In this document: positions 1 to 24,586 of the stretch, piece after piece
How the letters are laid out: each line of letters starts with the position of its first letter
Position numbering within the stretch: position 1 is the stretch's first letter
Source of the DNA: a virus
Lineage: Duplodnaviria > Heunggongvirae > Uroviricota > Caudoviricetes
DNA length: 24,586 nucleotides
Virus record (IMG/VR): IMGVR_UViG_2939142107_000008
Strand: one strand, 5' to 3'
Made by a program: the position numbers and the translations under genes
Notes under the pieces: model-generated
Databases searched by the model: none
What the model was told of the DNA's origin: nothing
Seen by the model: the letters and a program-made list of their open reading frames with translations, nothing else

Positions 1-780
1 ATGGAAAACAAAAAAAGTTGCGTTTATTGTAAAAGCACAACAAACTTAACTAAAGAACATATTTTCCCTTCAGCAATAATTAAAAGTTTTAATGTTGAAC
101 TTTTATCGATGACTGATAAGAGTGACTACCATTTTAAAGGCGATCCAGTTATTGGGGATGTATGCGCTGAGTGTAATAATGGAATACTGTCGCAACTAGA
201 TGCTGATTTCGTAACTTGTTTTAAAAATCAGATGCTAACACCTTTAAAACCCGGAAATGAAATAACATTTGAATATGAATATGATTTATTATTACGTGAA
301 CTTCTAAAGATATCATATAATTCAGCGAGGGCATCAAATGGTGGTTATAATGCCAGAGCCATTTTAGAAAAATACATACCATTCATAATCACTGGCAATA
401 AAAACAAAAATGTAGATAGTATAATTCTTTCCCTTCTAATTGTAACTTCTGCAAATATGGTTAATCTGGAAACTGGTAAACATGAAGAGCCTTTAGAACC
501 ATATCTATTAAGAAGCGCATCGATTGATGGTTTAAACCTCAACCCTAACAATTATATTGTTAGGATGGTTGCATTTAATAGCTTTTGGTTTTTTTTGTTA
601 ATTCCAAAGAGGCCAGTTACATCCAAAGTGAAAAAAGAATTTTGGGATGAATTTAAAAGAAAAAATCATCTGCATGGAGTTTTGTTAAAAAGAAACAACA
701 CGTCAATAAAGATCACAAAAGATAAAACGACATATTTGCATCCTGACTTAATAGAAAAGATGTGGCGAAAAATAAAGTAG
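1..780 (+). CDS. HNH-motif nuclease-domain protein (259 aa), possible stand-alone abortive-infection/defence gene
   Basis: N-terminal CxxC...EHIFP...CAECNNG (C-x2-C, E-H, C-x2-C-N) is a classic HNH zinc-finger nuclease signature; remainder has no recognisable motifs; very AT-rich codon usage unlike the phage core; ORF begins exactly at window position 1 so upstream context is unseen. Confidence 0.55.
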   Translation: MENKKSCVYCKSTTNLTKEHIFPSAIIKSFNVELLSMTDKSDYHFKGDPVIGDVCAECNNGILSQLDADFVTCFKNQMLTPLKPGNEITFEYEYDLLLRELLKISYNSARASNGGYNARAILEKYIPFIITGNKNKNVDSIILSLLIVTSANMVNLETGKHEEPLEPYLLRSASIDGLNLNPNNYIVRMVAFNSFWFFLLIPKRPVTSKVKKEFWDEFKRKNHLHGVLLKRNNTSIKITKDKTTYLHPDLIEKMWRKIK

Positions 781-1040
781 AACAAATTTTCCAGTTGACA
801 ATACCAAAAATAATTAATGGGGACTAGGTTAAATGACGCAGTGGAACAAACTCACCAGAGAAGAAAATTAATGGTATTAATGTTCAATGTGTTCATTACT
901 GTAACCTAGCCCCTACTAATTTATTCACTATATTGCTGAGTATGTCCGCATCTGGCACATAGCAGCCCTAGAGATAGGAGCACACAGTCATAGATGGTCG
1001 GTGGGAGGTAGTGAAAATCCTCTCATACAATAAATACGTA

Positions 1041-1130
1041 AAATCGATAACGGCAAGAGACCTTTCAATACTCGCACTATCGGAAGTTAACCAACCTGCC
1101 ACAGCACGTTCTCGCATACACGTGTCTGCG
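1041..1130. repeat. Copy A of ~90-bp imperfect direct repeat (partner at 3298..3388)
   Basis: aaatcgataacggc...cgcactatcg...gcatacacgtgtctgcg aligns colinearly with 3298..3388 at roughly three-quarters identity by eye; lies in the intergenic region 3' of the ATPase/RloB operon. Confidence 0.6.
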
Positions 1131-1194
1131 CCCCCCCCCCTCCATCAATCATAATCAGATAGAGCCAAAAAACAAAAACAAAAACAAAAAAAAC
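1131..1194. repeat. C10 homopolymer followed by A-rich (AAAAAC)n microsatellite
   Basis: Ten consecutive C at 1131..1140 directly abutting repeat copy A; aaaaaacaaaaacaaaaacaaaaaaaac at 1167..1194. Confidence 0.8.
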
Positions 1195-1391
1195 ATCAAG
1201 TTACAACAATAAAAAAGACGCCAGTCAACCGATGATGAAACAAATGAGGATACGCAAAGGAGCCGCAGCTCCCTAGTAATATGAAAGCCCAGACCATCAA
1301 AGCAGAAGACTGTTAAAATATCAAAAACCCGTTATCCGCTGAAACACAGTACTACTTTGTTTAAGTTAACGATATTGCCTCAAGGGCAGTT

Positions 1392-1925
1392 TTAAAATAC
1401 GGTGAATACATCACACAGGTCCGATAAAACTTCTCGACAAACATGCCTATGATCGCTGAGCACAGAGTTTATATGCTGAAGTGTTATATACTCTTCATAC
1501 CATTCTTGTGTTACAACATTTTTCAAATTATAGAGCCTGTGAAATGACTCTTTTGCCTCCTGCGAATTAACAAATTGTTGATTATGCCCCATTAACCTCA
1601 TTAAAAACCCCTCCAAACAAAATGGTGAGGATTGAATGATTTGTATGTCTCTATTTCTAGCAGCAGATAGAGCATCAGTAGGTATTGCAAGGTCTGAGTC
1701 AATAAAAACAACTCTTTTATCAAAACTACCAGCATGGTTTATAGCAGCCATTATAGCTGATTTCGGTCCTCCACCGCCGGCATCATCTAACCTAACACTA
1801 AACCCTGCAGTCCTAGTTGTTAAGAGTCGTTTTAAACAATCAGCAAATCTTTTATCAGTAATTCCTTCGCACATCAAAAGCTTAGTTCGTTCAACTCCAC
1901 GCTTTACACGTCTGGGCTTCATCAT
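1392..1925 (-). CDS. RloB/Toprim-like small protein (177 aa), putative nuclease partner of upstream ATPase
   Basis: N-terminal LLMCEGITDKRF resembles the CEGxxTE motif I recall for RloB-family proteins; later VVFIDSD gives a Toprim-like E...DxD arrangement; start ATGATG overlaps stop of the ATPase gene (1922..1925), implying an operon. Confidence 0.5.
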   Translation of the reverse strand: MMKPRRVKRGVERTKLLMCEGITDKRFADCLKRLLTTRTAGFSVRLDDAGGGGPKSAIMAAINHAGSFDKRVVFIDSDLAIPTDALSAARNRDIQIIQSSPFCLEGFLMRLMGHNQQFVNSQEAKESFHRLYNLKNVVTQEWYEEYITLQHINSVLSDHRHVCREVLSDLCDVFTVF

Positions 1926-3196
1926 AAGTCTGGTACTCCTCCAAAAGCACCAGCTAAATATTTAGCCGCAATATTATCGTCGACTCGCGCCTCACTGGAT
2001 GGAAAATCATCAAGTCGATAACATTCACTTCTATTGAATTTTTTCTCAGTAATCAACACACGGTACTTACCCAAATAATTTATCAATTCGGGTTTATGAC
2101 AAGTAAAAATTAACTGTGCATGTAACGGGTTTGTTTCTTTACTGATAAACAACTCTAATATAGGTTTAACCATATGTGGGTGCAAATCATCACCAAGTTC
2201 ATCAATAAAGCATGCTGTTCCTTTTTTCAGACATTGCATAATATTATGCAATCTGATAAATGCACTTTGTGTTCCAGCAGATTCGAATGCAAAGGGTAAC
2301 TCAAACTTGGAACCATCTTCTTTTTCATGAATACCATTTATAATATAATAAACATCCTTCTCACCGTTTATATCAACTTTCTCTTCTTTTTCTATAGTTA
2401 TATCATCTAAACCTAAATCCCATTTGCGTAAAATATTTTTTACACTTTTAAAGGCTACTGGATCTTTATATAAATCCTCCGCTGTCGCACCTAAATCTCC
2501 ATAATCATAGCTATACCTTCCCATAGCATTTACATTAGTAGTACTGCTCATTTTTTCGGCTATATCTATAGCCAAAGGAACACCTACACGGCGAGCTGCA
2601 GAAATTATACTTGTATTAGCAGGAGTTCTCTTACCCTCTAAAAGACCTAAAGGAAAAAGTTCTGCTTTTTCAACATAATCATATTTAATTGTTTTTAACA
2701 GTTCTTCAACTTCTTGATGACTAAAATCATCACTACAATTATTTAACTGTTTCTCATAATTTTCTTTATCCAACTTCCTTTTAAAAACATAGATATTTTT
2801 ATTTTTCTCATTTCTTACATACAATTCTTCTTTAATGACAAAATGGTCGCAGGCCGTAACAACATATGTGTATACTTTTCCATCTAAAACAAAACATATT
2901 TTAATCATACCTGGTTTTGTAAAAGGCCGATTAATGTTTAAATACAGATAATCAGTTACTTTTGCTGGTATAGACCAAAAAAACCAACTCAAGAAAGACA
3001 TTGGTTTAAGGAGTGTTGTCTTACCGGAGGCGTTCGCCCCCATGATAGCAGTAATCAGATTGACCTTGTGTCCATCTACATCTACCCACAGTTCTTTTTT
3101 CTTATCTTTAGCTGTAGTAGTTAGGTCTACGAACCCACCTTCATCTTCAAAGCTACCGATATTCTTAATCTCATACCAAAGTATAGCGTTAGCCAT
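1922..3196 (-). CDS. ABC-type ATPase (AAA_15/AAA_21-like, 424 aa), OLD/AbiLi/PARIS-AriA-like
   Basis: Walker A GANASGKTT near N-terminus; distal FESAGTQSAF, Walker B-like ACFIDELGDD and downstream H (FTCHKPE) consistent with split ABC ATPase fold; RBS agagggg upstream of ATG; AT-rich. Confidence 0.6.
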   Translation of the reverse strand: MANAILWYEIKNIGSFEDEGGFVDLTTTAKDKKKELWVDVDGHKVNLITAIMGANASGKTTLLKPMSFLSWFFWSIPAKVTDYLYLNINRPFTKPGMIKICFVLDGKVYTYVVTACDHFVIKEELYVRNEKNKNIYVFKRKLDKENYEKQLNNCSDDFSHQEVEELLKTIKYDYVEKAELFPLGLLEGKRTPANTSIISAARRVGVPLAIDIAEKMSSTTNVNAMGRYSYDYGDLGATAEDLYKDPVAFKSVKNILRKWDLGLDDITIEKEEKVDINGEKDVYYIINGIHEKEDGSKFELPFAFESAGTQSAFIRLHNIMQCLKKGTACFIDELGDDLHPHMVKPILELFISKETNPLHAQLIFTCHKPELINYLGKYRVLITEKKFNRSECYRLDDFPSSEARVDDNIAAKYLAGAFGGVPDL

Positions 3197-3297
3197 AACC
3201 CCTCTTTTTATACAAAAAAATGTTCAAAATCGCCACATGCTGAGTTTATAGCAGGAAGCGTATATAGCAAGCAAAAAAACATAGACATGATTTAGTT

Positions 3298-3388
3298 AAA
3301 TCGATAACGGCCGGAAATCATTCAATTCCCGCACTATCGAACGTTCACCAGCCAACCGCAAAACGTTATTGCATACAACGTTTCTGCG
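3298..3388. repeat. Copy B of ~90-bp imperfect direct repeat (partner at 1041..1130)
   Basis: Same motif order as copy A (aaatcgataacggc / cgcactatcg / gcatacaacgtttctgcg); located between tail-fibre stop and ATPase start. Confidence 0.6.
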
Positions 3389-3586
3389 GCATAATCCCAA
3401 TGATTACTCCCTGACAGGATTTGCAGGCCACTCAATATCAGGTGCAGTTGATGTATCAACACGGTTCAGCAACACCCGATACTTTTTCCAGGCTTCCAGC
3501 AACAAGGTTTCTTTCTCCGTTGCGATCTCCAGCTCAACAACAGTCTGAACGTACCGGGAACAGCCTCCTTCAGAGCTTGAAGGATA

Positions 3587-6154
3587 TCAATGTTCGCTTC
3601 CTGTTAACTGCCGGACAAGTGCAACCAGTTCGCTTACCTGATTTTCCAGAGTGCTGATCCGGGTGTCTGCTGTTGCCAGATTTTCACGTAGCGTTGTGTT
3701 TTCCTCTTCCAGCGCGGTAACGCGATCATCTGTTTCACGGGCGACCTGAACAAGTAAACCCGTCACGGCGGCGTAGTCAACATTAAGATAGCGCGTTTCT
3801 TCGCGTAGCTCGTTGCCGTCAACGGTCGGGCCTTGCAACTCTTCACCGTAATGAGTAAACGATCCCACAGCTTCTGGTATCGCCTCCATTACTTCCTGTG
3901 CAATAACGCCAGCATAAGGCATCCCGTTTTCCCTGAGCGTGTAGGTGTATCCGTTCATTTTACGGATTGCTTTCGTCGCGTCGCTGATAACGAGAATATC
4001 GTCTTTAAGGTCGCGGTCTGATGACTGATTCAGCGTTGTGCAATTAATAGCGCCATTTACATCAAACAACTGGCCTGCTGACGTTTTTTGCGCATAAAAC
4101 AGATACGCAGCAGACGTGCCAACCTCAAAAACGTTTTGTCGAGTACTGGAACCCCACACCCTGATACCAACTGGTAGTTCTGAATTACCTGAATTAAGTA
4201 AAGCAAAACGATTGCCAGTCCCTGTTTGTTTTCTAATTACTAAATCGGCAGTTGAGTTAACCTCATCTTTGTTGATGGTTAGCGCCTGTGCTGTAGCACC
4301 GTTGACAGTACCGCTTAGTAGTTGCACCGCGCCATCATCGCCATTTAACAGCACTTGAGCGCTGCTTCTGTGGTTTTTAAGGCACAACATTTTTCCCGTG
4401 TTTTTCGATGTACCTACTGACCACGCCGAATTGGTTCCAGTGCTATCAACACCGCGCACAGCACAATTCATACTACTGTAATCTGACGTACTCCCCAGCA
4501 CATCAACACGCCCGCCGCCTAATTTTGATGGAGTCGTCGAGGTTAACGACCTGACGGTTACATCCTGATTCCATCCTGAAACAACTACCTGACTCCACTC
4601 CGTCCAACTTCCATTGACAACAAAGCGAACGTATATGCGTTTTGTGTCGCTGCCAATCAGCGTTTGCATGATCGCATAATCTGAACCCGTAGTTTTACGA
4701 GTAGATTCTACACGTAGCAAAAAGTTACCGCTTACGCCGTCAGGCTTATTGGTAATATATGCACCACCTGCGACAGTTTTGCATTGATAGTATTTAACAG
4801 ATCCAGCCACTGTATTAGCAATGATCAAGTCGTTTAAATCAATAGTCTTGTTGTCAATGGTTTCCGGCTCGATAGATCCCGCCATACCTGCGTTAAATGT
4901 GGCAAGGTCAGAAAAGGTTGTTTTACCGCCTACCGTCACCCCGCTATCGAGTTTTGCTTGTGTGATTACTTTGCTGTTTTTTGTGTGGTCAGAATAACTA
5001 CCAAAATACAAATCACCGTCACCAGCTATACCCAGGTATTTTTGATCAACATCATCAACCTTAAACCCAATGGACAAGTTTTTAATTGTGTTGTTGCTCG
5101 TTAAAACCAAAGGCGTATGCTGAGATCCTTTGATGCTTACCGTAGTGTTATCGGAACTGGTGCTTGTGTTTGCAAATTCTGCGGTGGCTGCGCTGATTTT
5201 GTAAGTTATTTTTAGATTGCGGGCCTCAACCCTCCCGTCGTGGCGAACAATAAAATCACCACTTGATTCACCTTTTGTGTTTTTCGCCCTGATGTGGATT
5301 TCGCCAAGTGATTCGTTGTTTTCAGGCGACCAAACAACGCCGCGCTCGCTTCCGTCGTTGTTCATGAACCACAGATGAGCGGTTCCTTTTGCTGATTTTA
5401 GCCTGATAGATGGCGTTTCTTTCAATATATCAAGATCACCAGACATAACATCGCCGGATTTTTTCACCTGCGCATCGTTAGTTACGTTGCCAAGTCCAAC
5501 ATCCGATTTCGACGGCTTGTTTGCCGAGCCGTATAGCTCATTGATGCTAAAAGTCCCGTTGTTAAGCCGGGCATCGTTGCCGGCATAGATCTTAATCTTC
5601 GCGGTTGAGTAGTCGATATTGATCGCTGACCACGTATCGCCGCACCGCGAGAATATACCAGAACCGTGGCTATAAATGGTCGCCGTGCTTCCGGTCGGCC
5701 TATCACCGCGCCAGAAATGACCACCTTTGTCACGCAGAGCTTTTAAGATCTCTACATCGCTCATCTTGCCGTTTGTTGATATCCCGCTACCGCCAAGACC
5801 GAAAGCGCCTGTAAGCATAGCATTAGAAAGACCCAAATCTGCTTTAGTCGGCTTGTTTAACTGGTCGTAAATCCTTACAACGGGGCTTTCAACATATCCA
5901 GAAGGCGCGGCGGTTTGCTTAACAAATCCGTCTGGAATGTATAATTCCGTGCGTGCCGTCTGCGCCAGTACCGCAACCTTCAGGGGTATCCCTTTCACCT
6001 GGTTATCTCCCGCAACGGTATTCCCGGCAACCTGCCGGGTGGCAACCGAGACCGCTTTCTGTGCCACACGGTTTATCGCCCATGCGCTGGCCTGTGGCAC
6101 CATACGGGTATCAAGGCTGTTCAGATTGCGGATGGCATTCTCAAGCCCCTTCAT
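3587..6154 (-). CDS. Phage tail fibre/tail spike (855 aa) with C-terminal intramolecular-chaperone (peptidase S74-like) autoproteolytic domain
   Basis: Fibre-repeat-like segment (LGNVTNDAQVKKSGDVMSGDLDI); C-terminus SDRDLKDDILV...GYTYTL...GVIAQEVMEAIPEAV...YLNVDYAAVTGLLVQ matches the S-x4-K dyad and conserved blocks of self-cleaving C-terminal chaperone domains of endosialidase-type fibres; GAGG RBS. Confidence 0.8.
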   Translation of the reverse strand: MKGLENAIRNLNSLDTRMVPQASAWAINRVAQKAVSVATRQVAGNTVAGDNQVKGIPLKVAVLAQTARTELYIPDGFVKQTAAPSGYVESPVVRIYDQLNKPTKADLGLSNAMLTGAFGLGGSGISTNGKMSDVEILKALRDKGGHFWRGDRPTGSTATIYSHGSGIFSRCGDTWSAINIDYSTAKIKIYAGNDARLNNGTFSINELYGSANKPSKSDVGLGNVTNDAQVKKSGDVMSGDLDILKETPSIRLKSAKGTAHLWFMNNDGSERGVVWSPENNESLGEIHIRAKNTKGESSGDFIVRHDGRVEARNLKITYKISAATAEFANTSTSSDNTTVSIKGSQHTPLVLTSNNTIKNLSIGFKVDDVDQKYLGIAGDGDLYFGSYSDHTKNSKVITQAKLDSGVTVGGKTTFSDLATFNAGMAGSIEPETIDNKTIDLNDLIIANTVAGSVKYYQCKTVAGGAYITNKPDGVSGNFLLRVESTRKTTGSDYAIMQTLIGSDTKRIYVRFVVNGSWTEWSQVVVSGWNQDVTVRSLTSTTPSKLGGGRVDVLGSTSDYSSMNCAVRGVDSTGTNSAWSVGTSKNTGKMLCLKNHRSSAQVLLNGDDGAVQLLSGTVNGATAQALTINKDEVNSTADLVIRKQTGTGNRFALLNSGNSELPVGIRVWGSSTRQNVFEVGTSAAYLFYAQKTSAGQLFDVNGAINCTTLNQSSDRDLKDDILVISDATKAIRKMNGYTYTLRENGMPYAGVIAQEVMEAIPEAVGSFTHYGEELQGPTVDGNELREETRYLNVDYAAVTGLLVQVARETDDRVTALEEENTTLRENLATADTRISTLENQVSELVALVRQLTGSEH

Positions 6155-6165
6155 CCCACACCTCT

Positions 6166-6441
6166 TTACTCAATAAAGATCATTGGCTTACCGTTAAAAC
6201 GTTCATGCCGTGTGACCGTCCATTGTTGTCCGTCATAAACAACGCGATCCCCGCGCCGTGGGCGGTATCCCGAAGAAAACACCACCAGAGAGACCGCAGG
6301 TCCGGACAGAGCATTCAGCTCTGCCAGTGTTTCGCCCGGGATCACAGCCATATCGACATCATTAATCGAGGCTGTCTTTCCCATCTTTCTGACCGTGATC
6401 GCATCCATACGCGCTGCCAGCCGGGAAAAGGGATCAGACAT
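6166..6441 (-). CDS. Small phage head-completion/head-tail joining-like protein (91 aa), hypothetical
   Basis: Position between head genes and fibre; 8-nt overlap with upstream gene suggests translational coupling; no diagnostic motif. Confidence 0.4.
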   Translation of the reverse strand: MSDPFSRLAARMDAITVRKMGKTASINDVDMAVIPGETLAELNALSGPAVSLVVFSSGYRPRRGDRVVYDGQQWTVTRHERFNGKPMIFIE

Positions 6442-6757
6442 TGAGTTTTACCGGCACTTCTTCTGCACTGGTTCCGGCATCTGCCCAGACAACCCCGACC
6501 AGCGGATCAGAGCCGCTGTTAGTCAGCTGAACTTTTCCGGACTTCAGATAAACCTTCTTACCCGTTTTCATGTCATCCGTTTTCAGTTTAGGCAGGATAA
6601 ACACACCTTCGGTCATGCCGTCGCCTGTTTCACCCTGTGGAATATCGGTCAGCGCCACCGCAAAAACATCACCCACCTGCACCAGATCTCCGCTGCTGAT
6701 GGCTGCACTGGCAACAATCGCCACCGTTTTTCCTTCTTCTACAAAATTCTTTGCCAT
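6434..6757 (-). CDS. Small head-associated protein (107 aa from MAKNF start), hypothetical
   Basis: Start chosen at internal ATG preceded by GGAG (tgcggagacagttATG); directly downstream of capsid gene. Confidence 0.4.
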   Translation of the reverse strand: MAKNFVEEGKTVAIVASAAISSGDLVQVGDVFAVALTDIPQGETGDGMTEGVFILPKLKTDDMKTGKKVYLKSGKVQLTNSGSDPLVGVVWADAGTSAEEVPVKLNV

Positions 6758-6770
6758 AACTGTCTCCGCA

Positions 6771-6820
6771 CAGCCCCGTTCAGGGGCTGATTTCAGGTAC
6801 AAAAAAAGCCCTTACGGGCC
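6771..6820 (-). terminator. Hairpin plus T-tract after capsid gene and GC-rich leader hairpin before next gene
   Basis: Minus-strand reading gcccgtaagggc followed by T7, then 7-bp GC stem cagcccc/ggggctg just 5' of the RBS; the first stem is only 4 bp so termination is probably partial. Confidence 0.35.
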
Positions 6821-6843
6821 ATCAGAGTTGTTGTCTGCGACGT

Positions 6844-8988
6844 TTACGCCGTACATTTCACCAGACCGCGGTGATCAACTGGCGCGACACCGGCGTCAAT
6901 ACGCACTTTCGTTGTCACGCCATCCACACTGAAGCCCTCCATCTGATCAATATATGGCGTATCCACACCGTTGAGATAAGCCACTTCAATCGTATCGGAG
7001 CCTTTTGACGCAGCCAGGTAGAAGGTGGTCTGGCTGTTATCATCAAGACGAGGCTCTGCAATAACGGTCGCAAAATCTTTCACCGGGTTAATAATACCGG
7101 CGTTAATGTCAGCCCCCTTGACACTTGAGGAGCGAATGACCTGGTTAGCAACAGACTCCATCGCCGTCGGTACCAGTACGAACGCAGGACGAATATTCAG
7201 ATGACGCTCCCCCTCTTTCTGAACGCGCATCAACTGGCGGGCTTTATCCAGCGATGCCACGTCCATTGCAGCGCTCTCCAGTACGTTTGCATGTTTCGCT
7301 TTATCGAACAGACTTACATTATCTGTGGAGATTTTCGGGTTAGACGTCAGAATGGCATAAACCAGATCGGCAATAGTGGATTTCGCCGCACGGCCCAGTT
7401 TCATCGGGACATCGGTCAGCATATTCAGATCATCATTGATAATGGCCTGACGGGTGATACTGAACAGCTCGCCATAGGTCGCCAGTGCAATAGTGGCCTG
7501 TTTATCTCCGGTGGTGACGTATTTATATTCCGCCCCTTCACGCACCTGACGCAGAGCACTGAAGCCCCCCATACCCACACGATGGGCAATTTTAAAATCA
7601 GACAACTGACCTTTCCGCGTCCACTGTTCATAGGTTTCAGGGGCATCTTCCCAGCCCTGCAGAATGGCTTTGTTCGCAACATCCAGCAGAATATTACCGA
7701 AGTCAGACGTACTGTGTGTGAACGCCGCACCGACCATCTGCATCGGGTTATAACCGGAAACCCCAATACCCCGTTCAGTCAGTGACATACGGGCATATTC
7801 ACGCAGGGTCATCCCGTTGTAGACATTATCACGTTCGGTTTTTTCAAATCCGGCACGCGCCATCAGCGCCTGGCGAATCCCGTCCCCCACAAAATTACCG
7901 TTACCGGCATAAATATGAGCCGGGGTATTTTTATTGGATGGCGTGGACTCGCGCCCCATCTCGTTCAACAGCTTTTCACGGGCCTGCTCCAGCGAACATT
8001 CAGGATCGGCAAGACACTGAGCCTGCAGCGTCTGATAACGCCCGCCAAACATGGCAAACAGATCATTAATACCGTTTACACGCGCTTTTTGCTCTGCCAG
8101 TACCTGTGCACGGATGCTGTTTTCATCCACCACGGGTGCTGCTGCCTGCACTGGCGTCCGGGAGGCTTCAGATTCATTATCCTGTACGCGTGGAGCACTG
8201 TTGCGTGGCGGAGTAATCATGTTTCGAATGGATTCCGGCATCTTTTTAAATTCCTCTGTACGTTTTGACTGAATACATGCCATTGCCTTAACGGCTGGCG
8301 TTACCTGATCAGCAAATCCATGTGCCAGACATTCGGCACCGGACATCCAGGTCTCATCCGCCAGCATGGCAGCAATTTCATCGGTGGTTTTCCCGGTTTT
8401 CTGTGCATAAGCGGGTAACAGAACCGCCTCAACTTTATCGAGCAGGTCGGCATAGGTGCGCATGTCCTCCGCATCACCGCCCGTAAAGCCAAATGGTTTA
8501 TGAATCATCATGAAGGTGTTTTCCGGCATAATGACCGGGTTTCCCACCATCGCAATGACCGACGCCATTGACGCCGCCACACCGTCGACATAAACGGTAA
8601 TGGACGCACCATGTGTTTTCAGCGCATTAAAAATGGCGATGCCTTCAAAGACATCGCCACCCACGTTGTAGACGAACGAGTAAAGAGCGCCGCGCGTTGT
8701 TTCCGGTATATCGACTTTGATGTACGGGTTAATTTGTCTGGCAACCGTGGCAAGGTCTTTATTCAGGAGGGCTTTGCATTCTGCTTCGGTATACGTTTTA
8801 CCGAGCATGATGTCTTTTCCGGTGTGTCCGTGACATACAGTCCATACGCCAACGATATCTTTGTATGGTATGTAGCTGACACCTTCCAGGCCATCGTCAC
8901 CACTTGGGCCAGTGATTAACACTGATGCTATAGCAATTGCTCCGCCACCAATAGCAGCAGCAACTGCTTTTCGTAATGATGGAGGCAT
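6844..8988 (-). CDS. Chimeric ORF: SAR-endolysin N-terminal fragment fused in frame to ClpP-like prohead protease and major capsid domain (714 aa)
   Basis: Residues 1 to ~88 ([30 protein letters not shown]...YSFVYNVGG) match my recollection of the phage 21 SAR endolysin, including the SAR helix and the E/D/T catalytic region; from [13 protein letters not shown] onward the sequence is ClpP-like (GxxASMASxIAMxG, MIHKP); C-terminal ~450 aa is capsid-sized and follows the protease as in protease-MCP fusions. Confidence 0.7.
8725..8988 (-). pseudogene. R: Truncated SAR endolysin (5' fragment, C-terminal ~75 aa missing)
   Basis: Endolysin-like sequence stops abruptly at ...YNVGG and continues as ClpP-like sequence; junction coordinate approximate (about aa 88). 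Confidence 0.6.
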
Positions 8989-9203
8989 TATTCACCTCTC
9001 GCAGCCTTGCGCTTATCTTCTTTAATCTTGAAATAAAGGTTTGTCAGGTACGTCAGCAGGCCAAATACCAGACTACCCAGCACACCTATTGCCGCCCACT
9101 GTGAGGGCGTGACTTTATCGAGCAACTGTAAAAACCAGTACCCGGCACTACCTGCTGAGGTGCCATAGGCGACACCCGTTGTTAACTTATCCATGGATTT
9201 CAT
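8988..9203 (-). CDS. S: Pinholin, S21-like class II holin (71 aa) with dual-start MKSM motif
   Basis: [71 protein letters not shown] is near-identical in pattern to the phage 21 S pinholin as I recall it; two TM segments; charged C-terminus; start trimmed from ORF-track 9266 to the MKSM ATG at 9203. Confidence 0.85.
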
Positions 9204-9270
9204 AACCCCACCTCGCAGATGCGGGTGCTGTGTAATGGAAATAAAAAGGCCACCTGACGTGGCCACCAGA

Positions 9271-10323
9271 TTATTTCCCCACCAGCTCGTTTATCTCTTT
9301 CACTGTCTGGTTAAACCGCTCTGACTCAAGCTCAACACCTAAGGCCCGACGCCCCAGCGCCATTGCTGCTTTTATTGTGGAACCGGATCCCATAAAAAAA
9401 TCAGCAACCAGATCACCTGGTCGACTACTGGCATTGATTATTTGCCTGAGCATATCCGCCGGTTTCTCACACGGATGTTTCCCCGGGTAGAACTGAACGG
9501 GTTTATGCATCCAGACATCGGTATAAGGCACGGAGACTGATACGGAGAAATAGCGCCGGAGAGATTTAAACTCATCCAGCAATTCAGAATATTTGCGATT
9601 CAGTGAATCATAAGATGCCACCAGCTGGTGGTGTGGTTGTTCCAGTTGTTGTTCCTGAAACTTCTCTGCCGCTATACGGGAAAACAGTGCCTGTAACTTC
9701 CGATAGTCAGCCTCATTCGGCAACTGCCACTGACTGGCACCAAACCAGTGGGAAACCATATTTTTCTTACCTGTGGCTTCGGCAATTTGTTTTGCCGTTA
9801 CACCCAGTTCGGCACGAGCATCCCTGAAATACGATATCAGCGGTGCCATTATGTGCTGTTTGAGTTCCCTTTCTTTTGCCGCATAGCCGTCACTTTTGCC
9901 GCGATATGGTCCCTGGTAATGTTCAGCAAACAGAACGCGCTCTGTGGCAGGAAAATATGCGCGCAGACTTTCTTTATTACACCCATTCCAACGTCCGGAC
10001 GGCTTCGCCCAGATGATATGGTTAAGCACGTTGAAACGTTCACGCATCATGATCTCAATATCAGATGCCAGGCGATGCCCACAGAACAGGTAAAGGCTTC
10101 CGGCAGGTTTCAACACCCGCCAGAACTGGGCCAGACAGTGGTCCAGCCACTTAAGGTAATCTTCGTCCCCTTTCCACTGATTGTCCCAACCGTTGGGTTT
10201 CACCTTGAAGTAAGGCGGATCGGTAACAATCAGGTCAATGGAATCATCAGGCAGGGACTGAATAAAATGCAGGCAATCAGCGTTGATTAAATCAACACTG
10301 TTTATTTTTACAGTATTTTTCAT
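9271..10323 (-). CDS. DNA methyltransferase, N6-adenine/N4-cytosine class (beta-type, DPPY then FxGxG), phage orphan Dam-like
   Basis: IVTDPPYF (motif IV) in N-terminal region and FFMGSGST (motif I) near C-terminus; no adjacent restriction gene. Confidence 0.8.
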
Positions 10324-10472
10324 GGATCAGTAAGCGTAACTCTGGTAGGCTCACTCTGCTTTTGCGCTAAAGCAGTGGGCCGTGGTTCGCTTGTGACCAG
10401 TAAGCATGAGCGAATGGCTGGCAGGTGCTACCAACACCCACCAGCCGCCCATTTTCACAAATTAAAAGTCCT

Positions 10473-10667
10473 TCATTGCTGAAGGCGTCTGTAACAGCCG
10501 AACTGGTAATCTGCCAGCCCCGCCATAACCAACTGGGTCAGTATTAACTGACAGCGTTCGCGTGAAAGATATGTGTTTTGTGCAATCTCCCCGACTGTTG
10601 CCGGTTCGATGCTTAATTCATTAAAAACAACTTTCGCCGTTTCTGTCATATCTTGCTGTTTTAGCAT
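10473..10667 (-). CDS. Small hypothetical protein (64 aa from MLKQQ start)
   Basis: ORF with AGGAAA RBS before internal ATG; longer ORF-track start at 10691 also possible. Confidence 0.35.
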   Translation of the reverse strand: MLKQQDMTETAKVVFNELSIEPATVGEIAQNTYLSRERCQLILTQLVMAGLADYQFGCYRRLQQ

Positions 10668-10790
10668 GTCTTTTTTCCTTCTGGTTAACATGACATACCA
10701 ATAACTCTTGTCTAAAAAGCCAGCAAGATAAAAAGTCAGTATTCACGACCACCAGCGTGTTTACCGTACTGCACCAGGTTTACAGGTACA

Positions 10791-10815
10791 AAAAAACCCG
10801 CTCGACGGCGGGTTT
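10791..10815. terminator. Bidirectional rho-independent terminator-like hairpin
   Basis: A6-cccgc-tcgacg-gcggg-ttt; on the minus strand the stem is followed by a T6 run; sits at the left border of the AT-rich cargo cassette, upstream of the DUF262 gene. Confidence 0.55.
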
Positions 10816-10915
10816 AAGTTGTGTGGCGAAGTAACCACTCTTAACACAATACAATACTTTTTGCGTACGCGTTATAGTTTTCTTACAATCAACTTTCAAT
10901 TAAAGGAACGAAAAC

Positions 10916-12076
10916 ATGACTACACTCAAAGAACTCAAAGAAGAGCTTGCTCAGATACAAGATGAACACGCTAAGAACAGAAAAAAGGCTGAAATTGCAG
11001 CTTTAACCGCTTCCGCTGACAATGAAATCAGACTCGCTCAGAGAAACATTGGATACAATGTACGTGAGTGGACCGTTGAAGTCATTATTCAAAAGTATGG
11101 TGATAATATTGAAAATGACAAAAACGAGCTTTTTATTCCAGATTATCAACGTGATTACAAGTGGGATACAAAAACAGCCTCTCGCTTTATAGAAAGTATT
11201 CTATTAGACTTTCCAATACCTTACCTTTACATTGCTGATGTATTTAATGAAGACCCTGAATTAGATGGTAGGGTAGAAATCATTGATGGTTCACAACGGA
11301 TACGCTCTATTTATTATTTTTGGAACGATCAATTTGAGTTAAAGGATTTGAAAGAGCTTAAAAGTTTAGAAGGTTTCAAATTTTCAGATCTTTTAGCTAG
11401 CCGCCAAAGAAGATTTTTAAGAGCTTCACTAAGATTTATTGAGTTGAAAGGTGATGTTGAGGAACAACATAGAAGAGATTTATTTGAAAGGATCAACTCA
11501 GGTGTTAAAAGATTAGAAGCGATGGAAGTGAGGCATGGCTCAGATGCTGCTACCTCAATGTTCTATAAAGATGTTGTGACCCCATGCTCAACAAACTCAC
11601 TTTTTTCCCAACTAGCTCCATTATCAGACCGGAAACGGTCGAATGGCGATCATCGTGAGTTAGTTTTGAGATTTTTTGCATATTTAAATGATTTAGAAAA
11701 CTATAAGGGATTTGTCCGTCCCTTTATTGATAATTATTTAAATGAACAAGCAGCAGCTGTGACTACTCAACAAGATGTTGATAATTTTAAACATGATTTT
11801 GAAATGATGCTTGCTTTTGTTGCTACCCATTTCCCTATTGGCTTTAAAAAGACCGCAACAAGTAAAACCACCCCACGAGCCAGATACGAAGCCATTGCCG
11901 TGGGAACTGCACTTGCATTAAAAACTAACCCACAACTCCAGAGTCCAGCCGTACCTGTAGGTGAATGGCTATTTGAAGAGGAATTTGAAACACTTGTTAC
12001 TGCTGATAGTGCAAACAATACCAGCCAGCTAAAAAACAGAATCTTTTACGTTAAAAATAAGTTGTTAGGGATTTAA
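10916..12076 (+). CDS. DUF262 (ParB/Srx-like) domain protein, 386 aa, lacking the DUF1524/HNH nuclease half
   Basis: FIPDYQRDYKW and IIDGSQR correspond to the two signature motifs (QRxxxW and DGQQR) of DUF262 as found in GmrSD/SspE/BrxU N-terminal domains; no His-Me/HNH motif in C-terminal half; AGGA RBS; AT-rich. Confidence 0.7.
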   Translation: MTTLKELKEELAQIQDEHAKNRKKAEIAALTASADNEIRLAQRNIGYNVREWTVEVIIQKYGDNIENDKNELFIPDYQRDYKWDTKTASRFIESILLDFPIPYLYIADVFNEDPELDGRVEIIDGSQRIRSIYYFWNDQFELKDLKELKSLEGFKFSDLLASRQRRFLRASLRFIELKGDVEEQHRRDLFERINSGVKRLEAMEVRHGSDAATSMFYKDVVTPCSTNSLFSQLAPLSDRKRSNGDHRELVLRFFAYLNDLENYKGFVRPFIDNYLNEQAAAVTTQQDVDNFKHDFEMMLAFVATHFPIGFKKTATSKTTPRARYEAIAVGTALALKTNPQLQSPAVPVGEWLFEEEFETLVTADSANNTSQLKNRIFYVKNKLLGI

Positions 12077-12078
12077 AA

Positions 12079-12768
12079 ATGAGTCTAATTGATTTACGAG
12101 ATGAATATGAAGAAAGAGCAAGAGACATTATGGAACTGCTTTCTCTTGCATCATCTATAGAGATTCATACTCAGCAGTTAGATCCGCAAGCGCATCAAGA
12201 TGAAATAGAATCTAATATCCTAAGGGTAAATATTTTAAAATCATCCGTTCATATGATGCTATATAATCAAGTTGAAAATACTGCCAGAGGTTGCATCGAG
12301 TCAATTTATGATCATTTACAAGATAATGAGGTGAATTACGCATCACTCAGGGAGAAGCTTCAAGTAAATATATTACATAGAATTGTTTCAGATAATGAAA
12401 CAGGGCAATCCCTTTATAAAAAGATAGGCACTGACATTTCCAAAAGAATAATTTCAGCCTCATTGAATATTCGTAAAGAATTCAATGGTAATGTTTGCAA
12501 GCCTGTATTACACAAAATAACGCAGGCTTACGGAATAACTATCGCAAACTCACCTGAATGTAGAAATGGTATTGACTTAGACTTGCTTAAGGATATCAGA
12601 AACGAACTCGCGCATGGAAGTACTAGCTTCTCTAAAAAGGGGCAAATTGACCCCTTAGAAGAAGTTAAGTCTAGAGCAGAGAGAGTTGATCTATATCTTC
12701 GTTTATTAATAAACTCAACTGAAGATTATATTATCTCTAACGGATATTTATCCCCTCAACATGCCTAA
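12079..12768 (+). CDS. HEPN-like protein (229 aa), putative RNase/effector partner of DUF262 protein
   Basis: RNELAH near C-terminus fits the HEPN Rx4-6H motif; gene starts 3 nt after DUF262 stop (operon); 3' end overlaps convergent MTase by about 32 nt. Confidence 0.5.
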   Translation: MSLIDLRDEYEERARDIMELLSLASSIEIHTQQLDPQAHQDEIESNILRVNILKSSVHMMLYNQVENTARGCIESIYDHLQDNEVNYASLREKLQVNILHRIVSDNETGQSLYKKIGTDISKRIISASLNIRKEFNGNVCKPVLHKITQAYGITIANSPECRNGIDLDLLKDIRNELAHGSTSFSKKGQIDPLEEVKSRAERVDLYLRLLINSTEDYIISNGYLSPQHA

Positions 12769-13777
12769 CAAACGTTCTCCCTATTACTTGGCCAATTATA
12801 GGGGGAACAGCATTACCAATCATCGTTCCTAACTTTTGGAATGAAAAAGGCGTATTTTTTCCAATAAATTTATAATCCATAGGAAAAGATTGTAAAATAG
12901 CAGCTTCACGCAAAGTTATTGCTCTATTTTGCTCAGGATGTCCGAATCGCCCATTACCATATCCATAACATTGGGTAGTTATTGTAGGACTAGTATCGTC
13001 CCAAACCATCCGTCCATAAACACTTTTATAGGTAGCACCTGAATGCTTTTTATGGCAATCCGCTCTAATTTCTTCAGGCCAATCATCCCACGTACCACCT
13101 GGTAAAGAGTGCAAGATTCGTTTAAGGTTAATATCCCTTAATTTAGGCGAACGATGCAATGGATCACTTTCGAGTTTCTCCCCTGCACCTATTTTTGGCA
13201 ACTGACCAATAGCATCCTTTACTGTAACTTTACGGCTTACTTTTTTTTGATCAAGGCTGATTGGCCCCAATATGGACCCAATTAGAATTAATCTACGTCT
13301 ATTTTGAGGCAAGCCATACTCGGAACATTTTACAACGTCGTACCACAGATGATACCCAAGAGTCTTTAATACACTAACAAACTCTTCAAAAACCTTATGA
13401 TTTCTAAGTTGAGGAACATTTTCCATAGTCACAAGCTCTGGCATGACATCACTTACAATCCTCTGAAACTCAGATAAAAGACGCCACTTTGTATCATCTT
13501 TTCTGCTATTTGGATTACGATACTTGGAAAACGGTTGGCAAGGGGCACAGCCTGCAAGTAATCTAATATTTCCTTCCTTGAACATAGCAGACACATCGCT
13601 GGATTGCAGTTCAGTAACTGACTGGTTAATGAACTTCGTTAAGGGATTATTGCTCTCAATAGCGAAACGGCAGGACTCATCAATATCAATGCCATGAGAA
13701 ACTTCAATCCCGGCTTTTTTTAGCCCAAAAGTTAAGCCCCCTGCGCCACAAAAAATGTCTACTGCTTGAATGTTCAC
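12737..13777 (-). CDS. DNA (cytosine-5) methyltransferase (346 aa)
   Basis: Motif I FCGAGG, motif IV GCAPCQPFS (PCQ), motif VI MENVPQL (ENV), motif VIII LPQNRRR; GTG start with GGAG RBS; AT-rich relative to phage core. Confidence 0.85.
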   Translation of the reverse strand: MNIQAVDIFCGAGGLTFGLKKAGIEVSHGIDIDESCRFAIESNNPLTKFINQSVTELQSSDVSAMFKEGNIRLLAGCAPCQPFSKYRNPNSRKDDTKWRLLSEFQRIVSDVMPELVTMENVPQLRNHKVFEEFVSVLKTLGYHLWYDVVKCSEYGLPQNRRRLILIGSILGPISLDQKKVSRKVTVKDAIGQLPKIGAGEKLESDPLHRSPKLRDINLKRILHSLPGGTWDDWPEEIRADCHKKHSGATYKSVYGRMVWDDTSPTITTQCYGYGNGRFGHPEQNRAITLREAAILQSFPMDYKFIGKNTPFSFQKLGTMIGNAVPPIIGQVIGRTFVRHVEGINIR

Positions 13778-13856
13778 AAGATTCTCCGTTACTTTACCCT
13801 GGTATTATATACACATAAAAGTTGGGAAAGTAGAATGATTTTACATAGCACTTAAC
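13778..13856 (-). promoter_or_regulatory. Candidate late promoter (pR'-like) and qut region downstream of Q
   Basis: Perfect TATAAT on minus strand (plus coordinates 13804..13809) in the short Q-to-cargo spacer; -35 is poor, as expected for a Q-dependent promoter; placement by analogy with lambdoid pR'. Confidence 0.35.
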
Positions 13857-14210
13857 TCATTGTATTAAATAAAAAAATGACAAGCATCCATCAATAAACC
13901 CCATAGCTGTTTGCATATCTTTTCGAACTGTTCCGTCTGAACATTTCCGCTTCTTTGCAATTGTACGGAGCGAAATGCCAACAACAAAGTGAGCAATTAT
14001 CAGCTCATACTCTGCCGGCTTGTATTTACGCAACCTAGCGACACAACCGTCTATTATGATGCCCTCATCATCATCGCACTGAATCCGGGACTTTCTGCCA
14101 TGAGGTAAAAGCCGCTTGAAGCCAGCAGCTACCGGTTGCCAGTCCACACCACTGTTTTCTGCAGCAGCCCATGCCCCCCAGCGGTCCAAAACTTCATACA
14201 TATCACGCAT
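13857..14210 (-). CDS. Antitermination protein Q, QuuD-type (about 118 aa)
   Basis: MRDMYEVLDRWGAWAA...AAGFK...CDDDEGIIIDGCVARL...CSDG matches my recollection of DLP12 QuuD (MRDIQMVLERWGAWAA...); start trimmed to the MRD methionine. Confidence 0.7.
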   Translation of the reverse strand: MRDMYEVLDRWGAWAAAENSGVDWQPVAAGFKRLLPHGRKSRIQCDDDEGIIIDGCVARLRKYKPAEYELIIAHFVVGISLRTIAKKRKCSDGTVRKDMQTAMGFIDGCLSFFYLIQ

Positions 14211-14227
14211 CAACTTTCTCCACAAAA

Positions 14228-15223
14228 TCAGGCCAGCACGCCAATTGCCAGCGCACGATCGATAAAACGAAATATCAGCTCCAGCTGGGAGCCATACATC
14301 TCTTCAAATGCCACGGTATCTGCATGCAGCTCGTCGTGATGCTTTCTGCACAAAGGCAACACAAAGAGGTCATGCGCTTTTGTACCCATTCCACCCTGAC
14401 CGTGACCTATCAGGTGGTGGGGATCATCAGCAGGCTTTCCACAACATGCACACGGCTGTGTCTTAACCCAGCGCGTGTACTTTTCATTAACCCAGCGGCG
14501 ACGTTTTGGGCGTAACATAAAAGACTCCGGCGACTCCGGATCCACTTTCAGCGCCAGCACCTTTTTCGCCTTATCCTGGATGATGCTGGTAGCAGGAACC
14601 GAAGGCACAAGGTCACTTTCCCGGGTGACAGACGGCACAACAGGCTTCGGTAATCTCAGTGCCTTACGGGCTGCACTTTCCGGTAAGGCATCCGCCAGGT
14701 CATTACGAATCAGCCACCAGCACAGTTCCGGCATTGTCACAACGTGACTGTCATCAAAACCGAGATCCCGACGCACAACAGACAACACCCAGCGGGCACA
14801 GTTATCCGTTGCCATTGATTCCAGCCGTTCCGTGAACTGATCACGCAGCTGGTTATCGCAGTGCCAGCACAGACGGATTGCACCCGGAGCGTGTCGCATT
14901 GTGGTCATGTTCTCGCTGTGCCAGTCGGAATGAGGCCACTGGCAGCCTTTTTCACGAAGTAACCAGCTTTCAAGACATTCCACGCCACCAGCACGACGGA
15001 TCACTGCCTCATTGCGGAACACGGCCCAAACGGCAGGATCATCCGCCAGCGGTTGTGACGCCGCGGGAACGGCACCACTGGCGAAAGATGAATAATGCTC
15101 CGGCTCAGGCTCCAGCAGGACACGCCCCTGCATAAACAGGGGCATCAGCTCTGAACCGGGCCTGAACAATACGATCCCCATACGCGGGGCAATTTCAGGG
15201 GTCAGTAGTGCTCTCACGGTCAC
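14228..15223 (-). CDS. DUF968-family phage protein (YdfU-like) with C-terminal HNH-like Cys/His motif
   Basis: C-terminal PCACCGKPADDPHHLIGHG...CRKHHDELH; position between replication genes and Q is typical for this family in lambdoid prophages. Confidence 0.6.
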   Translation of the reverse strand: MTVRALLTPEIAPRMGIVLFRPGSELMPLFMQGRVLLEPEPEHYSSFASGAVPAASQPLADDPAVWAVFRNEAVIRRAGGVECLESWLLREKGCQWPHSDWHSENMTTMRHAPGAIRLCWHCDNQLRDQFTERLESMATDNCARWVLSVVRRDLGFDDSHVVTMPELCWWLIRNDLADALPESAARKALRLPKPVVPSVTRESDLVPSVPATSIIQDKAKKVLALKVDPESPESFMLRPKRRRWVNEKYTRWVKTQPCACCGKPADDPHHLIGHGQGGMGTKAHDLFVLPLCRKHHDELHADTVAFEEMYGSQLELIFRFIDRALAIGVLA

Positions 15224-15224
15224 C

Positions 15225-15578
15225 TCAATGAACGGTATCGAGCAGCTTTAACAGCTCAGGGACCAGTTTTTCCGCCTGGCGAGTCAGGCACAAAATCACC
15301 CGGGAATCGTTAGTGCCGACATAGAAATTGCGCACAGGTCTGGTTTCACGAACTGGTTGTGGTTCCGGCTCCTGCGCTCTCTCAGTCAGGCGCGGGAAAT
15401 GTCTGCGTGTATCCCCTTCACAACGGTGAGCCACACGCCCACTCTGACGTAACTTGCTTGCTGACTGCAGAACGCGCTGCCGTGAGTAACCTGCAAAAGC
15501 ATCCGCAATGTCTCCGGAAGTACAGCCCGGATGGGCTTCAATGAATTTCTGAACTTCATTCAAAAGACTCATGCTCAC
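15225..15578 (-). CDS. Hypothetical phage protein (117 aa)
   Basis: ORF translationally coupled to replication gene (ATGA overlap at 15575..15578). Confidence 0.4.
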   Translation of the reverse strand: MSMSLLNEVQKFIEAHPGCTSGDIADAFAGYSRQRVLQSASKLRQSGRVAHRCEGDTRRHFPRLTERAQEPEPQPVRETRPVRNFYVGTNDSRVILCLTRQAEKLVPELLKLLDTVH

Positions 15579-16516
15579 CCCCTGAATCCTGCCGGGATCT
15601 GGCTGTAGTCCACGCTGTCGTAACTGGATTTGAAATACGGGTCTTCGCGTTTTTCTGTGTATGTGCTGATGGACGGCGATAAGCGCAGGGAAAGCTCATC
15701 CCATTTTTCCCGCAGCTTCGACGGGCTGAGCACGTTACGGCACCAGAACGGATCGCGGCTGACGCGGCTGTACATCTCGCAGATTTGTTTGTGAGTACGA
15801 CCATCCTGCACACACATCAGGCGAATTTCGTTTGCCCAGGCTGTCCAGTTCGGTTCTTTGGGACGAACCACCTCGCCGTCACATTCGGCGGCCTGCTCGT
15901 ACAGGGCAATGATTTTTTTCCAGAGCCACTGTGCGCAGGTCAAATCATCCTGCGTTCCCCACTGGCGCTTTTTAGGGCTGAATACAACCGCATCAGGATG
16001 GCGAGTTAAAAAATCCTGTTCAGCCGTCTGCGTGTCCGGTTGCGAAGCGTCCGGACGAGAAGGTTTTTTATCTGACGGATCATGTTTTGATTTTACTGAC
16101 GGATCCCCGCCAGATTCTGACGGGTGAAAACCCGCTTTTTTGCCAGATTTCGACGCATCAAATTTTGACGTGTCAGATTTTGATGCGTCAGATTTTGACG
16201 GGTCAGAATCTGACAGTTGAGAAAATGCCGCTGCCTGAAGCTTCGCAACGTTAAGCTGATAAACATTCGACGCATTGCGGTTACCCTGGCGACGCGCCTT
16301 ACGCGTTAACCAGCCTTCTGCTTCCAGCCGTGCGATAGCCGTTCTGACGGTACTCATCCCCGCGCCAATCTGACGGGCAATAGTTTCAATTGATGGCCAG
16401 CACACACCTTCGTCATTACTGAAATCAGCCAGGCGGGCCATAATTGCCACGCTGGATAATTTCATGCCTGACGCAGCGCAACCATCCCATACATAGCCGG
16501 TTAATTTAGTGCTCAT
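15575..16516 (-). CDS. Replication initiation protein, O-like (N-terminal wHTH initiator domain, low-complexity linker, C-terminal domain)
   Basis: N-terminal LSSVAIMARLADFSNDEGVCWPSIETIARQIGAGMSTVRTAIARLEAEGWL is a typical phage replication-initiator HTH; central SKSDASKSDTSKFDASKSG linker is encoded by the iteron array. Confidence 0.7.
   Translation of the reverse strand: MSTKLTGYVWDGCAASGMKLSSVAIMARLADFSNDEGVCWPSIETIARQIGAGMSTVRTAIARLEAEGWLTRKARRQGNRNASNVYQLNVAKLQAAAFSQLSDSDPSKSDASKSDTSKFDASKSGKKAGFHPSESGGDPSVKSKHDPSDKKPSRPDASQPDTQTAEQDFLTRHPDAVVFSPKKRQWGTQDDLTCAQWLWKKIIALYEQAAECDGEVVRPKEPNWTAWANEIRLMCVQDGRTHKQICEMYSRVSRDPFWCRNVLSPSKLREKWDELSLRLSPSISTYTEKREDPYFKSSYDSVDYSQIPAGFRG
16088..16219. 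repeat. Iteron array (about 7 copies of a 15-bp unit TCAGATTTTGACGnn) inside rep gene: putative phage origin
   Basis: ccagattctgacggg / ccagatttcgacgca / tcaaattttgacgtg / tcagattttgatgcg / tcagattttgacggg / tcagaatctgacagt in tandem; each unit is a partial palindrome (TCAGA...TCTGA). Confidence 0.65.
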
Positions 16517-16864
16517 GACCGACCTCTATTTCCCTGAATTTACGACGAAACTGTTCGAGCGGGCTGAAGCACTCATGCTCATAGCCTTCACGGAGGTAGA
16601 TAACCCGTTGTGTTTCCGGCTCCCAACGAATGACTCTGACGGGCACTCCGTAGTGATCTTTGAACCAGCGGTTAACTTGTCGCAAAGGACTGTCTCCTTC
16701 TGCCGGTTGAAATCCCCCACAGCCCACTCAGCAAAGCTGTGGGTTACAATTTCCCTGTCACCTGGTACATTTACTGCATAGCAATACTCCACCTTCGCTT
16801 TTCCACCCGGTACAGGAAGCGCAATCAGTTGCGAGCGACGGTAGTGTGTTGTTAAACTGTTCAT
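16506..16864 (-). pseudogene. Small early gene apparently split by a frameshift at a G5/C5 run (overlapping ORFs 16526..16864 and 16506..16727)
   Basis: Upstream ORF has a coupled ATGA start at 16864 but a Ser-rich junk-like C-terminus; downstream ORF has a plausible C-terminus overlapping rep start but begins only at GTG; frames differ by one nucleotide around ccccc at 16714..16718. Confidence 0.35.
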
Positions 16865-17418
16865 GCGTTAGTTTCTCCACAACCAGAAGCAATCGACGCC
16901 ACGACGCCCGGAGCTGCACACTCGCGGGCGTCATTACTTTCTGAAACGCAAAAAATTTTGTAGACAAGTGCTGCATGCTCCTGCAGCTTCGAAATTGAGA
17001 GGTACAGCTCGTCGTTAATTGCTGTCTTCTCATGCGGTTCCACTACACCGTCTTCGATTGCCGAACGAATCTGTTTTGAATAACTGCCGATCTGTTCAAT
17101 GACTTCCAGTAAACGCTGGTTAATATCGGCATTGTCCACATCCTCGACGTCAGGAAGAGACACAAAGACGCCATTTGCAGACTGCGCCACAGCGTCGGCA
17201 ATGAAGTGAGTGCCACCAGCACGTTGTAAAATCATTGCCCATCCCAGCGGGAAAATCTGATCGCCATCGGCACGAAGGCGGTTAAATAATGCGTTCTCTG
17301 TTACATCCAGCCACTCAGCAGCTTCAGCGTAACCCCCCGGCAACGCCGCGATAGTTTTTCTGACAGCTTTCACGTACCACTCAGGCTGTTTTTCCACTTT
17401 CCAGTGATGATTACCCAC
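16861..17418 (-). CDS. Regulatory protein at the CII position (CII/YdaT-like, 185 aa), hypothetical
   Basis: Immediately downstream of cro with overlapping start/stop; assignment by position only. Confidence 0.4.
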
Positions 17419-17671
17419 GGCTTACCTCCTGTTCCTGTGGTTTAAACCCATTCTGGTTTTGGCTAGATTGAAAACGTGCCGGATAAAGAATCTGCATTTC
17501 GCTGATTTCACCCTTAAAAAAATTGGCCAGACGTTCTGCAAGATCGATAGATGGAATTTGTTCCAGTCTTTCAATACGACTCAGCGTCGCTGGATTGACC
17601 TGAACGCCAGCAGCAACATGCTGCAAAGTAAATCCGTGCGCCTTACGCACATTCCGTAATGGTGATTGCAT
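17411..17671 (-). CDS. cro: Cro-like HTH (XRE-family) regulator
   Basis: GFTLQHVAAGVQVNPATLSRIE helix-turn-helix; GGAGG RBS; divergent from repressor gene. Confidence 0.7.
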   Translation of the reverse strand: MQSPLRNVRKAHGFTLQHVAAGVQVNPATLSRIERLEQIPSIDLAERLANFFKGEISEMQILYPARFQSSQNQNGFKPQEQEVSRG

Positions 17672-17768
17672 ATAACCTCCACATATTGCGTGATAAGCAT
17701 ATTATTTCACGCAAATATTTTGCGCAAGTTGATTTGCTTAACGCGCAATAAAGAAATGTAATAAACGC
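17672..17768. promoter_or_regulatory. Immunity-region operator/promoter (OR-like) between cro and cI
   Basis: Repeated GCGCAA/TTGCGC half-sites (attgcgtgataa, tcacgcaaata, ttttgcgcaagt, taacgcgcaata) including the palindrome TTGCGCAA, in the 97-bp divergent intergenic region. Confidence 0.6.
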
Positions 17769-18461
17769 ATGAACATAGGAAACCGAGTCAGACAACTTCG
17801 CCAGGCGAAGAACATGAAAATCGCCGATCTCGCTGAAGCAATAGGAGTGGATGCGGCGAATATCTCACGCCTGGAAACAGGTAAGCAGAAACAATTCACT
17901 GAACAAGCCCTGAGTAATATTGCCAGGAGCTTAGGTGTTGATATTGCTGATCTCTTTACCTCAGACGTCAAAAGTAATACTGTATGTAAAAACAGTATTA
18001 GTGAGGATGTTGCGCAGGTGAAGGATGTATTCCGTATTGAAATGCTGGATGTCAGTGCCAGTGCGGGAAATGGCCTTATCCAGGGCGGTGATGTCATTGA
18101 TGTGATTCATGCCATTGAATACAGAACTGATAATGCTGTATCGATGTTTGGCGGACGGCCAGCCAATCACATTAAAGTTATCAACGTTCGTGGGGACAGT
18201 ATGTGTCCAACCATTGAGCCAGGAGATCTCATCTTCGTTGATGTCAGTATCAATCAGTTTGATGGAGATGGTATCTATGTATTTGGTTTTGATGATAAAA
18301 TTTATGTCAAACGACTGCAAATGATACCTGACAAACTACTGGTGATTTCTGATAACCAGATTTACCGTGAATGGGGAATTACCAGCGAAAATGAACACCG
18401 GTTTATGGTCTTTGGAAAGGTCTTAATCAGCCAGTCACAAACCCTTAAGCGACACAATTAA
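17769..18461 (+). CDS. cI: CI-like repressor: N-terminal HTH_XRE plus C-terminal S24 (LexA-like) autopeptidase
   Basis: IADLAEAIGVDAANISRLETGK HTH; C-terminal GDSMCPTIEPGDLIFVD and VKRL (Ser-Lys dyad context); essentially no RBS, consistent with a leaderless pRM-type transcript. Confidence 0.85.
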   Translation: MNIGNRVRQLRQAKNMKIADLAEAIGVDAANISRLETGKQKQFTEQALSNIARSLGVDIADLFTSDVKSNTVCKNSISEDVAQVKDVFRIEMLDVSASAGNGLIQGGDVIDVIHAIEYRTDNAVSMFGGRPANHIKVINVRGDSMCPTIEPGDLIFVDVSINQFDGDGIYVFGFDDKIYVKRLQMIPDKLLVISDNQIYREWGITSENEHRFMVFGKVLISQSQTLKRHN

Positions 18462-18481
18462 CCCTTACCTCCTCATCAATT

Positions 18482-18506
18482 AGCCACCCAAAGGTGGCTT
18501 TTCATT
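18482..18506 (+). terminator. Rho-independent terminator after repressor gene
   Basis: agccacc-caaa-ggtggct followed by tttt. Confidence 0.6.
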
Positions 18507-19026
18507 ACCCTTTAAATTGCATATCTCGCAACAAAAACACTTGCATAATGCGCAACTTCATTTTATCTTTCTTTCCAGACAAACAAACAAGGTACTAACA
18601 AAATTTGGTTGTAACACGGCGTATGGCACATGCGTCGTTAGCGGTCTGGTGACGTTAAAGGGGACAATCCACTCCTTGCTCGAGCAAACAAACCAGGTAG
18701 CCGGAATGTGCAAGTCAATGATGATGCTGATAAGACGCCTAACCAGCGTGGCGATTCGGTTTGACGCCTGGGAAGAGACCAGGGTGCAACGATGAGGGCA
18801 TTTATGGAGCCGCGACAAAGTGTGGTGCCGTAACTGGCTAAGTGCTCTCAGCGTTGTGGTAATCCGCGAAATGGCGCGGCGGTAAGTATGGCGGGGTTAC
18901 TCTTTCCCCGTTGAGGACACCGGATTGTCAGGTTGACCATACGCCTGAGTGACAACCCCACCACAACAGCCACTGCTTTGGCGGTACCAGTTTGTACCCT
19001 TGCTTCCGGCTGGTACCGCTCTTTTT

Positions 19027-19115
19027 ACAAAACAGAGAAGAGCATCACCGGACGACGGGCTCATAACCCAATCCATCCGGGCGGCAGTCACCGCAGGTGT
19101 TCTTCTCTGTTTTGT
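19027..19115 (+). repeat. 15-bp perfect inverted repeat (acaaaacagagaaga / tcttctctgttttgt) forming a long stem-loop in the leader of the early-left operon
   Basis: Exact reverse-complement arms at 19027..19041 and 19101..19115 with a GC-rich spacer of about 59 nt; lies inside a ~700-bp ORF-poor GC-rich stretch downstream of cI. Confidence 0.6.
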
Positions 19116-19163
19116 GGAGAAACCAACCGACCTTGCAGGGTCGATATGATGAGGAGCAGCAAA

Positions 19164-19526
19164 ATGGCTAGCGAACGCAGTACTGATGTGCAGGCATTTA
19201 TCGGGGAGCTGGACGGCGGCGTATTTGAAACCAAAATCGGCGCTGTTCTCAGTGAAGTCGCTTCCGGTGTGATGAACACGAAAACCAAAGGTAAGGTCTC
19301 GCTCAACCTGGAAATCGAACCGTTTGATGAGAACCGTGTGAAAATCAAACACAAACTCTCATATGTTCGCCCGACTAACCGCGGGAAAATTTCTGAAGAA
19401 GACACCACCGAAACGCCGATGTATGTCAATCGCGGTGGTCGCCTGACTATTCTGCAGGAAGACCAGGGACAATTACTGACTCTTGCCGGTGAACCTGACG
19501 GAAAACTTCGCGCAGCAGGTCATTAA
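19164..19526 (+). CDS. Hypothetical early protein (120 aa), YfdP-position
   Basis: Start trimmed to ATG at 19164 with GAGGAG RBS; synteny with the following yfdQ/yfdR-like genes. Confidence 0.5.
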   Translation: MASERSTDVQAFIGELDGGVFETKIGAVLSEVASGVMNTKTKGKVSLNLEIEPFDENRVKIKHKLSYVRPTNRGKISEEDTTETPMYVNRGGRLTILQEDQGQLLTLAGEPDGKLRAAGH

Positions 19527-19591
19527 TATCGTTCTTAATTAACTGATTATTTATCTCATCACTGAATATCTTTATATAGTGAGGACTTATT

Positions 19592-20416
19592 ATGTCTCAG
19601 AACTTAGACGCAACCGCAATTAATCAAATCCATGCTCTTATTTCTGCTCAGGGTGTTAATGAAATTATCAGTAAGATTGGTGCCGATGCTGTGGCATTGC
19701 CTGAGAATTTCCGCATTCATGATCTGGAAAAATTTAATTTAAATCGCTTCCGTTTCCGTGGTGCGCTTTCCACTGCCAGCATCGATGACTTTACCCGTTA
19801 TTCTAAAGATCTTGCAGATGAAGGCACCCGCTGCTTTATCGATGCCGATAATATGCGAGCCGTCAGTGTGCTTAACCTGGGTACTATTGATGAACCAGGT
19901 CACGCAGATAACACCGCCACTCTCAAACTGAAAAAGACAGCACCGTTCTCTGCTCTGTTGTCTGTTAATGGCGAGCGTCATTCCCAGAAGTCACTGGCAG
20001 AATGGATTGAAGACTGGGCCGACTACCTTGTGGGCTTTGATGCTAATGGTGACGCTATTCAGGCAACAAAAGCGGCTGCGGCTGTCCGTAAAATCACGAT
20101 TGAAGCAAACCAGACCGCTGATTTTGAAGATAATGACTTCAGCGGCAAACGCTCCCTGATGGAGTCTGTCGAAGCGAAAACCAAAGATATTATGCCAGTG
20201 GCATTTGAATTTAAATGCGTTCCGTTTGAAGGTCTGAAAGAACGTCCATTTAAATTACGCCTCAGCATTATCACTGGCGATCGTCCTGTACTGGTTCTGC
20301 GCATTATTCAGCTGGAGGCGGTGCAGGAAGAAATGGCTAACGAATTTCGTGATCTGCTTGTTGAGAAATTCAAAGACAGCAAAGTAGAAACCTTTATTGG
20401 TACTTTCACCGCCTGA
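19592..20416 (+). CDS. yfdQ: DUF2303-family protein (YfdQ-like, 274 aa)
   Basis: Length and sequence consistent with my recollection of CPS-53 YfdQ; GAGGA RBS; followed by a terminator hairpin. Confidence 0.55.
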
Positions 20417-20428
20417 TTTCATTACTGC

Positions 20429-20450
20429 AAATGCCCCTGCGGGGGCATTT
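20429..20450 (+). terminator. Terminator-like hairpin
   Basis: atgcccc-tgcg-ggggcat followed by ttt. Confidence 0.45.
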
Positions 20451-20543
20451 ATGGAAACGTAATTGACTCAATAATCGCCGGATGGTGAGGGCTTCCTTTT
20501 ACCAGAATTCAGCGTGGTGCAGCACATATACGCGGAGAACAAA

Positions 20544-21080
20544 ATGTCATTTATTAAAACTTTTTCCGGGAAGCATTTTTATTATGACAGGATAAATAAA
20601 GACGACATCGTGATTAACGATATCGCGGTTTCCCTTTCAAATATCTGTCGCTTTGCCGGTCATCTTTCACACTTCTACAGTGTCGCCCAACATGCGGTGC
20701 TTTGCAGCCAGCTGGTGCCGCAGGAATTTGCTTTTGAAGCGTTAATGCATGATGCAACAGAAGCGTATTGCCAGGACATCCCCGCGCCGCTGAAACGCCT
20801 TCTTCCTGACTATAAACGGATGGAAGAAAAAATAGACGCCGTAATCCGTGAGAAATACGGGTTACCCACGGTTATGAGCACGCCTGTGAAATATGCCGAT
20901 CTCATCATGCTGGCAACCGAACGCCGCGATCTCGGGCTTGATGATGGCTCTTTCTGGCCAGTACTGGAAGGTATCCCGGCAACAGAGATGTTCAAAGTTA
21001 TTCCACTGGCTCCGGGCCATGCCTACGGGATGTTTATGGAACGTTTTAACGAGTTATCGGAGTTACGCAAATGCGCATGA
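20544..21080 (+). CDS. yfdR: HD-domain phosphohydrolase (YfdR-like 5'-deoxynucleotidase)
   Basis: HD-domain pattern (H...HD...D) in SVAQHAVLCS...ALMHDATEAYCQDIP; start trimmed to ATG at 20544 with GGAG RBS. Confidence 0.65.
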   Translation: MSFIKTFSGKHFYYDRINKDDIVINDIAVSLSNICRFAGHLSHFYSVAQHAVLCSQLVPQEFAFEALMHDATEAYCQDIPAPLKRLLPDYKRMEEKIDAVIREKYGLPTVMSTPVKYADLIMLATERRDLGLDDGSFWPVLEGIPATEMFKVIPLAPGHAYGMFMERFNELSELRKCA

Positions 21081-21433
21081 ATGTTTTCGAAATGGAAGGG
21101 TTTCTTCGCGGGAGATGTGTACCACGAGACCTGAAAGTGAATGAAACGGATGCTGAATACCTGGTACGTAAATTCGATGCGCTTGAAGCTAAATGTGCAG
21201 CACTGGAAAACAAAGTAATACCAGTGTCAACTGAACTGCCACCAGCAAATGAAAGTGTTCTGTTATTTGATGCTAACGGAGAAGGCTGGCTGATTGGCTG
21301 GCGTTCTCTCTGGTACACCTGGGGACAAAAAGAAACCGGAGAATGGCAGTGGACATTTCAGGTCGGGGACCTTGAAAACGTCAATATCACTCACTGGGCA
21401 GTAATGCCAAAAGCACCGGAGGCTGGAGCATAA
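21071..21433 (+). CDS. Hypothetical phage protein (120 aa), YfdS-position
   Basis: ORF with GGAG RBS, overlapping upstream stop. Confidence 0.45.
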   Translation: MRMNVFEMEGFLRGRCVPRDLKVNETDAEYLVRKFDALEAKCAALENKVIPVSTELPPANESVLLFDANGEGWLIGWRSLWYTWGQKETGEWQWTFQVGDLENVNITHWAVMPKAPEAGA

Positions 21434-21738
21434 TGACCACTTTTACCGACAAAGAACTGATTAAAGAAATTAAAGAGCGTATCAGCAGCCTTGACGTGCG
21501 AGACGATATTGAGCGCCGTGCTTATGAAATCGCACTCCTATCTCTGGAAGTAGAACCAGATGAACGCGAATCTTATGAATTATTCATGGAAAAGCGTTTC
21601 GGTGACTTAGTAGATCGTCGGAGAGCAAAAAACGGCGATAACGAATACATGGCATGGGATATGACTCTCGGTTGGATCGTCTGGCAGCAACGAGCTGGTA
21701 TCCATTTTTCAACAATGTCACAGCAAGAGGTGAAATAA
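21433..21738 (+). CDS. Hypothetical phage protein (101 aa), YfdT-position
   Basis: taATGa overlap with upstream gene, GGAG RBS. Confidence 0.45.
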   Translation: MTTFTDKELIKEIKERISSLDVRDDIERRAYEIALLSLEVEPDERESYELFMEKRFGDLVDRRRAKNGDNEYMAWDMTLGWIVWQQRAGIHFSTMSQQEVK

Positions 21739-22088
21739 TGGAGCCATACAGCCTCACACTCGATGAGGCCTGTCATTTTCTCAAAATATCCAGACCGACT
21801 GCCATTAACTGGATACGCACAGGGCGTCTTCAGGCAACACGCAAAGATCCCACTAAGAATAAATCTCCTTACCTCACAACTCGACAAGCCTGCATTGCGG
21901 CTCTTCAGTCTCCGCTGCATACTGTCCAGGTGAGCGCGGGTGATGGCATAACAGAGGAAAGAAAATGTCACTCTTCCGCAGAGGTGAAATATGGTACGCC
22001 AGTTTCACATTGCCGAACGGTAAAAGATTTAAACAGTCTCTTGGAACAAAGGACAAAAGGCAGGCGACAGAACTCCATGACAAGCTAA
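21738..22088 (+). CDS. xis: Excisionase-like HTH protein (Xis/AlpA-like); functional part probably the first ~70 aa
   Basis: [33 protein letters not shown] is a typical Xis/AlpA helix-turn-helix; reading frame runs on and overlaps the integrase start by about 124 nt. Confidence 0.55.
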
Positions 22089-23128
22089 AGGCTGAAGCAT
22101 GGCGGGTCAGCAAACTTGGTGAAATACCTGATATAACGTTCGAGGAAGCGTGTGTCAGGTGGCTTGAAGAGAAAGCACATAAAAAATCACTGGACGATGA
22201 CAAAAGCCGGATCGGATTCTGGCTTCAACATTTCGCAGGAATGCAACTAAGAGACATTACTGAATCAAAAATTTATTCAGCAATGCAGAAAATGACGAAC
22301 CGGCGTCATGAGGAAAACTGGAAACTCAGGGCAGAAGCATGCAGAAAAAAAGGGAAACCTGTTCCAGAATACACGCCAAAACCAGCGTCCGTTGCAACGA
22401 AGGCTACGCATCTTTCATTTATAAAGGCCCTACTAAGAGCCGCAGAGCGTGAATGGAAAATGCTGGATAAGGCACCAATTATTAAAGTGCCTCAACCAAA
22501 GAATAAACGGATCCGCTGGCTGGAGCCCCATGAAGCACAAAGGCTGATTGATGAATGTCCGGAGCCATTAAAGTCTGTTGTTGAATTTGCACTGGCAACA
22601 GGTTTAAGACGCTCGAACATCATCAACCTTGAATGGCAACAAATAGATATGCAGCGCCGGGTGGCATGGATAAACCCGGAAGAGAGTAAATCAAACCGCG
22701 CAATCGGCGTTGCGCTGAATGATACTGCATGTCGCGTTTTGAAAAAACAAATCGGGAATCATCACCGTTGGGTATTTGTGTACAAGGAAAGCTGTACCAA
22801 ACCAGACGGAACGAAAGCGCCAACAGTAAGGAAGATGCGGTATGACGCAAACACAGCCTGGAAAGCGGCGCTGAGACGAGCTGGTATTGATGATTTCAGA
22901 TTTCACGACTTGAGACACACCTGGGCAAGTTGGCTGGTTCAAGCCGGAGTCCCGTTGTCAGTGTTACAGGAAATGGGTGGCTGGGAGTCTATCGAAATGG
23001 TTCGTCGATATGCTCACCTCGCGCCTAATCACCTTACCGAACACGCACGGCAAATAGACTCGATTCTGAACCCATCGGTCCCAAATTTGTCCCAGTCAAA
23101 AAATAAGGAAGGTACTAATGATGTGTAA
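21965..23128 (+). CDS. int: Tyrosine site-specific integrase (387 aa)
   Basis: C-terminal catalytic region with R (ATGLRRSNI), HDLRHT box and YAHL tyrosine motif; stop lies 14 nt from the 3' end of the tRNA. Confidence 0.9.
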
Positions 23129-23142
23129 CTTATTGATTTAAA

Positions 23143-23218
23143 TGGTGCCGATAATAGGAGTCGAACCTACGACCTTCGCATTACGAATGCGCTGCTCTAC
23201 CAACTGAGCTATATCGGC
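23143..23218 (-). tRNA. thrW: tRNA-Thr (anticodon CGT)
   Basis: Reverse complement reads GCCGATATAGCTCAGTTGGTAGAGCAGCGCATTCGTAATGCGAAGGTCGTAGGTTCGACTCCTATTATCGGCACCA; 7-bp acceptor stem GCCGATA/TATCGGC, anticodon loop TTCGTAA, GTTCGA T-loop, CCA end. Confidence 0.9.
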
Positions 23219-23332
23219 CCTGAAAGGACATGTTCACGAACGTGAATCACGGTGGACAAGGTTAAAACTAACCGGGCGATGCGTCAATGGCCTTGTGAAT
23301 CAAATGGCTACTTTTGCATCACCCGGTTTTAT

Positions 23333-24586
23333 TTACGCACGAATGGTGTAATCACCAATACCGATCCACTTGTAAGTGGTCAGTGCTTCCAGCCCCATTG
23401 GGCCACGCGCGTGGAGTTTTTGTGTGCTTACCGCCACTTCCGCACCTAGTCCAAACTGGCCGCCGTCGGTAAAACGCGTAGAGGCGTTAACGTAAACAGC
23501 GGACGAATCCACTTCGTTAACAAAACGCTGGGCGTTGCGCATATCGCGGGTCAGGATCGCATCGGAGTGTTGTGTGCCGTGTTCACGAATATGGGCGATG
23601 GCATCGTCAAGATCACTGACGATTTTGACGTTCAAATCTAATGACAGAAACTCATCGTCATACTCTTCCGCTTTAACAGCCACCACCTTCGCGGGGCCTG
23701 TCTGCAACTGCGCCAGCGCAGCTGCATCTGCGTGTAATGCCACGCCGCTTTCCTCCATTTGTTTGCTTAATGCGGGCAGGAAGCTATCGGCGATGTTTTT
23801 ATTCACCAGCAACGTTTCTACCGTATTACATGTGCTCGGACGCTGAGTTTTCGCGTTGACGATCACTTTTAATGCTTCAGCAATCTCTACACTTTCATCA
23901 ACATAAATATGGCATACGCCTATACCACCTGTGATCACCGGGATCGTCGACTGTTCGCGGCACAGTTTATGCAAACCAGCGCCACCACGCGGGATCAGCA
24001 TGTCGATGTATTTATCCATACGCAGCATTTCACTGACCAGCGCACGGTCAGGATTATCAATCGCCTGCACGGCACCCACCGGTAAGCCACAGGATTTCAG
24101 GGCGTCCTGAATCACCGCCACCGTTGCCGCGTTAGTGCGACAGGTTTCTTTACCGCCACGCAGAATCACTGCGTTACCGGTTTTCAGGCACAGCGAAGCG
24201 ACATCAACCGTCACGTTCGGGCGCGCTTCATAAATCACGCCAATAACCCCCAGCGGTACGCGACGACGCTCAAGACGCAGGCCGCTGTCCAGTACGCTGC
24301 CATCGATTACCTGCCCCACCGGATCGGCGAGGTTACACACCTGGCGCACATCATCGGCAATGCCTTTCAGCCGTGCGGGCGTCAGTGCCAGACGGTCAAG
24401 CATCGCTTCGCCAAGGCCATTGGCACGCGCGTCAGCAACATCCTGGGCGTTAGCGTTGAGGATGATTTCGCTTTGTGCTTCCAGTTCATCGGCGATTTTT
24501 TCCAGCACGCGATTTTTTTCGCGGCTGGAGAGTTGCGCTAATTTATACGAGGCTTGCTTCGCGGCAATGCCCATTTGTTCCAGCAT
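23333..24586 (-). CDS. proA: Gamma-glutamyl phosphate reductase (glutamate-5-semialdehyde dehydrogenase)
   Basis: 417-aa ORF starting [20 protein letters not shown] with aldehyde-dehydrogenase-fold motifs; matches E. coli ProA as I recall it; adjacent to thrW as in E. coli. Confidence 0.9.

What the first reader, a model, noticed from the sequence alone, without database searches (positions are those of the whole stretch)
1041..3388. Two ~90-bp direct repeats bracket the ATPase/RloB cassette
Directly seen: 1041..1130 and 3298..3388 share the same ordered motifs (aaatcgataacggc, cgcactatcg, gcataca(a)cg, tctgcg) in direct orientation, about 2.26 kb apart, exactly flanking the two-gene operon. 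Neither is inside a credible ORF. Inference: they could be conserved cassette boundaries (a recombination hotspot permitting cargo swapping), duplicated regulatory or terminator segments, or remnants of site-specific recombination. Copy A is immediately followed by a C10 tract.
Basis: seen in the sequence. Interest (0 to 1): 0.5.

Follow-up and report, generated by a model that had tools for sequence, protein, structure and literature searches.

The report
Conserved boundary element flanking defence cassette
The two repeats are real copies of a folded, roughly 100-base non-coding element that sits at the end of the tail-fibre genes in almost every E. coli prophage and in phage lambda itself. 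It acts as a shared landing strip where phages swap accessory genes, here an AbiL-type anti-phage cassette.

Summary
Window 1036-1130 and 3294-3391 are direct repeats (78% identity over 94 nt, in-window blastn E 6e-16) that bracket an AbiLi/AbiLii cassette.

- **Not a local duplication.** Each copy is closer to copies in other phages than to its partner.
- **A large unannotated family ("E").** It has 17,540 places in 5,406 of 5,426 complete E. coli genomes. It also occurs in Shigella, Citrobacter, Salmonella, Trabulsiella and Pantoea, and in phages lambda, HK97, phi80 and Stx phages.
- **Structure.** E has two hairpins supported by covariation (14 of 19 pairs show changes on both sides). It lies at the distal end of the tail-fibre block, usually facing a convergent dinI-like gene, an integrase or att.
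- **Pairs bracket varied cargo.** An upstream copy (usually hairpin 1 only) plus a full copy enclose ea47 in lambda, PD-T4-3, a methyltransferase and others.
- **Direct recombination evidence.** E. coli F467 carries the same AbiL block (99.7%) joined to a different prophage type, with the crossover inside copy B.
- **The cassette is independent cargo.** AbiL cassettes in P2-like and integrase-linked contexts lack E.

Best reading: a terminator-like boundary module that doubles as a homologous-recombination linker for an accessory and defence gene slot. Site-specific recombination and chance are rejected. The sequence-specific function of E is unknown.

The parts
3294..3391 (-). Element E, copy B (full). 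It starts 13-16 nt after the stop codon of the tfa remnant. Hairpin 1 is about 3356-3390 and hairpin 2 about 3309-3353.
   Evidence: nhmmer E 7e-25, profile positions 3-100. The late-strand fold is -40.4 kcal/mol, z -2.8. It is a chimera: hairpin 1 is 97% identical to the tfaR-linked copy in L002, and the distal part is 98% identical to L075.
1036..1130 (-). Element E, copy A (full). Hairpin 1 is about 1098-1131 and is weakened at its outer end, where the G10 run abuts.
   Evidence: nhmmer E 1e-21, profile positions 6-101. It is 81% identical to lambda 24163-24262. Its fold is no better than shuffles (z -0.18).
942..1035 (-). Conserved non-coding extension downstream (late direction) of copy A
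   Evidence: Window 942-1130 matches lambda 24163-24351 at 82% over 190 nt. The same flank follows E in L007, L020, L032, L034 and others.
1131..1140 (+). C10 homopolymer (G10 on the late strand) abutting hairpin 1 of copy A
   Evidence: Read directly. It is unchanged in F467. G-runs of other lengths (G5, G9) precede hairpin 1 in L020 and L085.
1178..1290 (-). Conserved non-coding flank upstream (late direction) of copy A. It contains a small hairpin, GGAGC-TGCG-GCTCC, followed by TTTG.
   Evidence: It is 72-88% identical to the sequence immediately upstream of E in L034, L110, L201, L244 and others. In L110 this flank has stops in all frames.
1384..3282 (-). Mobile AbiL cassette: upstream region, abiLi and abiLii. 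G+C is 28-41%.
   Evidence: It is 72-77% identical at the nucleotide level to cassettes in L128-L131, which lack E.
1922..3196 (-). abiLi-like AAA ATPase gene (424 aa)
   Evidence: PADLOC AbiLi 2.5e-66. Pfam AAA_21 4.7e-19.
1392..1925 (-). abiLii-like gene (177 aa), overlapping abiLi by 4 nt
   Evidence: PADLOC AbiLii 1.5e-9. No Pfam hit.
3404..3538 (-). 3' remnant of a tail fibre assembly gene (tfa); its stop codon TAA is at 3406-3404
   Evidence: PGAP pseudogene in the identical genome AR437. It is 87% identical to the end of lambda tfa.
3587..6154 (-). Side tail fibre gene with an S74 self-cleaving chaperone domain. This is the last late gene upstream of E.
   Evidence: Pfam Peptidase_S74 5.6e-12. 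PGAP names it 'pyocin knob domain-containing S74 family peptidase'.
1..780 (+). Convergent 259-aa ORF between copy A and the prophage end. Function unknown; there is a weak HNH_5 hit.
   Evidence: It is not related to lambda Ea31. It occurs in only 13 complete E. coli genomes, always together with the AbiL block.
23125..23188 (.). att repeat (3' part of tRNA-Thr). The other copy lies 511-574 nt left of the window start. Together they define the prophage whose right end holds the two E copies.
   Evidence: A 64-nt, 100% repeat between the window and L001 2528-2591. tRNA-Thr(CGT) is at 23143-23218.

Best explanation
The two repeats are independent members of a widespread, unannotated ~100-nt element, called E here. 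E marks the distal boundary of the tail-fibre (late) gene block in lambdoid and e14/SfV-like temperate phages of enterobacteria.

**What is shown**
- E has a conserved two-hairpin architecture.
- It lies between the late genes and the variable accessory region next to att.
- The genes on both sides of it are shuffled in all combinations.
- E copies are themselves mosaics.
- One natural recombinant has its crossover inside copy B.

**What is inferred**
- E is kept because it ends or insulates transcription between the late operon and the convergent accessory genes. Hairpin 1 would be a transcript 3'-end hairpin.
- Because E is one of the few sequences shared by otherwise dissimilar phages, phage and host homologous recombination uses it as a portable homology arm.
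- A cargo block that carries its own E on one side can be recombined in behind the resident E. This leaves two diverged direct copies around the cargo.

In this window the slot holds an AbiLi/AbiLii abortive-infection cassette that is itself mobile and has its own upstream region. In lambda the same slot holds ea47. The pair also allows loss of the cargo by recombination between the two copies.
For: **The repeat is real.**

**Family size and spread**
- 203 and 174 phage records, including lambda, HK97, HK106, phi80, mEp460 and Stx phages.
- 17,540 places in 5,406 of 5,426 complete E. coli genomes, median 3 per genome, almost never annotated.
- Full copies in Escherichia, Shigella, Citrobacter, Salmonella, Trabulsiella and Pantoea.

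**Structure**
- 85.6% of cells are paired, against 17-59% when partners are slid.
- 14 of 19 pairs show changes on both sides, and 0 of 500 shuffles reach the observed values.

**Position**
- Upstream neighbours are tail fibre, Tfa, Pin invertase or others.
- In 61 of 120 loci the downstream neighbour is a convergent dinI-like gene whose stop is about 5 nt from E. Otherwise it is an integrase, sitD and so on.
- In HK97, E abuts sequence I recognise from memory as the lambda tI/sib hairpin.
- EDL933 has tfa'-E-dinI-ssrA, and MLI023K2 has pin'-E-intS-tRNA.

**Shuffling across E.** All four combinations of upstream families {c0, c4} with downstream families {c2, c7} occur.

**Pairs bracket varied cargo**
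- Lambda: hairpin 1 copy at 22571-22613, ea47, then a full copy at 24160-24258.
- 12 of 120 IMG/VR loci have two copies. Their cargos are PD-T4-3 (2e-140), a SAM methyltransferase, an SDH-protease-like protein and a 208-aa ORF.

**Direct recombination evidence**
- F467 has window 1-3360 at 99.7% identity, joined to pinE of a prophage with myovirus-type baseplate genes.
- Divergence begins at 3361, inside hairpin 1 of copy B.
- Copy B is itself a chimera.

**The copies are not a local duplication.** A and B are 77% identical and rank 45th and 53rd of 87 relative to each other.

**The cassette is independent cargo.** Homologous AbiL cassettes in P2-like tail-fibre and integrase-adjacent contexts have no E.

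**Terminator-like role**
- Hairpin 1 aligns to the 3'-terminal hairpin of Rfam CssrB in the late orientation.
- Hairpin 1 occurs alone after late genes.

**Mechanistic precedent.** Lambda recombines with defective prophages through 88-95% identical stf/tfa segments (PMC3945230).
Against: - No experiment shows termination. Neither window copy has a U-tract after hairpin 1 on either strand. Only 37 of 110 distinct copies have one, and then on the opposite strand. The consensus scan found no terminator or promoter in E.
- The strong conservation of the roughly 30-nt loop of hairpin 2 is not explained by termination or by recombination alone.
- G-U versus A-C counts give no strand preference (71 vs 106).
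- No 'empty site' of this exact prophage (tfa'-E-259-aa ORF without AbiL) exists among 5,426 genomes. The insertion event itself is therefore not reconstructed.
- 78% identity over 94 nt is a poor substrate for RecA, so exchange between A and B themselves would be rare.
- Most second copies elsewhere are hairpin 1 only. The window's pair of full copies is unusual.
- The CssrB match is far below Rfam's gathering score (31-37 vs 76 bits). I could not check how that sRNA's 3' end was defined.
Confidence: 0.65

Rival explanations
1. E is primarily a functional structured RNA with a sequence-specific job. It could be the element that stops or processes Q-antiterminated late transcripts. It could also be the 3' UTR of the convergent dinI-like gene, which might give rise to a 3'-UTR-derived small RNA. 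On this view the bracketing of cargo is a by-product. This reading overlaps with the best explanation and does not exclude it.
For: - Covariation supports both hairpins.
- The loop of hairpin 2 and the loop of hairpin 1 are conserved in sequence between E. coli-type and Salmonella-type copies.
- The late-strand RNA is the more stable strand in 82 of 88 copies (-35.8 vs -29.4 kcal/mol).
- The dinI stop codon lies about 5 nt from E in 61 of 120 loci.
- About a third of copies have hairpin 1 followed by a U-run on the dinI strand.
- The CssrB sRNA ends in hairpin 1.
Against: - No Rfam family covers E, and there is no hit at E<=1 on the window copies.
- There is no strand signal from G-U vs A-C counts.
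- Copy A folds no better than shuffles.
- E persists where dinI is absent, as in lambda, the window and HK97.
- No promoter was found for an independent transcript.
- With hairpin-1-based sampling the core is not invariant.
Confidence: 0.3
2. The two copies are sites of a site-specific recombination system, like integron attC sites or invertase sites, that captures and excises the cassette.
For: - The copies are direct repeats bracketing a discrete cargo.
- A Pin-family invertase gene lies immediately upstream of E in 14 or more of 120 loci and in F467.
Against: - The junctions are not at a fixed position. Partial copies end at profile positions 40, 45, 47 or 63. The F467 crossover lies somewhere within a 72-nt identical stretch.
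- Cassette homology stops 13 nt beyond copy B but about 250 nt short of copy A.
- The window has no recombinase near the copies.
- AbiL cassettes elsewhere lack E.
- From my own knowledge, Pin/Hin/Gin crossover sites lie inside the fibre genes and have a different consensus. This was not tested here.
Confidence: 0.05
3. The repeat is a local duplication made when the cassette inserted, either as a target-site duplication or as a tandem duplication that later diverged.
For: The orientation is direct and the copies sit on either side of a low-G+C insert.
Against: - A and B are 77% identical, yet the block is 99.7-100% identical among 13 genomes.
- Each copy has closer relatives elsewhere: B is 90.6% identical to L075 and A is 84.4% identical to L117/L013. 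Relative to each other they rank 45th and 53rd of 87.
- Copy A carries its own conserved flanks, shared with lambda and other phages.
Confidence: 0.03
4. The similarity is chance resemblance in AT-rich sequence.
For: None beyond the modest 78% identity.
Against: In-window blastn gives E 6e-16, and profile E-values are 1e-21 and 7e-25. There are thousands of homologous copies.
Confidence: 0.005

Closest known systems
PeSL (promoter-early stem-loop) mobile regulatory cassettes of T4-type phages (Arbiol et al. 2010, PMC2839356; abstract read)
   Same: Both are short, repeated non-coding cassettes with a stem-loop, concentrated in the plastic part of a phage genome. Both flank non-essential ORFs, and recombination between copies drives modular shuffling.
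   Different: - PeSLs contain a strong sigma-70 early promoter. E shows none at the scan's threshold.
- PeSLs occur many times per genome. E occurs once or twice per prophage, at one defined junction.
- E has two hairpins and belongs to temperate enterobacterial phages.
- No mini-circles have been shown for E.
Boundary or linker sequences of the modular theory of lambdoid phage evolution, and moron units of promoter-gene-terminator (my own knowledge: Susskind & Botstein 1978; Juhala et al. 2000; not read here)
   Same: In both, conserved short sequences at module junctions allow homologous exchange between otherwise dissimilar lambdoid phages. Accessory genes are bounded by their own transcription signals.
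   Different: I could not find this particular element described. It is a specific structured family with covariation, and it is shared across siphovirus-type and myovirus-type tail modules.
[quoted passage not shown] 2022, PMC9122126; Vassallo et al. 2022, PMC9519451; NAR 2026, PMC13586616)
   Same: Both are a fixed position in a temperate phage where diverse anti-phage systems replace one another. AbiL cassettes homologous to the window's also sit in a P2-like tail-fibre hotspot.
   Different: Those hotspots are defined by flanking conserved genes. Here at least one flank is a conserved non-coding element, which offers a concrete homology arm. The NAR 2026 paper notes that homologous exchange 'would require flanking homologous genes'.
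Rfam RF02799 CssrB (chromosome-encoded Shigella sRNA B)
   Same: The last ~40 nt of the CssrB model are hairpin 1 of E, in the late-strand orientation.
   Different: Only the terminal hairpin matches (31-37 bits against a gathering score of 76). The other 140 nt of CssrB are unrelated to E, and the window copies give no hit.
Late-operon terminators t'J1-t'J4 of lambda (my own recollection of Luk & Szybalski 1983; not retrievable here)
   Same: They are reported as tandem terminators beyond gene J in the b region. This is where lambda's hairpin-1 copy (22571-22613) and full E (24160-24258) lie.
   Different: I could not obtain their coordinates, so identity with E is an untested lead.
Bidirectional intrinsic terminators between convergent genes
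   Same: E has a GC-rich hairpin between convergent transcription units. In about a third of copies an A-run precedes hairpin 1, which gives a U-tract on the opposite strand.
   Different: There is no U-tract on the late strand, and none on either strand in the two window copies. E also carries a second, longer hairpin with a conserved loop.

Membership tests
Intrinsic (Rho-independent) terminator | Stable GC-rich stem-loop | tested here: met
   Hairpin 1 has 11-12 pairs, 86% of cells paired, and 9 of 11 pairs with changes on both sides. Folds are -15 to -30 kcal/mol.
Intrinsic (Rho-independent) terminator | U-tract immediately 3' of the stem | tested here: not met
   On the late strand the stem is followed by UGGCUGG. 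On the opposite strand a U-rich run follows in only 37 of 110 distinct copies, and in neither window copy. The consensus scan reports no terminator in E.
PeSL-type mobile regulatory cassette | Strong sigma-70 promoter within the cassette | tested here: not met
   No promoter-like site with at least 9 of 12 matches lies in 1036-1130 or 3294-3391. By eye the best candidate is TTGAAT-17-GATTTT.
PeSL-type mobile regulatory cassette | Stem-loop, repeated copies flanking accessory ORFs, and recombination between copies | tested here: met
.
Site-specific recombination site (attC-like or invertase site) | Fixed crossover position and a cognate recombinase nearby | tested here: not met
   Junctions vary (profile positions 40, 45, 47 and 63). 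There is no recombinase near the window copies, and pin is adjacent in only a minority of loci.
Transposable element (IS or MITE) | Terminal inverted repeats, target-site duplication, and scattered insertion sites in both orientations | tested here: not met
   No inverted repeat pairs the two copies or the ends of one copy. Every copy seen has the same orientation relative to the late genes and sits at the same junction.
Rfam RF02799 CssrB | Score at or above the gathering threshold over the model | tested here: not met
   31.7-37.2 bits against 76, and only for the terminal hairpin. The window gives no hit.
AbiL abortive-infection system (the cargo) | AbiLi-type AAA ATPase | tested here: met
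   PADLOC AbiLi 2.5e-66; Pfam AAA_21 4.7e-19.
AbiL abortive-infection system (the cargo) | Adjacent AbiLii (RloB-type) partner in one operon | tested here: met
   PADLOC AbiLii 1.5e-9. The genes overlap by 4 nt at 1922-1925. Pfam RloB itself is not matched.
AbiL abortive-infection system (the cargo) | Protects against phage infection | not testable with these tools
   This requires plaque assays.

The most novel reading that the evidence does not exclude
E is an undescribed functional RNA (or DNA) element of temperate enterobacterial phages, present even in lambda. Its conserved two-hairpin fold and conserved loops would do something specific at the end of the late operon. One possibility is halting or processing Q-antiterminated transcription before it runs into the accessory, att and host region. 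Another is yielding a regulatory RNA from the dinI 3' UTR. Its role as a recombination linker would then be secondary.
Probability: 0.3. Interest if true: 0.75.

Novelty: new variant of a known kind. Interest (0 to 1): 0.55.

Why it matters
- **A concrete mechanism for cargo exchange.** How defence systems and virulence cargo move between unrelated prophages is an open question. Recent work on P2/P4 hotspots notes that homologous exchange needs shared flanks. E is a shared, non-coding flank present in almost every E. coli genome. It is used by lambda-like and e14/SfV-like phages alike, and a natural crossover has been caught inside it.
- **A searchable landmark.** E defines a slot in lambdoid prophages that holds AbiL, PD-T4-3 and lambda ea47. 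Lambda's Septu-like Ea59/Ea31 pair lies just beyond it, and T3SS effectors lie just upstream in EHEC. It could therefore be used to mine new accessory and defence genes.
- **An unannotated element in lambda.** A covariation-supported structure in the lambda b region has no annotation, and it may bear on how late transcription ends.

Tried and rejected
- **Coding potential.** A reverse-strand ORF runs through lambda's copy, but it is broken by stops in the window copies, and the family has 1-nt indels. Rejected.
- **Rfam.** The only match is a sub-threshold hit of hairpin 1 to the CssrB 3' end.
- **Strand assignment.** G-U vs A-C counts were uninformative (71 vs 106), partly because MAFFT misaligns the inner stem of Salmonella-type copies. 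Energies favour the late strand, but base composition could explain that.
- **Known motifs, by eye only.** I looked for sigma-70, sigma-E, sigma-54, LexA, IHF, Fur and ARG boxes and for Pin/Hin crossover-site motifs in the conserved loop. None matched convincingly.
- **Homology of the 259-aa ORF to lambda Ea31.** None found.
- **Empty-site search.** The block of the 259-aa ORF plus copy A occurs only with AbiL, in 13 genomes.
- **Literature.**
  - No paper in the library contains the core sequence.
  - The Luk & Szybalski terminator papers and the Casjens & Hendrix review are not held.
  - A search for 'CssrB' returned only perovskite chemistry.
- **Ascertainment bias.** The first collection used a pattern inside the core, which inflated its apparent invariance. 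A second scan keyed on hairpin 1 showed 1-2 substitutions in the core of many copies, and many hairpin-1-only copies.
- **Wasted output.** An orientation mistake in one script produced a meaningless L127 alignment (second half). It is ignored.
Full report
**1. The observation**

The window is the right-hand part of a lambdoid prophage of E. coli, and the minus strand is the direction of late transcription. Reading in that direction:

- The side tail fibre gene (3587-6154) is followed by a 45-codon remnant of tfa, whose stop codon is at 3406-3404.
- Repeat copy B follows (3294-3391).
- Next comes a low-G+C two-gene operon (3196-1392).
- Then about 260 nt of T-rich sequence ends in a G10 run.
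- Repeat copy A follows (1130-1036).
- Last is a convergent 259-aa ORF (1-780).

The repeat is real. The repeat finder gives 83 nt at 77%. blastn gives 77.7% over 94 nt with E 6e-16 against the window. A profile built from other copies finds exactly these two sites (E 1e-21 and 7e-25).

The operon encodes an AbiLi-like ATPase (PADLOC 2.5e-66) and an AbiLii-like protein (1.5e-9). The C10 tract is at 1131-1140.

**2. The repeat belongs to a very large family**

I call the element E. It is found widely:

- In 203 and 174 phage records, including lambda, HK97, HK106, phi80, mEp460 and Stx phages.
- In at least 120 IMG/VR contigs, where the scan was cut at its limit.
- At 17,540 places in 5,406 of 5,426 complete E. 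coli genomes, with a median of 3 and a maximum of 10 per genome. Of the 30 records listed in that table, 26 have no annotation under the match.

Across one genome per species, full copies occur in Escherichia, Shigella, Citrobacter, Salmonella, Trabulsiella and Pantoea. Nineteen hits in unrelated taxa are lambda DNA contamination. About fifteen others match only the 20-nt pattern by chance.

Lambda itself has a full copy at 24160-24258, between ea47 and ea31. It also has a hairpin-1-only copy at 22571-22613, directly after tfa. In K-12, Qin has a full copy about 190 nt inside its end, and Rac has only hairpin 1.

**3. Anatomy of E**

In the late-strand orientation, E has four parts:

- Hairpin 1: GCCGCAG(c)CACGT, loop CGTATGCAAGAA, ACGTGCTGCGGC.
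- Hairpin 2: an outer stem GGCTGG/CCAGCC and an inner stem TTCGAT/ATTGAA.
- A conserved central loop within hairpin 2.
- A tail, GTTACCGATTTTAC.

On 88 distinct copies, the named structure has 85.6% of cells paired, against 17-59% with slid partners. Fourteen of 19 pairs show changes on both sides, and no shuffle of 500 reaches the observed values.

The strand is not resolved:

- G-U and A-C counts give no preference.
- The late-strand RNA is more stable in 82 of 88 copies.

No Rfam family covers E. The only signal is that hairpin 1 aligns to the 3'-terminal hairpin of CssrB, a Shigella sRNA, in the late orientation and far below threshold.

Hairpin 1 lacks a U-tract on the late strand. An A-run precedes it, which would give a U-tract on the opposite strand, in 37 of 110 distinct copies but in neither window copy. 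The consensus scan finds neither a promoter nor a terminator in the two copies.

**4. Position**

E always lies at the distal end of the tail-fibre module and always in the same orientation.

- The upstream neighbour is a tail fibre gene, tfa, a Pin-family invertase, a 97-aa membrane protein or various reverse-oriented genes.
- In 61 of 120 loci the downstream neighbour is a convergent dinI-like gene whose stop codon is about 5 nt from E. Otherwise it is an integrase, sitD, or a 95-nt extension shared with lambda.
- In HK97, E is followed directly by sequence I recognise from memory as the lambda tI/sib hairpin, which lies next to attP in lambda. That identification was not checked here.
- In EDL933 the order is effector genes, tfa remnant, E, dinI, ssrA. 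In MLI023K2 it is tfa, acetyltransferase, pin remnant, E, intS, tRNA.

E is therefore the boundary between the conserved late genes and the variable accessory region next to att.

**5. E as an exchange point**

- **Flanks are shuffled.** Upstream and downstream gene families occur in all combinations across E. For example, c0 and c4 each occur with c2 and with c7.
- **E copies are mosaics.** Copy B has a hairpin 1 that is 97% identical to the tfaR-linked copy in L002. Its distal part is 98% identical to L075, which has a different hairpin 1.
- **A crossover is caught in E.**
  - E. coli F467 carries window 1-3360 at 99.7% identity. This stretch covers the 259-aa ORF, copy A, AbiL and most of copy B.
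  - Upstream, the block is joined to pinE and the baseplate genes of an e14/SfV-like prophage. In the window it is joined to a tfa remnant and an S74 fibre.
  - The two sequences diverge from 3361 on, inside hairpin 1 of copy B.
- **Pairs of E enclose varied cargo.**
  - Lambda encloses ea47.
  - Five IMG/VR loci enclose PD-T4-3 (PADLOC 2e-140).
  - Four enclose a SAM methyltransferase plus a tfa fragment.
  - Two enclose an SDH-protease-like protein.
  - One encloses a 208-aa ORF.
  - The window encloses AbiL.
  - In most pairs the upstream copy is hairpin 1 only. The window is the only case seen with two full copies.
- **The AbiL cassette is separate cargo.** Cassettes 72-77% identical over window 1384-3282 sit after the tail-fibre genes of P2-like phages and next to integrases, with no E nearby. 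Copy A, in contrast, carries conserved non-coding flanks of its own on both sides. Window 942-1035 matches lambda 24263-24351. Window 1178-1290 matches the sequence just upstream of E in other phages; in one of them, L110, the forward cargo is a 491-aa ORF that looks like a C5-methyltransferase (by eye only).

**6. What this excludes**

- **Chance** is excluded.
- **A duplication made by the insertion** is excluded. A and B are 77% identical and rank 45th and 53rd of 87 relative to each other, yet the whole block is 99.7-100% identical among 13 genomes.
- **Site-specific recombination** is disfavoured. The junction positions differ between loci (profile positions 40, 45, 47 and 63). The cassette's own homology ends 13 nt from copy B but about 250 nt from copy A. 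No recombinase is consistently present.
- **Coding** is excluded.

**7. Most likely mechanism**

Shown:

- E is a conserved, structured boundary element.
- Exchange of flanking modules occurs within it.

Inferred:

- E is maintained because it ends or insulates transcription between the late operon and convergent accessory genes.
- Its conservation makes it a homology arm for Red-, Rad52-like- or RecA-mediated exchange. Exchange of this kind has been demonstrated for lambda and defective prophages in the neighbouring stf/tfa region (PMC3945230).
- A cargo block bounded by its own E can be recombined behind the resident E, which gives the observed pair of diverged direct repeats.

Not explained: why the loop of hairpin 2 is so conserved. 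This leaves room for a sequence-specific RNA or protein-binding function (the rival and novel reading, about 0.3).

**8. Comparison with known systems**

- The closest functional analogue is the PeSL cassette of T4-type phages. It is a repeated promoter plus stem-loop unit whose recombination shuffles accessory ORFs. E lacks the promoter and sits at a single junction.
- Conceptually, E is a concrete instance of the linker sequences postulated for lambdoid modular evolution (my own knowledge).
- It is a lambdoid counterpart of the P2/P4 defence hotspots.
- Lambda's t'J terminators may coincide with it, but I could not check their coordinates.
- I found no description of the element itself.

**9. 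Verdict**

- The 'cassette boundary and recombination hotspot' reading is supported, the 'terminator segment' reading is plausible, and the 'site-specific remnant' reading is rejected.
- Novelty: a new variant of a known kind.
- Interest: moderate (0.55). The element is ubiquitous, structured, present in lambda, unannotated and tied to a defence-gene slot. However, it fits established ideas of phage mosaicism, and its molecular function is untested.

Noticed in passing
window 5979-6154 (junction at about 5980): The 855-aa tail fibre ORF begins with 54 residues of minor tail protein Z. Window 5979-8000 is 99% identical to the head/Z region of mEp460-type phages. The otherwise identical genomes (L001, L127) diverge from the window exactly at 5980, and no complete E. 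coli genome has this junction. The prophage seems to have lost all tail-shaft genes (about 23.7 kb between its att sites).
   Followed up: partly
window 23125-23188 and 23143-23218: A 64-nt stretch that includes the 3' part of tRNA-Thr(CGT) is repeated 511-574 nt to the left of the window start (L001 2528-2591). These are the att repeats of the prophage. Copy A lies about 1.6 kb from the right-hand att.
   Followed up: partly
window 3404-3538: Only the last 45 codons of tfa remain, next to a fibre that carries its own S74 intramolecular chaperone. This marks another recombination junction, inside tfa.
   Followed up: no
window 3447-3647 (-): A sub-threshold Rfam hit to IS009, a candidate E. 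coli sRNA (92.5 bits against 117; 114.8 bits in L056). It covers the tfa remnant and the end of the fibre gene.
   Followed up: no
L193 4995-5089 (E. coli EC20017429, between ykgJ and ecpE): An orphan E followed by a decayed dinI remnant sits in the chromosome between ykgJ and ecpE, with no phage genes annotated in the 10-kb stretch. Six further genomes match over the same part of E (query positions 15-103), but I did not look at their contexts. It is probably an old prophage scar and may contribute to the near-universal presence of E.
   Followed up: partly
L003 5510-7974 (lambda ea31 and ea59): Lambda Ea59 hits PADLOC PtuA (5e-184) and PDC-M01A. Ea31 hits PDC-M01B (6e-113). This is a Septu-like ATPase plus HNH nuclease pair lying just beyond lambda's full E copy.
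   Followed up: partly
L134, L137, L142, L146, L149, L153 and others (genome-contig hits): Nineteen of 59 hits, in assemblies named Streptomyces, Enterococcus, Vibrio, Pseudomonas, Shewanella and so on, are at least 99% identical to lambda. Several are low-coverage contigs of about 48.5 kb. This is lambda DNA contamination of public assemblies.
   Followed up: yes
window 1131-1140; L020 and L085 upstream of their hairpin-1 copies: The G-run before hairpin 1 differs in length between loci (G5, G9, G10). In other phages it follows a palindrome, CCAATCATGATTGG. It is unchanged between the window and F467, where the only length change is in the A-run at 1186.
   Followed up: partly
L192 (EDL933, prophage at ssrA): T3SS effector genes (espW, espM2 and two NleG-like DUF1076 genes) sit between a tail-fibre fragment and the tfa'-E-dinI end. 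The effector locus of EHEC prophages therefore uses the same junction region, with its breakpoint in tfa and not in E.
   Followed up: no
L195, L199, L264 and 31 further IMG/VR loci: A common variant of E is truncated at about position 62 (...GAGCTTTCGATAGTGG) and continues into unrelated sequence. Other loci keep hairpin 1 alone. Hairpin 1 therefore behaves as a separable unit.
   Followed up: partly

Follow-up and report, generated by a model that had tools for sequence, protein, structure and literature searches.

A putative AbiL/RloAB-type ABC ATPase and Toprim gene pair at the tail-fibre end of a degraded lambdoid prophage of Escherichia coli

The stretch of viral DNA analysed here (24,586 nucleotides, hereafter the window) carries two genes on its minus strand, between the tail-fibre genes and the end of a prophage. 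The abiLi-like gene (1922-3196, minus strand) encodes a 424-residue ABC-type ATPase (AAA_21/AAA_15), the predicted sensor and neutraliser of the pair, and the abiLii/RloB-like gene (1392-1925, minus strand) encodes a 177-residue protein, a putative minimal OLD-type Toprim nuclease that would act as the toxic effector. The ATPase stop codon and the small-gene start codon are joined by a 4-nt ATGA overlap (junction GAC TTA TGA / ATG ATG AAG), an arrangement typical of translational coupling, and the small gene is predicted to be coupled to the ATPase gene in this way. The sizes and the overlap, read off in a preliminary description of the letters alone, agree with the ORF list and the junction sequence, and the AT-richness it attributed to both genes is confirmed: the ATPase gene has 33.8% GC and the small gene 38.4%, whereas the adjacent tail-fibre gene has 47.8% and the whole window 45.8%. 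Measured against the Salmonella orthologues, the ATPase has a dN/dS ratio of 0.037 and the small protein one of 0.045, the synonymous sites being almost saturated. Because this purifying selection is strong (dN/dS ~0.04), both ORFs are real functional genes and not chance reading frames. The sole terminator-like site found falls within the region of the operon junction and probably arose by chance.

The chromosomes of E. coli AR437 and several other strains contain the window at 100% identity, and RefSeq annotates there a degraded lambdoid prophage adjoining paoABCD. All that is left of the structural region of this prophage is a portal gene and a truncated head protease joined to a truncated lom-like gene, and the same prophage holds a second defence-like locus. 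The gene order comprises the tail-fibre genes, a tail-fibre-assembly pseudogene remnant (about 3404-3538, RefSeq annotation) between the tail-fibre gene and the ATPase gene, the ATPase gene, the small gene, 611 nt of non-coding DNA, and a convergent ORF of 259 residues (1-780, plus strand); a truncated chromosomal LysR gene lies ~680 nt beyond the latter. From this order, the pair is in the cargo position, flanked by the tail-fibre genes on one side and by the prophage end on the other. The preliminary description had proposed tail-fibre-proximal prophage cargo, and the location at the prophage end is confirmed. Its placement of the pair between a tail-fibre gene and an HNH gene holds as far as the neighbours go, with the corrections that the tail-fibre-assembly remnant intervenes and that the HNH_5 match of the 259-residue ORF is sub-threshold. 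No hsd genes are annotated within 20 kb of the pair, and no helicase gene is found near it. With hsdR, hsdM and hsdS missing and the tail-fibre-assembly remnant, the tail-fibre gene and the HNH-like ORF as neighbours, an RloAB pair housed within a restriction-modification locus was rejected.

At the nucleotide level, the Salmonella, Citrobacter and Klebsiella loci are homologous from about 1383 to 3300, up to ~100 nt 5' of the ATPase start codon, and this defines an upstream leader (3197-3300, minus strand) that travels with the pair across genera. Read by eye, the leader contains a Shine-Dalgarno-like AGAGGGG 5 nt before the ATPase ATG, together with TTGCTT and TATAAA at a spacing of 18 nt as a weak promoter candidate of sigma-70 type. 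As a consensus promoter scan upstream of the ATPase gene found no site, the latter is a promoter that we infer from the letters. The one match in an Rfam scan of positions 700-3700, to IS009, is sub-threshold and lies within the tail-fibre-assembly remnant. The gene pair is bracketed by the two copies of an imperfect direct repeat of 83 nt (77% identity, spacing 2257 nt, no strand assigned), the left copy (1038-1120) lying within a non-coding segment and the right one at 3295-3377.

The ATPase matches the PADLOC AbiLi profile PDLC02335 over residues 3-424 (E 2.5e-66, 222 bits); this, like the other PADLOC evidence below, is a profile match of a single protein. Pfam analysis reports AAA_21 (4.7e-19, 70 bits, cut-off 27) and AAA_15, the latter with a score exactly equal to the gathering score. 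An alignment of 27 homologues, with identities down to 30%, shows a complete set of ABC motifs: the Walker A GANASGKTT (residues 53-61) with invariant G53, N55 and S57-G-K59-T60, and the likewise invariant signature E305-S306-x-G308-T, Walker B D332-E333, LHP motif at 338-340 in the D-loop region, and H-loop H367. The Walker A sequence and the distal Walker B and H-loop-like elements picked out in the preliminary description are thus all present. The AlphaFold2 (AF2) model (pLDDT 88, pTM 0.87) finds by Foldseek the heads of Rad50 and SMC proteins and the PtuA proteins of Septu and retron Ec78 (E 1e-8 to 3e-11), while phmmer against PDB sequences gave nothing meaningful. The protein is an ABC-type ATPase, of the class common to OLD, PARIS, Septu and AbiL, as the preliminary description had it. 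An ABC transporter subunit or an SMC protein was considered and rejected, there being no membrane partner nearby and, in place of a long coiled coil, just a short helical insert. The enterobacterial clade to which this ATPase belongs possesses an extra segment of ~33 residues (about 143-175) that is absent from relatives of ~35% identity.

Following AbiLi, the next PADLOC matches of the ATPase are two AriA models (3.3e-22 and 9.8e-8), while those to PtuA and HEC models lie at about 1e-5 to 1e-7. Together with the shared logic of a two-gene ABC ATPase and Toprim system, the AriA hits might suggest a divergent PARIS (AriA/AriB) system. However, the two AriA models (304 and 373 positions) cover the same ATPase ranges as AAA_21 (304) and AAA_15 (374), and because their lengths and ranges run parallel to these, the matches look generic; AbiLi moreover beats AriA by ~44 orders of magnitude. 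The small protein, half the size of AriB, returns no DUF4435 or AriB match in either Pfam or PADLOC. A PARIS identity was hence rejected for want of an AriB-type partner and is very improbable.

For the small protein, PADLOC reports two AbiLii models (PDLC02338, E 1.5e-9; PDLC02337, E 1.8e-4), the match being limited to residues 58-146, and a weak match to the Toprim part of GajA. Direct scans of Pfam (even at E<=10), NCBIfam and PHROGs return no match, RloB (PF13707) included, and phmmer against PDB sequences stays at chance level (E 0.24 or worse). RefSeq labels the small gene 'hypothetical protein' and the ATPase gene 'AAA family ATPase'. Several orthologues of the small protein are named 'glycosyltransferase family 2 protein', a name without support in the present results. 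A word-indexed protein search collected 21 clusters, which come exclusively from Enterobacteriaceae and lack Pfam domains; because it reached only these close relatives, an exhaustive profile search was needed to arrive at the wider RloB family. Run with the small-protein family alignment, that search gathers 607 proteins at E<=1e-3, mostly of 160-190 residues. When ten of them were tested, RloB was the sole Pfam match (E<=0.01) in nine, four scoring above the gathering score and five below, and one of the nine being a 177-residue member of the query's own clade. The nearest relatives outside the enterobacterial clade score 18.6-50 bits on PF13707 (cut-off 31.5). Aligned by hhalign with six RloB-type proteins, of which four pass Pfam's cut-off, the 16-sequence family reaches 99.9% probability (E 2.3e-35, 153 columns).

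The gene neighbourhood of the ATPase relatives points the same way. Three of them (~35% identity) were looked up, and a Pfam-RloB gene lies immediately downstream in two, the third being followed by a 41-residue ORF or a gap with no RloB neighbour. In the Stenotrophomonas phage vB_SmeS_BUCT708, the gene after the ATPase relative is annotated 'RloB domain-containing protein'. BLASTP of the small protein against the partners of the ATPase relatives reports 31-33% identity (E 3e-17, 3e-13 and 2e-19) with the motif order kept, and the partner at E 3e-17 scores 52.7 bits on PF13707. Three independent lines, namely gene neighbourhood, direct similarity and profiles, thus link the small-protein family to RloB.

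The AF2 model of the small protein (pLDDT 86, pTM 0.81) is confident and consists of four strand-helix units and then a helical C-terminal region. Its closest solved folds are the OLD nucleases and GajA, and it aligns over 137 residues with the 204-residue C-terminal construct of Burkholderia OLD. The protein is therefore predicted to adopt the OLD-type Toprim fold, a four-stranded parallel sheet flanked by helices. Invariant among 16 homologues are E20, D24, D47, G51-G-G-P-K55, D76-S-D78, C103-L-E105-G and A124-K125. They include the two motifs noticed beforehand in the raw translation, CEG (residues 19-21) and DSD (76-78). In the model, strand 1 is followed by E20, with D24 four residues on, strand 2 by the glycine run (G49-G53, likewise invariant), and strand 3 by D76-x-D78, while the helix after strand 4 opens with C103-x-E105. 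The two-metal site of Burkholderia OLD is made up of E400, E404, D455, D457, T506-x-E508 and K562 (PMC6755086). Judged by pattern and by position in the model, the acidic set of the small protein appears to parallel this site, and a complete two-metal acidic site is predicted within the 177 residues. K125, which is invariant and aligned with the conserved RloB lysine, is the candidate catalytic lysine. The RloB/Toprim partner that had been postulated from motifs alone is thereby recovered through the AbiLii profile, the hhalign comparison and the modelled fold. Profile, synteny and fold together assign the pair to AbiL/RloAB rather than to PARIS, and defence annotation tools would very probably call it AbiL. 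The preliminary description had left the family of its split-OLD module open: the AbiL-like reading stands by the AbiLi/AbiLii profiles and the fold, and the PARIS alternative does not. Of the sequence outcomes that it named as fatal, neither a small protein lacking Toprim or RloB affinity nor an ATPase grouping with transporters or SMC-type proteins was observed.

The 259-residue ORF (1-780) displays an N-terminal CxxC...H...CxxCN pattern, but its HNH_5 match is below threshold (23.8 bits against a cut-off of 27.5) and it has no PADLOC match, hence none to PtuB. Its bearing on the pair needs consideration, since in E. coli the two co-occur in exactly the same 13 genomes, and since ABC ATPases of the same class pair with HNH nucleases in Septu, whose PtuA structures are among the fold matches of the ATPase. 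A three-gene, Septu-like system, in which the HNH-like ORF would be a second effector working with the ATPase, would account for both. It would also suit strain F467, where ORF and pair travel as one block (-556 to 3381, window coordinates) between two prophage types: the block adjoins pinE and the tail-fibre-assembly genes of a contractile-tail-baseplate prophage on one side, and IS1 and conjugation genes on the other. However, the ORF is separable from the pair both ways: the Salmonella, Citrobacter and Klebsiella loci carry the pair with no such ORF next to it, and Klebsiella oxytoca has an apparently frameshifted homologue without the pair. With at least 99.7% identity among the 13 E. coli copies, the co-occurrence may reflect one recent acquisition. 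The ORF is convergent and 611 nt away and so does not belong to the operon, whose second gene is the Toprim gene, and PtuA scores only ~1e-5 on the ATPase against 2.5e-66 for AbiLi. A Septu assignment was rejected on these grounds, and the chance that the HNH-like ORF is a second effector is slight indeed; on sequence comparison it is taken to be an independent neighbour and not a component of the system.

The pair is found in 13 of the 5,426 complete E. coli genomes, always with at least 99.9% identity. In Salmonella, the small protein occurs in 757 blocks of the assembly collection, and Citrobacter and Klebsiella carriers are found too. In these three genera the pair stands alone, flanked on one side by mtfA or by the tail genes of one prophage and on the other by the 3' end of a prophage integrase, and at one Salmonella locus (L010) it is kept with the adjacent prophage absent. 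The pair is thus both prophage-associated and mobile. According to a published survey, AbiL in Salmonella is mainly prophage-borne (PMC11305592). A tblastn search of the ATPase against 72,556 plasmids gave no Lactococcus among the organisms named or the 40 matches listed. As to how the pair moves, pieces of the left flank (945-1130) match in 5,418 of the 5,426 E. coli genomes, at a median of 3 places per genome, which suggests that common prophage non-coding sequence could be a homology source for cassette exchange. The 83-nt repeats, which would stem from this widespread sequence, may likewise serve as homology arms to move cassettes between the tail-fibre-distal hotspots of prophages.

All in all, the degraded lambdoid prophage probably carries, as cargo at its tail-fibre end, a two-gene anti-phage module of the AbiL/RloAB type in which an ATPase-restrained Toprim nuclease would bring about abortive infection. 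Complex formation, trigger, target and phenotype can be proposed by analogy as follows. In the uninfected cell, an ATPase oligomer would bind the Toprim protein and hold the nuclease inactive, in the manner of an antitoxin. Upon infection, the ATPase would sense a phage-derived trigger and release or activate the nuclease, which would then cut host nucleic acid, stop phage production and abort the infection. Two precedents are at hand. An RloB-homologous Toprim toxin and an AAA ATPase have been validated as a toxin-antitoxin pair in E. coli (PMC10440598), and in PARIS the ATPase sequesters the nuclease until a trigger releases it to cleave tRNA (PMC11464382). PARIS may therefore be regarded as the best mechanistic model for the present pair.

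The first precedent also supports a rival reading, in which the pair would be a toxin-antitoxin addiction module (Toprim toxin, ATPase antitoxin) that stabilises the prophage remnant or a genomic island and has no role in defence. Consistent with this, the pair survives in a heavily degraded prophage and, at the Salmonella locus L010, without an adjacent one; moreover, a phage screen of a different AAA-neutralised pair (AarT, with an RNase-like toxin and no Toprim) yielded no hits (PMC10440598). However, the prototype AbiL was discovered through its anti-phage phenotype, the related ABC ATPase and Toprim systems (PARIS, Old and Gabija) are all anti-phage, and the prophage cargo position, with a further defence-like locus in the same prophage, agrees with defence. 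One system could, besides, combine defence with toxin-antitoxin behaviour. Pure addiction is consequently an unlikely explanation, and a defensive ATPase-Toprim module is preferred.

Within the defence reading, tRNA or another RNA is the somewhat more likely target, because AriB and P2 Old are both reported to be tRNases, and DNA nicking or degradation is the less likely one. A DNA-nuclease effector might be a nickase, or else a processive DNase after the fashion of class 2 OLD and GajA, and would degrade phage or host DNA. This possibility draws on the nearest solved folds being OLD nucleases and GajA, on the characterisation of Burkholderia OLD as a metal-dependent DNA nuclease (PMC6755086), and on the small protein having the same two-metal residue set. 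In contrast, the split relative AriB cleaves tRNA, and the 177 residues are to be set against the 204-residue Burkholderia OLD construct (137 aligned), so that the helical DNA-binding region may not be kept. Lactococcal AbiL is, in addition, tabulated as acting 'after transcription' in a 2026 review. A DNA nuclease is thus a serious but less favoured form of the effector; it has the same family and architecture as the preferred explanation, and its probability is a share of that explanation and does not add to it.

The pair is of interest beyond this locus, as the same review counts AbiL/RloAB among the ABC ATPase and Toprim defence families of still-open mechanism; for PARIS and P2 Old, which are related to it, tRNA cleavage has recently been worked out as the mode of action. 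With its very short effector, its full catalytic set and its native home in prophages of E. coli and Salmonella, the pair would be a convenient AbiL/RloAB model. It could reveal whether all split ATPase/Toprim systems use sequestration and release, and could help to find the trigger. Tentatively, the enterobacterial clade, with its ~33-residue ATPase insertion and a Toprim protein that Pfam RloB misses, might even be a distinct AbiL subtype, a tRNA-specific, ATPase-restrained Toprim with phage-triggered release; if so, being native to E. coli and Salmonella prophages, it would offer a tractable route to the first AbiL/RloAB mechanism. In terms of genome organization, the locus is one more case of defence cargo at the tail-fibre-distal or integrase-proximal ends of prophages, a pattern already known.

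Among known systems, the pair most resembles AbiL of L. lactis as defined in PADLOC, with which it shares a two-gene operon with the ABC ATPase first and the small RloB/Toprim protein second, matches to both profiles, and carriage on a mobile element. AbiLii is itself predicted to be an OLD-type Toprim effector (PMC13064643), as is the 177-residue protein here. The likeness is one to the PADLOC profiles, and there are differences: the present pair is enterobacterial and prophage-borne, whereas the prototype resides on a lactococcal plasmid, the AbiLii match is partial (58-146), Pfam RloB misses the small protein, and the ATPase has the ~33-residue insertion. The RloA/RloB-type pairs, including that of vB_SmeS_BUCT708, are close as well (ATPase 33-35% and small protein 31-33% identical), and exhibit the same gene order, sizes (about 400 and about 175 residues) and motifs (EG, GGxP, DxD, PC[LI]EG and CK/AK). 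RloAB as first described, however, lies inside type I restriction-modification loci, whereas the present pair is without hsd genes.

The resemblance to other ATPase-Toprim systems is one of architecture. [quoted passage not shown] In the OLD nucleases (P2 Old, the class 2 enzymes of Burkholderia and Xanthomonas, and Thermus OLD) and in GajA, the ATPase and Toprim domains are fused, whereas here they are separate proteins, and GajA needs the helicase GajB, a helicase being absent beside the present pair. Gabija and classical OLD were accordingly rejected, with the domains on two ORFs and no helicase gene nearby. The Septu proteins PtuA/PtuB and the PtuAB of retron Ec78 share the ATPase head fold (Foldseek E about 1e-8 to 1e-9), but their effector is an HNH nuclease encoded within the operon instead of a Toprim protein, and the PtuA profile scores here are weak; the HNH-like ORF is convergent, separable and without a PADLOC match. 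What sets the pair apart from its nearest kin is a minimal effector of 177 residues missed by Pfam RloB, a clade-specific ATPase insertion, and an apparent restriction to enterobacterial prophages. Because of these features, it is best described as a divergent member of AbiL/RloAB and not as a new kind of system.

The prophage is heavily degraded, as seen at ~6800-9300 of the window (positions 27410-30226 of locus L001). There, the lysis genes are directly followed by the portal gene, and a truncated ClpP-like head maturation protease lies directly against a truncated gene of the Ail/Lom family; therefore, most of the head and tail genes of the prophage are deleted. Despite this heavy degradation, the defence-like cargo genes are intact.

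The AbiL-like pair is bracketed by an imperfect direct repeat of 83 nt (1038-1120 and 3295-3377, 77% identity), which may serve as a homology substrate for swapping cargo cassettes. Pieces of the non-coding segment surrounding the left copy (~945-1130) are found in 5,418 of the 5,426 complete E. coli genomes, at a median of 3 places per genome, and a DinI-like prophage gene overlies one of the listed copies. On the other side of the pair, the region 3295-3700 is matched in 4,665/5,426 E. coli genomes. Rfam reports an IS009 match on the minus strand at 3447-3647 (92.5 bits, E-value 4e-21, under the gathering score of 117), which covers the 3' end of the tail-fibre gene as well as what remains of a tail-fibre-assembly pseudogene. 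Between the small gene of the pair and the HNH-like ORF, the non-coding DNA includes ten consecutive C residues and then an A-rich tract resembling (AAAAAC)n; this stretch (1127-1205) could be slippage-prone or represent a junction scar.

The HNH-like ORF itself (1-780, plus strand) encodes 259 residues, is AT-rich (31% GC), and displays an N-terminal CxxC...H...CxxCN pattern. Its HNH_5 match is sub-threshold, PADLOC and NCBIfam searches did not return any match, and PHROGs reports weak hits, all with families of unknown function. Exactly the same 13 complete E. coli genomes carry this ORF and the AbiL-like pair. Outside E. coli the two are separable, Klebsiella oxytoca harbouring the ORF, apparently frameshifted, without the pair. 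The HNH-like ORF may be an independent single-gene defence or homing-type nuclease.

Regarding the small gene, several orthologues of its 177-residue product, from Enterobacter, Citrobacter, Klebsiella, and Kluyvera (P0005, P0007, P0008, and P0011), are named "glycosyltransferase family 2 protein" by NCBI. Since profile and fold analysis of this protein family gives no support for that name, it looks like a propagated misannotation of a Toprim/RloB-type protein.

The same prophage carries a second defence-like locus (10916-13777), with the Q antiterminator on one side and the lysis genes on the other, and another DNA methyltransferase is encoded at 9271-10323. Within the locus, a DUF262 protein gene is followed by a gene annotated by RefSeq as a HEPN-like nuclease of the MAE_28990/MAE_18760 family, for which PADLOC reports no match, and then by a convergent DNA cytosine methyltransferase gene. 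The DUF262 protein, in turn, matches the PADLOC profiles NsnA (5.9e-45) and PD-T4-2_A (4.6e-27).

Follow-up and report, generated by a model that had tools for sequence, protein, structure and literature searches.

The DNA analysed here (the window; 24,586 nucleotides) is, as a whole, a lambdoid prophage integrated at thrW/proA. It begins 574 bp inside the left end of the prophage. The two prophage ends are defined by a 64-bp direct repeat, the att core, which is found at window 23125..23188 and at 1001..1064 of the corresponding locus of E. coli FDAARGOS_433 (L001); this repeat overlaps thrW (tRNA-Thr), the neighbour of proA, in the region of its 3' end. On the minus strand, the ORF list places a 714-aa ORF at window 6844..8988, which runs through without interruption. 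Together with Pfam searches and two blocks of 100% identity to L001, this list identifies the ORF as a chimera in which residues 1-110 of RrrD are joined to residues 72-675 of a ClpP-like protease/major capsid protein. Three Pfam domains follow one another along the translation: Phage_lysozyme at residues 34-124 (E 5.4e-24), CLP_protease at residues 104-230 (E 9.3e-30), and Phage_capsid_4 at residues 416-711 (E 2.1e-54). The first-pass annotation had described just such an unbroken frame, endolysin-like at first, then ClpP-like, and then capsid-sized, and the ORF list and Pfam matches bear it out.

The rrrD-derived segment (codons 1-110; 8658..8988, minus strand) is 100% identical to L001 rrrD. 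It is followed by a truncated ClpP-like prohead protease segment (residues 111-230; 8299..8657, minus strand), matching positions 51-179 of the CLP_protease profile, and by an intact HK97-type major capsid domain (residues 416-711; 6856..7743, minus strand). The same division emerged when 5,426 complete E. coli genomes were searched with the ORF by megablast: nucleotides 1-331 matched rrrD and nucleotides 327-2145 matched genes named [quoted passage not shown]. Upstream lies an intact S21-type pinholin gene (8988..9203, minus strand; Pfam Phage_holin_2_1, E 3.6e-35), with essD annotated at the matching L001 site. The start codon of the chimera overlaps the pinholin stop codon, as had been proposed, the ATG and the stop having base 8988 in common; the same overlap is annotated in L001, where rrrD occupies 17862..18359 and essD 18359..18574. 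Judged by its domains, the chimera is a complete member of neither the SAR endolysin family nor the protease/capsid family.

The N-terminal part of the chimera can be assigned by descent to the SAR endolysins RrrD and R21. Its first 110 residues are near-identical to RrrD (DLP12) and phage 21 R (4ZPU, 3HDE, 3HDF; PF00959), including the SAR domain and the catalytic triad. They match the solved structures of E. coli RrrD (4ZPU; E 6e-68) and of the phage 21 lysozyme (3HDE; E 3.5e-67) with only 2-3 substitutions, and the match ends at ...YNVG. Residues 1-30 are identical to both proteins. The Gly/Ala-rich, weakly hydrophobic N-terminal segment that constitutes a SAR domain (as defined in PMC9239132) is retained at about residues 1-27, and the translation reads E35-X8-D44-X5-T50, in keeping with the E-X8-D-X5-T catalytic motif of SAR endolysins (PMC9239132). 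Like the RrrD and phage 21 R genes, the chimera is coupled to an S21-type pinholin gene through an overlapping stop and start; unlike them, it carries a foreign C-terminal extension of 604 residues. The lysozyme fold is incomplete, for the rrrD-derived sequence ends at residue 110 of 165 and the C-terminal 55 residues of RrrD are absent. The Phage_lysozyme score falls accordingly, from 154.7 bits for native RrrD (profile 3-125) to 85.4 bits for the truncated match in the chimera. Judged against 4ZPU and 3HDE, identification of the N-terminal part as a SAR endolysin had been correct in the first-pass annotation, whereas its estimated length of about 88 residues was a miscount and too short.

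The remainder of the chimera, residues 111-714, is assigned by sequence to the protease-capsid fusion proteins of the mEp460 type. It is 100% identical to residues 72-675 of WP_077695248.1, and chimera residues 110-260 show 100% protein identity to mEp460, Ayreon, and Tritos. In mEp460-type lambdoid phages (mEp460, Ayreon, Tritos, cdtI; WP_077695248.1), a native fusion of protease and capsid protein is a normal feature of the head module, so this fusion is shared with them. Unlike the mEp460-type protein, the chimera has lost 71 N-terminal residues and with them the beginning of the ClpP fold (profile 16-50); the CLP_protease match covers profile 51-179 with 104.3 bits, against 16-179 with 125.6 bits for the native protein. 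The catalytic Ser and His are kept, with S140 and H163 aligning with S97 and H122 of E. coli ClpP. In a BLASTP comparison with E. coli ClpP, the RrrD segment at chimera residues 89-111 (nucleotides about 8656..8724) aligns by chance with the ClpP strand that it replaces (...DIYLYINSPGG); because of this chance alignment, the CLP_protease envelope begins at residue 104, ahead of the true junction. Further downstream, the Phage_capsid_4 score equals that of the native protein, leaving the C-terminal HK97-type capsid domain complete. The head module of mEp460-type phages also places terminase and portal ahead of the protease, and both genes are present in relatives; neither precedes the chimera.

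The switch from one parental protein to the other, which the first-pass annotation had read as ...YNVGG|DVFEG..., is found at exactly that point, between residues 110 and 111. BLAST block overlap and a three-way sequence display place the deletion junction (deletion B) at window 8658..8662, where five nucleotides of microhomology, GGGTG on the minus strand, occur at both parental sites. The pentamer shared by the breakpoint ends spans a Gly codon, which agrees with the earlier suggestion of microhomology at the GG junction. Across their breakpoints, the parental sequences read ...AACGTGGGTG|CTGGT in rrrD and ...TCACCGGGTG|GCGAT in the protease gene, and the window allele is identified by the sequence TCGTCTACAACGTGGGTGGCGATGTCTTTGAAGGCATC. 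Microhomology of at least 5 nt would be expected by chance in about 0.005 (~0.5%) of random joins. The junction is clean, with only this short microhomology and without foreign sequence, as befits a chimera made by deletion. Relative to L001, deletion B corresponds to 16174..18033 (1,860 bp) and takes the last 55 rrrD codons, portal in its entirety, and protease/capsid codons 1-71. The starts of the two parental genes lie 1,977 nt apart in L001; since they share one reading frame and the length of the deletion is divisible by three, the ORF stays open, and it does so by chance.

Comparison with close relatives argues for a recent and stepwise origin. The window corresponds to L001 1575..7554, 13490..16173, and 18029..33957 at 99.97-100% identity (BLAST blocks), and it is 7,797 bp shorter than the L001 span, which is the sum of its two deletions (1,860 and 5,937 bp). 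Only two base differences from FDAARGOS_433 were found over the shared 24.6 kb, at window 2119 and 5700 (C in the window and T in FDAARGOS_433 at each), so the deletions must be recent. In FDAARGOS_433, N196, IH5, and 2024CK-00474, whose DNA is 99-100% identical, rrrD and the ClpP-like protease/capsid gene are separate and intact; intact relatives that encode the fused architecture natively, the observation that would have overturned a deletion origin, are thus not what these genomes contain. The gene order in the intact relative, strain 2024CK-00474 (L002), is essD, rrrD, Rz, two small ORFs, a DUF1441 small terminase gene, the large terminase gene, a small W-like gene, portal, and ClpP/MCP. 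Measured against this strain, the window lacks the 3' end of rrrD, Rz (with embedded Rz1), both terminase subunits, the W-like gene, portal, and 71 protease codons, about 5.9 kb in total between rrrD and protease. This gap coincides with the losses predicted from the sequence at the outset, namely the endolysin 3' end, Rz/Rz1, terminase, portal, and the protease N-terminus.

The part of that prediction in need of revision is its single deletion: a clean deletion it is, though probably not one event. FDAARGOS_433, the nearest relative, is itself without Rz through the W-like gene: 4,057 bp have been deleted between sites sharing 6 nt of microhomology, and 26 bp now separate rrrD from portal. 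Eight complete genomes of this prophage lineage, diverse in their downstream states, have the resulting rrrD|portal junction. Among these, N196 still has the tape measure gene and the rest of the tail; since a genome with the Rz-to-W deletion retains a complete tail module, this deletion appears to be the oldest shared event. Loss in two steps, the Rz-to-W deletion followed by the 1,860-bp deletion B, is the simplest and most likely history. It is favoured because the flanks of the window are 100% identical to those of the Rz-to-W deletion strains and an early-region deletion is held in common with them. That scar lies at window 15261/15262, amounts to ~1.5 kb relative to 2024CK-00474 with 2-nt microhomology, takes a LexA-family regulator, RusA, and a KilA-N protein, and is common to the window, FDAARGOS_433, and other sister strains. 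The order of the two late deletions follows from parsimony, the window alone giving no proof of it.

An origin in one step, by a single deletion of ~5.9 kb running from rrrD codon 111 to protease codon 71 of an intact prophage, would give the identical sequence, and the intact order essD-rrrD-Rz-...-TerL-W-portal-ClpP/MCP that it demands does exist in 2024CK-00474. The Rz-to-W junction, moreover, falls within the segment missing from the window and for that reason is not directly visible there. Such an origin is nevertheless improbable: against the full identity to the Rz-to-W strains, the flanks of the window are only 98.7-99.98% identical to the intact relative; the window has the 1.5-kb early deletion (LexA-like/RusA/KilA-N) of the Rz-to-W strains; and the Rz-to-W deletion, with its 8 genomes, is the most widely shared state of the lineage.

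The window carries a second chimera of the same construction. This 855-aa ORF (3587..6154, minus strand), recognized from BLAST blocks and from Pfam matches to Minor_tail_Z (1-54) and Peptidase_S74, joins residues 1-58 of the minor tail protein gpZ to ~798 C-terminal residues of an S74 (pyocin-knob) tail-fibre protein. Its junction, at window 5979/5980, is that of deletion A, a 5,937-bp in-frame deletion with 2-nt microhomology, which removes U, V, G, T, the tail-tip gene, lom, and the fibre N-terminus. Sister strains have lost other parts of the late region: 6,035 bp in AR437 (7-nt microhomology), 7,081 bp in 23GD35035 (3 nt), and 8,874 bp in 455 and 639 (2 nt), the last cutting into essD, while two deletions in each of N73, N137, and N169 spare a 124-bp gpZ island. 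In total, at least six late-region deletion alleles occur among about a dozen near-identical genomes (N73, AR437, 23GD35035, 455; L001, L007, L008), and the microhomologies at the sister deletions (N73, AR437, 23GD35035, 455) range from 2 to 7 nt. The gpZ island of N73 (L003 9631..9754, equivalent to L001 13385..13508) ends 17-18 bp from the gpZ breakpoint of the window (L001 13490/13491); this proximity may reflect a local deletion hot spot or coincidence. Lysis genes are touched only by the window allele (rrrD) and by the 455/639 allele (essD), and all alleles retain the cargo genes, namely an AbiL-like pair, a DUF262/GmrSD_N and HEPN pair, and two DNA methyltransferase genes, as well as Q, an S24-type repressor, and the integrase.

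In-frame fusion is not a general property of these deletions, since the gene-gene joins of N73, AR437, and 23GD35035 are out of frame and meet a stop within 3-13 codons. That neither deletion of the window shifts the frame (chance 1/9) could point to selection against polarity; the allele series, with in-frame outcomes in 2/5, gives this no support. Selection for in-frame fusions was rejected on the same count, which amounts to no enrichment.

Cryptic prophages of E. coli such as DLP12, Qin, Rac, and e14 carry deletion scars, and both deletional decay and domestication of prophages are familiar processes. The alleles described here resemble the scars of such defective prophages in their clean late-gene losses, 2-7-nt microhomologies, retention of cargo, repressor, and integrase, and occurrence as several independent alleles. 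No difference in kind separates the window allele from them; it merely stays in frame as one long ORF.

Searches for the same architecture elsewhere returned nothing. No genome among the 5,426 complete E. coli genomes covered more than 85% of the ORF by megablast, and tblastn with 260 junction-spanning amino acids against 50,697 phage records yielded no contiguous lysozyme and ClpP match at ≥80% coverage. The exact 714-aa protein is not on record according to an exact-protein look-up, the junction 38-mer was not found in exact scans of genome_contigs and metagenome_contigs, and the exact junction was not found in a gene-position index. A native lysozyme-ClpP-capsid architecture was rejected, the arrangement occurring nowhere else in the collections searched. 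On this evidence, the ORF adds one more example to a familiar class, the scars that microhomology-mediated deletion leaves in defective prophages.

What remains of the late region is limited. According to the ORF list and annotation, no terminase, portal, spanin, or tail-shaft gene is present anywhere in the window, and the statement of the first-pass annotation that the prophage would be unable to lyse or package fits this gene content because none of these genes remains. Downstream of the chimera, a cement/DUF2190 protein and a Gifsy-2-family head-tail protein survive (6166..6802, minus strand; Pfam Phage_cement_2 and Gifsy-2, L001 annotation). A terminator-like hairpin, GGCCCGTAAGGGCT followed by T7, lies at window 6807..6820 (minus strand), 24 nt past the chimera stop and before the cement gene; it is presumably native to the head operon. 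A promoter/terminator scan of window 3300..14400 found promoter-like sites below the shuffle mean. The late antiterminator gene Q (13857..14225, minus strand; Pfam Phage_antitermQ, E 5.4e-46) is present and is intact in the L001 annotation, and any transcript covering essD and the chimera is expected to be driven by Q.

Two groups of putative defence genes accompany these remnants. At the far end of the prophage, adjoining a tail-fibre-assembly remnant, a low-GC AbiL-like pair (1392..3196, minus strand) comprises an AbiLi-like AAA_21 ATPase (PADLOC, E 2.5e-66) and a small AbiLii-like protein (E 1.5e-09). A second pair, on the plus strand at 10916..12768, consists of a DUF262/GmrSD_N protein (PADLOC NsnA 5.9e-45, PD-T4-2_A 4.6e-27) and an HEPN_MAE_28990 nuclease; situated between Q and the lysis cassette, it is antisense to the late transcription unit in which it is embedded, and N6/N4 and C5 DNA methyltransferase genes flank it (9271..10323 and 12737..13777, both minus strand). 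GC content in this region is 0.33-0.41, and the same arrangement occurs in the intact relative.

Taken together, we consider it probable (about 0.85) that the chimera is a dead remnant, a by-product of ordinary prophage decay through two deletions. The starting point would have been a lambdoid prophage at thrW, beside proA, whose head module was of the mEp460 type. A first deletion of 4,057 bp would have taken Rz/Rz1, both terminase subunits, and the W-like gene; in the lineage of the window, illegitimate recombination between two GGGTG pentamers would then have removed 1,860 bp. In the product, the lysozyme half keeps the SAR anchor and the E-D-T triad with about one third of the fold gone, the protease half keeps Ser and His with the N-terminal part of the ClpP fold gone, and the capsid domain is left without a portal, terminase, or tail partner.

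The protein would be made only once induction had set off Q-dependent late transcription, and its translation would be coupled to that of the intact pinholin. Both halves are inferred to be non-functional, although some residual lysozyme activity is conceivable, as the N-terminal lobe keeps all three catalytic residues. The main consequence would be loss of function, with neither peptidoglycan lysis nor particles. Once triggered, a pinholin is lethal on its own (PMC9239132). Induction would probably kill the cell, with no clearing and nothing released, and it is plausible that the pinholin and the truncated SAR protein are harmful when expressed. A more speculative view, to which we give little credence, is that the terminase-less thrW prophage is a dead-end element that still kills on induction, such that late deletions are selected rather than neutral and the SAR-anchored chimera is tolerated or mildly useful.

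An assembly or sequencing artefact, in which a mis-join would have brought together rrrD and protease/capsid genes that really are separate, with portal, in the genome, might be suspected from a junction unique among all collections searched. This explanation was rejected as very improbable: an overlap of 5 nt, or of 2 nt at the other join, is much too small to lead an assembler astray; clean deletions of the same kind, with short microhomologies, are seen here in finished genomes of sister strains; and the sequence on both sides of the join is otherwise perfect. Least credible of all is a functional neo-fusion, whose SAR signal-anchor would bring a protease/capsid passenger to the membrane or periplasm for selected toxicity, exclusion, or vesicle/particle formation, since against its 714 open codons, its retained SAR domain, lysozyme triad, ClpP Ser/His, and complete capsid domain, and its translational coupling to an intact pinholin stand the truncation of both enzymatic folds, the chance frequency of in-frame outcomes over the allele series, and an allele found once and undiverged from its parental genes, which leaves no time for selection to have acted.

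As a remnant of prophage decay, the ORF should be flagged as a chimeric pseudogene and given neither parental name, endolysin or capsid protein, and the prophage, with no terminase, portal, spanin, or tail, should count as defective. The chimera has little importance beyond annotation, being a scar of decay and not a new kind of protein. The series of deletions in near-identical strains provides a small, clean example of fast erosion of the late region with the defence and methylase cargo kept, and the deletion alleles could act as strain-typing markers within this E. coli clone.

Follow-up and report, generated by a model that had tools for sequence, protein, structure and literature searches.

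The AT-rich cassette that, in an E. coli lambdoid prophage, separates the late-gene activator Q from the lysis genes raises the question of whether its three genes form a single functional unit and, if so, what this unit does. Within the window, i.e. the whole stretch of 24,586 nucleotides that was analysed, the cassette and its immediate context comprise the following features:

10875-13887: AT-rich cargo cassette of 3.0 kb, delimited by the points at which homology to mEp460_4F5 stops (10874) and resumes (13888)
10916-12076, plus strand: gene A, 386 aa, with a DUF262/ParB-like NTPase domain and a helical C-terminal NsnA-C/ParBDB-like region; predicted DNA or modification sensor
12079-12768, plus strand: gene B, 229 aa, a HEPN protein of the MAE_28990 family; predicted RNase effector
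12737-13777, minus strand: gene M, 346 aa with a GTG start, a C5-cytosine DNA methyltransferase convergent with A-B; predicted self-marking component
12737-12768: convergent 3'-3' coding overlap of B and M, 32 nt
10794-10815, minus strand: intrinsic terminator, the conserved lambdoid late-leader terminator, downstream of the cassette in the sense of late transcription; context outside the module
13857-14225, minus strand: antiterminator Q (PF06530, E 5.4e-46); upstream neighbour, context

The cassette limits were set against mEp460_4F5, a related lambdoid phage with different cargo in the same slot. GC content is 0.33-0.40 across positions 11001-14000 versus 0.48-0.57 in the flanks, and the order Q, cargo, terminator, small ORF, N6-adenine methyltransferase (MTase) and holin recurs with other cargo in mEp460_4F5 and in phage Ayreon, in agreement with the AT-rich block in the moron slot between Q and lysis genes described in the initial annotation. 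The N6-adenine MTase gene lies further along the minus strand and is followed by holin and lysozyme genes in a 100%-identical record. The terminator, an 8-bp stem with a T-run, coincides with an annotated terminator at the homologous position of Ayreon; the initial annotation had seen it as bidirectional, but it was called on the minus strand only. Inside the cassette, Rfam and tRNA scans detected no RNA genes, and a promoter scan remained at background level (13 found vs. 11.4 expected).

Curated thresholds and catalytic motifs conserved in 70-79 homologues establish the domain identities. Gene A matches Pfam PF03235 (GmrSD_N/DUF262; E 5.8e-26, 92 bits vs. a cutoff of 33) and contains FIPDYQRDYKW, IIDGSQR, and FERIN, the three DUF262 motifs (QRxxxW, DGSQR, FERIN) being at least 95% conserved among 79 homologues. 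Its best PADLOC match is NsnA (E 5.9e-45, residues 14-315), which implies a sensor architecture of ParB-DUF262 plus ParBDB; the PD-T4-2_A model also matches (E 4.6e-27), scoring below NsnA. Matches to SspE, Orf5, and HEC-05/06 are restricted to the DUF262 part (first ~70 to ~210 residues) and reach model positions of about 106 of 530-790. The Pfam search identified no DUF1524/His-Me nuclease domain in A or B, nor any PD-(D/E)xK, HNH, GIY-YIG, or PLD nuclease domain. NCBIfam returned nothing for either protein, and neither Pfam nor Foldseek against the PDB recognised a nuclease fold in the C-terminal half of A.

Gene B starts 2 nt after the stop codon of A and matches PF18737 (HEPN_MAE_28990; E 2.9e-17, 64 bits vs. 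a gathering score of 26.8) over residues 6-223 of 229, as well as PF18735 (E 1.4e-7); in RefSeq it is named "MAE_28990/MAE_18760 family HEPN-like nuclease". HEPN domains are RNA-cutting, and the Rx4H motif of B (RNELAH, R174 to H179) belongs to a stretch, RN.LAHG, that is at least 95% conserved (R, N, H, G) in 70 homologues; FNGN is conserved too. The B profile retrieved 1280 representative clusters, and among the 150 listed nearly all are standalone proteins of ~205-260 aa. PADLOC matched neither B nor any of five B homologues. AlphaFold2 models reached a pLDDT of 79.5 (mean) for A and 72.3 for B, whose middle third is below 50. Foldseek against the PDB placed BrxU (E 0.012), SspE, and ParB at the top for A and generic helical bundles only for B, none of them at E<=0.001, so that no fold-level conclusions are drawn and the models do not confirm the predicted domain roles.

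Gene M matches PF00145 over its full length (E 2.7e-54) and TIGR00675 above cutoff, and it has motifs I, IV, VI, VIII, and X of C5-cytosine methyltransferases (FCGAGG, PCQ, ENV, QNRRR, GNAVPP). The DUF262 protein, the HEPN Rx4H protein directly behind it, and the complete convergent m5C methyltransferase overlapping B by 32 nt, all called in the initial annotation, are thus borne out at the stated positions and lie well above chance expectation. In PADLOC, M matches MTase_II (1.2e-88) and DrmMII (7.7e-85, 283 bits). The variable/TRD region is conserved among homologues, and the PDB relatives Dnmt1 and M.HaeIII align in the catalytic core only. The sole lead to the target of M is MTCGAK, which is methylated by a DISARM-associated DrmMII in Serratia, a possible orthologue. 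The names given at source are generic.

Comparison with 80 loci from other species shows how closely the three genes are associated. B directly follows A in 75 of them, mostly with a gap of -20 to +9 nt, and an M orthologue (phmmer E<1e-80) adjoins A-B in 37, in convergent orientation in 31 of the 37. The MTase-linked loci span Gammaproteobacteria, Cyanobacteria, Planctomycetes, and Bacteroidales, and 3' overlaps of 4-65 nt are found in 21 of the 31 convergent loci. In six more, a C5 MTase other than this orthologue lies beside A-B or a short way downstream. Pairwise identities correlate between A and M (r=0.88) and between A and B (r=0.93). The cassette interior was matched in 107 of 5426 complete E. 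coli genomes (~2%, ST131 included), every one of which carries at least 80% of the cassette. Two alleles occur in E. coli (>=99% and about 87% identity), the whole cassette is present with 86-87% identity in a different lambdoid prophage of ST131, and inspection of two E. coli loci showed two distinct prophages, each with this slot occupied by the cassette. The same triad is encoded by the P2-like phage P24B2 and the Moraxella phages Mcat24-32. One large cyanobacterial clade (~30 loci) retains A-B with intact motifs, yet a C5 MTase is missing from the surrounding 5 kb. A functional tie between the MTase and the DUF262/HEPN pair is favoured by synteny, by co-evolution, and by the all-or-none presence of the genes, and we conclude that A, B, and M are one module, co-inherited from enterobacteria to cyanobacteria.

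The other partners of the methyltransferase indicate which position A-B occupies in this module. In a search of viral contigs with an alignment of the locus-derived M orthologues as query, A-B adjoins the MTase in 46 of 80 contigs, and the family occurs without A-B in about 29. In the remainder, the neighbours of the MTase are a restriction enzyme of the GHKL-ATPase type (PADLOC REase_II, 3.8e-35), DISARM DrmD/DrmA (~1500 bits), and/or Vsr; in five contigs, M orthologues with 51-55% identity lie directly beside the DrmD/DrmA helicases. MTases with different partners are 47-57% identical and do not sort by partner. The MTase family is therefore also the modification partner of other restriction modules, which places A-B in the "restriction" position, and its partner swapping shows that it behaves as a portable self-marking module.

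Based on these sequence comparisons, we propose, with a probability of roughly 45%, that the triad is a single restriction-modification-like anti-phage module carried as prophage cargo, in which a methylation-gated DUF262 sensor unleashes a HEPN RNase. M would provide the self mark by methylating cytosines within a fixed motif of the host and prophage genomes. A would survey DNA by means of its ParB/DUF262 NTPase and its helical region related to the NsnA C-terminus (ParBDB). This is in line with the role of DUF262 as modification sensor and NTPase in GmrSD, BrxU, and SspE (PMC12065111, PMC10952713) and with the DNA binding predicted for ParBDB in the Menshen paper, from which its name is taken (PMC12065111). 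On meeting DNA without the mark, such as that of an incoming phage or plasmid, NTP binding or hydrolysis by A may switch on B, and this Rx4H ribonuclease would then cut RNA (tRNA, rRNA, or mRNA), stop translation, and abort the infection. A and B are probably translationally coupled within their tightly packed operon, and the convergent M gene with its overlapping 3' end may balance expression of effector and methylase. In this model, A would read missing methylation, B would act as RNase and effector, and abortive infection would be the outcome. Against it stands that, to our knowledge, a read-out of DNA methylation coupled to an RNase is without precedent, and the literature searched holds no experiment on any member of the triad family.

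A fuller version of this model is less likely than not. In this version, the triad would be restriction-modification without a DNase: lack of a specific 5-methylcytosine would be read by the ParB/DUF262 NTPase and activate the HEPN ribonuclease for abortive infection at the RNA level, the convergent methylase gene with its overlap would adjust the ratio of effector to methylase, and the relatives that lack the MTase, namely PD-T4-2 and the cyanobacterial clade, would have arisen secondarily by a change in what is sensed. The existence of these relatives also speaks against a methylation-gated pair, as it suggests that pairs of the A-B type need not be lethal when no methylase is linked to them.

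An unlikely alternative to the methylation-gated RNase is a two-tier arrangement following the PrrC paradigm, which Anantharaman et al. (2013, Table 1 and section on restriction-modification; PMC3710099) suggested for the family. Here, A would be a ParB-type endonuclease acting on unmethylated DNA, with M protecting self, and B would be a latent suicide RNase that A keeps inactive until A is disabled by an anti-restriction factor of the phage or the restriction arm can no longer cope. These authors assumed a ParB-type DNase, which A itself may be. A weakly matches the PADLOC REase_II model PDLC03418 ("Type II restriction enzyme", of similar length; E 7e-4), with E-values of 1e-7 to 9e-7 for the A homologues of P24B2 and Mcat. 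Tight A-B coupling would fit a physical complex, and the pairing of the M family with bona fide restriction enzymes elsewhere is also consistent with a restriction arm. However, the characterised DUF262 enzymes GmrSD, BrxU, and SspE use this domain as NTPase and sensor and need a separate DUF1524 His-Me domain for cleavage, which is lacking here, as is any recognisable nuclease fold in the C-terminal half of A. Moreover, the retention of B with A across species would be unexpected for a mere back-up.

Distinctly less probable is a type IV-like activity, in which A, like GmrSD and BrxU, senses modified phage cytosines (e.g. hydroxymethylated or glucosylated) and thereby triggers B, while M travels along for a reason other than self-protection. 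It could, for example, shield the mobile element from restriction, introduce decoy or priming methylation, or have an epigenetic regulatory role. All characterised DUF262 defence proteins recognise modified DNA (PMC12065111, PMC10952713), PD-T4-2 was selected on T4 and has no MTase, T4-selected systems generally protected against T2 and T6 too (PMC9519451), and the MTase-less cyanobacterial clade indicates that A-B can stand alone. Yet this reading leaves unexplained the co-evolution of A and M, the conserved convergent overlap, the all-or-none pattern in E. coli, and the six loci in which another C5 MTase has taken the place of the lost one; in addition, a sensor of modified cytosines beside a cytosine methylase risks autoimmunity. 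Finally, a chance neighbourhood of two independent morons, which the initial annotation had also considered, would combine an orphan m5C methylase of the phage, expressed from the late/Q region, with a separate pair of genes resembling an Abi or toxin-antitoxin system. This might be read from the opposite strands of M and A-B, the viral contigs with M but not A-B, and the known cargo hotspot, but is highly improbable because the comparative data contradict it: the cassette travels whole between different prophages and across phyla, A and M identities co-vary, the 3' overlap recurs, E. coli genomes have all of it or none, and at loci lacking A-B the MTase mostly adjoins another restriction partner.

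If the methylase gates the DUF262-HEPN pair, the triad would be a simple, genetically tractable three-gene case native to E. coli for studying the way in which a DNA modification is read by DUF262 sensors and relayed to a separate effector, a question that also stands for PD-T4-2, Menshen, and Dazbog, and an RNA-targeting arm would be added to the restriction-modification concept. If it instead proves to be an ordinary restriction-modification pair with a back-up toxin, the 2013 prediction would be confirmed. Since neither A nor B gives a complete system call with the PADLOC-DB v2.0.0 models, defence-system censuses using these models likely miss the module.

Several known systems share parts of this architecture. 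DISARM has the methylase alone in common, M resembling DrmMII, and neither the cassette nor its immediate flanks contain drmA, drmB, drmC, or drmD. With Menshen (Millman 2022; Li et al. 2025, PMC12065111), A shares the ParB-DUF262 plus ParBDB architecture of NsnA; however, PADLOC found neither an NsnB ABC-ATPase nor an NsnC inPIN-effector in a scan of the six proteins encoded from the N6-adenine MTase to Q (9271-14225), and the sole gene downstream of A encodes the HEPN protein, so that this assignment was rejected. GmrSD, BrxU, and SspE have the same N-terminal DUF262 NTPase with QR..W, DGxQR, and F...N motifs, but differ in their DUF1524 His-Me nuclease and have no need, as type IV enzymes, of a linked methylase such as the one that accompanies the separate HEPN partner here. 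A split GmrSD-like module with a linked MTase, as proposed in the initial annotation, is consequently upheld for the link of the MTase to the pair and discarded for the split GmrSD, DUF1524 being absent from both A and B in Pfam.

The validated anti-T4 system PD-T4-2 of E. coli ECOR65, located on a P4-like satellite and active natively and in K-12 (Vassallo et al. 2022, PMC9519451), is likewise mobile-element cargo with a two-gene operon, in which the gene for a DUF262 protein of ~365 aa precedes one for a small HEPN protein of the RiboL-PSP/MAE_28990 clade. We located its reference locus from the published lambda-red primer arm for direct comparison. PD-T4-2A is 26% identical to A over 213 aa, and PD-T4-2B (167 aa, PF18735 only, vs. 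229 aa for B) has no similarity to B detectable by BLASTP (E 1.4); the PADLOC PD-T4-2_B model matched neither B, even at E<=10, nor five homologues from the triad family. PD-T4-2 has no methyltransferase. With a remote relationship rather than orthology for A and undetectable similarity for B, membership in this system was rejected.

PD-lambda-5 ("ParB/HEPN, methyltransferase"), described in the same study as a compacted prophage RM+Abi system, also brings together ParB-like, HEPN, and DNA methylase functions in prophage cargo; it conferred broad protection, and its methylase was so active that an mrr-deleted host was needed (PMC9519451). In contrast to the triad, its ParB and HEPN parts are fused, the ParB domain is of the ParBc type rather than DUF262, and the methylase is a D12-class N6-adenine rather than a C5 enzyme. 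The PADLOC PD-lambda-5 models did not match A or B, nor M among the 25 of 61 matches listed. EcoprrI-PrrC, a type Ic restriction-modification system with a latent HEPN anticodon nuclease, similarly links restriction-modification to a HEPN RNase whose target during infection is host RNA, but PrrC brings an ABC ATPase of its own and lies within a complete hsdMSR system, and the triad encodes no recognised restriction endonuclease.

The initial annotation regarded the combination as neither named nor described, which does not hold: RefSeq names B, the DUF262-HEPN pair of PD-T4-2 is validated, and the triad of MAE_28990 HEPN, ParB, and DNA methylase was already listed by Anantharaman et al. (2013, Table 1; PMC3710099). 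That listing takes up one line of the table and comes with a generic restriction-modification plus HEPN hypothesis, without experiments, prophage context, an analysis of MTase orthology and partner swapping, or the MTase-less clade. The three-gene architecture is nevertheless the same, as the MAE_28990 HEPN, the Rx4-6H motif, the adjacent ParB/DUF262 gene, and the adjacent methylase are all present here, and cyanobacterial B members score 141-173 bits on PF18737, the model built for the MAE_28990 family.

The window is an Escherichia coli lambdoid prophage integrated at tRNA-Thr beside proA, and over the queried 3.2 kb its sequence is shared at 100% identity with strain AR437 and numerous others. 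Its late genes lie on the minus strand, with Q first and the lysis end last. Between Q and the lysis genes it carries a cargo cassette of three genes, which encode a DUF262/ParB-like protein (A), a HEPN protein of the MAE_28990 family (B), and a C5-cytosine methyltransferase (M). The features considered here are:

13857-14225, minus strand: Q, the upstream neighbour of M in late-gene order
12737-13777, minus strand: M, C5-cytosine methyltransferase (MTase), Pfam threshold passed
12079-12768, opposite strand to the late genes: B, HEPN protein, Pfam threshold passed
10916-12076, opposite strand to the late genes: A, DUF262 protein, Pfam threshold passed
10794-10815, minus strand only: conserved terminator (terminator scan)
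10473-10691: small ORF, between the terminator and the N6-adenine MTase gene in late-gene order
9271-10323, minus strand: N6-adenine MTase (N6/N4 DNA methylase), 350 aa (PF01555, E 2.3e-42; PADLOC MTase_II, 6e-152)
1922-3196, minus strand: AAA ATPase, 424 aa (PADLOC AbiLi, E 2.5e-66)
1392-1925, minus strand: ORF of 177 aa overlapping the AAA ATPase gene (PADLOC AbiLii, E 1.5e-9)

The domain assignments of A, B, and M, already proposed in the initial annotation, clear the curated Pfam cut-offs by large margins, and the motifs quoted there are present in the three sequences. The estimated 3'-end overlap of B and M proved to be 32 nt, and the block is AT-rich as described (GC 0.33-0.40 vs. ~0.5 in the flanks). 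The terminator to its left was also recovered, but on the minus strand only and not as the bidirectional element that had been suggested. Comparison with phage mEp460_4F5 sets the cargo limits at 10875-13887. Both mEp460_4F5 and Ayreon carry unrelated cargo within the same late-region frame, and the proposed Q-to-S position is thus a genuine moron slot. The N6/N4 methylase gene, followed by the holin and lysozyme genes in a 100%-identical record, belongs with the small ORF to the conserved lambdoid late region and is likewise found in mEp460_4F5 and Ayreon. As this methylase is encoded just downstream of the cassette in addition to M, the prophage encodes two DNA methylases.

An Rfam scan detected no known RNA families inside the cassette, and a promoter scan remained at background level. 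The gap between Q and M spans only 79 nt (13778-13856) and contains a minus-strand TATAAT-like element. Between the stop codon of M and the strong terminator, the scan of the minus strand found a single weak terminator-like site (11724-11705, 6-bp stem), so that transcripts starting on the Q/MTase side may read antisense across B and A. Elsewhere in the prophage, a second AT-rich, defence-like gene pair (1392-3196, minus strand) looks, judging by its PADLOC matches, like an AbiL-type abortive-infection system.

Linkage of the three genes was surveyed in 80 species-level genomic loci encoding relatives of A (38-59% identity), whose hosts include Pseudomonas, Vibrio, Tatumella, methanotrophs, Planctomycetes, and Bacteroidales as well as numerous cyanobacteria. 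In 75 of these loci the gene directly downstream of A encodes a B homologue, the two mostly overlapping at their stop and start codons or lying only a few nucleotides apart, and an M orthologue (phmmer E<1e-80) adjoins A-B in 37 of the 80. The adjoining orthologues are convergent with B (n = 31), upstream on the same strand (n = 4), or downstream on the same strand (n = 1), and in 21 of the 31 convergent loci the 3' ends overlap by 4-65 nt. In six additional loci, a C5 MTase of another kind is encoded beside A-B or close downstream. For the 31 loci with all three genes full-length, pairwise identities covary (A-B r=0.93, A-M r=0.88); M and A are equally conserved (mean identities of 58% and 57%), and B evolves faster (44%). 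The B family comprises 1280 clusters at 50% identity (E<=1e-3), and its members are nearly always standalone proteins of 205-260 aa among the 150 listed clusters.

In a neighbour-joining tree of A, MTase-bearing loci occur in every lineage except one large, monophyletic cyanobacterial clade (~30 loci), in which no C5 MTase is encoded within 5 kb of A-B and the DUF262 and Rx4H motifs of A-B are intact. In this clade A-B is surrounded by housekeeping genes, among them clpB and genes resembling aconitase. The triad is also present in Moraxella phages Mcat24-32 and in the P2-like coliphage P24B2. In the latter, a Peduovirus, one frameshift at a GG run around codon 227 interrupts the MTase gene (2021-3041, minus strand), alongside intact A and B. 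Sequencing error, pseudogenisation, and phase variation are all conceivable causes; a real frameshift would mean that A-B is tolerated without active M.

Within E. coli, the cassette interior was matched in 107 of 5426 complete genomes, and all 107 contain at least 80% of the cassette. Two alleles exist, with identities of >=99% and about 87%, and the two loci examined, one per allele, lie in the same slot of different lambdoid prophages, one of them in ST131. In several E. coli assemblies, the annotation breaks the HEPN gene into two pieces (95 aa and 91 aa) located on one chromosome, which suggests that B is occasionally inactivated. The initial annotation favoured a link between the MTase and the DUF262/HEPN pair and proposed a neighbourhood survey; synteny, covariation, and co-presence in E. 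coli all support this link, and A, B, and M probably constitute one functional three-gene defence module.

A reverse survey, in which an alignment of MTase orthologues was searched against viral contigs, yielded 80 loci, of which 46 have A-B beside the MTase. In the remaining viral loci the MTase family has other neighbours, sometimes of more than one kind per locus: a GHKL-ATPase protein that matches a Type II restriction-enzyme model of PADLOC (19 loci, E 3.8e-35), Vsr (12 loci), and the DrmD/DrmA SNF2 helicase of class 1 DISARM (5 loci, ~1500 bits). Full-length identity of these MTases to M is 47-57%, rising to 49-68% in the variable/TRD region, and neither value is sorted by partner type. 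A shared MTase family with swapped partners points to a portable self-marking module serving different restriction-type effectors; within the cassette, A-B occupies the restriction position. Partner swapping is the strongest argument, albeit an indirect one, that M provides the protection in an R-M-like system. The only lead on the target of M is MTCGAK, the motif methylated by the DrmMII enzyme of class 1 DISARM in Serratia (preprint 10.1101/2021.12.28.474362), which is at most a candidate orthologue of M.

The initial annotation regarded the system as undescribed, but Anantharaman et al. 2013 list this three-gene architecture in their Table 1 and propose R-M-linked HEPN proteins in general as PrrC-like second-line suicide RNases (PMC3710099). 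The PF18737 model in Pfam and the product name used by RefSeq both go back to that paper, the only one in the searched literature to mention MAE_28990. Later, Vassallo et al. 2022 demonstrated the anti-T4 activity of PD-T4-2, a system annotated "DUF262, HEPN", in the strain of origin as well as in K-12; the same study presents PD-lambda-5 ("ParB/HEPN, methyltransferase") as a compact, prophage-encoded RM+Abi system (PMC9519451). No mechanistic follow-up of either was found in the searched literature.

Building on the observed domain identities, the gene linkage, and the role of the MTase family elsewhere, we infer a methylation-gated RNase as the best-supported mechanism, with a probability of roughly 0.45. 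M would mark self DNA, and A would act as an NTPase-type sensor of DNA lacking the mark and switch on B, a putative HEPN Rx4H RNase, with translation arrest or abortive infection as the outcome. Its main competitor, put forward in 2013, has A as a ParB-type DNase in a true R-M pair with M, and B as a back-up toxin. This is favoured by a weak REase_II match, but A has no recognised nuclease fold, and the behaviour of DUF262 in GmrSD, BrxU, and SspE speaks against it. A type IV-like system would have A respond to modified phage DNA, with M unrelated; this fits in part, as it agrees with PD-T4-2 and with the MTase-less cyanobacterial clade, yet it leaves the co-inheritance of the genes without explanation. 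That co-inheritance, seen in the locus survey and in 107 of 107 E. coli genomes, contradicts two independent morons, the other option initially raised. The triad is a real, conserved, and probably functional R-M-like defence cassette. Its value is as an experimentally accessible case for studying the cooperation of a DUF262 sensor with a methylase and a HEPN RNase.

With the PADLOC-DB v2.0.0 models, no complete system was called from A and B, and no significant fold match was obtained with the structure models. GmrSD, BrxU, and SspE were rejected as identities, as the cassette lacks DUF1524. The best PADLOC match of A is NsnA of Menshen (E 5.9e-45), indicating a ParB-DUF262 plus ParBDB sensor layout, but NsnB and NsnC are absent from the cassette. 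The PD-T4-2 locus itself, found in a complete genome via the published lambda-red primer arm, lies as cargo between psu and int in a P4-like satellite at ssrA in E. coli 2009C-3133 (5968-7603); it encodes an A of 364 aa and a B of 167 aa but no MTase. Of 5426 complete E. coli genomes, 17 contain a 50-nt stretch identical to its start. PD-T4-2A is 26% identical to A over 213 residues, whereas similarity of PD-T4-2B to B is undetectable in pairwise comparison (E 1.4). PD-T4-2B matches PF18735 only, whereas triad B proteins match PF18737 first, and none of them matches the PADLOC PD-T4-2_B model. The cassette thus has a PD-T4-2-like architecture without being a member of PD-T4-2. In contrast, it shows every defining feature of the MAE_28990/ParB/methylase family, and is therefore a new prophage-borne E. 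coli member of the family predicted in 2013, distantly related to PD-T4-2.

Follow-up and report, generated by a model that had tools for sequence, protein, structure and literature searches.

Results

A GC-rich folded leader lies downstream of the prophage repressor gene

The window analyzed here is a stretch of Caudoviricetes DNA of 24,586 nucleotides, in which the early-left (pL) operon of an SfV/mEp460-like prophage begins with an untranslated stretch at positions 18507-19163. On the 5' side lies the intrinsic terminator of cI (18482-18504, plus strand), a hairpin with the arms AGCCACC/GGTGGCT (18482-18499) followed by a T run. On the 3' side is a yfdP-like gene on the plus strand, whose start codon at 19164 is preceded by a small hairpin (19126-19145) and the Shine-Dalgarno sequence GAGGAG (19151-19156) and whose start region is 100% identical to that of K-12 yfdP.

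An earlier reading of the window, made from its letters only, had described this interval as ORF-poor, GC-rich and structured, and computation bears the description out. GC content is 0.50-0.56 across 18550-19150 and 0.38-0.44 in the flanks on either side, and a 587-nt stretch of the plus strand folds better than its shuffles (z = −4.4). The 650-base gap 3' of the repressor gene is an array of conserved folded RNA modules, here called A, P6, B, C and D. Separate BLAST pieces match P1/P7, epsilon15-like phages, SfV/SfIV, ST64B and K-12 Qin, which makes the leader a mosaic, and its modules also occur separately elsewhere.

The OL/pL region (18517-18569, plus strand) contains two 16-nt operator-like direct repeats, TTGCATATCTCGCAAC (18517-18532) and TTGCATAATGCGCAAC (18541-18556), as well as a −35 element TTGCAT (18541-18546) separated by 17 nt from a −10 element TATCTT (18564-18569). 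The promoter/operator that the sequence-only reading had proposed here is thus readable, and it is kept in SfII, ST64B and F1055, but a generic scan for consensus promoters did not call the TTGCAT/TATCTT pair. Transcription from pL would start near 18576.

We compared the window with Rfam 15. At the gathering cut-off tRNA-Thr was the sole match in the whole window, with none for A, P6, B, C or D, and at E ≤ 10 the region 18400-19300 gave three chance-level matches and no family for any module. In 14 related loci the only Rfam matches were tRNA, DicF (in K-12), C4 and IsrK, all of them located elsewhere. The covariance check suggested by the sequence-only reading therefore returned no family; alignments of the homologous regions nevertheless show conserved secondary structure, the folds being kept with compensatory changes.

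Module A is a conserved pseudoknotted RNA

Module A (18614-18807, plus strand) is a pseudoknotted RNA of ~190 nt, supported by alignments, covariation and a covariance model that we call R1. Three alignments and a mutual-information scan identified four covarying helices and a pseudoknot. In the window the plus strand carries P1 (18617-18624/18630-18637, with the loop GGCAC), the closing pairs of P2 (18646-18649/18693-18696), an invariant 19-mer, GGTAGCCGGAATGTGCAAG (18696-18714), P4 (18735-18738/18746-18749), the pseudoknot (18741-18744/18758-18761) and P5 (18767-18771/18779-18783). About 70 nucleotides of the module are invariant and unpaired, and a 6-nt complementarity connects GCACAU in P1 with AUGUGC in the 19-mer.

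Among the pair cells of module A 95% are paired, versus 26-50% when the partners are slid; both sides have changed in 13 of the 25 pairs, and the observed score was reached by none of 500 shuffles. One pair of the pseudoknot switches from C-G to A-U, and G-U pairs occur on the plus strand only. R1 scores 147 bits in the window and 131 bits in P1. Module A is both a genuine RNA structure and a previously undescribed RNA family: it has no Rfam 15 match and is unannotated in every occurrence, and no description of it was found in the databases and full-text literature searched, although a prior mention in older papers is possible. A tRNA-like or tmRNA-like identity was considered and rejected, since ARAGORN calls only the flanking tRNAs.

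Module A occurs as a discrete cassette in unrelated contexts

Sensitive BLAST against 5426 complete E. coli genomes located module A in 1833 of them, about one third. The matches were prophage and plasmid copies only, so no E. coli core gene resembles module A, and the idea that it mimics a host RNA was rejected because the core genes of the 5426 genomes are without a match. The search for relatives covered exact matches to the 19-mer; the hosts of module A are Enterobacterales.

In lambdoid phages module A lies 3' of cI on the same strand, 180-493 nt past the cI stop codon (30 loci). In the window it lies ~40 nt past the putative transcription start, and at two loci (L014 and L044) the same pL −10 element is ~10 nt 5' of the first hairpin of module A. 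In P1 it is found between tRNA-Ile (trnI) and ban, without annotation in the P1 record, and in P1-like elements its start lies ~15 nt beyond tRNA-Ile. The order in epsilon15-like phages is module A, P6 and tRNA-Arg. A same-strand tRNA adjoins 45 of 128 copies, and the strand of module A is that of its neighbors for all 45 of these tRNAs and in all cI-linked copies. The genes 3' of module A are unrelated between contexts (yfdP-like, ban, tRNA-Arg). In F1055 the core of module A is precisely missing and P6, B, C and D are all kept, and R1 finds nothing in K-12 Qin. Module A is a discrete cassette.

P6 and modules B, C and D

P6 (18787-18856, plus strand; fold z = −3.8) is a 'punctuation' domain in which a 14-bp stem (18787-18800/18843-18856) closes a variable insert. 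The tRNA-Arg gene of epsilon15-like phages begins right after it, and a P6-type stem recurs twice in the P1 ban leader. Module B (18853-18967, plus strand) has the closing helix GUUGUGGU (18853-18860)/ACCACAAC (18960-18967) and a hairpin at 18864-18868/18875-18879 on the same strand. It is the structured domain 5' of dicF in K-12 Qin and part of the 'dicF-like region' of P1; positions 18853-18975 share 89% identity with the sequence that immediately precedes dicF in NC_000913 and 75% with P1. Its consensus fold shows compensatory changes in 7 pairs (9 sequences). Module B by itself folds no better than its shuffles (z = −0.96), its structural support being the covariation among these 9 sequences.

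Module C (18976-19026, plus strand) is a DicF-related hairpin with a U-run, a putative intrinsic terminator or sRNA. Its 13-bp hairpin has the core GCGGTACCAG (18981-18990)/CTGGTACCGC (19010-19019) and is followed by TCTTTTT (19020-19026); the predicted fold has a free energy of −21.2 kcal/mol (z = −4.9), and a compensatory change, GGTGCCAG/CTGGCACC, is seen in the locus L090. The short palindrome 'ggtaccagtttgtacc' that the sequence-only reading had reported is present and belongs to this separate hairpin, apart from the 15-nt inverted repeat.

The exact 15-nt inverted repeat itself, ACAAAACAGAGAAGA (19027-19041) and TCTTCTCTGTTTTGT (19101-19115), lies where that reading had placed it and forms the base of an 89-nt hairpin, module D (19027-19115, plus strand), in the 5' UTR of the yfdP-like gene. 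It is the perfect portion of 25-nt arms (19027-19051/19091-19115) that are 84% complementary, and the basal helix that contains it is 20 bp long. Module D is predicted to fold with −45.5 kcal/mol (z = −8.3), a value reached by none of 200 shuffles, and it is kept in ST64B and F1055 with one compensatory change of a G-C to an A-U pair.

Similarity to the dicBF leader, the P1 ban leader and other RNAs

The array resembles in kind both the noncoding part of the K-12 dicBF operon and the P1 ban leader. For K-12 dicBF, termination together with processing by RNase E and RNase III has been published, and the 72-nt DicF derives from the full-length dicBF mRNA (PMC5069750). The dicBF leader of Qin has the same position as the window leader, in a left operon adjoining the repressor gene. 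Module C and K-12 DicF (RF00039) both carry TTTGGCGGTAyCAGTTT and each ends in a hairpin and a U-run, and a long helix follows the terminator in the window leader as in K-12 dicF. DicF pairs with xylR and pykA through its 5' region and with the ftsZ ribosome binding site through its 3' region. Unlike K-12 DicF, module C is without the DicF 5' region (UUUCUGGUGACG), and the 3' half of its hairpin differs; Qin in turn differs from the window leader in having the ORFs ydfA, ydfB and ydfC and in lacking module A. The Rfam DicF model found nothing in the window, and relaxing the threshold to E ≤ 10 for a 121-nt stretch did not change this, whereas the K-12 dicF control scored 76.7 bits. Module C is preceded by the dicBF upstream domain (89% identity) and ended by a predicted Rho-independent terminator (UCUUUUU), and modules B and C are homologous to the dicF locus.

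Two suggestions of the sequence-only reading gain substance here. The interval does hold an sRNA-like element, the DicF-related hairpin with its terminator, and the idea of an RNase III-processed leader agrees with the 15-bp repeat being the base of a long helix whose position matches exactly that of the RNase III-processed helix following K-12 dicF (PMC5069750). Being positioned like the helix with the RNase III site in the dicBF transcript, module D is by analogy a candidate RNase III site.

In the P1 ban leader, module B and a DicF-like terminator come right after Pban, and P6-type stems and module A (131 bits with R1) are present as well. This leader too is repressor-controlled. Its order differs from that of the window leader, with B and C first and A last, and unlike the window leader it has tRNA-Asn, tRNA-Thr and tRNA-Ile and the tciABC genes interspersed.

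ROOL and GOLLD are large phage RNAs that lie near tRNA islands, next to tRNA genes or interleaved among them, with elaborate pseudoknotted structure and no known partner (PMC12286853). Module A resembles them in being encoded by phages and prophages, pseudoknotted and often tRNA-adjacent, but it has ~190 nt versus ~580 to over 800 nt for ROOL/GOLLD, and neither Rfam family matches it. AgvB is defined by the GcvB-R1 target consensus CACAACA (PMC4104026). In a feature that recalls the AgvB/AsxR anti-sRNAs of EHEC prophages, the DicF-like element of the window carries CACCACAACAG, which contains CACAACA, 5' of a terminator hairpin. Unlike AgvB it is located in a pL leader and not in the moron site downstream of PR', and CACAACA is all that the two have in common. 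The motif also forms the 3' side of the helix that closes module B, which by itself accounts for its conservation. An AgvB-type (RF02702) or Pas sRNA identity was rejected, as the locations differ and the models have no match.

The interval is not supported as protein-coding

ORFs of 25-197 amino acids occur on both strands of the interval, which might encode a small protein, for example that of ORF 18897-19352 or of the ORFs in mEp460/SfII, with the conservation reflecting coding. Hypothetical proteins are annotated across the region in the records of mEp460, SfII and others, and PHROG matches were obtained to phrog_3651 (E = 6e-97, minus-strand ORF 18897-19352) and phrog_33599 (E = 6e-18). 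The phrog_3651 ORF, however, runs antisense to the yfdP-like gene, and its frame is lost at loci where another gene follows module D. The annotated ORFs disagree in strand and frame between records, a Pfam scan of the interval ORFs gave no match, and NCBI PGAP annotates nothing here among the E. coli matches listed. Substitutions in the helices are compensatory and indels fall in loops. We rejected a protein-coding interval because Pfam is silent, the PHROG frames are not conserved across contexts and the annotations disagree, and we find such a reading scarcely credible; the hypothetical proteins called in phage records are probably mis-annotations. By Pfam, PHROG and frame conservation, no conserved coding gene of the kind that would have spoken against the sequence-only reading was found. 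With no supported ORF and with compensatory changes in the homologous regions, the interval is noncoding structured RNA, as that reading had held. Its remark that an N-like ORF is not obvious here also agrees with the ORF list and the Pfam scan, which show none from pL up to the first gene.

Module A is not a put RNA

Since the sequence-only reading had raised an RNA antiterminator of the HK022 put type, we compared the leader with put. About 70 put loci were collected, and a covariance model (R2) was built from 14 put RNAs (HK022 putL and putR, HK639 putL and relatives). With filters off, R2 had no match in the leader or at any module-A locus, all its matches having E ≥ 1 and lying elsewhere; conversely, R1 found nothing in HK022 or HK639. 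The leader is thus not a put RNA, because the covariance model of HK022/HK639 put does not match it, and the proposed put-type antiterminator, which these searches contradict in both directions and of which the window would hold a single copy, was rejected.

Both put and module A are promoter-proximal in the pL operon and 3' of a cI-type repressor gene, put lying 139-2026 nt 3' of HK022-type cI (about 30 loci), and put-containing leaders carry downstream RNA modules of the same kind as the window leader. The first hairpin of module A and the lower part of put stem I both have ACGGCG...CAUGCGUCG, including a G-U wobble (PMC9378689). This similarity is too short to count as put membership. Put RNAs act in cis on RNA polymerase by way of its beta-prime zinc-binding domain and suppress terminators farther downstream. 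Put has ~70 nt and two stems, whereas module A has ~190 nt, at least four helices and a pseudoknot. The put consensus (stem I, GAACGGCGCG...CCAUGCGUCGG; stem II, GGCGGG...CGGCAAU) does not fit module A, which is without the put hallmarks GGCGGG...CGGCAAU and the A9-G35 platform. Unlike put, module A has no copy in the right operon and is also found outside pL operons. Among the interpretations of the sequence-only reading, then, a noncoding interval, an sRNA-like element and an RNase III-like helix stand and a put-type antiterminator does not.

Discussion

We suggest, with about an even chance of being right, that the leader is a 5' untranslated tandem array of separately mobile RNA modules in the pL operon, expressed upon induction as a precursor that is cut into stable RNAs. 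When cI is inactivated, pL would fire, and most transcripts would end at the DicF-like terminator (19020-19026). The resulting precursor, ~450 nt long, would contain A, P6, B and C, and host RNases would cut it into stable RNAs; by the precedent of K-12 dicF these might be RNase E and RNase III, and RNase P may act where a tRNA replaces module B. For transcripts that read through, cleavage would fall within the 20-bp module D helix, and they would continue into yfdP, yfdQ, yfdR and beyond. Module A, which would be co-expressed with tRNAs and DicF-type riboregulators, is most likely a stable RNA that acts in trans and, early in lytic growth, binds some macromolecule of the host or the phage.

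Alternatively, module A might belong to a new class of processive antiterminator RNAs that act in cis, being a functional analog and not a homolog of put. Nascent module A would then bind and modify the transcribing RNA polymerase so that the DicF-like and later terminators are read through. An RNA antiterminator of such a different kind, rather unlikely as we judge it, has to be considered because module A holds put's slot 3' of cI (180-493 nt, 30 loci), a hairpin of −21 kcal/mol with a U-run lies as a terminator between module A and the first ORF, and no N-like ORF is seen from pL to the first gene, a Q antiterminator being encoded for the late genes. In the lambdoid context these three features suit a cis-acting antiterminator at least as naturally as a trans-acting RNA. 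The pL −10 element ~10 nt before the first module A hairpin in L014/L044, the two terminator-like hairpins between the array and the next ORF in epsilon15-like phages, the resemblance of the first hairpin to lower put stem I and the shared kind of downstream modules in put-containing leaders also fit an antiterminator. The mutual silence of R2 at module-A loci and of R1 in HK022 and HK639 argues against it, as does the presence of one module A copy per phage. In P1-like elements, moreover, module A lies ~2.3 kb past Pban, after the dicF-like terminator and tRNAs and ~70 nt before ban, and it cannot explain read-through of the dicF-like terminator because it sits after it. The same arrangement of terminators is found in SfII, ST64B, F1055 and K-12 Qin, which lack both module A and put, and Qin reads through its dicF terminator without either, given that DicF is made from the full-length dicBF mRNA and R1 finds nothing there.

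Module A might instead be a cis element for RNA processing or stability, such as a 5' protective fold, a scaffold that guides RNase cuts in the array or a self-cleaving ribozyme that would free it from the adjacent tRNA or sRNA. Fixed short distances to tRNA ends, the recurrence of flanking long stems (P6) as punctuation in the P1 ban leader and the compact, conserved pseudoknotted core are consistent with such a role, which is nonetheless improbable: ~70 invariant unpaired nucleotides are many more than a protective hairpin would require, an Rfam search at E ≤ 10 gave no ribozyme family, and the arrays of F1055, ST64B and K-12 manage without module A. More improbable still is a riboswitch or ligand sensor for downstream genes. 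A complex conserved junction with a pseudoknot would suit one, and the GCACAU/AUGUGC complementarity could permit alternative folds, but the downstream genes are unrelated (yfdP-like, ban, tRNA-Arg), no expression platform overlaps the core, and it is P6 that comes next and not a terminator or ribosome binding site. Given the lack of a consistent downstream gene, we rejected the riboswitch.

Module A has thus gone without annotation in a model phage, P1, as well as in many lambdoid and epsilon15-like phages and in roughly one in three complete E. coli genomes. Tentatively, and with the odds against it, we propose that it represents a new functional class of phage RNA in P1-like, lambdoid and epsilon15-like phages of Enterobacterales, either a polymerase-modifying antiterminator unrelated in sequence to put or a stable RNA capturing a host factor early in lytic growth, and that with P6, module B or a tRNA, and the DicF-type modules it makes up a shufflable cassette array that is general in the early operons of enterobacterial phages. 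Because it occupies put's place in some relatives, module A may bear on antitermination in phages lacking N, and if it is an antiterminator it could show how N-less lambdoid phages pass their early-left terminators. Alternatively it may be a host-takeover RNA, expressed alongside phage tRNAs and DicF-type cell-division regulators. Annotation of these regions could improve as well, since dicF proves to be a single element of a bigger, conserved RNA array built of modules.

Prophage setting of the leader

The window represents a lambdoid prophage that belongs to the SfV/SfII/mEp460/cdtI type. Its − strand carries genes for a Q antiterminator (PF06530; 13857-14225), an O-like replication protein (15575-16516), cII of the CP76 family (16861-17418) and a cro-like product (17411-17671), and its + strand carries an S24-type cI (17769-18461), a yfdP-like gene (19164-19526), yfdQ (DUF2303; 19592-20416) and yfdR (20514-21080). 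Given this gene order, the interval 18507-19163 constitutes the 5' untranslated region of the early-left operon, which supports the position assigned to it by the sequence-only reading. A tRNA-Thr(CGT) gene (23143-23218, − strand) adjoins the prophage end and is probably the attachment site. Two neighboring + strand genes at 10916-12768, within the otherwise − strand right arm, encode a GmrSD N-terminal domain (PF03235) in one case and a HEPN domain (PF18737/PF18735) in the other; the pair looks like a defence-type moron and is adjoined by a C-5 cytosine methylase gene (12737-13777, − strand). In mEp460 (360-548, − strand), two adjacent Rfam matches, to the C4 antisense RNA at 83.6 bits and to IsrK at 67 bits, fall within or beside the annotated Rha antirepressor region.

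The signals read earlier from the sequence were recovered. The cI terminator is at 18482-18499, and a possible promoter, TTGCAT-17-TATCTT, is readable at 18541-18569 (a generic promoter scan made no call) and is kept in SfII, ST64B and F1055. Two operator-like 16-mers (18517-18532 and 18541-18556) are spaced 24 nt apart. GC content is 0.50-0.56 inside the interval versus 0.38-0.44 outside. The absence of a credible ORF holds in that none is Pfam-supported, although ORFs do occur on both strands. The phrog_3651 match is a − strand frame antisense to the yfdP-like gene and is lost in loci with a different downstream gene. Published annotations of the region conflict in strand and frame, and no PGAP annotation falls in it among the E. 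coli complete-genome matches listed. A coding gene here appears less likely.

BLAST of a 702-nt leader query against phage, plasmid and E. coli collections revealed a mosaic, with pieces found separately in different entries: positions 142-319 in P1, P7, D6, SJ46 and many P1-like plasmids; 155-398 in phiV10, TL-2011b and other epsilon15-like phages (Uetakevirus); 392-514 in K-12 Qin, PPompW phages and others; 517-702 in SfV and SfIV; and 560-666 in ST64B and relatives. We handled these pieces as modules A, P6, B, C and D and established their structures, strand, contexts and homologies.

Structure and distribution of module A

Module A (18614-18807, + strand) was analysed with alignments and a covariance model, R1. 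An alignment of eight sequences shows invariant blocks between stems with compensatory changes. The structure proposed on 31 non-redundant sequences consists of hairpin P1, the P2 closing pairs, hairpins P4 and P5, and one pseudoknot between the P4 loop and downstream GGUG/GGUU. In this structure 95% of cells are paired; sliding the partners lowers the figure to 26-50%. Both sides have changed in 13 of 25 pairs, and none of 500 shuffles reached the observed covariation. When every pair of columns was scanned without bias in a model-based alignment of 63 sequences, the same helices emerged, as did the pseudoknot pair, which is C-G in 57 sequences and A-U in six. G-U pairs are frequent (13/31 at one pair of hairpin P1 and 12/31 at one P4 pair), indicating that the folded strand is the + strand, i.e. 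RNA. The 5' strand of hairpin P1, GGCGTATGG (18618-18626), has perfect 9-nt complementarity to CCATACGCC in module B (18937-18945), a possible long-range pairing; each segment also has a local pairing partner.

With R1, a single copy is detected in the window (147 bits), another in phage P1 (131 bits), and none in SfII, ST64B, F1055, K-12 Qin, CPS-53, HK022 or HK639. An invariant 19-mer, GGTAGCCGGAATGTGCAAG, is matched in at least 120 viral contigs, in 24 stretches from about 20 Enterobacterales species and in two MAGs with doubtful labels. These MAGs (L143 and L155) are labelled Oscillospiraceae and Bacillota, and L155 has a full module A (185 bits); the labels probably reflect binning contamination rather than true hosts. 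One contig (L025, − strand) has two copies about 800 nt apart (3975-4155 and 4782-4960), the second lacking the exact 19-mer (136 bits). Of 5426 complete E. coli genomes, 1833 have the core, at 1914 chromosomal and 553 plasmid places. Among the E. coli matches listed, it overlaps no annotated RNA or gene, and one match, short and partial, falls within a CRISPR array. Module A has no match in Rfam 15 at any threshold.

Module A occurs in different genomic contexts. At 30 lambdoid loci it lies 180-493 nt downstream of cI on the same strand, the cI genes being 71-100% identical to that of the window; at two loci (L014 and L044) the −10 element of the early-left promoter pL lies about 10 nt before hairpin P1. 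In P1-like phage-plasmids, about 15 nt separate its start from the preceding tRNA-Ile2(CAU), and about 70 nt separate its end from the following ban; it closes a long leader in which a 'dicF-like region' and two further tRNAs are also found. In epsilon15-like phages and one Klebsiella phage it comes first in a small rightward unit, followed by P6, tRNA-Arg(UCU), a DicF-like hairpin-terminator, a second terminator-like hairpin and a variable ORF. F1055 precisely lacks the module A core but keeps P6, B, C and D, so module A is a discrete cassette. It touches a tRNA in 45 of 128 copies, on the same strand every time. Phage RNAs without known function beside tRNA genes are an established kind, which includes the T4 species 1 and 2 RNAs. 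ROOL and GOLLD also belong to it (PMC12286853).

Modules P6, B, C and D

P6 (+ strand; 18787-18800/18843-18856; fold z = −3.8) is a long stem enclosing a variable insert, and this stem type occurs twice more in the P1 ban leader. In SPN1S (~2120-2225) and F1055 (2385-2520) the insert holds two perfect T-arm-like hairpins, CTGGTTCGATTCCAG and GTCCGTTCAATTCGGAC, which may be tRNA remnants or tRNA-like minihelices within an RNA array.

Module B (18853-18967, + strand) shares 89% identity with K-12 DNA immediately 5' of dicF and 75% with the P1 dicF-like region; in epsilon15-like phages a tRNA-Arg sits in its slot. In its consensus fold, GUUGUGGU and ACCACAAC pair as the closing helix, a second helix is internal, and seven pairs show compensatory changes. 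Just 5' of the DicF-like hairpin, CACAACA (18962-18968) is kept in mEp460, SfII, F1055 and ST64B. This motif, the target consensus of GcvB-R1, is the defining feature of the anti-sRNA AgvB. Because it doubles as the 3' strand of the closing helix, structure alone may account for its conservation.

Module C and DicF have TTTGGCGGTAyCAGTTT in common. Module C lacks the DicF 5' region, however, and forms a separate 13-bp stem (−21.2 kcal/mol), which covaries (L090), followed by a U-run. The Rfam DicF model does not match module C (K-12 dicF control, 76.7 bits). The DicF-related part of the leader is a further member of an already known kind of RNA.

Module D lies directly 3' of module C. The 15-nt exact inverted repeat noted previously (19027-19041/19101-19115) is the perfect core of 25-nt arms that close an 89-nt hairpin (−45.5 kcal/mol, z = −8.3), kept in ST64B and F1055 with one compensatory pair (G-C to A-U). 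A short 'palindrome', also noted previously, belongs to a second hairpin, that of module C (18981-18990/19010-19019), followed by TCTTTTT. Homologous regions, whose comparison the sequence-only reading had proposed, keep secondary structure with compensatory changes in modules A, B, C and D. In K-12, a ~21-bp helix starts 8 nt past the dicF terminator. RNase E makes the DicF 5' end, the 53-nt form ends at the terminator, and an RNase III cut gives 72-nt DicF (PMC5069750). Since that cut must fall in this helix, module D corresponds in position and structure to a documented site of processing. In K-12 Qin, the long helix downstream of dicF encloses a domain (4443-4590) beginning GTGGTGAATGCGGCTGAGCGCACGCGG. 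Its similarity to the B-variant modules found in mEp460, in ST64B and in leaders with put suggests that another conserved RNA module may lie between dicF and dicB.

Comparison with put RNAs

The references were putL and putR of HK022 together with the putL-like RNA annotated in HK639. The first hairpin of module A and put stem I share ACGGCG...CAUGCGUCG, including the G-U wobble described in the cryo-EM structure (PMC9378689), and both RNAs occupy the same slot 3' of cI, although the cI types differ. However, the window and all module A loci gave no match to R2, a covariance model based on 14 put RNAs, and module A lacks the put hallmarks GGCGGG...CGGCAAU and the A9-G35 platform. Together with the absence of R1 matches in HK022 and HK639, these results rule out membership of the put family.

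A put 15-mer scan returned 120 stretches with 105 put-like copies (52 distinct sequences), many followed by B-like modules. About 60-130 nt after put, four leaders (L245, L269, L276 and L278) carry AGCTAGTTGGTGAGGTAATGGCTCACCAAGGCGACGA, which seems to resemble a 16S rRNA segment closely; these phage early leaders may contain a mimic of an rRNA fragment. In ST64B (1940-2010) and F1055 (1680-1750), a common conserved ~70-nt GC-rich sequence fills the promoter-proximal slot held by module A in the window and by put in HK022, and may be a third kind of promoter-proximal RNA.

Possible function of module A

We favor module A as a stable trans-acting RNA because it behaves as a free-standing cassette embedded among tRNAs and sRNAs. 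Upon induction, pL would fire and most transcripts would stop at 19026, yielding a ~450-nt precursor from which host RNases would release stable RNAs; transcripts that read through would extend into the early-left genes and be cleaved within module D. As the main alternative, module A might be a new kind of cis-acting antiterminator, to which we give about half the weight of the trans-acting reading. Its slot equivalence with put, the terminators downstream and the lack of an N-like ORF in the interval are consistent with such a role, and its mode of action may be put-like despite the lack of kinship. The P1 copy, however, sits after rather than before the terminator to be overcome, and relatives and K-12 Qin pass a similar terminator without module A, which argues for action in trans. 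A processing or stability element or ribozyme, and likewise a riboswitch, are less likely.

Neither the P1 record nor the RefSeq E. coli matches listed carry an annotation for module A, and full-text literature searching found no description of it, although older papers might mention it. There is a realistic chance that module A represents a functionally new class of RNA.
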